From Methanothermobacter thermautotrophicus str. Delta H (lineage in GTDB: Archaea; Methanobacteriota; Methanobacteria; Methanobacteriales; Methanothermobacteraceae), in the NCBI RefSeq assembly GCF_000008645.1, contig NC_000916.1, positions 1,350,001-1,382,000 on the forward strand: a stretch of DNA of 32,000 bases, in the 5' to 3' direction. The translations under genes and the position numbers were made by a program. How positions within the stretch are numbered: the first letter of the stretch is position 1; each line of letters begins with the position of its first letter. Shown piece by piece: positions 1 through 32,000 of this stretch. The notes under the pieces are model-generated. The model worked only from the letters and a program-made list of their open reading frames with translations, made no database searches and was not told where the DNA came from.

Positions 1-316
1 ACCCACCCTCAGGGATATTTTCAGTGTCTTCAGAATCCCTGAAACCAAGGATTCCCATCCATATGAGGACTGCTCCACCTGCAGTCCCAAGGATGGCTGG
101 AGCAGGGCCTGATCTGAGGATATAACCCAGGCCCATCAGTATCAGAGTAACAAGGAGAGCCTCTCCGAGGACATGGCCGGCCACAAGGAGGGGTCCGGCC
201 CTGAATCCCCTCCTGATGGAATCTGAAACAGTTACGGTAAGGAGGGGTCCGGGGGCCATGGCCCCGGATAGTCCAATCAGAAATGATGTCAGGGCGAATA
301 GCAGGATACTGATCAT
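1..316 (-). CDS. LysE/RhtB-family amino-acid exporter, N-terminal ~105 codons (gene runs off the left edge)
   Basis: Absent from the ORF track because there is no stop in the window. My minus-strand translation from ATG at 316 reads MISILLFALTSFLIGLSGAMAPGPLLTVTVSDSIRRGFRAGPLLVAGHVLGEALLVTLILMGLGYILRSGPAPAILGTAGGAVLIWMGILGFR... The PGP motif after TM1 and the helix pattern are typical of LysE/RhtB translocators. Confidence 0.7.
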   Translation of the reverse strand, partial: MISILLFALTSFLIGLSGAMAPGPLLTVTVSDSIRRGFRAGPLLVAGHVLGEALLVTLILMGLGYILRSGPAPAILGTAGGAVLIWMGILGFRDSEDTENIPEGG

Positions 317-328
317 GATTCCACGGCT

Positions 329-493
329 TCAGTTGTATCTGTTCAGTATCCTCATTATCTCTGAGAGGTGGTGGTCTATCTCTTCGATCTCTTCTCTTTT
401 AAGGGACCTTGTCCGGCTAACTATCCTCATCCTCTCGAAGACATGGTCCATCCTTGTGAGGAGTTCATTCATATACGTCCTGGTGGGGTACAT
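329..493 (-). CDS. hypothetical 54-aa protein (below ORF-track size cutoff)
   Basis: My translation reads MYPTRTYMNELLTRMDHVFERMRIVSRTRSLKREEIEEIDHHLSEIMRILNRYN. It fills the gap between the OCD-like gene and the LysE gene on the same strand, and its stop lies 13 nt before the LysE ATG. GGAG sits ~11-14 nt upstream. No recognisable family. Confidence 0.3.
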   Translation of the reverse strand: MYPTRTYMNELLTRMDHVFERMRIVSRTRSLKREEIEEIDHHLSEIMRILNRYN

Positions 494-582
494 GCTATCA
501 GCTCCATATCAATTTCTATCACTCATAGTATAAGGATCCTTCCAGTCATCTGTGATGATTATCGGCGGCAGGGTGCCTCCAG

Positions 583-1575
583 TCATCCCTGAAGATCCAC
601 CTCCAGACCCACTTCACCGGCAACGGCCCTCTCATAGATCATCCATGCTGTTGTTATATCCTGAATGGAGAGTCCAGTCGAATCAAATACGGTCACATCA
701 GCGGGTGAAGTTCTACCCTCAATCTTGCCTGTCATAACATCCCCCAGGCTTCCCTGGAGGTCATCCACCCTGAGGATCCCCTCGGTGATGGGCACGTTTA
801 TTTCTCCGCTGTGGGTTGCCTGCTCCAGGCTGTCATAGAATACACGGGCATTTTTGAGTATCAGAGGGTCCAGTTCCTGCTTCCCTGGGGCGTCTGCACC
901 CATGGCACATATGTGCGTACCCGGCGACACCCAGTCTGCCATGACCACAGGACTCCTTGATGGAGTGACGGTTACAACGATGTCCATACCCTCAACAGCC
1001 TCCCTTGGATCTGTAGCGGCCCTCACGGGGACTTCATATTCCTTTGAAGCCCTTAAGGCAAATTTTTCACGCGTTGACGGTGTCCTGCAGTAGACGCTGA
1101 CCTCCTCAAGATCCGCCACCCTGCTGATTGCCATGAGCTGGGTCCAGGCCTGCCTTCCGGCACCGATTATCCCGAGCCTTGACGCGTCCCTGGATGCAAG
1201 GTACTTCACCGATACACCGCCAGCGGCACCCGTTCTCATATCGGTTATATGGGTTCCATCCATGAGTGCAATGGGGAACCCTGTTTCAGGGTCCACAAGC
1301 TCTATGACAGCCATTACCGTTGGCAGGGAATGCCTATCAGGGTTTGAGGGGTGCACATTGACGCACTTAACACCGGCCATCTCAAGCTCCTCAAGGTAGG
1401 ATGGCATGACACGGAGGTCTCCATTGTATCTCCTGAAGAACAGGTACATCTTAGGGGGCATCTGAACCCTCCCAAGGGCCTCCTGGACAAAGGCACCCTC
1501 AACCGCCTTCAGGCAGTCGTCCATGTTAAGAAGGCCTTCAACATCACTCCTGGTTAGCACAACTGTTTTTTCCAT
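583..1575 (-). CDS. ornithine cyclodeaminase/mu-crystallin family enzyme (archaeal alanine dehydrogenase-like)
   Basis: The 339-aa ORF has the OCD/mu-crystallin pattern (MEKTVVLTRSDVEGLL..., Rossmann GIIGAGRQA). ATG at 1575 is preferred over TTG at 1602 because a GGTGGA SD-like site lies 5 nt upstream. Confidence 0.85.
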   Translation of the reverse strand: MEKTVVLTRSDVEGLLNMDDCLKAVEGAFVQEALGRVQMPPKMYLFFRRYNGDLRVMPSYLEELEMAGVKCVNVHPSNPDRHSLPTVMAVIELVDPETGFPIALMDGTHITDMRTGAAGGVSVKYLASRDASRLGIIGAGRQAWTQLMAISRVADLEEVSVYCRTPSTREKFALRASKEYEVPVRAATDPREAVEGMDIVVTVTPSRSPVVMADWVSPGTHICAMGADAPGKQELDPLILKNARVFYDSLEQATHSGEINVPITEGILRVDDLQGSLGDVMTGKIEGRTSPADVTVFDSTGLSIQDITTAWMIYERAVAGEVGLEVDLQG

Positions 1576-1805
1576 GCATCCACCGTCCCCATTTAATAAC
1601 AATCAGGGTCAATCTACCAATCTTTAAATATTGAACATCTCACATTTATTAGTGTTGGAAATGAAATTAAAACCACGGATGAGTACTGTCATGGCTGTCC
1701 CGGCGGTCCATGGACCGGAAACTCCACCCTCGAGGCAGTCATGGCAGCTATTAAGGTTGATCAGACTTATATCTCACTTCAACTTGAAATATAAGGGTGT
1801 TAAAG

Positions 1806-3161
1806 ATGGAAACTGTTGATAAGGTTGATATGATTAAGAATCATGGCCTGACCGCATCAGAAAATCTTGAAAAATTTCTTAAGAGGATTGAGGCAAAAAA
1901 CGATGACATCAACGCCTTCCTGGAGGTTAGGGGTGAAGAGGCGATTAAGAGGGCTGAGGAGATAGACGCCAGGATAGCCTCCGGCAAGGAGACAGGGAAA
2001 CTGGCGGGCCTGGTGATAGGAGTTAAAAGCAACATCAACGTGGAGGACTTCAACGTATCAGCAGCTTCAAAGACCCTCGAAAATTACACTGGAAGCTACG
2101 ATGCAACTGTTATAAGGCGCATAAAGGAAGAAGACGGTATAATAATTGGCATGACCAACATGGACGAATTCGCTGCCGGGAGTTCAACCGAGACATCATT
2201 CTTTGGCCCAACAGACAATCCAGCAGCCCCCGGGAGGATCCCGGGAGGTTCAAGCGGCGGGAGCGCTGCTGCAGTGGCTGCTGGTATGTGTGACCTGGCA
2301 CTGGGATCAGATACAGGGGGTTCAATAAGGAATCCAGCATCGCACTGCGGTGTAATGGGCTTCAAACCAACCTATGGGGCAGTATCCAGGCAGGGCCTCC
2401 TGGACCTTGCCATGAGCTTTGACCAGATAGGACCCCTGGCAGCAGATGTATCCGGGATCTCACTTGCACTGGATGTCATCTCAGGTTATGACCCGGCAGA
2501 CCCCACAACCCTGGACAGTTCACCGGACCTTGAGGTGGAGAGGGAACTGAAGGGCCTCAGGGTCGGTGTTGTGAGGGAGTTCCTTGAGGTCACAGATGAG
2601 GCAATAGATGAGGTTATTCAGGGGAAACTCGGAGCCATGGAGGATGAGGGCGCCGAGATAGTTGAACTGGATTTTGGATACATAGACCTCTGTCTCCCCA
2701 CCTACTACCTCATAAACTACGTTGAATTCTTTTCAGCCACCAGGAAGTATGACGGCAGAAAGTACGGTCACAGGATAGAGGATGTCTGCGGTTCGGAGGT
2801 CCTCAGGAGGATACATATGGGTTCCTACATCAGTCAGAAGGAACTATCTGGAAAATACTACAAGAGGGCCCTCCAGGCAAGATCCCTCATAAGGAGGGAG
2901 ATAACAGGGCTTCTCAGCCATGTGGACATAATAGCGGGGCCAACGGTTCCAAAGCTACCCCACACACTGGGTGAGGAGCTTGAACCAATGGAGATGTACG
3001 CCTACGATGTCCTCACGGTCATAGCTAACCTTGCAGGTATACCCGCTGCAAGCATACCTGCAGGGGATGTGGGCGGAGTCCCTGTTGGCCTGCAGCTCCA
3101 GGCAAAGCCAGGAGATGATGGCATGATAGTATCGGCCATGAGGGAGATTGCTTCACTGTAA
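1806..3161 (+). CDS. gatA: Asp/Glu-tRNA amidotransferase subunit A (amidase-signature glutaminase)
   Basis: Amidase signature GGSSGGSAAAVAAG...GSDTGGSIRNPA and GatA-like length. ATG at 1806 is preceded by AAGGGTG. The ORF track starts at GTG 1797. Confidence 0.9.
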   Translation: METVDKVDMIKNHGLTASENLEKFLKRIEAKNDDINAFLEVRGEEAIKRAEEIDARIASGKETGKLAGLVIGVKSNINVEDFNVSAASKTLENYTGSYDATVIRRIKEEDGIIIGMTNMDEFAAGSSTETSFFGPTDNPAAPGRIPGGSSGGSAAAVAAGMCDLALGSDTGGSIRNPASHCGVMGFKPTYGAVSRQGLLDLAMSFDQIGPLAADVSGISLALDVISGYDPADPTTLDSSPDLEVERELKGLRVGVVREFLEVTDEAIDEVIQGKLGAMEDEGAEIVELDFGYIDLCLPTYYLINYVEFFSATRKYDGRKYGHRIEDVCGSEVLRRIHMGSYISQKELSGKYYKRALQARSLIRREITGLLSHVDIIAGPTVPKLPHTLGEELEPMEMYAYDVLTVIANLAGIPAASIPAGDVGGVPVGLQLQAKPGDDGMIVSAMREIASL

Positions 3162-3174
3162 GAGAGTGTCCCCC

Positions 3175-4638
3175 ATGAGGATTGGACTCGTCTGTATCAG
3201 GGGATCGGTCCCTGCCTTTGAGAACTTTGGATTTCTCCCCACCGATATAGTTGGAAGCAATGGTCTTGTAAACGGTTCAAGGGCCCACAGGGTCCTGGAC
3301 GGGATCATAATACCAGGGGGAAGTATCGTTGAGTCAGGAAGCCTTTCACCTGAACTTGCATTTGAGATAAGAAGGATGGCATCGGACGGAAAATTTGTCC
3401 TGGGTATATGCTCAGGATTCCAGGCCCTGGCAGAGAGGACCGATATAGGGAGAAAATCGCCATGCCCTGTTTACAGGGAGGGTCTCGGGCTCCTCAACGT
3501 AACATTCCACCCCATGATAAGCAACGACAGGGTGGAGGCCACCATAACCGGCGAGTCCTTCCTGACCTCAGGGATGTCAGGTGAGAGGATAACTGGCTTC
3601 CACTGCCATACCTACGGTGAGATACGTGGTGATGCACCTGAGATAATGAAGTCCCGCATAGTCAGGGCAGACTATCATGAAAGGCCAGGGGAGATCCTAT
3701 CAGGGGTCTGCAGTGATGATGGTAACGTGGCAGGGACCATGGTCCACGGATGCCTCGATGAGAACCAGACCCTTGTCAGTAACATCCTCAAATTCCTTGA
3801 TGCGGATGAAACTGCAAGGGAGAGGATACTTGAAGCCAACAGGAAACTGCGGGAAGCTCTGAGATCTGAGCTCGGGATATCAACGGGGATACGTGTTATG
3901 GATAGGGGCGGGACGAGGGGCACCCCACCAGCCATAATGATAGCATCCACGGGTTCAGACTCCGGCAAAACATTCATATTAACGGGCCTTGCAGGCGCCC
4001 TGAGGAGGAGGGGCCTCAGGGTGGGCGTTATCAAGGTGGGACCCGATGTCAGGGACATAGTCCCGGCCCTCTACCTCATAAAGGAGCCCATGGAGGAGCA
4101 CTCATCCATAAGGATAGGGCGCCTGGGCTGGATGGAGCTCAGGGATGTCCTTGAATCTGTGAGGGGAAGATACGACATAATACTCATCGAGGGCGTTATG
4201 AGCATCCTCACAGGTCTCCTGAACGATATAACACCCTACTCCGGGGCTGAGATTGCCCTGGCAGCAGGTATCCCCCTGATTATGGTGGCAGGTTGCAGCA
4301 AGGGGGGTATAGAGTCTGCGGTGGTTGATCTTGACGCCCACATATCGGTACTTGAGGGACTGGGCCTTGAGGTCTCCTGCGGAATACTCAACAGGGTCTA
4401 TGATATGGATATATTTGAGAGGGCATCAGGCGGAAGGTACCTTGCCATTCCGAGGGTGGAGATGAGTGAGAGGGGCGGCACACCCGAGGTTGAGATAAAA
4501 CTTGAGGACTTCTGCCTGAAGGCCATGGAGACCGTGGAGGAGCACCTTGATGTTGATACCCTCATCAGCTTCGCAAAAAAACCAGAATTCAGGGGTTATA
4601 TGGGCCCTGAAGAAATCAAAAAGGTATTCAGTCCCTGA
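3175..4638 (+). CDS. CobQ/CobB-like glutamine amidotransferase with inverted domain order (N-terminal GATase-3, C-terminal CbiA/DTBS-like P-loop domain)
   Basis: The N-terminal half has IIIPGGS, GICSGFQAL (nucleophile Cys), GLGLLNV and GFHCHTYG motifs of CobB/CobQ-type GATase. The C-terminal half has IASTGSDSGKTFILTGLAGALRRRGLRVGVIKVGPD (P-loop plus KxGPD). ATG at 3175 is 13 nt after the gatA stop. The track start TTG 3148 overlaps gatA. Confidence 0.8.
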   Translation: MRIGLVCIRGSVPAFENFGFLPTDIVGSNGLVNGSRAHRVLDGIIIPGGSIVESGSLSPELAFEIRRMASDGKFVLGICSGFQALAERTDIGRKSPCPVYREGLGLLNVTFHPMISNDRVEATITGESFLTSGMSGERITGFHCHTYGEIRGDAPEIMKSRIVRADYHERPGEILSGVCSDDGNVAGTMVHGCLDENQTLVSNILKFLDADETARERILEANRKLREALRSELGISTGIRVMDRGGTRGTPPAIMIASTGSDSGKTFILTGLAGALRRRGLRVGVIKVGPDVRDIVPALYLIKEPMEEHSSIRIGRLGWMELRDVLESVRGRYDIILIEGVMSILTGLLNDITPYSGAEIALAAGIPLIMVAGCSKGGIESAVVDLDAHISVLEGLGLEVSCGILNRVYDMDIFERASGGRYLAIPRVEMSERGGTPEVEIKLEDFCLKAMETVEEHLDVDTLISFAKKPEFRGYMGPEEIKKVFSP

Positions 4639-4650
4639 ATCCCCGTCTTT

Positions 4651-4679
4651 GGGATCCCAGCCATCAGGGGCTGGATCCC
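4651..4679. terminator. GC-rich hairpin between convergent genes
   Basis: GGGATCCCAGCC (4651-4662), loop ATCAGG, then GGCTGGATCCC (4669-4679). This gives a stem of ~11 bp with one bulge, 13 nt after the + strand stop and 34 nt after the - strand stop. Confidence 0.4.
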
Positions 4680-4712
4680 CTATTTCCGGGAATTAAACCA
4701 TCAGGTCAGGTT

Positions 4713-5438
4713 TTAGATTCCCATATCCTCTTCAGGGATCTCCTCACCCTCAGTTATGGTTATACCCTCCTCGCCACCGATCTCATATGTGAGGAACTGG
4801 AGGGGTGTTTTGGTGCTTCTCATCTTGACTATGTCCATTATCCGCTCCCTGCGACCGGTGTAGGGGTTCTCCCTTCTACCAAGTTTTATGGCGCCGTATA
4901 CCGAGAAGAGAGCAAGTTCATTGAACTCCTTGGAGGTTGCACTGTCCAGTATTATGACGGATGTTATACCCCGCTGTTTGAGCTCATATACGAGGAGATC
5001 AAACTGGTTCCTGAATTCATAGGCTGTGAGTTTGGCTGTGTAGCCACCCAGACTGTCTATGACAACCACCTCGGCCTCGGGGGGTATGTCATGTATTATC
5101 TTGGTGAAGTTGCCCTTCATGGGGTCCATGTCCATGCTTAGCTCTGCCTCGGTTATCCTCGCCCTTATACCTGTAAGTTCTATGAAGTTGAGGAGTCCCT
5201 TCTCCTCCAGCTCCTGGGTGTTCCAGCCGAAGGAGTTTGCCTGTATGTGGAGGTCATTGGCGTCCTCCTCTGCTGTTATGTAGACGGTGTTGTAACCCTC
5301 CATGCAGCTGCTTATGGCAAACCGCAGCCCGAAGATGGTCTTACCACACCCGGGCTCCCCTGTTATCAGAACAGATCTCCCCATGGGAAACCGCCTATGA
5401 TCATCAAGTCCATTGATCCCTATCTTCAGCCTCTCCAT
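4713..5438 (-). CDS. single-domain KaiC/RecA-superfamily ATPase
   Basis: Walker A is GEPGCGKT, Walker B is VVVIDSL, and the GINGLD lead-in is typical of KaiC-like proteins. ATG at 5438 has a GAGGTG SD that overlaps the ribB stop. The track start is GTG 5447. Confidence 0.85.
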
Positions 5439-5449
5439 TATGAACACCT

Positions 5450-6139
5450 CTATGATCTGAACTCCATGTATGATTCAATAAGTTCTGCACCGCTCATGAA
5501 AATAAGGTCATGTTCCCTGGCGTATTTCATGGCGTCCTCTGTTGAAAGAGAGTTACCTGTCCTGTCATCCATCATCTCACAGCAGACAGCAACACCGGTA
5601 AGTCCGGCCATTTCCATGAGGGCTATGCTCATCTCGGTGTGACCCCCCCTCCTGAGTACATGGCCATCAGCGGCCCTGAGGAGGGTGACATGACCGGGGG
5701 ACCTGAAGAGGTCGCCGAAGCTCTCATGTCTATCATCCCTGCAGATCCCTGCAAGTTCACCTATGGTGAGGGCACGGTCATTGTCGGTTATACCGGTGAA
5801 GGTCTTCCTGTGATTCACGGTTATGGAGAAGGCGGACTTCTCATCGTAGGGTATGTCATGGGGGGATAGTTTTCCCAGGACCGGGTACCTCCCTGACGCC
5901 TCCTCCATTATATCGGTCATGTAGGGTATTCCAAGCTTCTCTGAGTTTTCCCAGGAGACAGGCACACATATGAGTCCCCCGGCGTCGTTCCTCATGATCC
6001 TTATATGCTCCGGTTTTATCTTCTCAGCAGCAACGATCATGTCTGTTTCTCTTTCACGGTTATCTGCATCAAATACAAGGACTATTTCTCCCCTTCTAAG
6101 TGCTTTAAGGGCTTCCTGAATCATGATCACAATCTCCAT
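5450..6139 (-). CDS. ribB: 3,4-dihydroxy-2-butanone 4-phosphate synthase
   Basis: [30 protein letters not shown]...GHTEMSIAL is the DHBP synthase pattern. An alternative start is ATG 6124 (MIQEAL). Confidence 0.9.
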
Positions 6140-6223
6140 TGATAATCCTGATGTATATTTTATCCTGAGATTTAATCGGCGGCTATGCTGAGCTATTATC
6201 TATTCATTCCAGCCTGATGTCTG

Positions 6224-6592
6224 TTATTCCTGAATTTCACTGGTGTCTATATCCAGGCTAACGGTATCTCCATCCCTTAATTTAAGGGTTTTTCTGAGGT
6301 TCACAGGGGCCACAAATTCAAGACACCCCTGCCGGTGATGGGTCTTAAGGGGGAAGAGTATGGCCCCCTCAACCACCCCGTTGAGCAGGGCCTTAACGTA
6401 GAGGACATCACCGAAGCCACCGCCTCCCTGTATCACAGGGGCCCCCTCCCTTATCCTCTCCACAATTTCAGGGTCACCGACCTCTATGTTGAGGGTGCCG
6501 GGGAAGGGATCGAAGCCCAGTTTTTCCCTGAACTGGTCCCGGTATACGCTACGGGTTATGAAGTAGGCCCCCTCACCGAAACCTGATTTCAC
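6224..6592 (-). CDS. ribK: archaeal CTP-dependent riboflavin kinase
   Basis: GFGEGAYF...LGFDPFPGTLNIEV is the motif pattern of the MJ0056-type riboflavin kinase. GTG start with a GAGGAAAGG site upstream, 22 nt after the sepS stop. Confidence 0.85.
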   Translation of the reverse strand: MKSGFGEGAYFITRSVYRDQFREKLGFDPFPGTLNIEVGDPEIVERIREGAPVIQGGGGFGDVLYVKALLNGVVEGAILFPLKTHHRQGCLEFVAPVNLRKTLKLRDGDTVSLDIDTSEIQE

Positions 6593-6614
6593 CTTTCCTC
6601 TGATAATCAGAGGT

Positions 6615-8213
6615 TCACCCCCTTAACCTGCACCTTATTGTTGAGAACAGCGGTCCCCTCAGGTCGATCTCCCGGTTTTTACCGGTTATGTACCTCATGG
6701 CGGTGTCCTCAAGGGTGAGGTTCAGGTCAGAGAGGGATCTTGCTATTGTGCTCCTCACCTCAACCTCCTCGGCGCCACTTACAACCATCTCCTCTATGCG
6801 GTAGGCTGCCTCGGCTGCAAGGGCCTCCATGTAGGTTATACCGGTGTTCAGGCCCTCCTTCCTGGCCCTGGTGATGAGTTCGCTGTCGAGCTCGGTTCCA
6901 GGTGGCACACCCAGGATGTTCCCATCATGTATGTAAACGGTGTTCCATACTGCGGGTCCCAGCAGCCGTGTGTTCTCCTCCACCTCAAGGGCACTCACCT
7001 CTATCCTCCGCCCAAGGAATTCCCCACTGTAGACCTCGAAGCTGCAGGGGGACGGGGCGTCTGCATGGGCCCTCCAGGTTTTGACTATCTTCTCCATGAG
7101 CATACGGCCATCTGAGGTTACAGGGTGGAGGTTTATCCTGAGCATCTCGGCGATGTCCCTGTCAGACAGTCGCCATTCACCGTATATCTGGGGGTAGACC
7201 ATTTCACGCACGTCGCTTGCCTGGTTGAGGATCATGGCAACCCTTTCAACCCCCACCCCAAGGTTCATGACCTCCTGGTCTATCCCGTACATGGAAAGGG
7301 CTATCGGTGAATAGAGGCCGAATGTTGCCACCTCAACCCACTCCTTAAGGAGAGGGTGGTAGGCGTAGACCTCTGTCTGGGTGCCGGGTATGTAGTACTT
7401 GGACTTCTTCTCATCTGGGCGGAACCTGAACCTTGAAAATCCCAGGTGCTCGAGGAGCCCCTCTGCAACGGCCTTCCCCACATCAAGGGGGACCTCATGG
7501 TCAACCACCACACAGGAGGCGGAGTGATAGGTCATCAGGTGACTGGAGTCCTCCTTCTGCTCCCTCCGGAAGCAGCGGTCGATGGAGAAAAGCTTTAGTG
7601 GCATCCTGTACCTGTCGTGGATGTTCTGGAGTGATATGAACCATCCTGATGTCATGTGGGACCTGAGGGTGGTTCTCCCTGAGACTGGTTTGAGGTCCCT
7701 TATCTCAGGGAAGACCCTCTCAAGGACCCTCAGACCGTCGTGGCTCTCAACTTCAAGGGCATTGGATACCTCGAGGACGAGGTCGTCCCCTGAAAGATCC
7801 CCCTTCTTGTATGACCTGAAGACCTCCTTCAGGTTTTCTAGCTTCTCATCAGACACATCTATGCCCATATCCTCTATCATCTGGATCCTCCCGGTCCCGA
7901 GTCCGATATCGGGTCTTGGGAGACCCCCGAGGTAGAAGCACCTGTCCAGGACTGCAGGGGCCTCGGGCCCGAACTGGCGGTATATGTGCTCCTCGTCTAT
8001 GAGGAGAGGGTTCACCATTTCACTGAATCCAAGGCGCAGGTAGGCCTCCCTTATCATCCAGATGGTATCATAGAGTACGTGCGATTTTCCGGTTTCGAAT
8101 CGGAGGCGTGGATACTGCATGTCATGGTGGGGTTTCCTTAGACTCTTCCCACTTTCAAGCCATGCCCTTTCAAAGTCCCTCCTTGAAAGCTTCACTATAT
8201 CCTTTCTTTTCAA
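6615..8213 (-). CDS. sepS: O-phosphoserine--tRNA(Cys) ligase (SepRS)
   Basis: A 532-aa class II aaRS of the PheRS-alpha-like type, recognised as methanogen SepRS. The start codon is TTG (caa on the + strand at 8211-8213). Confidence 0.9.
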   Translation of the reverse strand: MKRKDIVKLSRRDFERAWLESGKSLRKPHHDMQYPRLRFETGKSHVLYDTIWMIREAYLRLGFSEMVNPLLIDEEHIYRQFGPEAPAVLDRCFYLGGLPRPDIGLGTGRIQMIEDMGIDVSDEKLENLKEVFRSYKKGDLSGDDLVLEVSNALEVESHDGLRVLERVFPEIRDLKPVSGRTTLRSHMTSGWFISLQNIHDRYRMPLKLFSIDRCFRREQKEDSSHLMTYHSASCVVVDHEVPLDVGKAVAEGLLEHLGFSRFRFRPDEKKSKYYIPGTQTEVYAYHPLLKEWVEVATFGLYSPIALSMYGIDQEVMNLGVGVERVAMILNQASDVREMVYPQIYGEWRLSDRDIAEMLRINLHPVTSDGRMLMEKIVKTWRAHADAPSPCSFEVYSGEFLGRRIEVSALEVEENTRLLGPAVWNTVYIHDGNILGVPPGTELDSELITRARKEGLNTGITYMEALAAEAAYRIEEMVVSGAEEVEVRSTIARSLSDLNLTLEDTAMRYITGKNREIDLRGPLFSTIRCRLRG

Positions 8214-8316
8214 ACAGAACCCCCAGTGATCATTATCGAATAAATCAGGCGACTGATCCTGATTGAAGGCTTAAATCCATACATCACCCTCAGATTAGAA
8301 CGTCCGTAGAGGACCG

Positions 8317-8369
8317 GGTGATGGTTCATCACCTGAGCTTGACTTTATTCTCGGTTATGGTTCATCACC
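8317..8369. promoter_or_regulatory. two copies of a GGTGAT-N5-ATCACC palindrome in the sepS/tfrA divergent spacer
   Basis: GGTGATGGTTCATCACC at 8317-8333 (perfect 6-bp arms) and GGTTATGGTTCATCACC at 8353-8369 (one arm mismatch), 36 bp apart. An extra ATCACC half-site lies at 8283-8288. Confidence 0.35.
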
Positions 8370-8388
8370 TTAACTATTGACTGCCAAA

Positions 8389-8400
8389 CCTTATAATAAT
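8389..8400 (+). promoter_or_regulatory. TATA-like box for tfrA
   Basis: CCTTATAATAAT is centred ~26 nt upstream of ATG 8421. This implies a leaderless or very short-leader tfrA mRNA and argues against ATG 8403 as the start. Confidence 0.45.
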
Positions 8401-8420
8401 GAATGCTAAAAATATTGTCC

Positions 8421-10079
8421 ATGGAAAGTCAGGTCTATGAATGTGATGTTCTGATAATAGGCTCAGGTGGAGCTGGCTGCAGGGCAGCCATAGAAGTTTC
8501 TGAACACAATCTCACGCCATTAATAGTTTCAAAGGGATTATCATTTAAATCAGGGTGCACTGGAATGGCTGAAGGAGGATACAACGCTGCATTTGCATGT
8601 GTTGACCCCGAGGACAGTCCGGATGTGCACTTCGAGGACACCATGAGGGGTGGGGGATTCCTCAATGACCCCCAGCTTGTCCGCATACTTGTGGATGAGG
8701 CACCCGACAGGTTGAGGGACCTTGAAACATATGGAGCCCTCTTTGACAGACAGGAATCCGGGCTGCTTGACCAGAGGCCCTTTGGGGGGCAGACCTACAG
8801 GAGGACATGCTACCAGGGGGACCGCACCGGCCATGAGATGATAACAGCCCTCAAGGAGGAGGTCATACGACGGGATATAGAGACAGTTGAGGAGATCATG
8901 ATAACATCCCTCCTTGTGGAGGAGGACCGTGTACTGGGAGCCATGGGTGTGTCCATAAGGGACTCAAGCACTGTGGCCTTCAGGGCGTCTTCAACCATCC
9001 TGGCAGCCGGTGGGGCCGGTCACATCTACCCCGTTACCTCCAACACCATCCAGAAGGGCGGTGATGGATTTTCAGTGGCATGGAAGGCAGGGGCTGACCT
9101 CATAGACATGGAACAGGTCCAGTTCCACCCCACGGGCATGGTCTACCCCGAGTCAAGGAGAGGGGTCCTTGTGACGGAGGCCGTGAGGGGTGAGGGCGGA
9201 ATACTCCTCAACAGTGAGGGGGAGAGGTTCATGAAGAGATACGACCCCCGCGGCGAACTGGCAACAAGGGATGTTGTTGCAAGGGCAATCTACACCGAGA
9301 TCATGGAGGGGAGGGGCACCGGGAATGGTGGAGTCTACCTTGATGTCAGCCACCTGCCCGATGAGGTCATAGAGGAGAAGCTTGAGACCATGCTCCTCCA
9401 GTTCCAGGATGTTGGTATTGATATAAGGTCCGAGCCAATGGAGGTGGCACCCACAGCACACCACTTCATGGGAGGCGTCAGGATAGATGAGTGGGGCAGG
9501 ACAAACCTCAGGAACCTCTTTGCAGCCGGTGAGGTTACCGGTGGTGTCCATGGAGCCAACAGACTGGGCGGCAATGCACTGGCGGATACCCAGGTATTCG
9601 GAAGGAGGGCCGGGATAGCAGCTGCAAGGAACGCCATCAAATCAGCCCCGGCGTCTATCAAGTCTACTGTTGAGGAGGAGGAATACCGTATAAAGTCAAT
9701 GGTGGCCGAAGGATCACACAGCCCATCCGAGATAAGGGACAGGCTTCATGAGGCCATGTGGAACGGTGTTGCCATAGTAAGGAGCCGTGAATCCCTTGAA
9801 TCAGCCAGAGCAGTTATCCAGGACCTCACGACGATGATGGGGGATCTGAATGTCCCTGAGACGTCTGGCTTTAACACCTACCTCATCGAGGCCCTCGAAC
9901 TTGAAAATATGCTTGTAACCTCATCAATGGTGGTGGAATCAGCCCTGATAAGGGAGGAGAGCAGGGGATCCCATTACAGGAAGGATTTCCCTGAAACCAG
10001 ACCTGAATGGCTTAAGAGCATAGTCCTCAACAGGAACAGAAGACCCGGCTTCATAGAGAGGGGCCTTAAATCAGCCTAG
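8421..10079 (+). CDS. tfrA: thiol:fumarate reductase flavoprotein subunit A (succinate dehydrogenase/fumarate reductase FAD subunit family)
   Basis: FAD fold DVLIIGSGGAGCRAA, with HPTG and RGEGG motifs of the Sdh/Frd flavoprotein family. Recognised as Methanothermobacter TfrA. The track start at 8403 is the alternative. Confidence 0.9.
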   Translation: MESQVYECDVLIIGSGGAGCRAAIEVSEHNLTPLIVSKGLSFKSGCTGMAEGGYNAAFACVDPEDSPDVHFEDTMRGGGFLNDPQLVRILVDEAPDRLRDLETYGALFDRQESGLLDQRPFGGQTYRRTCYQGDRTGHEMITALKEEVIRRDIETVEEIMITSLLVEEDRVLGAMGVSIRDSSTVAFRASSTILAAGGAGHIYPVTSNTIQKGGDGFSVAWKAGADLIDMEQVQFHPTGMVYPESRRGVLVTEAVRGEGGILLNSEGERFMKRYDPRGELATRDVVARAIYTEIMEGRGTGNGGVYLDVSHLPDEVIEEKLETMLLQFQDVGIDIRSEPMEVAPTAHHFMGGVRIDEWGRTNLRNLFAAGEVTGGVHGANRLGGNALADTQVFGRRAGIAAARNAIKSAPASIKSTVEEEEYRIKSMVAEGSHSPSEIRDRLHEAMWNGVAIVRSRESLESARAVIQDLTTMMGDLNVPETSGFNTYLIEALELENMLVTSSMVVESALIREESRGSHYRKDFPETRPEWLKSIVLNRNRRPGFIERGLKSA

Positions 10080-10102
10080 GTCCACCTTAAACATAGGTCA
10101 GC

Positions 10103-10797
10103 TCATATGATCTGCTGCCGATGATCACCTGCCATGATCTTCAGCACGGTATCCCGGAGTTCAGGTTTTCTGTAATCAGGGAATACATGGCGGGCCCCTG
10201 CCGCCATCAGGGCCCGATCACTGTACCTTCCTGCTGATATGCCGATGTTAACAGCCCCAACATGGTCACCAGCCCTCATGTCATGGGGAGTGTCTCCGAA
10301 GAGCACGGTACTCCCGGTTGCACCGATCCTGAGACCCCTTCTAACCGCAATCTCTGTTAGCTTATTCCTGTCAGGACTGTCACTACCAAACCCGCCGAAG
10401 GAAAAGTAACCTGCAATACCTGCCCTTTCGAGCTTCATGAATGCTATTTCCCTCAGTTGCCTGTAACAAGGCCCATAGGTACATCCATGGATTTAAGGAA
10501 ACTCAGGAACTCCTCCACGCCATCTATGAGTTCTATATTCTCTTCATTTATGTTATGTTTCACGTATTCTCTGAGTTCCCGGAGGAATCTGGGCAGCTGA
10601 CCCTCTATCTCTTCACCTTCAAGGCCCCTGAGGAGGAGGACCTCCTCTGCTATCACAGGGTCTGTCTTTCCATGGTAGTCTATGAGCTCCACGCCGGCAT
10701 CAACACCATAGACCTCCCTGAAGGCGTGCCTGAAGGCATTCTCATGGGCGGAAGAGCGGTGTATCAGGGTCTTATCAACATCAAAGAGGGCCATCAT
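10103..10797 (-). pseudogene. HAD-superfamily phosphatase interrupted by a 1-nt frameshift (two ORFs, 10453..10797 and 10103..10438)
   Basis: The N-terminal ORF has motif I DVDKT and motif II LVTGN. The C-terminal ORF has GDTPHD. The frames differ by one. Re-reading one C after AAC gives a continuous ...VTGNLREIAFMKLERAGIAGYF... Confidence 0.75.
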
Positions 10798-12077
10798 CCT
10801 GTTAGCTCCGCGGCAGCTGCTTCTGCGAGTTCCATCACGTATTTCTCCTCCAGGACCTCCAGTTCTCCATCCCTCAGGAGAATCCTCCCATCACATATGA
10901 CGGTGTCCACATCGGCCCCTGAGGCAGAATATACCGTGTGTGACGGAGGGTTTCTCCAGGGAGTCAGGTGGGGCCTCCTGGTATTAAGTATGACGATGTC
11001 AGCGAGCTTACCAGGCGCTATAAGACCGGCGTCGATTCCAAGGGCCCTGGCACCGTTGAGTGTGGCCATACTGAACACATCCATGGCTGGAAGCGCTGTA
11101 GGGTCTTCAAGGTTCACCTTCTGGAGCAGTGAGGCTGTTTTCATCTCCTGGAACATGTCAAGGTTGTTGTTTGATGCGGCGCCATCGGTTCCCAGTGAAA
11201 CGTTAACACCCCTCTGGAGGAGCCGGGCGACCGGGGATACTCCCGATGCAAGTTTCATGTTACTTGAGGGGTTGTGTGAGACCTTCACATCTCTCTCTGC
11301 AAGTACATCAATCTCCCAGTCCTTCAGCCACACGCAGTGGGCAGCCACGGTCCGTGGGCCCAGCACCCCAACCTCATCAAGGTACTCCACAGGGGTCATT
11401 CCATGGGACCTAGAGACTTCACTGACCTCATTCTCTGTCTCTGAGACATGTATATGTATCATGAGATCATTTTTATCGGCCAGGGCAGCTGTCTCTTTAA
11501 GGAGTTCCTCTGAGCACGTGTAGGGGCTGTGAGGGCCAAGCGCAACCCTTATGCGGTCATCTGCCATCCCATGGCATTCCTTTATTATCCTGCGGCTCTC
11601 CCTCAGTTCGGCCGTCATCTTTTCAGTGTCTCCCAGGTCTATCATACCGTGGCTTATGACGCACCTGAGGCCTGCCTCCTCCACGGCACGTGCAACGTGG
11701 TCCATGTAGAAGTACATGTCGTTGAAGGAGGTTGTACCTGATCTTATCATCTCGATGCATCCCAGCAGGGCTCCGGCGTAGCAGTAATCCCCGTTGAGCC
11801 GGGCCTCGGCAGGCCATATGTGATCGTTCAGCCACCTGTCAAGGGGTAGGTCATCTGCAATCCCCCTGAAGAGTGTCATTGAGAGGTGAGTGTGGGTGTT
11901 CACAAGTCCAGGAATCAGGAGCTTGCCTGTTCCGTCAATAACGGTGTCAGCATCCCCCGGGCTGAGGGTGTTCGAGACATCAGCTATCCTGTTATCCTCA
12001 ATGAGGACGGATCCCCGCCGGATTCCCCCTGCATCAAGGATCTCTGGACCGGTTATCAGTATGCTTTCATTATCCAT
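10794..12077 (-). CDS. mtaD: amidohydrolase-family 5'-methylthioadenosine/S-adenosylhomocysteine (5'-deoxyadenosine) deaminase
   Basis: A 427-aa ORF with the metal-binding motif LIPGLVNTHTHLSMT and HGMIDL...H..H pattern of the MtaD/DadD (formerly chlorohydrolase-like) family. AGGTGG SD before ATG 12077. Confidence 0.85.
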   Translation of the reverse strand: MDNESILITGPEILDAGGIRRGSVLIEDNRIADVSNTLSPGDADTVIDGTGKLLIPGLVNTHTHLSMTLFRGIADDLPLDRWLNDHIWPAEARLNGDYCYAGALLGCIEMIRSGTTSFNDMYFYMDHVARAVEEAGLRCVISHGMIDLGDTEKMTAELRESRRIIKECHGMADDRIRVALGPHSPYTCSEELLKETAALADKNDLMIHIHVSETENEVSEVSRSHGMTPVEYLDEVGVLGPRTVAAHCVWLKDWEIDVLAERDVKVSHNPSSNMKLASGVSPVARLLQRGVNVSLGTDGAASNNNLDMFQEMKTASLLQKVNLEDPTALPAMDVFSMATLNGARALGIDAGLIAPGKLADIVILNTRRPHLTPWRNPPSHTVYSASGADVDTVICDGRILLRDGELEVLEEKYVMELAEAAAAELTG

Positions 12078-12266
12078 GGAACCACCTTATAACTTATAAG
12101 TTCTAACTTATAATCGGTCAGGGACCGGACTCCAAACCTATTATATAGGTTTCCTGAAAGAGATATAAGTTAATCTCCAGTGAAGAATGATAGATCCTGC
12201 AGATGAACGGATAAACCCTGCAGGAGCTTAATGTAAAATAAATTTAACCAGTCATCGAGGGATTTA

Positions 12267-13130
12267 ATGAAGATAAGAATAGCGGTTCCCTCCAAGGGAA
12301 GGATAAGCGAGCCTGCAATAAGGTTACTTGAAAATGCAGGTGTCGGCCTTAAGGACACTGTTAACAGGAAATTATTCTCAAAGACACAGCACCCCCAGAT
12401 TGAGGTAATGTTCAGCAGAGCAGCGGATATACCGGAATTCGTTGCCGACGGTGCCGCTGACCTGGGGATCACCGGCTATGACCTCATAGTTGAAAGGGGA
12501 AGTGACGTTGAAATCCTGGAGGACCTCAAATACGGGAGGGCCAGCCTGGTTCTTGCAGCCCCTGAGGACTCCACCATCAGGGGCCCGGAGGACATACCTC
12601 GGGGTGCAGTTATAGCCACAGAGTTCCCGGGGATAACAGAGAACTATCTCAGGGAGCATGGTATAGATGCGGAGGTTGTTGAACTCACAGGATCAACAGA
12701 GATAGCGCCCTTCATTGGAGTCGCTGACCTCATAACAGACCTCAGCAGCACAGGGACAACCCTCAGGATGAACCACCTCCGGGTAATCGACACCATCCTC
12801 GAAAGTTCGGTTAAGCTCATAGCAAACAGGGAAAGCTACGCCACCAAATCAGGGATAATAGAGGAACTCAGAACAGGGATACGTGGAGTCATAGATGCCG
12901 AGGGGAAGAGACTGGTGATGCTTAACATCGACCGCAAAAACCTTGACAGGGTCAGGGCCCTGATGCCCGGGATGACAGGTCCCACGGTCTCAGAGGTGCT
13001 CTCAGATAACGGGGTTGTGGCAGTACACGCAGTGGTGGATGAAAAGGAGGTCTTCAACCTCATAAACAGGCTCAAGGCGGTGGGGGCAAGGGATATACTT
13101 GTTGTGCCCATTGAGAGGATAATACCCTGA
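12267..13130 (+). CDS. hisG: ATP phosphoribosyltransferase (long form)
   Basis: MKIRIAVPSKGRISEPAIRLLENAGV... followed by a C-terminal regulatory domain. 287 aa. Confidence 0.95.
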   Translation: MKIRIAVPSKGRISEPAIRLLENAGVGLKDTVNRKLFSKTQHPQIEVMFSRAADIPEFVADGAADLGITGYDLIVERGSDVEILEDLKYGRASLVLAAPEDSTIRGPEDIPRGAVIATEFPGITENYLREHGIDAEVVELTGSTEIAPFIGVADLITDLSSTGTTLRMNHLRVIDTILESSVKLIANRESYATKSGIIEELRTGIRGVIDAEGKRLVMLNIDRKNLDRVRALMPGMTGPTVSEVLSDNGVVAVHAVVDEKEVFNLINRLKAVGARDILVVPIERIIP

Positions 13131-13132
13131 GG

Positions 13133-13915
13133 GTGATTGAATTGAAATTCCTGAGGTTCATGAAGGATGGAAGGCTCCTTCACGGGTTCACAGAGAACAG
13201 AAGGATATTGGAGATCCGGGAGGAGGAATACCTCTCAGATAACCCTGAGGTCATTGCTGAACATTCACTGGATGATGTGAGGATACTACCACCGGTATCC
13301 CCATCCAAGGTAGTCTGTGTGGGCCTCAACTACAGGGACCATGCCGCTGAACTTGGAATGGACATCCCGGATGAACCGATCATCTTCCTTAAACCGCCGA
13401 CAACCGTGATAGGTTCTGGGGACACAGTGATATATCCTGAGATGTCCTCAGAAGTTGACTATGAGGTTGAACTTGCAGCCGTCGTATCAGAGAGGGCCCG
13501 GAGGGTTGACTCCTCGGCGGCATCTGAGTTCATAGCAGGCTACACTGTCCTCAATGATGTAACTGCAAGGGACCTGCAGAGGAGGGACGGTCAGTGGACA
13601 CGTGCAAAGAGTTTTGACACCTTCTGCCCGATAGGGCCTGTAATAGAGACTGATGTAACTCCGGATAATCTTGATATATCCCTGAAACTCAATGGAGAGG
13701 TCAGACAGTCCTCAAACACGTCCAACATGATATTCACGGTCCACGAGCTCCTCGAGTTCATATCCCATGTCATGACACTGGAGCCAGGGGACGTCATAGC
13801 AACTGGCACACCTCCCGGCGTGGGCCAGATGGTACCTGGGGACACCGTGAGGGCCACCGTTGAGGGTGTGGGGACCCTTGTGAACCGGGTTGAAAGGTCT
13901 GTGTGGATGGATTGA
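13133..13915 (+). CDS. fumarylacetoacetate hydrolase (FAH) family protein
   Basis: VCVGLNYRDHAAELG...EVELAAVV...GTPPGVG are FAH-family motifs. The start is ambiguous between GTG 13133, TTG 13142 (6 nt after GAGGGTGAT) and ATG 13160. Confidence 0.85.
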   Translation: MIELKFLRFMKDGRLLHGFTENRRILEIREEEYLSDNPEVIAEHSLDDVRILPPVSPSKVVCVGLNYRDHAAELGMDIPDEPIIFLKPPTTVIGSGDTVIYPEMSSEVDYEVELAAVVSERARRVDSSAASEFIAGYTVLNDVTARDLQRRDGQWTRAKSFDTFCPIGPVIETDVTPDNLDISLKLNGEVRQSSNTSNMIFTVHELLEFISHVMTLEPGDVIATGTPPGVGQMVPGDTVRATVEGVGTLVNRVERSVWMD

Positions 13916-13938
13916 GGATTTTATCGACCATTGAGAAA

Positions 13939-14053
13939 GGATTCTTTTTTCATAATTTTTCAGAGAAAAGAGAGATGGGTCTGGATATTCTTTTGAGGAA
14001 TTCTCATTTTTTCATATGTTTGCAGAGAAAAGAGAAAAAATGGGTCTGGATTT
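13939..14053. repeat. imperfect tandem duplication (~58-nt units) of a T-run/A-run element between convergent genes; probable bidirectional terminators
   Basis: Unit A (13939-13989) is GGATTCTTTTTTCATAATTTTTCAGAGAAAAGAGAGATGGGTCTGGATATT. Unit B (13997-14053) is GGAATTCTCATTTTTTCATATGTTTGCAGAGAAAAGAGAAAAAATGGGTCTGGATTT. Confidence 0.6.
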
Positions 14054-14081
14054 ATACTCTAGGAAAAGAGCTGTCTGAGGA

Positions 14082-16931
14082 TCATTCAAGGTATATGGCT
14101 GGCTTCAGGGGAACGGCATTCACAGCCTTGTTTTCAGGGTCATAGTCTGGTTTGCTGTGTATCACAACCCTGGCTCCAACCTCTGATTCAATGTAATCAG
14201 ATGCATCCATGAGTACGCTGTACTCGTCTATCACCGTAACCTCTGATTTACCAAGGTCCCTGATGATCCTCCTTACAAATTCAGCAACCTCCTTCATGTT
14301 ATCATGGATGCCCTCAGCTGAAACCCTTCCCATTATGGAGCCCATATCTAGTTTTCCTACCTCTGCTGCGACCCTTAGCACATCCCATTTCCATTTTGGT
14401 GAGGTGTATATGTGGACCCTCTCCGGGGTGGATCCAAGGATCTTCATGATTTCCTGAATGTCTCTAACGGTATTCTGGACCATCTCCTCTGCAACCTGCA
14501 CATCCCTGCTCTCTGCATCATCTGAGAAGTCAGGCCATGGAGCTTCTGCTACAAAACCCTCACCACCATACCTCTCCCACATCTCCTCAGCAGTGTAGGG
14601 TATGAATGGAGCCATGAGCCTTATCCAGGCGTGCAGAACGTTTGCAAGGACAGATTTAACCTCATCATCAACTCTACCCTCAACACGCTTAAGGTAGTGG
14701 TCAACATCCTTTTTAAGGAGATAGAGTGCCTCCTGAACTGCCTTTCTTGTCTGGAATGATTCAAGGGCCCTTGTGGCTTCACGTATCCTCTGGTTCAGCT
14801 GACCCATCATCCACCTTCCAATGAAGCTTTCAGGTTCAGCTGGAGTAACCTCACTGAGGACTGGCCTACCATCCAGGATACCTGAGACCCTCTCTCCGAA
14901 TTCCCTGAACCATTCAATCCTCCTGCGGGTCCCGATGACCTCACTCTCCCTCCAGTCAAAGTCCTGCCATGGCTCTGCTGAGGACATGAGGAAGAGCCGC
15001 ACCACGTCTGCACCGTGCTTCTCGATGGCATCCCTCAGGAGTATGACGTTGCCCTTGGAGGATGACATCTTGTTGCCCTCAAGAAGGCCCATACCAAAGA
15101 CCACAGCCCCCCGGGGCCACCCTGACTCAGGGAATATGGCTGAGTGGTGGAATATATGGAATGTCAGGTGATTGCCTATGAGGTCCTTTGCAGAGAGCCT
15201 CCAGTCAAGGGGGTACCAGTACCGGAATTCCTCCCTGAGATCCTCAAAGGTTCCTGAATCATCTAGGAATATGGCATCAAAGAACTCATCGTCCATCTCC
15301 CCGGCATCCATCTCCCTGAGGCGGTGTGCGATGGTGTAATATGCCATGTAGATTGTTGAGTCTGTGAGGGGTTCGATGATCCACCTCTCATCCCAGGGCA
15401 GCCTTGTTCCAAGGCCTATCCTCCTTGAACATGCCCAGTCATTGAGCCAGTCGATGTAGTATTCAAAGTTGGCCCGGACCTCCTCGGGTATTATCTTCAT
15501 GCCATCGAGGCACCTGTGGGCGAGGTCCTTCCAGGCGTCATCAGAGTACTTCATGAACCACTGGTCCTCCATGACCCTCACAACGCACCTGCCACCGCAG
15601 CGGCATATAACAGGTCGCTCAGCGAATTCATACATCTCATCTGCAAGGCCCTGGTCCTTCAGTTCATCAGCGATGACCTCACGGGCCTCAGAGACCTTCA
15701 TACCACCATAGACAGGGATGTGGCTGCTCATAACACCCCTCGCATGCTCGATCTTGTATAGCTCCCCGGTGGCATCCTCAAGGCGGGGGTCCTCCTGGTT
15801 TCTGACACCAAATTTCTCTATAACCTCGGCCGCCGGGAACTCACCGTAGCCATCCACTGCTATGACATTCACGGGCTCAATATCAGCAACCACATCCTCA
15901 AGACCGTACCTTTCAAGGAGTTCATGGTCTGTCCTGAGGTCCTCAAGGGCTATGAAGTCTGCAGGGGCATGTGCAGGGACAGAGAACACAACACCTGTGG
16001 CATATTCAGGGTCAACGAAGGAAGCCGGGAGTATGGGGTGTTCCTGGCCCGTCACAGGATTCTCCACGCACATCCCTATCAGGTCCCCGGGGTTGACGTC
16101 ACCGGAAACCTTGAGGTCCAGTTTCTGGTGTGAAAGATTATCCACGGCAGCCCTGCTTATTATCCACTCCTCACCACCTGTTTCAACCCTCACATAATCC
16201 TCATCAGGGTTCAGCCAGAGGTTGGTGGCCCCATAGATTGTCTCGGGCCTGAAGGTGGCTGCGACCAGGTATGAGTCTCCAAGTTTGAATTTGAGGAGTG
16301 TGAGCTGGTTTATGGCAACCCCCTCACCCTCAAGGAGGTCATGGTCACCCACAGGGTTTTCACATTCAGGGCAGTACTTAACAGGATGGGCGCCCTTCCT
16401 TACGAGGCCAAGGTCCCTCAGCTTCCTTATCTGCCACTGTATGAACCTGCTGTAGGTGGGATCCGTGGTTTTGAATTCACGCCTCCAGTCGATGGAGTAG
16501 CCCATATCCTCCATAACAGACCGGTATTCCCTGCTGAAGTATTCAACTATGTACTCAGGGTCACTGAAACGTTCAAGCTCATCCTCGGGGACCCTGTGGA
16601 CCTCCCTGTAGATTTTGAGGGTCCAGGGATCCTTCCTCTGAATCCTCCGCGCTATCCCTATGACAGGGGCCCCTGTGACATGCCAGGCCATGGGAAACAG
16701 GACGTTGTAGCCCTGCATCCTCTTGAACCGTGCATAGACATCAGGGACAGTGTAGGTCCTCCCGTGTCCTATGTGCATCGCACCACTGGGGTAGGGGTAA
16801 GCGACTGTGAGGAATATCTTTTCTCTGTCATCAGGGTCAGCCTGAAATATGCCAGCATCTCTCCATCTATCACGCCATTTTCTTTCAATATCCACTGAAT
16901 CACCGCCATCATGGCCTTTTAACTTCATCAT
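14082..16931 (-). CDS. leuS: leucine--tRNA ligase
   Basis: A 949-aa class I aaRS with an HIGH-type motif (AMHIGH), a KMSKS-type motif (KMSSSKG) and archaeal LeuRS layout. The true start may be GTG 16895, which follows GGCGGTGAT and would remove the overlap with cutA. Confidence 0.95.
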
Positions 16932-17226
16932 CTAACCATTCAAGGTAATCACGAGATCCCCCGGTTATGGGAATTGATATTATGCATGGATTATCATAAC
17001 TATGTAGTTCCCTGACTCTTTTAATTATTTGCGGGGTCAGTTCATGGGACGTTTTAACAATGAGGGCTGACTCTTCATCCTCCTCCATGCTTCCCTCCCA
17101 GTGATAGATGGACCTTATGGAGGGGATTATATTAACACAGGCAGCGAGTCTCTCCTCAACAAGTTTACGTCCGATGGATGCTGATTCATCCACTGAGGAT
17201 GCTGTTATGTAGATCAGTGTGAACAC
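16909..17226 (-). CDS. cutA: divalent-cation tolerance protein CutA
   Basis: A 105-aa ORF with the CutA1 pattern [19 protein letters not shown]...E..LIVKT. Confidence 0.9.
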
Positions 17227-18014
17227 TCCATCACCTCCCAGATATCCGGGACCTCAGGGGGTTTCAGTTTATGCTCCGATCCCTTAACCATACTGGCAAT
17301 CCTTTCAACCTCTGAGGGTGGCAGTGATAGGGTGGATGCGACCTCCTCCACCGGGAGCTTCCTGTCAACCAGGAGGCAGAGGAGTTCATCCAGTAGATCG
17401 TACTTCATGCCGAGTTCCTCCTCATCGGTCTGGCCGTGCCAGAGGCCGGCTGTGGGAGGTTTTTTTATTATCTCAGGGGGAACACCCAGCCTCCCCGCAA
17501 GTTCACGGACCTGTCCCTTGTACAGTCCTCCGATGGGTAGCATATCAACTCCACCATCACCGTACTTGGTGAAGTAACCCAGAAGTAGCTCGGTCCGGTT
17601 ACCGGTACCTGCCACGAGCCGGTTCAGGGAGTTGGCATGGTAGTAGAGGATCACCATGCGGGCCCTTGGTTTAAGGTTTGCCAGTGCCAGTTCATTCGCA
17701 TTGTGGCTGCAGAGCCCAGTGAGGGATTCTATGATGGGGTCAATGTCTATGGTTTCACTCTCAATTCCAAGTTCATCTGCAACGGTCCTGGCATGTCTCA
17801 GATCATCCCTGGGGGTAGTACTGGATGGCATGATTAGCCCGAGGACCCTGTCAGGTCCCAGAGCATTAACTGCAAGGTATGCTACTGTGCTTGAGTCCAC
17901 ACCACCACTGAGCCCCAGCACCACACCGCTGGCTCCACTCTCAGCCACCTTCTGCCTTATGAAATCCTCTATTACCGATACCACTTCAGAACAAAGCCCG
18001 GGAACACACTTCAT
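17214..18014 (-). CDS. nadE: NH3-dependent NAD+ synthetase
   Basis: PP-loop GLSGGVDSS and the NadE pattern. ATG 18014 is preferred; the track start TTG 18038 is the alternative. It overlaps the cutA start by 13 nt. Confidence 0.9.
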
Positions 18015-18129
18015 GGAACCACTCTCATCAAACAGCAATGGTTAAAAGTAAGTAGGGTATATTTTATATAACTATCAAAAGAGGTAGAAAAACTTATATC
18101 AGTGATGCTGATCTTGGATCGATGATTAA

Positions 18130-19122
<993 letters not shown>

Positions 19123-19130
19123 ATCCCTTA

Positions 19131-19180
19131 AATTTTTTATGATCAGTACATTGAGCACCTGATTTTTCCTCTTTTTACCA
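19131..19180 (+). terminator. oligo-T tracts after get3
   Basis: T6 at 19133-19138 and T5 at 19163-19167 and 19172-19176, starting 11 nt after the stop. This is the archaeal oligo-T termination signal type. Confidence 0.45.
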
Positions 19181-19390
19181 CCTTTAAGGCCACTGTATTA
19201 TAGAATCACCATCTTTTATTAAAAAATTTTCCATCTCAGATGTCATTATTTCAATTTATATCATATTTAAGACCTTTAAATCTTAATATGGAATTTAAAT
19301 GGGAGTATATCAAATTTTAAAATAATTTTTGACTTCTTAATGTATTTTAGGATGCTGGGGGCTCCTAATTTTTTCAAAGAAAAAAATGCC

Positions 19391-19405
19391 AAAATTTATA
19401 ATATT
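19391..19405 (+). promoter_or_regulatory. TATA-like box for the hmd paralogue
   Basis: AAAATTTATAATATT lies ~45 nt upstream of ATG 19448. AGGTGA SD at 19436-19441. Confidence 0.45.
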
Positions 19406-19447
19406 CATTCAAATTACTTAACAATATATTAATGTTAGGTGAGCACT

Positions 19448-20473
19448 ATGAAAGTTGCAGTTTATGGCGCGGGTAACCAGAAACTTTATGTGGACCAGCT
19501 GAACTTGCCTGAAAAATATGGGGGTGAGGCACCCTACGGTGGAAGCAGAATGGCAATTGAATTTGCAGAGGCCGGACATGACGTTGTACTGGCAGAACCA
19601 GCAAGGGATATGCTGGATGATGCACACTGGAAGGTGGTTGAGGATGCAGGGGTCACAGTAACAGACAACGATGCAGAGGCAGCCAGTGAGGCTGAAATAG
19701 CAGTACTCTTCACACCCTTCGGTAAGAAGACCTTTGAGATAGCAAAGAACATAACAAATCACCTGCCAGAGGGGGCTGTCATAGCAAACACCTGTACGGT
19801 CTCACCTGTGGTACTCTACTACGTACTTGAAAGGGAGCTTAGAAGGGATCGTAAGGACCTGGGTATAGCATCAATGCACCCTGCAGCCGTCCCTGGTACA
19901 CCACAGCACGGCCACTATGTCATAGGGGGTCACTCAAGCAGTGAACTTGACATAGCAACAGATGAACAGATATCAAGATGCGTTGAACTCGCTGAAAGCT
20001 GCGGTAAGGTAGCCTATGTTGTACCAGCCGACGTATCAAGTGCAGTTGCAGATATGGGGTCACTTGTTACAGCGGTCACACTTTCAGGTGTCCTTGACTA
20101 CTACTATGTGGGTACACAGATAATCAGGGCCCCCAAGGAGATGGTTGAAAAGCAGATCCTCATGACACTCCAGACCATAGCTTCACTCGTTGAAACCTCA
20201 GGTGTTAATGGAATGCTCAAGGCCATGAACCCTGAACTCCTTGTGAGGAGCGCTAAATCAATGCACCTCCTTGAGGAGCAGGAGGAACTGGATGCAGCAC
20301 TCAACACCCTATCAGACCTTGATGATGAGGTAAATAAATGGATAGAGAAGGGTGAGATCAGGCACACGGATCTGGTTGCTGCACAGGCCCTTGCAAAGGA
20401 GATAAAGAACCTCATGGGTGGAAAGGCTGCCGAGGGTACAATAAGGCGCTGCATGAGGAAGATGTTTGAATAA
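19448..20473 (+). CDS. hmdIII: H2-forming methylene-tetrahydromethanopterin dehydrogenase paralogue (Hmd-related, HmdIII-type)
   Basis: MKVAVYGAGNQ... has a Rossmann-like N-terminus, a conserved Cys in NTCTVSP (equivalent to the FeGP-ligand Cys of Hmd) and SMHPAAVPGTP. Divergence from canonical Hmd indicates a paralogue. The assignment to III rests on remembered locus order. The track start is GTG 19439. Confidence 0.8.
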   Translation: MKVAVYGAGNQKLYVDQLNLPEKYGGEAPYGGSRMAIEFAEAGHDVVLAEPARDMLDDAHWKVVEDAGVTVTDNDAEAASEAEIAVLFTPFGKKTFEIAKNITNHLPEGAVIANTCTVSPVVLYYVLERELRRDRKDLGIASMHPAAVPGTPQHGHYVIGGHSSSELDIATDEQISRCVELAESCGKVAYVVPADVSSAVADMGSLVTAVTLSGVLDYYYVGTQIIRAPKEMVEKQILMTLQTIASLVETSGVNGMLKAMNPELLVRSAKSMHLLEEQEELDAALNTLSDLDDEVNKWIEKGEIRHTDLVAAQALAKEIKNLMGGKAAEGTIRRCMRKMFE

Positions 20474-20476
20474 TAA

Positions 20477-20512
20477 TTTTTCCTTATCTTATTTTGTGCA
20501 ACAAATTTTTTT
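20477..20512 (+). terminator. oligo-T tracts after the hmd paralogue
   Basis: T5 at 20477-20481, T4 at 20492-20495 and T7 at 20506-20512, directly after the TAA stop. Confidence 0.5.
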
Positions 20513-20591
20513 GAGACCAATTCGGCAGCTGATTTTTGCAATGATTTGATGTTATCCAGAATAAGTTTTTAGTAGAAGCTCTGAATCGATG

Positions 20592-20613
20592 TTTTAATCC
20601 AAAAAATAAAAAG
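20592..20613 (-). terminator. oligo-T tract (minus strand) after the large surface-protein gene
   Basis: The plus strand reads AAAAAATAAAAA at 20601-20612, giving T-runs on the minus strand that begin 3 nt after the stop at 20615-20617. Confidence 0.5.
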
Positions 20614-20614
20614 A

Positions 20615-23600
20615 TCAGGTGACGGTTATTCTCATATTAACCGCCCTGAAGGTCTTTTTTATGTACACGTACCTGTAACCCCTTATGGTGTTGCTGTAGT
20701 TGAGCGTTGCTGATAGTGTGTCGGCTCTGAAGGTCTCTGAGAGTTTTATGGTCCTGGTGTACCTGCTCGGGTTGTAGATCTTCCTCGTTGTCACTATCCT
20801 TGCATCGTATGGGTAGTATCCGATGGTTGCTGAGTAGCTTCTGCCGGGTTTCAGTGTGAACTTGAATGTCCGGTATCCAAGTTTTGCACCGGTTGATGAA
20901 TAAACCGTCACATAGTATGTCACTGTGGTGGTGTACTTTCCTGTATTTCTGAATGTGAAGGAGTATTTTCTTCTGGCCGGGTTAACGTATACTGTGCTGT
21001 TCCTGAGGTTACCCAGACTGAAGGTGTAGACACCGGGTCCGGATAGGTACTGCTGGAAGTTTATGTTTCCTCTCTCCCCGGGTCCGAGTCTGATGGTTTC
21101 GTTCCTTATGAGTGACCCGTTTAGGTAGAATGGTATGCTGAATTCCCCTTCAAGGTCACCACTGTTTTCAATCTCTGCACTGACATTTGCGTTCACTGAC
21201 CCCACAGCGCTTCCCGGTGTAACACTGAATGATCTTATCTCAAGTGTGGCTGGTTTCAGTGCGTTCACATTGATGCCGGGCGGATTATCTATCCACACCG
21301 TGTGGTTGCCCCTCTGCGTTATATTGTATGTGAATGACACTGTGACATCCCCACCGGCAGGCACGTTAACGGTCCTGTTCTGGACATTCACACCGTCAAT
21401 GTAGAGCCTTGCGGTGTAGTTACCGGCAATGTCTCCGATGTTGGTCACCCTTACAGATGCATTGACTCTGAAGGGTATGACTCCGGTGGATGGTGAAACA
21501 GTTAGGCTGTCAACAATGAAGGTTGCGGGTCTTAGAACCCTCACCGTGACCGGGGAAAGGGAATTGACAGTCACCTGGTGCTCACCTGGTTCACTGATAT
21601 CCGCTGTGAAGCTAACAAGCACTGAACCCGGACCTGTGACCCTAACGGTCCTGTTCTGGACATTCACACCGTCAATGTAGAGCCCTGCAGTGTAGTTTCC
21701 AGACCCCTCCTCAGTGGTGCTTACCAGGGCCGTGACTATTATCCTGTGTGGTGAAACACCGGTGAGTGGTGTGGCACTGAGGTTTGAGATTGCAGGTTCA
21801 CTGAGTACCCTCACATCAAGTGGGGTTAGAGATCCTATTCCAGCCAGGTATATTCCGGCATTTTCTATGGTGTGATTAAATGCCACCTGGACGCTTCTAC
21901 CGGCCCCAACTGTAACATTCTTCTCATCCACAGCCAGACCGTTGATGTAGAGGACTGCAGTGTAATTCCCGTCAACCTCGCCGGTGTTCCTGGCAGTGGC
22001 AGTGGCTGTTATGGTAAGAGGGCTGAAACCTGAAGATGGTGTCACGCGCAGATCTGAGAGGGTTATGCTGGCAGGTCTAAGGACACGCACGATTTTACTG
22101 AACTCATTGATTCCCACAGTATGGTTTCCAGGGGTTAGAAGTGTCCCCATGGCGATTTCCCTTGTTTCGCCCGGACTGAGACTCACAATGTTCTCCTGGA
22201 CGACCACACCATCAACCATTAGCCTTGCAGTGAAACCTATAACCAGGTCGTGGGGATTTGTCACGTTCAGGGACGCCCTTACACTTAATGGGGCCGGGCC
22301 TGTCACAGGCGTGACATTGAACCCTGTGATCGTTGGATCAGGCTCAAGGACCCTGATAGTCACATCAGTGCCTGAGTTCAAACGCAGACGGTATTCACCT
22401 GGAAAGGCGAGCTCCTTTTTGAATGAAACCAGCACCGAACTCTTACCAGGGACACTGACGGTTCTGGTTTCCCAGGCTACATCATCAAGGTAGAGCGTCA
22501 CTGCGAAATCACCTGCTAGGTCACCGTTGTTCCTTACTATTGCAGTGACAGTCACGTTGAGTGGTGATTTGCCCTCCACCGGGGAAACTGTAACATTGGA
22601 TAGTGTGAAGTTGGCCTCACTGAGGACCCTGACGGTTCCTGAGACATTATTGTTGAGTGATATCGTGTATAATCCTCTATCAGGAAGGAGTATGCTGGTG
22701 CTGAAGGGTACCGTGCTTTCACCTGGAATATTGAGGACCTTCGTGTGATCGGGAACACCGTTGACGTATATGGTGGCTGTGTAACTCCTTGGATTTGAAT
22801 CGATATTGGTGATCATGGCGCTGACCGTAACCGTCAGTGGTGCTGCTCCGCTCTGGGGTGTCAGTGTGAAGTTTTCTATGTAGAACTTCTCCCCCTCCAT
22901 GACATAGACCAGCTCGGGTTCAAGGTCGTTTATGGTGATCTCATATAGGCCTGCTGCAAGGGTCCTGTTGAAGGATACGGTGGTCCTGCTGCTGGCGTTC
23001 ACGGTGACATTCCTGCTGTCAAGGAGCACCCCGTCAATGTAAAGTTCTGCTGTGTAGCTGTCTGGAAGGTCGCCGTAGTTTACAAGGTCAGCTGTCACAT
23101 TCACCTTCAGGGGCTCCTGGCCACCTGATGGTGTCACCCGGAGGTTCTCTGGGATTATCAGGGGCCCGAGGAATACCCTCACAGTTGCTGGTGGGAAGTT
23201 GTTCACACCCACAGAATATGCCCTGCTGTTTCTCAGGGTGTATTCAAACTCGAAGGGCTCTGTTTCCAGTGAACCAACCTCGACCCACTTTCCAGCAGTC
23301 CTGTAACCGTTTATGTAGAGGTCAAGTCTGTACCACCCTGTGGAATCACCGCAGTTGGTTATGTTACCTCTAAGGGTTACTGTGAGGGGTCCTGTCCCGT
23401 TGAGGGGTGTCACGCTGATGTTGCTTATTATGAATGGTGTGAATCTTGTAAGGAAACCATCTGAGAGTCCTGTGAGATTCTTTTTGCAGGCATCTGGAGT
23501 TACCGTGAAATTTGAGGACCAGGTTTTCCCTGCAACATAGATGTTCTGGTACCTGTCAACCGCCACACCGTAGCCCTGGTCTGCCTCAATGCCCCCCAGG

Positions 23601-24841
23601 TAGGAGCTGTAGAGGACGCCTTTCGGGATGCTGAATTTCATAACGAAGGCATCCACACCACTTAAGGAACTGTCGTATGCTCCGGGTGTTAAGGGGAAGT
23701 TATCTGATCCTGTCCAACCTGTGAGGTAGAGGTTTCCAAGGATGTCCTGTGTGATATCGTTTATTGAGTCGTCTCCGCGCCCACCGAGATAGGTTGAGTA
23801 TTCCACTGAGTAGTCATTGAATACCATGATGAAACCGTCACTGGAGCCGTTCCTTGTTTTCTGGTAGGCGTTTGGTGTCACAGGGAAGTCAGATGAATTG
23901 GTTTTACCTGCGAGGTAAATCCGGGAGTCCCTGGATATAATTGAATAACAGAAATCCGGTCCTGAACCTCCAAGATAGGTTGAATAATCACAATTCAGGT
24001 CTGGAGTGAATCTTGATAGAAATATATCGGTGGTTCCCCTTTTATCACCGGATATGGCATCAAATGTCACTGGAAAGTCATCTGAGTAGGTGTATCCCGT
24101 AATGTATATGTTACCTGCATAGTCAATGGCGATACCCTGGCAGTAGTCGTCCCATGATCCCCCAAAGTATCTTAGATTGACAGGATTGAGGTCCTGGTCG
24201 AACCTGGCAAGAAATGCATCGTATCCACCATGATAGGTCCAGTCTGTCAGTGGAGTTGCGTTTGGGTTGGTCCCAGGCACTCTGGCTGTACCCCCACCCA
24301 GCTCGGATACATTGAGGACGGTTGAAATTGTGTAGCCACTGACGTAAATGTTGCCCTCATAATCGATGGCAAGGCCCTTTGCAACGTCATAGCCTGAGCC
24401 GCCAATGTATACCCTCTTAACTTCTTTGCCTGAGGGGTCTATTTTTGATATGAAGGCATCCGCAACCTTCAGACCGTCATGGTTTATCTCGCCCACAACG
24501 TAGGCGTATCCATCTCCATCTGCAACTATTCTGTGGCCCCAGTCGTCTCCTGATGTGTCAGTTAATATTGTGTGGTATATGACTTCTCTTGTCACGTTAA
24601 ATTTGGTGACGAATACATCCTTGGATCCATTTACATGTGTAGATCCGGTCACATAGATGTACCCTGAGTCGTCCACATAGACGTCACGTGCCTCGTCAAC
24701 GACTTTGTCACCGAGGTATGTTGAATAGTCCACTGTATAGTTTGATTCTGCAGCTACTGTACCCTGCAGTATCAGTAGGAGGAATATGGTGCAAAACAGA
24801 ATAGAAAACCTTTTATATAGGTCTATTTTATCACCTCCCAA
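20615..24841 (-). CDS. secreted surface/adhesin-like protein: signal peptide, ~7 beta-propeller (SBBP-type) blades, 9 CARDB-like repeats and a basic C-terminal module
   Basis: The N-terminus FSILFCTIFLLLILQGTVAA is a signal peptide. About seven copies of YSTYLGG..D.g.giavD..GNIYVtG.T.S.dFPVTp follow. Nine ~90-aa repeats have the pattern ..VTP..G..PL.V.v.a.v.N.GD..G.YtA.LYidGv......V.v.....v.vsF........G.h.v.....v.VRVL. I counted about 40 N-x-S/T sequons by hand. The start is uncertain (see findings). Confidence 0.85.
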   Translation of the reverse strand: MGGDKIDLYKRFSILFCTIFLLLILQGTVAAESNYTVDYSTYLGDKVVDEARDVYVDDSGYIYVTGSTHVNGSKDVFVTKFNVTREVIYHTILTDTSGDDWGHRIVADGDGYAYVVGEINHDGLKVADAFISKIDPSGKEVKRVYIGGSGYDVAKGLAIDYEGNIYVSGYTISTVLNVSELGGGTARVPGTNPNATPLTDWTYHGGYDAFLARFDQDLNPVNLRYFGGSWDDYCQGIAIDYAGNIYITGYTYSDDFPVTFDAISGDKRGTTDIFLSRFTPDLNCDYSTYLGGSGPDFCYSIISRDSRIYLAGKTNSSDFPVTPNAYQKTRNGSSDGFIMVFNDYSVEYSTYLGGRGDDSINDITQDILGNLYLTGWTGSDNFPLTPGAYDSSLSGVDAFVMKFSIPKGVLYSSYLGGIEADQGYGVAVDRYQNIYVAGKTWSSNFTVTPDACKKNLTGLSDGFLTRFTPFIISNISVTPLNGTGPLTVTLRGNITNCGDSTGWYRLDLYINGYRTAGKWVEVGSLETEPFEFEYTLRNSRAYSVGVNNFPPATVRVFLGPLIIPENLRVTPSGGQEPLKVNVTADLVNYGDLPDSYTAELYIDGVLLDSRNVTVNASSRTTVSFNRTLAAGLYEITINDLEPELVYVMEGEKFYIENFTLTPQSGAAPLTVTVSAMITNIDSNPRSYTATIYVNGVPDHTKVLNIPGESTVPFSTSILLPDRGLYTISLNNNVSGTVRVLSEANFTLSNVTVSPVEGKSPLNVTVTAIVRNNGDLAGDFAVTLYLDDVAWETRTVSVPGKSSVLVSFKKELAFPGEYRLRLNSGTDVTIRVLEPDPTITGFNVTPVTGPAPLSVRASLNVTNPHDLVIGFTARLMVDGVVVQENIVSLSPGETREIAMGTLLTPGNHTVGINEFSKIVRVLRPASITLSDLRVTPSSGFSPLTITATATARNTGEVDGNYTAVLYINGLAVDEKNVTVGAGRSVQVAFNHTIENAGIYLAGIGSLTPLDVRVLSEPAISNLSATPLTGVSPHRIIVTALVSTTEEGSGNYTAGLYIDGVNVQNRTVRVTGPGSVLVSFTADISEPGEHQVTVNSLSPVTVRVLRPATFIVDSLTVSPSTGVIPFRVNASVRVTNIGDIAGNYTARLYIDGVNVQNRTVNVPAGGDVTVSFTYNITQRGNHTVWIDNPPGINVNALKPATLEIRSFSVTPGSAVGSVNANVSAEIENSGDLEGEFSIPFYLNGSLIRNETIRLGPGERGNINFQQYLSGPGVYTFSLGNLRNSTVYVNPARRKYSFTFRNTGKYTTTVTYYVTVYSSTGAKLGYRTFKFTLKPGRSYSATIGYYPYDARIVTTRKIYNPSRYTRTIKLSETFRADTLSATLNYSNTIRGYRYVYIKKTFRAVNMRITVT
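20978..23434 (-). repeat. nine tandem ~276-nt coding repeats (CARDB-like domains) inside the surface-protein gene
   Basis: Periodicity is visible in the protein sequence. It is also visible at DNA level as a 42-nt perfect repeat (21367-21408 versus 21643-21684), exactly 276 nt apart. Confidence 0.8.
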
Positions 24842-25151
24842 AGGTGAACTTTATTCTCACAGTTATAATGAATATAATTTACGGTTTGATCTTGAAATTA
24901 AGAAATTATCTTTACACTTCAAAAAAATAAACTGGATGTTTTCATGAAGTTATACAATAAGAGGGACAATCTAAAAAGGATTTTTATTAATAGAGGATTA
25001 TTCAGTATTAATCAGCCTCAGAAAACATCCGGAGCATCAGCAGCTGAAAATTCGTTATATACAGTCACGGCTTCGGTGGCAGAATATTTCAGCTGATGTG
25101 TCGTTTTCAGGATATCAGAGAAGGGGATGGAATTAGAGGTAAATAAAGGCT

Positions 25152-25775
25152 TCAGAGGACAACGAGGATGGACATGTAACTGAATTCAGATTCACTCACA
25201 TCCCTCAGTGTTGATTTCAGGACCCTCTCATCGGGATAGCTGAGCCTTTCACAGACAGCAACCCTCCTTTCAGGGTCAAGACCGCATTCAATGAGGAATG
25301 CTGCTGTCTTTGATGGATTCCTTGAGGGCAGGATTATGGTTGGCCTCCCATTATCAATTACATCCAGGATCCCCTCCTCGCCACGTCCATGAAGGGTGAT
25401 GACATCTGCATCGTCCCAGGGTATCAGCAGCCTCGCAGCACATAGCTGGATTGAGCTGATTCCAGGCACCACCTTCACCCTCACCGGGAGTCCACGGGAG
25501 GATATTATCCTTTTCAGTGGTTTGAGGACCCCTGAAAATCCAGGGTCGCCTGTGGAGAGCACGGAGACCTCCATGGCGATTGCAAGTTCAGCAGCCCTTC
25601 CTAACTTCTCATCCATATCCCTGGCACCGAGGACCACGGTTTTTCTGGCGGATGGAAAAAGTTCAAGGGCCCTGCGACTTCCAAATACAACTTCTGAGTT
25701 CATAACCACATTTTTTGCAGCGGGTGTGATGTAATCCGGCGATCCTGGACCTATTCCCACTATGTTCAGAGTCAT
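25152..25775 (-). CDS. cbiE: cobalt-precorrin-7 (C5)-methyltransferase / precorrin-6Y methylase CbiE
   Basis: Tetrapyrrole methylase fold with IVGIGPGSPDYIT and VLSTGDPGFSG. The ~207-aa size is typical of CbiE. Confidence 0.85.
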   Translation of the reverse strand: MTLNIVGIGPGSPDYITPAAKNVVMNSEVVFGSRRALELFPSARKTVVLGARDMDEKLGRAAELAIAMEVSVLSTGDPGFSGVLKPLKRIISSRGLPVRVKVVPGISSIQLCAARLLIPWDDADVITLHGRGEEGILDVIDNGRPTIILPSRNPSKTAAFLIECGLDPERRVAVCERLSYPDERVLKSTLRDVSESEFSYMSILVVL

Positions 25776-25867
25776 AAAATTACCCCTATTCCATCAAATC
25801 AGCACGGAGGCAGATATTCACTGGGTCTCAGCAATCTCTCCATTAAAGAGAGTGTCCCATACCAACA

Positions 25868-25880
25868 TTTTATTATAATA
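25868..25880 (+). promoter_or_regulatory. TATA-like box for the GTPase gene
   Basis: TTTATTATAATAT is centred ~36 nt upstream of ATG 25910. Confidence 0.4.
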
Positions 25881-25909
25881 TCCCGGCACTACTTATTAAT
25901 GTGATAACA

Positions 25910-27100
25910 ATGATCCAGATTGCAGTCACAGGAAAACCCAACGTTGGAAAATCATCATTCTTCAATGCAGCCACCCTATCTGAGGCCGAGGTTGCATCAT
26001 ATCCCTTCACAACAATCGATGCCAACCATGCAGTGGCCTATGCATCCTGCAGATGCCCCTGCAGGGAACTTGGAGTTGAATGCAACCCCCGGAACTCCCG
26101 GTGCATCAATGGTGTCAGACTAATACCAGTGGAGCTCATAGACGTCGCCGGCCTGGTACCAGGGGCCCATGAGGGGAGGGGCCTCGGGAACAAGTTCCTT
26201 GATGACCTCAGACAGGCGAGGGCATTTCTCCATGTCATAGACGCCTCGGGTTCCACCGATGAGGAGGGGAGACCCGTTGAAGCAGGAAGCCACGACCCCC
26301 TGGAGGACGTTGAGTTCCTGGAGGAGGAGATAACCATGTGGCTCTACGGGATCCTCGAGAGGAACTGGGAGAGGCTCCTCAGAAAGGCTGCTTCAGAGAA
26401 GCTCGACATGAACCGAATCATACATGAACAGCTCTCAGGTACCGGAATAACACCTGAGGACATCATTGAGGCATCAAGAAAGGTGGATGCCGATGTTTAT
26501 TCATGGGGGAAGGATGAGCTTCTGCAGTTCCTTGATGAGCTCCTCAGAATAGCAAAGCCAATGCTCATAGTTGCAAATAAGGCTGACCTTCCCTCAGCCG
26601 GTGAGAATATTGAGCGCCTGAAGGATGCCTACCCCCACGTGGTACCCGCATCTGCAGAGGCTGAACTGGCCCTCAGAAGGGCAGCAGAGGCGGGTTTAAT
26701 CAGTTACACCCCCGGTGGCAGTGAATTTGAGATAATCGATGAATCAAAGCTCACAGATAAACAGAGGGCGGCCCTTGAGTACATACGTGAAAATGTCCTG
26801 GAGGTTTACGGAAGCACAGGTGTCCAGGAGGCCATCAACAGGGCCGTATTTGATCTTCTGGACATGATAGTTGTCTTCCCGGTTGAGGATGAGCACAGAT
26901 TCACTGACCAGAAGGGGAATGTGCTGCCAGACGCCATCCTTGTACCGCGGGGCTCCAGTCCAAGGGACCTTGCCTACCTGATACACACGGAGATAGGTGA
27001 CTCCTTCCTCCATGCGGTGGATGCCAGAAAGGGTATGAGGGTCGCATCCGACCATGAACTGGAGGATGGGGACATAATAAGCATTATATGCAGCAGATAG
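25910..27100 (+). CDS. YchF/OLA1-related Obg-family GTPase with C-terminal TGS-like domain
   Basis: G1 [10 protein letters not shown]2 PFTTID, G3 DVAGLV and G4 NKAD, with a C-terminal ...[13 protein letters not shown] 25910 is preferred; the track start is GTG 25901. Confidence 0.85.
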
Positions 27101-27114
27101 TTTCATAGGATATC

Positions 27115-27250
27115 ACATTAATTTAATAACATGAGTGGTGCATTTCAAGTGTAAGTCCCCTTGATGAAGCTGGTGGCTGTGCAACCCCAAGGGTATGGGA
27201 TGAGAGTATTACATTAATTTAATAATGAGGGTGGTGTGTTTCAAGTGTAA
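27115..27250 (+). repeat. two 40-nt direct repeats (period 96 nt) upstream of the P-type ATPase, each with a TATA-like core
   Basis: 27115-27154 is ACATTAATTTAATAACATGAGTGGTGCATTTCAAGTGTAA. 27211-27250 is ACATTAATTTAATAATGAGGGTGGTGTGTTTCAAGTGTAA. About 34 of 40 positions are identical. Confidence 0.6.
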
Positions 27251-27264
27251 ATGTGGTGTTAACC

Positions 27265-29985
27265 ATGACCGCCATATATGAACTTGAAGTGGAGGAGGTC
27301 CTGCAGAGGCTTGAAACATCAGAATCAGGCCTTGACCCCCAGGAGGCGGAAAAACGCCTCAAGATCCACGGTCCAAACAAACTTGAGGAGGTCAAAAGGA
27401 GACCACTCATCCTGCTTTTTCTATCAAACCTCTACAACGTACTTGCACTGCTGCTCTGGATCGCAGCCATACTGTCCTTTATAACAGGCAATTACCAGCT
27501 TGCAGTCGCCATTGTAATGGTTATAATCATAAACGCACTCTTCAGTTTCTGGCAGGAATATGAGGCTGAAAAGGCAGCCGAGGCCCTTAAAAACATTCTG
27601 CCTGTGATGGTTAAGGTCATAAGGGCCTCAAAGGAGGTTCTGATACCCGCGGCTGATGTCGTGCACGGGGACATCATAATCCTTGAGGAGGGGGACACCG
27701 TCCCGGCCGACGCAAGGATCCTTGAATCACACAACCTGAGGGTGGATGCATCAGCACTGACAGGAGAATCAAAACCTGTGAGAAAGGTATCACACCCGGT
27801 CAGGGAGGCTGATAACTACATAGACACAGAGAACATTCTGTTTGCAGGCACCCAGGTGACTTCAGGTACAGGAAGGGCCGCTGTGTTTGCAACCGGCAGG
27901 GACACCGAGTTCAGCAGGATAGCGACACTCACACAGGAGGTGCGTGAGGAGCCCAGCCCCCTCCAGCGACAGATATCCCTGGCCGCAAGGATCATAGGGG
28001 CCCTGGCGGTCGCCATGGGGGTCATCCTCTTCCTGGTGAACCTTTACATAGTCAGACTCCCCCTTGAAACGGCATTCATATTCGCAATTGGTTTGATGGT
28101 TGCAAACGTCCCGGAGGGCCTTCTTCCGAGCGTCACACTCTCACTTGCGGCATCCGCAAGGAAGATGGCCCGGGAAAACGCCCTTGTGAAGAGACTTTCC
28201 AGTGTGGAGACACTGGGATCAACGACAATCATATGCACAGATAAGACAGGGACCCTCACAAGGGGTGAGATGACGGTCAGGAAAATATGGATCCCCCATA
28301 AGGTCATCGAGGTCACAGGGTCAGGTTACAGACCAGAAGGTCAGTTCCTCTTCAGGGGTGAACCAGTGAGCCACAGGGACATGGCCGAGCTGAAGCTGCT
28401 CATGAGGGCAGCCACCTTCTGCAACGATTCGGCCCTCATACATGAGGAAGGTGAATGGAGTGTGCTGGGTGATTCAACCGAGGGCGCCCTCCTTGTTGCA
28501 GCCGAGAAGCTGGGCTTTGATGCTGAGGCAGAACTCAAAGCGATGCCAAGGATAACAGAGCTCCCCTTTGACTCCAGGCGGAAATCAATGACCTCAATCC
28601 ATGAGAAATCAGGGAAGAGGGTGGCCTACGTCAAGGGAGCGCCAAAGAAGATAATAGGATTATCGGAACGCATTTCTGTGGATGGGAGGGTCAGAGCCCT
28701 CCATGCAGATGAGAAGGAAAGGATAATAGGCATACATGATGAAATGGCCTCGAAGGGTCTCCGTGTACTTGCCTTCGCATACCGGGAACTCCCCGAGGAC
28801 CTTGAAGTCAGGGACCCCGGTGAGGTTGAGAGGGACCTTGTACTGGTGGGCATGGCAGCCATGCATGATCCACCAAGGGAGGGGGTTAAGGAGGCTGTGG
28901 AGCACTGCAAGACTGCAGGTATAAGGATCATAATGATAACAGGTGACTATGGTCTCACAGCAGAGGCCATAGCCAGGGAGATCGGGATAGTGGAGGGTGA
29001 GTGCAGAATAATCAAGGGAAAGGAGCTGGATAAGCTCAAAGACACCGAACTCAGGGGTATACTGGCCAGGGAGAGGAACCTTATATTCGCAAGGGCGGTC
29101 CCTGAACATAAGATGAGGATAGCATCTGTCCTGGAGGACTCAGATGAGATCGTTGCCATGACAGGGGACGGTGTTAACGATGCACCCGCCCTCAGGAAGG
29201 CAGATATAGGTGTTGCCATGGGGAGCGGCACCGATGTTGCAAAGGAGGCAGCAGACATAGTCCTTGCAGATGACAACTTTGCAAGTATCGTGACCGCGGT
29301 CAGGGAGGGCCGTACGGTCTATGAGAATATAAGGAAGTTCATAACCTACATATTTTCTCATGAGACAGCTGAGATAGTCCCATTTATCATGATGGTTCTC
29401 TTCAGCATACCCCTCCCAATAACCATAATGCAGATACTCGCAATAGACCTTGGAACAGACACCCTCCCGGCCCTGGCCCTTGGAAGATCCCTGCCGGAGT
29501 CTGATGTGATGAAACTGCCACCAAGGGCCCCCTCAGAGAGGCTCCTTAACAGGGAGGTCATCCTGAGGGGTTACCTGTTCACAGGGACAATTGAGGCAGC
29601 CCTCATCATGGCAGCATACTTCCTGGTTCTCTATTCAGGGGGATGGCTTCCAGGACAGGAACTTTCAGCCAGCGATCCCCTCTACATGAGGGCCACCACG
29701 GTGGTCTTTGCAGGTATAGTCATGGCACAGCTGGGCAATCTTCTCTCCTCACAGACCCTCCGTTCATCAGCACTTGAGGCGGGCCTCCTGAGGAACAGGT
29801 GGATACTGGCAGGTATGGTCTTTGCAATCTCGGTGATGCTCCTTGTTATCTATCTGCCACCACTGCAGCCCATCTTCGGCACAGCCCCACCCGGAATCCT
29901 GGAGTGGTTCATCCTGATACTCTTCACACCCATCGTCTTTCTGACAGATGAGATGAGGAAGTTCATACAGAGGAGGCTGGCCTGA
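27265..29985 (+). CDS. P2-type cation-transporting ATPase with Na,K/H,K-ATPase-like (P2C) transmembrane ion-site motifs
   Basis: DKTGTLT phosphorylation site, [11 protein letters not shown] and TGES motifs, and an N-terminal Cation_ATPase_N-like region. M4 reads VANVPEGLL and M6 reads [17 protein letters not shown]. ATG 27265 follows TGTGGTG; the track start is GTG 27253. Confidence 0.9.
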   Translation: [906 protein letters not shown]

Positions 29986-29990
29986 ACATC

Positions 29991-30022
29991 ATGGATTGTC
30001 AGGGATACTAATTTATAGGGCC
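29991..30022 (+). promoter_or_regulatory. promoter-like direct repeat, copy A
   Basis: ATGGATTGTCAGGGATACTAATTTATAGGGCC. Its TATA-like core (30008-30016) is centred ~27 nt upstream of ATG 30040, which is leaderless geometry. The sequence recurs at 30721-30757. Confidence 0.55.
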
Positions 30023-30039
30023 AGGAGTATGTAAGGGAC

Positions 30040-30297
30040 ATGATGAGGAGAATAAAAAAAGAAAAGAGGAGGTCAGCGGAGGAGGAGTGGATCATCCTCA
30101 AAAGGCAAATCTACAGGTTAAGTGTGGAGGCGGGTTGGCCCCTGGAGTACATCCTAGAGATGCCATACTCCTCCTTCACGGAGTGCCTGCTATCATTCCA
30201 GGACCCGCCCAGGCAGGGGCCAGCAGTGAGGGATGTTGAAGCGGAACTGGATAGACTAAAAGAACTCAACTACAAGAGTATGCGATCGAGGATATAG
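30040..30297 (+). CDS. hypothetical 85-aa soluble protein with basic N-terminus
   Basis: ORF MMRRIKKEKRRSAEEEWIILKRQ... with no TM segment and no recognised family. Supported mainly by the TATA spacing. Its 3' end overlaps the convergent gene by 28 nt. Confidence 0.45.
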   Translation: MMRRIKKEKRRSAEEEWIILKRQIYRLSVEAGWPLEYILEMPYSSFTECLLSFQDPPRQGPAVRDVEAELDRLKELNYKSMRSRI

Positions 30298-30671
30298 AGG
30301 ACCATGAAGAAGGGGAGAGTCATGGTAGATGGTACATGCCATAAAAGACTTGATAGGATTAAGATGAGCGCTGTGCCTAGAGAGAAGATCCATGCGATGA
30401 CTGCAATGACCTTGGTCATGAATGGGGCATCATCGAAGGATGTGTCCTTCCCATTGAACCATAGTATCACCGCTAAAGCAATGCCACCCAATGTGAGTTC
30501 TGAGAATCCTATGAAGCCGTAGGGGATAGAGAACACTCCCACCCCTAGAGCTGTTCTCCTCAAGAATGTTTCCCTTTTGAGTTTTCCGCCGCATTCGCAG
30601 ATGTAATCATCAGGGTCCTCCCCATCATTTAGGGTGTAGGTTTCCCCACATTCCTCACATTTCACCTTCAT
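30270..30671 (-). CDS. hypothetical zinc-ribbon membrane protein (133 aa)
   Basis: The N-terminus CEEC-x16-CEC fits a Zn-ribbon. Three to four hydrophobic helices follow (GVGVFSIPYGFIGF, LGGIALAVILWF, VIAVIAWIFSLGTALILILSSLLW, LPFFMVLYIL). Confidence 0.6.
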   Translation of the reverse strand: MKVKCEECGETYTLNDGEDPDDYICECGGKLKRETFLRRTALGVGVFSIPYGFIGFSELTLGGIALAVILWFNGKDTSFDDAPFMTKVIAVIAWIFSLGTALILILSSLLWHVPSTMTLPFFMVLYILDRILL

Positions 30672-30720
30672 AGTAGAATATTATGTCTGAAGTATTATGT
30701 AATCCTTACGGGGGAGTTGT

Positions 30721-30757
30721 ATGGTTGATCATACAGGGATACTAATTTATTAGGGCC
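30721..30757 (+). promoter_or_regulatory. promoter-like direct repeat, copy B
   Basis: ATGGTTGATCATACAGGGATACTAATTTATTAGGGCC. It shares CAGGGATACTAATTTAT plus AGGGCC with copy A. It lies ~50 nt upstream of ATG 30799, whose SD GGAGGTG is at 30787-30793. Confidence 0.55.
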
Positions 30758-30798
30758 CGGACTGAACTATGATTAATTAAAGAAATGGAGGTGCTGGT

Positions 30799-31074
30799 AT
30801 GAGATGGTTAGCTCTTCTCATGCTCATGATATTTGTGGCGGGTTCATCGATAGGGACCTGCATGGCCCACTCAGGGGATACCCTGAAACCAGCCATGAAG
30901 GGTAAGGCTGGTGGCGGGTTTAAGAGTTCATCAGGAAAACATATTGACCTCGACGACGATGATGATTCTGGTGGCGCTGATGATTCTGCAGGTGGGGACT
31001 GGCTATGGCTTCTTGTCCTTATCATTCTAATTGTTGTGATAGCTGTGCTGATTCTCATCTATCTGAGGCGATGA
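30799..31074 (+). CDS. small (91 aa) bitopic membrane protein with signal-peptide-like N-terminus, poly-Asp/Gly ectodomain and C-terminal TM helix
   Basis: MRWLALLMLMIFVAGSSIGTCMA | HSGDTLKPAMKGKAGGGFKSSSGKHIDLDDDDDSGGADDSAGGD | WLWLLVLIILIVVIAVLILIYLRR. Strong SD with 5-nt spacing. It lies 102 nt upstream of mthK on the same strand. Confidence 0.6.
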   Translation: MRWLALLMLMIFVAGSSIGTCMAHSGDTLKPAMKGKAGGGFKSSSGKHIDLDDDDDSGGADDSAGGDWLWLLVLIILIVVIAVLILIYLRR

Positions 31075-31176
31075 TAGACGAATGGCTGGCCGCGCCTTCG
31101 CTGTTTACAGACAGTAACTGGATGCTGATGGGTGGTGGAAACTTTGCCAGTGATTGATGAGTCCTGAGGGGATAGG

Positions 31177-32000
31177 ATGGTCCTTGTAATTGAGATCATA
31201 AGAAAGCATCTCCCAAGGGTCTTAAAGGTCCCGGCCACGCGCATACTCCTCCTTGTTCTTGCTGTGATCATCTACGGCACAGCAGGGTTCCATTTCATAG
31301 AGGGGGAGTCATGGACGGTTTCCCTCTACTGGACCTTTGTAACAATAGCAACTGTTGGTTACGGTGACTACAGTCCCTCAACGCCACTTGGAATGTACTT
31401 CACGGTAACCCTTATCGTACTTGGCATAGGGACCTTCGCGGTTGCAGTTGAAAGACTTTTAGAGTTCCTCATAAACAGGGAGCAGATGAAATTAATGGGG
31501 CTGATAGATGTGGCTAAATCAAGGCACGTGGTTATATGTGGCTGGAGTGAGAGTACCCTGGAGTGCCTCAGGGAACTCCGGGGGAGTGAGGTGTTTGTGC
31601 TTGCAGAGGATGAGAACGTCAGGAAGAAGGTCCTGAGGAGTGGGGCCAACTTTGTCCATGGGGACCCCACCAGGGTCTCTGACCTTGAAAAGGCCAATGT
31701 CAGGGGCGCGAGGGCGGTTATAGTGGACCTTGAATCTGACTCAGAGACCATACACTGCATACTTGGCATAAGGAAGATAGATGAATCTGTGAGGATCATA
31801 GCCGAGGCTGAGAGATATGAGAACATTGAGCAGTTGAGGATGGCGGGTGCTGATCAGGTGATATCCCCCTTTGTCATATCAGGGAGGCTGATGTCCAGGA
31901 GCATCGATGACGGCTATGAGGCTATGTTCGTACAGGATGTGCTTGCAGAGGAATCCACAAGGAGGATGGTTGAAGTCCCAATCCCTGAAGGGAGCAAACT
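31177..32000 (+). CDS. mthK: calcium-gated potassium channel MthK (partial; C-terminus beyond window)
   Basis: Absent from the ORF track because there is no stop in the window. My translation reads [77 protein letters not shown]...[31 protein letters not shown]... The selectivity filter TVGYGD is at 31351-31368 and an RCK domain follows. It matches my memory of the published MthK sequence. Confidence 0.95.

What the first reader, a model, noticed from the sequence alone, without database searches (positions are those of the whole stretch)
3175..4638. Circularly permuted CobQ/CobB-type amidotransferase immediately downstream of gatA
In cobyrinate a,c-diamide synthase (CobB/CbiA), cobyric acid synthase (CobQ/CbiP) and the F430 enzyme CfbB, the P-loop ATP/substrate domain is N-terminal and the GATase-3 domain C-terminal. 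Here the order is reversed. GATase-3 comes first, with an intact nucleophile (GICSGFQAL) and a His-containing GFHCHTYG. A helical linker follows, and then the P-loop domain (STGSDSGKT...KVGPD). The gene starts 13 nt after gatA, another glutamine-hydrolysing enzyme. The substrate is unknown. Candidates in a methanogen include amidation of a tetrapyrrole, another cofactor carboxylate, or a pseudomurein peptide carboxylate (by analogy with MurT/GatD, where GatD is a CobQ-type GATase).
Basis: partly seen in the sequence, partly recalled or inferred. Interest (0 to 1): 0.6.

Follow-up and report, generated by a model that had tools for sequence, protein, structure and literature searches.

The report
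Reversed-domain archaeal vitamin B12 amidase
This methanogen gene is a back-to-front hybrid of two vitamin B12 enzymes, and its pattern across many archaea suggests that it, not the gene usually given the job, adds the first amide groups to the B12 ring, and in some archaea it may add all six.

Summary
Confirmed: a 487-aa protein with the glutaminase domain first and the P-loop synthetase second, catalytic residues intact. It is a full member of NCBIfam PRK06278, for which I found no experiment; this scan saw the reversed order in seven other genomes.

It is a chimera rather than a circular permutation: CbiP-like glutaminase, CbiA-like synthetase. The gatA link is confined to Methanobacteria, and pseudomurein is excluded.

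Comparative genomics points to the corrin (B12) pathway:
- In Bathyarchaeia it sits in the cbi/hem cluster; 17 of 18 cbiD-positive genomes have it, and the 18th has canonical cbiA in the same slot.
- Two Methanobacteriaceae genera lost or degraded it and gained a second cbiA, or lack cbiD.
- Where a canonical homologue coexists, it is often CfbB-like or beside dsr genes.

Best reading (0.7): the cobyrinate a,c-diamide synthase of these archaea, leaving the canonical methanogen copy for F430. Open twist: Bathyarchaeia carrying it have no detectable CbiP, so it may make all six amides (0.3). The substrate is inferred, not shown.

The parts
3175..4638 (+). PRK06278-family gene, 487 aa (MTH1497 by position, from my own knowledge: the genome is 1,751,377 bp and matches Methanothermobacter thermautotrophicus locus order)
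   Evidence: (635 bits, cut-off 354)
3175..3804 (+). N-terminal class I glutaminase (GATase_3) domain, closest to the CbiP/CobQ glutaminase
3409..3411 (+). Cys79 nucleophile (GICSGFQ); invariant in 245 family sequences
3601..3609 (+). His143-Cys-His145 (GFHCH); corresponds to CobQ GYELH, not the catalytic His
3745..3747 (+). His191, catalytic-type His (GTMVHG); invariant
3805..3921 (+). Helix plus variable, often low-complexity linker joining the domains
3922..4635 (+). C-terminal dethiobiotin-synthetase-type P-loop synthetase domain, closest to CbiA/CfbB/DsrN
3952..3972 (+). P-loop GSDSGKT (G260-T266)
4033..4056 (+). KVGPDVRD motif (K287, D291, R293, D294); CbiA has KVGPDYID here
4189..4215 (+). 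EGVMSILTG motif (E339, T346); CbiA has EGVMGLFDG
1797..3161 (+). gatA, upstream neighbour; lineage-specific synteny, not part of the function

Best explanation
A glutamine- and ATP-dependent corrin amidase that does the CbiA step (cobyrinate to cobyrinate a,c-diamide) of cobamide synthesis in Methanobacteria, Methanococci, some Bathyarchaeia and some other Thermoproteota. Mechanism, inferred from the CobB/CobQ family: Cys79/His191 hydrolyse glutamine; ammonia passes to the C-terminal domain; there Mg-ATP (GKT, D291, D294, E339) activates a side-chain carboxylate as an acyl-phosphate, which ammonia displaces. In class I methanogens this would leave the single canonical CbiA-family gene to serve F430 (CfbB). 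Shown: domain order, residue conservation, genomic context and exchange patterns. Inferred: substrate, which side chains, ammonia channel, and origin by fusion of a CbiP glutaminase to a CbiA synthetase (for example across a tandem cbiP-cbiA pair).
For: (1) Bathyarchaeia homologues head a sirC-hemB-(hemL)-hemC-cobA-hemD-(cobD-cbiB) operon divergent from hemA-cbiX/C-D-E-T-L-F-G-H. (2) Of 151 Bathyarchaeia, 18 have cbiD; 17 of these carry the gene 3-4 kb away, and 15 of the 17 have no canonical CbiA. (3) The 18th, G362, has canonical cbiA in the same slot at the head of that operon. (4) All 50 tested Methanobacteria with an intact gene have exactly one canonical copy plus cbiD; this genome's copy passes the CfbB cut-off, 646 vs 560. 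(5) All 18 M. ruminantium-clade genomes lacking it have a second cbiA near cbiD, listed as a bacterial transfer in PMC2812497; two early members keep a copy with D291, R293, M342 and T346 lost. (6) In the genus of Ca. Methanovirga, 0/6 have it: two cbiD-positive genomes have an extra cbiA and three without cbiD have one copy. (7) Coexisting canonical copies lie in a cfbA/D/E cluster (G646), beside dsrAB (G703) or beside sat/apr (Vulcanisaeta). (8) Independent corrin neighbourhoods in a Hydrothermarchaeales contig (cobD-cbiP-cbiB) and L103 (after cbiG and methylases). (9) The synthetase domain is closer to CbiA than to CbiP: 69-72 vs 31-38 bits.
Against: No biochemical or genetic test. Positions next to the ATP site differ from CbiA (Tyr to Val/Ile, Ile to invariant Arg, Asp to Thr), so regiospecificity may differ. 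Four Methanobacteria MAGs (G116, G126, G175, G280; 87-95% complete) have cbiD and one canonical copy but no gene. Ten carriers have no cbiD found, including the complete Vulcanisaeta G593. Five Bathyarchaeia have both the gene and a canonical CbiA-type gene outside the cbi cluster. In the M. ruminantium clade the whole ring cluster was replaced, so the swap does not single out cbiA by itself. Related genomes are not independent: about four to five events. No corrin gene is next to it in this window.
Confidence: 0.7

Rival explanations
1. Broad corrin amidase: at least in Bathyarchaeia one enzyme makes all six amides (CbiA plus CbiP jobs), or mainly the b,d,e,g amides. Partly compatible with the best explanation.
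For: None of about 29 Bathyarchaeia carriers has canonical CbiP, and none of the 10 CbiP genomes has the gene. Single-chromosome G302 has the ring cluster, two cbiB and two cobS, yet no other GATase_3 or AAA_26 amidase. The glutaminase half is CbiP-like.
Against: Methanobacteria, Vulcanisaeta, G703 and the Hydrothermarchaeales contig keep CbiP alongside it. The synthetase half is CbiA-like. A DUF71-B12 (Dph6-like) ATP pyrophosphatase sits in the btu-cobT-cobS-cobY operon of many CbiP-less genomes and could fill the gap, although PMC3541065 proposes it as a CbiZ substitute.
Confidence: 0.3
2. A corrinoid repair or salvage amidase, or one that makes a modified corrinoid, acting on imported or partly de-amidated corrinoids rather than on de novo cobyrinate.
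For: Kept in genomes without cbiD, next to cbiZ-cbiB (G788), cobD-cbiB (G305) or an ABC ATPase (G768). Substrate-side residues differ from CbiA.
Against: It is the only corrin amidase in most ring-synthesising Bathyarchaeia, is co-directional with hem genes, and swaps place with cbiA.
Confidence: 0.1
3. It amidates (Ni-)sirohydrochlorin or siroheme (CfbB- or DsrN-like), and the canonical copy does cobalamin.
For: It lies in the same operon as sirC and the hem genes in Bathyarchaeia; CfbB and DsrN belong to the same family (PMC10504309).
Against: Methanogens that lost it keep the native canonical copy and still need F430. The canonical copy scores as CfbB and lies in a cfb cluster in G646. Presence follows cbiD in Bathyarchaeia.
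Confidence: 0.07
4. Partner of GatA, or a pseudomurein peptide amidase analogous to MurT/GatD.
For: 13 nt from gatA, conserved in Methanobacteria; RNA-seq contigs cover both genes from about position 1770 (contigs do not show one transcript).
Against: No gatA nearby outside Methanobacteria. Present in lineages without pseudomurein. No Mur-ligase domain. MurT/GatD are separate genes in two genomes lacking the family and not found in two others, so they do not track it.
Confidence: 0.02

Closest known systems
[quoted passage not shown]
   Same: Full-length member (635 bits, cut-off 354).
   Different: Nothing in sequence. The name appears to be inherited by homology; sources also call members 'cobyric acid synthase' or 'AAA family ATPase', and I found no experiment.
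CbiA/CobB cobyrinate a,c-diamide synthase
   Same: Dethiobiotin-synthetase-type domain with GKT, KVGxD-x-x-D and EGxM motifs; class I glutaminase; occupies the same gene slot and is exchanged for it.
   Different: Domain order reversed; glutaminase is CbiP-type; substrate-side residues changed; far below the cut-off of CobB models (62 vs 254 bits); own clade.
CbiP/CobQ cobyric acid synthase
   Same: Closest glutaminase domain (34% identity over 163 aa to this genome's CobQ); never found together in Bathyarchaeia.
   Different: Lacks the KxQNM synthetase signature; coexists with CbiP in methanogens, Vulcanisaeta and Hydrothermarchaeales.
CfbB (F430) and DsrN (siroheme amide)
   Same: Same family chemistry on tetrapyrrole side chains.
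   Different: Canonical order; they are the coexisting paralogues in cfb or dsr clusters.
MurT/GatD
   Same: GatD is a structural neighbour of the glutaminase domain.
   Different: No Mur-ligase domain; distribution does not follow pseudomurein.

Membership tests
PRK06278 (NF004921) | Full-length score above the curated cut-off | tested here: met
   635.5 bits vs 354, residues 1-486
CobB/CobQ amidotransferase superfamily | Class I glutaminase with Cys and His | tested here: met
   C79 and H191 invariant in 245 sequences; aligned to CobQ
CobB/CobQ amidotransferase superfamily | Dethiobiotin-synthetase-type P-loop domain with Mg-ATP residues | tested here: met
   G264-K265-T266, K287, D291, D294, E339 invariant outside the degenerate copies; Foldseek match to 3of5
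CbiA/CobB | Synthetase-then-glutaminase order and score above the CobB cut-off | tested here: not met
   Order reversed; 62 vs 254 and 34 vs 261 bits
CbiA/CobB | Synthetase domain nested within the CbiA clade | tested here: not met
   Separate clade (SH-aLRT 99), nearer CbiA than CbiP; quick tree with a long-branch warning
CbiA/CobB | Genomic association with corrin ring genes and exchange with cbiA | tested here: met
CbiA/CobB | Amidates cobyrinate at a and c with glutamine and ATP | not testable with these tools
   Needs an enzyme assay or complementation
CbiP/CobQ | KxQNM synthetase signature and score above the cut-off | tested here: not met
   79 vs 273 and 60 vs 310 bits; consensus lines
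CbiP/CobQ | Amidates b,d,e,g of adenosylcobyrinate diamide | not testable with these tools
   Only indirect: no CbiP found in Bathyarchaeia carriers
CfbB | Score on NF033195 and linkage to cfb genes | tested here: not met
   30 vs 560 bits; the canonical paralogue meets the score or lies in the cfb cluster
MurT/GatD | Mur-ligase synthetase partner and restriction to cell-wall-bearing lineages | tested here: not met

The most novel reading that the evidence does not exclude
An ancient archaeal third lineage of corrin amidases, built from a CbiP glutaminase and a CbiA synthetase in reversed order, which in Bathyarchaeia alone converts cobyrinate to cobyric acid (all six amides). It would replace two enzymes that every described cobamide pathway keeps separate.
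Probability: 0.3. Interest if true: 0.75.

Novelty: new variant of a known kind. Interest (0 to 1): 0.55.

Why it matters
Class I methanogens need two a,c-amidations, one for B12 and one for F430, but have one canonical gene. Kaster et al. (PMC3087415) list it as CbiA, while NCBIfam scores it as CfbB. This family supplies the missing second enzyme and gives a direct genetic test in Methanococcus or Methanothermobacter. It also changes B12 predictions for Bathyarchaeia, which look blocked at both amidation steps if only canonical CbiA and CbiP are sought. A one-enzyme route to cobyric acid would be new pathway chemistry and useful for B12 production. As a near-universal gene of Methanobacteria with an archaea-only architecture in my searches, it is also a possible methanogen inhibitor target, though the M. 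ruminantium clade lacks a working copy.

Tried and rejected
- I first took the genus lacking the gene for Methanosphaera and suspected a link to CO2-reduction cofactors. Wrong: no MtaB found, and G047 is M. ruminantium M1.
- Literature: locus-tag and family-name searches gave no paper. MjCyc does not mention the gene. The M. maripaludis essentiality and cbiJ papers were not held. MMP1477/1478 in PMC8479958 could not be assigned to either paralogue.
- No full-length solved relative in the PDB.
- Promoter and terminator scan was at chance level.
- RNA contigs cannot show level or operon structure.
- The specific Dph6-like gene beside G302's second cbiB has a close match in only one other genome, so it is not a general CbiP stand-in. 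The cobS-linked paralogue remains a candidate.
- No genome handle was available for Methanococcales, so their canonical copy number was not counted. Class II methanogens were covered only by the M. acetivorans control (no match).
- Real GatD sequences dropped out of the glutaminase tree, so it says nothing on GatD.
- No complex prediction was run.

Full report
Observation. The frame window:3175-4638 (+) encodes 487 aa and starts 13 nt after gatA. Pfam finds GATase_3 at 35-198 and the CbiA/AAA_26 P-loop at 253-293, the reverse of CbiA and CbiP. The model is confident (pLDDT 92.8, pTM 0.92), and Foldseek's matches include class I glutaminases and dethiobiotin synthetase, with no full-length solved relative. 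The protein is a full member of NCBIfam PRK06278. The genome is 1,751,377 bp, and the window's gene order fits the locus numbers of M. thermautotrophicus in PMC3087415; the tag MTH1497 is from my own knowledge. The same genome has a separate CobQ and one canonical CbiA-family gene, and the latter passes the CfbB cut-off.

Anatomy. In 245 family sequences C79, H145, H191, G264, K265, K287, D294 and E339 are invariant. D291, R293, M342, E380 and E438 are invariant, and T346 and P437 nearly so, outside four degenerate copies. The halves have different relatives. The glutaminase scores 50-72 bits against CbiP and 10-16 against CbiA; the synthetase scores 69-72 against CbiA and 31-38 against CbiP; profile-profile E-values agree. 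In both quick trees the family is its own clade with subclades by lineage. It is therefore an old chimera, not a permuted copy of one gene. Fusion across a tandem cbiP-cbiA pair would give this layout, but that is inference.

Distribution. It is found in 273 of 301 Methanobacteriota genomes and in M. jannaschii, not in M. acetivorans or the 12 other controls. It is found throughout Methanococcales, in Bathyarchaeia, Hydrothermarchaeales and Vulcanisaeta, and in 31 of 401 Thermoproteota. gatA is nearby only in Methanobacteria. This removes the gatA and pseudomurein readings.

Corrin context. In Bathyarchaeia the gene heads an operon with sirC, hemB, hemL, hemC, cobA and hemD, in some genomes continuing into cobD and cbiB, divergent from hemA and the cbi ring genes. 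Among 151 genomes, 18 have cbiD and 17 of those have the gene; all 17 carriers in that sample have cbiD. The exception, G362, has canonical cbiA in the same slot and a cbiP-cbiB-cbiZ-cobS-cobY operon elsewhere. A Hydrothermarchaeales contig has it divergent from cobD-cbiP-cbiB, with no canonical cbiA found in that MAG, whereas most of the 38 genomes of that class have CbiP plus a canonical-type copy. Another contig has it after cbiG and tetrapyrrole methylases.

Exchange with cbiA. All 50 tested Methanobacteria with an intact gene have one canonical copy and cbiD. All 18 genomes of the M. ruminantium clade that lack it have a second cbiA, near cbiD where both are assembled; PMC2812497 lists that cbiA and the cbi genes as bacterial transfers. 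Their CbiP remains of the native type. Two early members of the clade keep a long-branched copy that has lost conserved synthetase residues. In the genus of Ca. Methanovirga none of six has the gene: the two with cbiD have an extra cbiA, three without cbiD have one copy, one has none. Four MAGs of 87-95% completeness break the rule. Outside Methanobacteria, coexisting canonical copies lie beside cfbA, cfbD and cfbE (G646), beside dsrAB (G703) or in the sat/apr cluster (Vulcanisaeta), and the V. distributa ring cluster has no cbiA. These are about four to five independent events, not hundreds.

Best explanation. The protein does the CbiA step. Glutamine is hydrolysed at C79/H191 and the ammonia attacks an ATP-activated side-chain carboxylate in the C-terminal domain, as described for the family (PMC7242693; the acyl-phosphate step is from my own knowledge). 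The canonical copy is left for F430 or siroheme. I put corrin amidase in general at about 0.88 and the a,c step at 0.7.

The open question. No Bathyarchaeia carrier has a detectable CbiP, and the ten CbiP genomes lack the gene. The single-chromosome G302 has the ring pathway, two cbiB and two cobS, and no other amidase of this family. Three readings remain: the enzyme makes all six amides; another ligase makes four; or these cells make under-amidated corrinoids. A candidate other ligase is a Dph6-like protein in the btu-cobT-cobS-cobY operon of CbiP-less genomes, absent from the CbiP operons examined. It matches the DUF71-B12 group that PMC3541065 proposed as a CbiZ substitute, and those operons also mostly lack cbiZ, so it need not explain CbiP. 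G380 has cbiD, the gene and a canonical copy, but no CbiP and no such protein found near cobS.

Against. No experiment exists in the papers I could search. Residues beside the ATP site differ from CbiA. Ten carriers have no cbiD found. Five Bathyarchaeia have both forms. Most genomes are incomplete MAGs.

Prior notice. The family model and its name are public, and this scan's first readers noted the reversed order in seven other genomes without the comparative evidence. I recall that Galperin and Grishin (2000) described the CobB/CobQ domains, but could not check whether they mention this form.

Verdict. Real and conserved: a new architectural variant of a known enzyme family with a now testable role. 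Interest 0.55.

Noticed in passing
window:5384 (kaiC-like gene, 4713-5447, minus strand): All four RNA-seq runs laid (three studies) have an extra G after 5384. The natural start (MERLKIG...) lies in another frame in the window, so the reference probably has a one-base error that splits the gene's start.
   Followed up: partly
L266-L270, L274-L277, L285 (Bathyarchaeia and G646 cobS regions): A DUF71-B12 (Dph6-like) gene sits in btuFCD-cobT-cobS-cobY operons of CbiP-less genomes and not in the CbiP operons examined; in G646 and G456 it is next to an asparagine-synthase-like gene. Possible CbiP or CbiZ stand-in.
   Followed up: partly
G302, G303, G305, G380, G425 and others: Bathyarchaeia carrying the gene usually have two cobS and two cbiB. 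The second cobS-cobY pair lies beside epimerase-, prenyltransferase- and radical-SAM-like genes, the second cbiB beside B12-binding radical SAM genes; they may serve another pathway such as lipid modification.
   Followed up: no
L220 (G646:C24), L169, L274: A 1.4 Mb Thermoproteota MAG has a cfbA-cfbE-cfbD-cfbB cluster with hemA and sirC, and its PRK06278 gene groups with the Bathyarchaeia copies; likely an MCR-bearing lineage.
   Followed up: partly
L217 (G703:C6) and L191 (G790): Small Thermoproteota genomes with divergently oriented dsrA and dsrB, a DsrN-type amidase and further dsr-like genes.
   Followed up: partly
L144, L145, P0127, P0128: Degenerating family copies in early M. ruminantium-clade genomes: glutaminase residues intact, synthetase residues lost; possibly glutaminase-only remnants.
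   Followed up: partly
L087 (M. ruminantium M1), L094 (G145): Bacterial-type murT-gatD pairs in two pseudomurein-bearing methanogens; no GatD found in this window's genome.
   Followed up: no
P0148, P0156 (L102): Very divergent family members that keep the Cys but lack or alter the His motif; P0156 lies between a membrane hydrogenase operon and a PAPS-reductase-domain gene.
   Followed up: no
window:20615-24841 (-), 19439-20473 (+), 25152-25775 (-): A 1408-aa SBBP/CARDB surface protein, an Hmd paralogue and a tetrapyrrole methylase (cbiE by PMC3087415), all ordinary.
   Followed up: no

Follow-up and report, generated by a model that had tools for sequence, protein, structure and literature searches.

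The closest described counterparts of the genes considered here are the alpha subunits of Na,K- and H,K-ATPases (P2C pumps), P2A pumps such as SERCA, PMR1 and LMCA1, and the RCK-ring-regulated K+ pores, Trk/Ktr and MthK. In gastric H,K-ATPase, Lys791 occupies the position of Na,K-ATPase S775 in M5 and alters transport stoichiometry; a bulky, ionisable M5 residue likewise changes stoichiometry in Artemia alpha2KK. MthK is functional alone in vitro, and TrkA and KdpD are regulatory targets of EIIA-Ntr in E. coli. P2C-like ATPases of methanogens have already been discussed, and section 7 of that work presents archaeal sequences that conserve all Na+ and K+ ligands (Palmgren, 2023; PMC10654040).

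Here we analyse a locus of Methanothermobacter thermautotrophicus Delta H in which a P-type ATPase gene, three small genes (s1, s2 and s3) and mthK stand at the end of a 32,000-nucleotide stretch of DNA (the window). An earlier note had read these five genes as a previously undescribed K+ homeostasis module, with the small proteins as candidate accessory or regulatory subunits. For the pump, "previously undescribed" is overstated, as archaeal P2C-like pumps are in the literature (PMC10654040, section 7).

Gene organization

Positions 25001-32000 of the window are 100% identical to the M. thermautotrophicus chromosome CP064324.1. The pump gene (MTH1516 by position, 906 aa) occupies 27265..29985 on the plus strand; its ORF extends from GTG 27253, and gene callers prefer ATG 27265. 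It is followed by s1 (deposited as O27561, MTH1517 by position; 30043..30297, plus strand; 84 aa, predicted soluble), for which an alternative start at 30040 gives 84-85 aa, and by s2 (deposited as O27562, MTH1518 by position; 30270..30671, minus strand; 133 aa). Next come s3 (MTH1519 by position; 30799..31074, plus strand; 91 aa) and mthK (31177..32000, plus strand), which encodes a Ca2+-gated K+ channel with pore and RCK domains (PDB, Pfam). The end of the window interrupts mthK, and the 274 of 336 residues that lie inside it (1-274) match PDB 1lnq_A with 590 bits. Three small genes and then mthK do follow the pump gene, as the earlier note had it, and 1.19 kb separate the pump stop from the mthK start. 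A single transcript for all five genes is impossible, because s2 lies on the opposite strand and converges on s1 with a 28-nt overlap.

The pump

Pfam detects a complete P2-type domain set in the pump, and every motif that the earlier note had quoted is present on the plus strand: VANVPEGLL in M4 (28099..28125), the Glu of which aligns with Na,K-ATPase E327, the phosphorylation motif DKTGTLT (28240..28260), an 11-residue motif (29161-29193), a 13-residue M5 motif (29347..29385) and an 11-residue M6 motif (29440..29472) in which D804 and D808 are both kept. VANVPEGLL occurs in 120/120 of the nearest homologue clusters. Homologues are named Ca2+ or Mg2+ ATPases in some source annotations.

Several comparisons bear on the class of the pump. 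In a phmmer search of the PDB, the whole protein scored 543 bits with Na,K-ATPase, 519 with LMCA1, 516 with H,K-ATPase, 480 with SPCA and 476 with SERCA, Artemia alpha2KK being the top match; M5-M10 alone scored 100-120 with H,K- and Na,K-ATPases, 86-95 with SERCA and 62 with LMCA1. A neighbour-joining tree of 185 sequences, built on references validated against the PDB, with a single eukaryotic reference per class and with P2B, P2D and P3 outgroups left out, groups the pump and human ATP1A1 in a clade of IDLGTD-type pumps only, from which SERCA1a and all NLVTDG-type pumps are excluded in 100/100 bootstraps. The pump falls outside the sub-branch containing Na,K-ATPase, and because its raw distances to Na,K-ATPase (1.134) and SERCA (1.130) are equal, its class placement depends on tree topology. 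Among NCBIfam profiles, the P2C model TIGR01106 gave 635 bits (cut-off 946), the PMR1-type model 629 and the SERCA-type model 605; the pump lies under the cut-offs of all curated subfamilies. The earlier proposal that it resembles Na,K- and H,K-ATPases and not Ca2+ pumps is borne out by M4 PEGLL, M6 IDLGTD and the best PDB matches. The tree likewise puts it with ATP1A1 and away from SERCA1a; the profile score is below the curated P2C cut-off. Sequence comparison thus supports a pump nearer P2C than P2A.

The ion site is modified. In a HMMER alignment to Na,K-ATPases, S775 of M5 is replaced by His and N776 by Glu while E779 is kept, and at the third Na+ site D926 is replaced by Asn and E954 by Ala. 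The His is found in 116/120 homologue clusters and the motif HETAE in 112/120; position 776 is Leu in some members of the pump family, so Glu there is no obligatory ligand. Relative to Na,K-ATPase, the L7/8 loop is shortened by about 25-30 residues and is without SYGQ, and the same comparison finds no KETYY tail. No prokaryotic member of the pump clade examined in the alignment has the eukaryotic L7/8 beta-binding insert, which speaks against the small proteins as beta-like pump subunits, and the pump flanks examined contained no recognisable beta-subunit gene. By its substituted site residues, its lack of a beta loop and KETYY and its sub-cut-off P2C score, the pump does not qualify as a true Na,K-ATPase. 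If the largely invariant His acts as Lys791 does in gastric H,K-ATPase, it would intrude into site I, and each cycle of the pump would carry fewer ions than that of Na,K-ATPase; these would most likely be monovalent cations, K+ among them. With five carboxylates and a His, the site could also suit a divalent cation.

The small genes and mthK

A 734-bp segment that holds s1 and s2 is bounded by an exact 17-nt direct repeat, CAGGGATACTAATTTAT (left copy 30000..30016, including a TATA-like AATTTAT; right copy 30734..30750; plus strand), for which 0.04 matches are expected by chance. The repeat is the junction of a strain indel: strains L081 and L083, 99.6% identical over 5 kb to the junction, are without the segment and have one repeat copy left. 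Both genes are absent from the nearest species (L001), tblastn found no match at this position in any other locus, and they are confined to Methanothermobacter, with 1-3 related clusters among 5.8 billion proteins. The s2 product carries a zinc-ribbon-like motif, CxxC...CxC, in its N-terminal part, and two hydrophobic segments are predicted in it. Together, s1 and s2 are disposable, genus-specific ORFans on a variable insertion.

The conserved s3 protein is predicted to span the membrane once, with an acidic stretch immediately outside it. A signal-like helix (aa 1-23) leads into a disordered Gly/Ser/Lys stretch, an acidic juxtamembrane cluster (aa 50-67; nt 30946-30999), one transmembrane helix (aa 68-89) and a C-terminal RR; the AF2 model places helices at 3-21 and 67-90, with low confidence in between. 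One sub-threshold Pfam match aside, searches of Pfam, NCBIfam and PHROG gave no family similarity, and no FXYD motif was found. The s3 family comprises 115 clusters, and all named ones are from Methanobacterium, Methanobacteriaceae/-ales or Methanothermobacter. The protein is low-complexity and fast-evolving, limited to one family, with a mean column identity of 40-49%; the transmembrane helix, its Trp boundary, the acidic cluster and the basic end are kept across about 40% pump divergence.

The distribution of s3 follows that of the channel. Seventeen related loci and the window have both s3 and mthK, with s3 directly upstream in every case (17/17 and the window), at least 16 have neither, and only L025 has mthK without s3. 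Five further s3-family contexts that we looked up all place s3 upstream of mthK. s3 is missing in all pump loci without mthK, including eight with a clean pump-sfsA junction and five with trkH, and is absent beside pump relatives outside the family. It adjoins mthK in loci where other genes put 1-5 kb between it and the pump (L004, L006, L013, L029, L032 and L099), and in L096, with no pump within 5 kb, s3 is duplicated in tandem and still attached to mthK. s3 tracks mthK, not the pump. Joint loss of two adjacent genes can come from single deletions.

The gap between s3 and mthK is 12-40 nt in most species, and s3 begins just 100-200 nt after the pump stop in most loci. An invariant block, ATTTTTAT, lies about 45-50 nt upstream of s3, and the right copy of the 17-nt repeat, about 50 nt ahead of the ATG of s3, is likely the TATA region of an s3-mthK transcript; in Methanobacterium, a TATA-like block is conserved at a similar distance.

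Genomic context

The pump belongs to a family-wide syntenic block, cbiE-ychF-pump-(s3-mthK)-sfsA-nitrogenase-like-NTP_transferase-GATase-AIRS, in which cbiE, ychF, sfsA, the nitrogenase-like gene and the purine genes are unrelated to it; an upstream ychF accompanies the pump in more loci than a downstream mthK does. Within Methanobacteriaceae the channel cassette was lost repeatedly while the pump stayed, and about half of the species lack it. The synteny envisaged in the earlier note is real for s3-mthK beside the pump, but s1 and s2 do not occur outside Methanothermobacter and the cassette is often lost.

Other K+-related genes occur at the same place. In five Methanobacteriaceae loci (five species) trkH directly follows the pump, and a tandem pair of TrkA-like RCK genes adjoins it, with gaps of -3 to +33 nt, in four bacterial phyla (Actinobacteria, Desulfobacterota, Firmicutes and Chloroflexi). 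The nearest representatives bear an N-terminal PTS_EIIA_2 domain, and no pore subunit is adjacent in the L036 and L051 operons within the stretch examined. Of 21 IDLGTD-type loci, five have an RCK ORF no more than 5 kb away, compared with one of 66 NLVTDG-type loci (Fisher p = 0.003); RCK neighbours occur in only about one quarter of IDLGTD-type loci outside Methanobacteriaceae, and L101, a close relative, has none within 5 kb. That the pump clade is linked independently to TrkA-like RCK genes, trkH or MthK in different phyla speaks for a genuine K+ connection and gives the K+-module idea new, partial support.

Discussion

We consider it reasonably likely that the locus comprises three separable units and not a five-gene machine, in which pump and channel probably handle the same ion, K+, with no physical complex implied. 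One unit would be a P-type ATPase from the broad prokaryotic lineage in which Na,K- and H,K-ATPases also originated; it would work without a beta subunit and keeps the shared cation-site M4 Glu, M5 Glu and both M6 Asp beside a degenerate third Na+ site. Another would be the strain-variable insertion, its two ORFans having no role in the pump, and the last a two-gene s3-mthK operon with its own promoter. Pump and channel would be ancestral neighbours in Methanobacteriaceae, combining an ATP-driven pump with a gated leak or uptake path, probably for the same ion. Related pumps elsewhere would have independently gained TrkA-like RCK genes or trkH in the corresponding place downstream, and in many species the pump would function without the channel.

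The small proteins invite other interpretations. An accessory or regulatory role of s1 and s2, as subunits of either the pump or the channel, draws its sole support from their position between the two, apart from the predicted membrane embedding of s2. We give it almost no chance, since s2 is encoded on the opposite strand and both genes are missing from strains nearly identical across the adjacent 5 kb, from L001 and from this position in every other locus searched, with so few relatives among known proteins. Scarcely more credit is due to s3 as an FXYD-like regulatory subunit of the pump with an incidental mthK linkage: the gross architecture is the same (signal peptide, short ectodomain, one transmembrane helix, basic tail) and s3 starts close behind the pump in most loci, yet it lacks an FXYD motif, is preceded by a conserved promoter-like block of its own, keeps company with mthK when parted from the pump, and occurs neither in mthK-less pump loci nor beside pump relatives outside the family. 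Co-variation with mthK thus removes s3, too, from the pump subunits proposed earlier. A more substantial possibility, though one we still doubt, is that s3 belongs to the envelope or surface as a small, unrelated protein which shares the mthK promoter and affects neither transporter, as its low complexity, modest identity and narrow taxonomy, the s3-less mthK of L025 and the activity of MthK alone in vitro would allow. The strict upstream position in all contexts, the features kept despite pump divergence and the tandem copies of L096 that remain attached to mthK speak against it, and s3 stands as the leading candidate partner of MthK.

The neighbourhood itself may be functionally meaningless, the pump being a generic exporter of a cation such as Ca2+ whose gene order with mthK is merely inherited. 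This would fit the synteny of the whole cbiE-to-AIRS block across the family, the excess of upstream ychF over downstream mthK, the lineages that lost the cassette and retained the pump, the Ca2+ or Mg2+ ATPase names in some annotations and a PMR1-type profile score close to the P2C score. We nevertheless regard it as unlikely, given that RCK genes or trkH lie directly downstream in unrelated lineages of the pump clade (1/66 loci for P2A-like pumps), that M4 and M6 are P2C-type and not the PEGLP and NLVTDG of Ca2+ pumps, and that SERCA is excluded in every bootstrap. What survives of the proposed K+ module is the linkage across phyla, whereas adjacency within Methanobacteriaceae falls inside a block of unrelated genes.

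The pump is like Na,K/H,K-ATPase alpha (P2C, TIGR01106) in its P2 domain set, M4 VANVPEGLL, M6 IDLGTD with both Asp, ESDVMK..PPR after M6, M8 Gln, best PDB matches and clade with ATP1A1. It departs from that subunit in S775His, N776Glu, D926Asn and E954Ala, the shorter L7/8 without SYGQ, the missing KETYY and the 635 bits against 946. With the prokaryotic P2C-like pumps treated in section 7 of PMC10654040 (Palmgren, 2023) it shares a broad clade, beta-less organization, a methanogen host and uncharacterised status; unlike the sequences presented there, the Methanobacteriaceae branch combines His/Glu in M5 with a degenerate site III. Our tree includes prokaryotic members with a complete Na,K-ATPase ligand set (e.g. 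P0268). Gastric H,K-ATPase and Artemia alpha2KK also place a bulky ionisable side chain at or near M5 S775/N776, a Lys where the pump has His paired with an extra Glu. SERCA, PMR1 and LMCA1 (P2A) are similar in overall fold, length, lack of a beta subunit and profile scores near those of P2C, but have M4 PEGLP, M6 NLVTDGLPA and M8 Glu where the pump has PEGLL, IDLGTD and Gln, and are split from it in 100/100 bootstraps.

Trk/Ktr and MthK provide the parallel for the channel side: MthK neighbours the pump in the window, and its place is taken by trkH and a TrkA-like gene in other Methanobacteriaceae and, in four bacterial phyla, by a pair of TrkA-like genes of half size, although the bacterial operons L036 and L051 differ from Trk/Ktr in having no adjacent pore subunit in the stretch examined. 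The acidic juxtamembrane cluster of s3 is without counterpart in FXYD, KCNE or BK beta/gamma subunits; as a putative partner, s3 nonetheless resembles them as a small single-pass protein that has a short ectodomain and, on the cytoplasmic side, a basic end, and that is encoded alongside a channel.

The small genes between pump and channel

Five open-reading frames (ORFs) lie at 27101-32000 of the window. The first, at 27253-29985 on the forward strand, encodes a P-type ATPase (hereafter the pump; MTH1516 by position) of 910 aa, or 906 aa from the ATG at 27265 that gene callers use. It is followed by s1 (30040-30297, forward), s2 (30270-30671, reverse) and s3 (30799-31074, forward), and then by mthK, which starts at 31177 and runs past the window end. 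The mthK product is identified as MthK by its match to the crystallised channel (PDB 1lnq_A, 590 bits across residues 1-274), by the pore motif TVGYGD and by an RCK domain; Pfam finds Ion_trans_2 and TrkA_N. The motifs quoted in the earlier note were each found where expected, and its gene layout holds for the features quoted, but it missed that s2 is encoded on the other strand and converges with s1.

The M. thermautotrophicus chromosome CP064324.1 is 100% identical to window 25001-32000, and the deposited Delta H proteins O27561 and O27562 correspond to s1 and s2. An Rfam search of 27000-32000 gave no match. A promoter and terminator scan was also empty; its models are bacterial and the host is an archaeon, so the scan is not applicable here. 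Some gene callers place a further ORF of 28 aa between s3 and mthK, at 31071-31157, where it overlaps the stop codon of s3; it is probably spurious. G+C content falls to 0.42-0.45 at 19001-21000 and 24001-25000, and is ~0.52 in the rest of the window.

An exact 17-nt direct repeat, CAGGGATACTAATTTAT, at 30000-30016 and 30734-30750 (0.04 matches expected by chance) bounds a 734-bp segment that is carried by some M. thermautotrophicus strains and missing in others. Contigs encoding an identical s3 protein come in two forms, with or without s1 and s2. In the short form (loci L081, L083 and 13 similar places), pump and s3 are separated by 80 nt, the 5 kb leading to the junction are 99.6% identical, and the junction has a single copy of the repeat. 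Either an insertion duplicated its target, or a deletion took place between the two repeat copies. Across 80 related loci, tblastn with s1 found no match, and with s2 only short zinc-ribbon matches at other positions; in database look-ups both genes are restricted to Methanothermobacter. Neither protein matches Pfam, NCBIfam or PHROG, and the segment has no match in phage and plasmid collections. We conclude that s1 and s2 are a dispensable insertion/deletion polymorphism. They had been proposed as accessory or regulatory subunits; being strain-variable, genus-limited and without co-occurrence with the pump, they are not.

s3 as a candidate partner of MthK

The third small gene behaves differently, in that it is retained across relatives, but with mthK rather than with the pump. 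In 17 related loci and the window, s3 directly precedes mthK in the same orientation, usually with a gap of 12-40 nt, and the same order holds for five further family members located by exact sequence. This adjacency persists where 1-5 kb of other genes split pump and channel (L004, L006, L013, L029, L032, L099). Loci without mthK also lack s3, and in eight of them sfsA comes directly after the pump; mthK without s3 occurs in L025 only, where it directly follows the pump (10730-10933). Joint loss of the two genes would by itself say little, as single deletions can remove adjacent genes. The empty state is scattered on the pump tree, which points to several independent losses. A short mthK remnant remains between pump and sfsA in one locus (L057, 9058-9210). 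One Methanobacterium genome (L096, 5001-5784) carries tandem s3 paralogues of 114 and 120 aa before mthK, with no pump within 5 kb upstream.

Upstream of s3, an invariant ATTTTTAT block sits ~45-50 nt before the ATG in eight Methanobacterium species, together with a GGAGG ribosome site. In the window, the corresponding TATA-like sequence falls in the right-hand copy of the 17-nt repeat (30734-30750). Gene positions, joint absence and the conserved upstream block together lead us to describe s3-mthK as a two-gene unit with its own predicted promoter. Conserved predicted co-transcription and co-occurrence with mthK are what a channel partner would be expected to show, and make s3 a candidate partner of MthK, not of the pump.

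The competing proposal, that s3 is an accessory subunit of the pump, does not survive: s3 is missing from pump loci without mthK, and no FXYD motif is visible in the family alignment. Nor did Pfam, NCBIfam or PHROG give a match above threshold to an FXYD or beta-subunit fold for s1, s2 or s3. The s3 family comprises 115 clusters, none with a known domain, and those that are named all come from Methanobacterium, Methanobacteriaceae/-ales or Methanothermobacter. Its members share an architecture that opens with a hydrophobic N-terminus, continues through a variable stretch to an NPxVKGGGG-like motif and then has a Ser-rich run. Next come an acidic cluster (KKxDGDDDD, with 5-9 Asp/Glu among the last 25 residues ahead of the membrane), a Trp, a single transmembrane helix and a basic end. 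An AlphaFold2 model made with database proteins of the family predicts helices at 3-21 and 67-90, the latter with pLDDT ~85, and is of low confidence between them. A lipobox was considered and rejected, the Cys near the signal-peptide end being neither conserved nor in a fitting context.

A P2C-related pump with an altered cation site

The pump has the P-type core motifs, including TGES, and the full 10-TM P2 domain set in Pfam. Its M4 (PEGLL) and its M6 (IDLGTD, with both Asp, D804 and D808) are of P2C type; the P2A motifs PEGLP in M4 and NLVTDG in M6 are absent, and M8 has Gln, not Glu (E908). Curated NCBIfam subfamily profiles leave the class unsettled, as the pump reaches the cut-off of neither the P2C profile TIGR01106 (635.4 bits, cut-off 946), the PMR1-type TIGR01522 (629, cut-off 798) nor the SERCA-type TIGR01116 (605, cut-off 703). 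Against solved structures, the full-length pump scores 543 bits with Na,K-ATPase, 519 with LMCA1, 516 with H,K-ATPase, 480 with SPCA and 476 with SERCA. The preference for P2C is clearer with M5-M10 alone, which score 100-120 bits with H,K/Na,K-ATPase, 86-95 with SERCA, 84 with SPCA and 62 with LMCA1.

A homologue search with the pump returned Methanobacteriaceae only, and so supplied no named references. A neighbour-joining tree was built from 185 sequences, which comprise the pump itself, its homologues at 37 genome loci, representatives from 1.84 billion proteins searched exhaustively, and two references. The references, human ATP1A1 and rabbit SERCA1a, were validated full-length against PDB (2345 bits with 7e1z_A and 2263 bits with 1iwo_A). 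A 71-member clade holds the pump and ATP1A1, and all its members but one have a D..D (IDLGTD-like) M6. It excludes SERCA1a and every one of the 90 pumps of N..D (NLVTDG-like) type, and no N..D pump entered it in 100 of 100 bootstraps. For a tree that is neighbour-joining only, with one eukaryotic reference per class and P2B, P2D and P3 sequences left out, this supports the broad assignment in the earlier note, P2C-like rather than P2A. The finer placement is less close: the in-clade neighbours of ATP1A1 are prokaryotic pumps with the Na,K-ATPase-type M5 TSNxPE, one of which (P0268) also keeps D926 and E954, whereas the query falls in a distinct sister sub-branch. There the Methanobacteriaceae pumps are a separate branch, monophyletic every time, beside actinobacterial pumps with M5 AHLGPE. 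Raw distances from the query to Na,K-ATPase and to SERCA are equal, both 1.13.

We read the ion-site residues from HMMER and MAFFT alignments, with pig alpha-1 numbering and with residue roles as in the Na,K-ATPase structures. E327, Y771, E779, D804, T807, D808 and Q923 are identical in the pump; T774 is Ser, S775 His, N776 Glu, D926 Asn and E954 Ala. Among the M5 ligands S775, N776 and E779, only E779 is kept (SHETAE in place of TSNIPE), and Na+ site III (Q923, D926, E954) reads Gln, Asn, Ala. Most Methanobacterium homologues retain the M9 Glu, and all have Asn, Ser or Thr at the D926 position. M4 and M6 are invariant in 120/120 nearest homologue clusters; M5 reads IF[SATV]HETAE in 112 of these and IFAHLTPE in 4. 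By likeness to Lys791 of H,K-ATPase, we infer that pump stoichiometry may be reduced.

Two elements of the eukaryotic enzyme, the L7/8 loop with the beta-binding SYGQ and the C-terminal KETYY, are missing from the pump and from the other prokaryotic members in the alignment. The need for beta and FXYD partners, which had been carried over from eukaryotic P2C pumps, thus does not apply to the prokaryotic group; no beta-like subunit gene was recognised near the pump. The pump departs from a true Na,K/H,K-ATPase at several defining points, and the description that fits it best is a P2C-related pump that is beta-less, has a re-modelled site I and lacks an intact site III. Two other loci are unusual. 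In L087 (GCA_054682095.1, 2489-5208) gene calling splits the pump into ORFs of 83 and 822 aa, which points to a frameshift, pseudogene or assembly error. The metagenome locus L167 (248-3349) encodes what looks like a eukaryotic Na,K-ATPase alpha subunit, with CIDLGTDMVPA and YTLTSNIPEISP.

Potassium genes beside the pump

Within Methanobacteriaceae, the tie between pump and channel is weak by synteny alone. The whole block is conserved (cbiE-ychF-pump-[s3-mthK]-sfsA-nitrogenase-like-NTP_transferase-GATase-AIRS), and in about half of the species the pump is retained where the channel is missing. In five species of the family (L005, L009, L015, L020, L034), trkH directly follows the pump; a TrkA-like gene lies downstream in 4/5 of these loci and a second TrkH gene in 3/5. 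In L005, the interval between trkH and the TrkA-like gene, downstream of the pump, contains another P-type ATPase gene (814 aa, at 12675-15119).

Beyond the family the neighbours change. In all seven bacterial loci from genomes with an IDLGTD-type (P2C-like) pump, two tandem genes of ~220 aa come directly after the pump in the same orientation, spaced by -3 to +33 nt; both products have TrkA_N and TrkA_C, with TrkA as best NCBIfam match. They come from Actinobacteria (L036, L050), Desulfobacterota (L037, L040), Firmicutes (L041, L043) and Chloroflexi (L051), and one metagenome locus among the matches listed (L100) has the same arrangement. No RCK ORF was found in the flanks of 28 genome loci with NLVTDG-type (P2A Ca2+-pump-like) pumps or of 8 Bathyarchaeia/Asgard HNW-type loci. 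When genome and metagenome scans are pooled and at least 1.5 kb of downstream flank is required, 5/21 IDLGTD-type and 1/66 NLVTDG-type loci among the matches listed have an RCK ORF no more than 5 kb away (Fisher p = 0.003); with short or incomplete loci added, the IDLGTD-type count among those matches is 8/32. The metagenome scan used generic P-type motifs, and its listed matches, mostly P2A-like pumps, served as controls. The RCK link of the pump clade is recurrent, not universal; it is missing, for example, in L101, L104-L106, L109 and L110.

The nearest pump representatives outside Methanobacteriaceae, P0236 and P0237 (Fibrobacter) and P0253, have an N-terminal PTS_EIIA_2 domain of ~150 aa; in E. 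coli, EIIA-Ntr regulates TrkA and KdpD. Taken together, the RCK, trkH and PTS_EIIA_2 contexts point to potassium as their common theme. In the actinobacterial locus L036 (7388-15544), the pump is preceded by a VTT/DedA-like gene and followed by the RCK pair and then by genes for an MFS transporter and an H+-pyrophosphatase. All run head to tail with tiny gaps on one strand, perhaps as a single operon for ion homeostasis. In P0310, a Na+/H+ exchanger and a P2 ATPase are fused.

Discussion

The earlier note saw the pump, three tiny genes and MthK as a K+ homeostasis module. That idea gains partial support absent from the window alone: RCK and trkH neighbours recur across phyla, but within the family the block is shared with unrelated genes and the pump often stands without the channel. 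A pairing of the pump with a gated K+ path, separable in nature, is plausible from gene context. A stronger version is conceivable, to which we give little credence. The pair of TrkA-like proteins encoded next to the bacterial pumps, directly downstream, would assemble into a gating ring that controls the P-type ATPase; in Methanobacteriaceae, this role would fall to MthK or to its separately translated soluble RCK domain, and s3 would act as a membrane-embedded auxiliary subunit of MthK. Pump and channel would then make up one K+ unit, coupled physically or allosterically. If this unlikely scheme were true, there would be no precedent for the control of a P-type pump by a ligand-gated RCK ring, nor for a prokaryotic K+ channel with a single-pass auxiliary subunit.

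The new points are the predicted s3-mthK operon and the cross-phylum linkage of the pump clade to RCK/Trk genes. MthK ranks among the K+ channels that structural biologists have studied most intensively, to our knowledge always alone; s3 gives it a conserved partner in a predicted operon. No mention of such a partner was found in the literature searched, nor any paper on MTH1516-MTH1520.

The pump itself is a relative of the sodium pump in which the cation site is naturally re-engineered, with His/Glu in M5 and without the third Na+ site, and its gene neighbours in several phyla suggest potassium handling. The existence of archaeal P2C-like pumps is already published (PMC10654040). Section 7 of that recent review treats those of methanogens as an enigma and counts the archaeal role of such pumps among the questions still to be answered, and the locus offers a concrete handle on it. 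The sequences in that section conserve all ligands, whereas the pump of the window does not.
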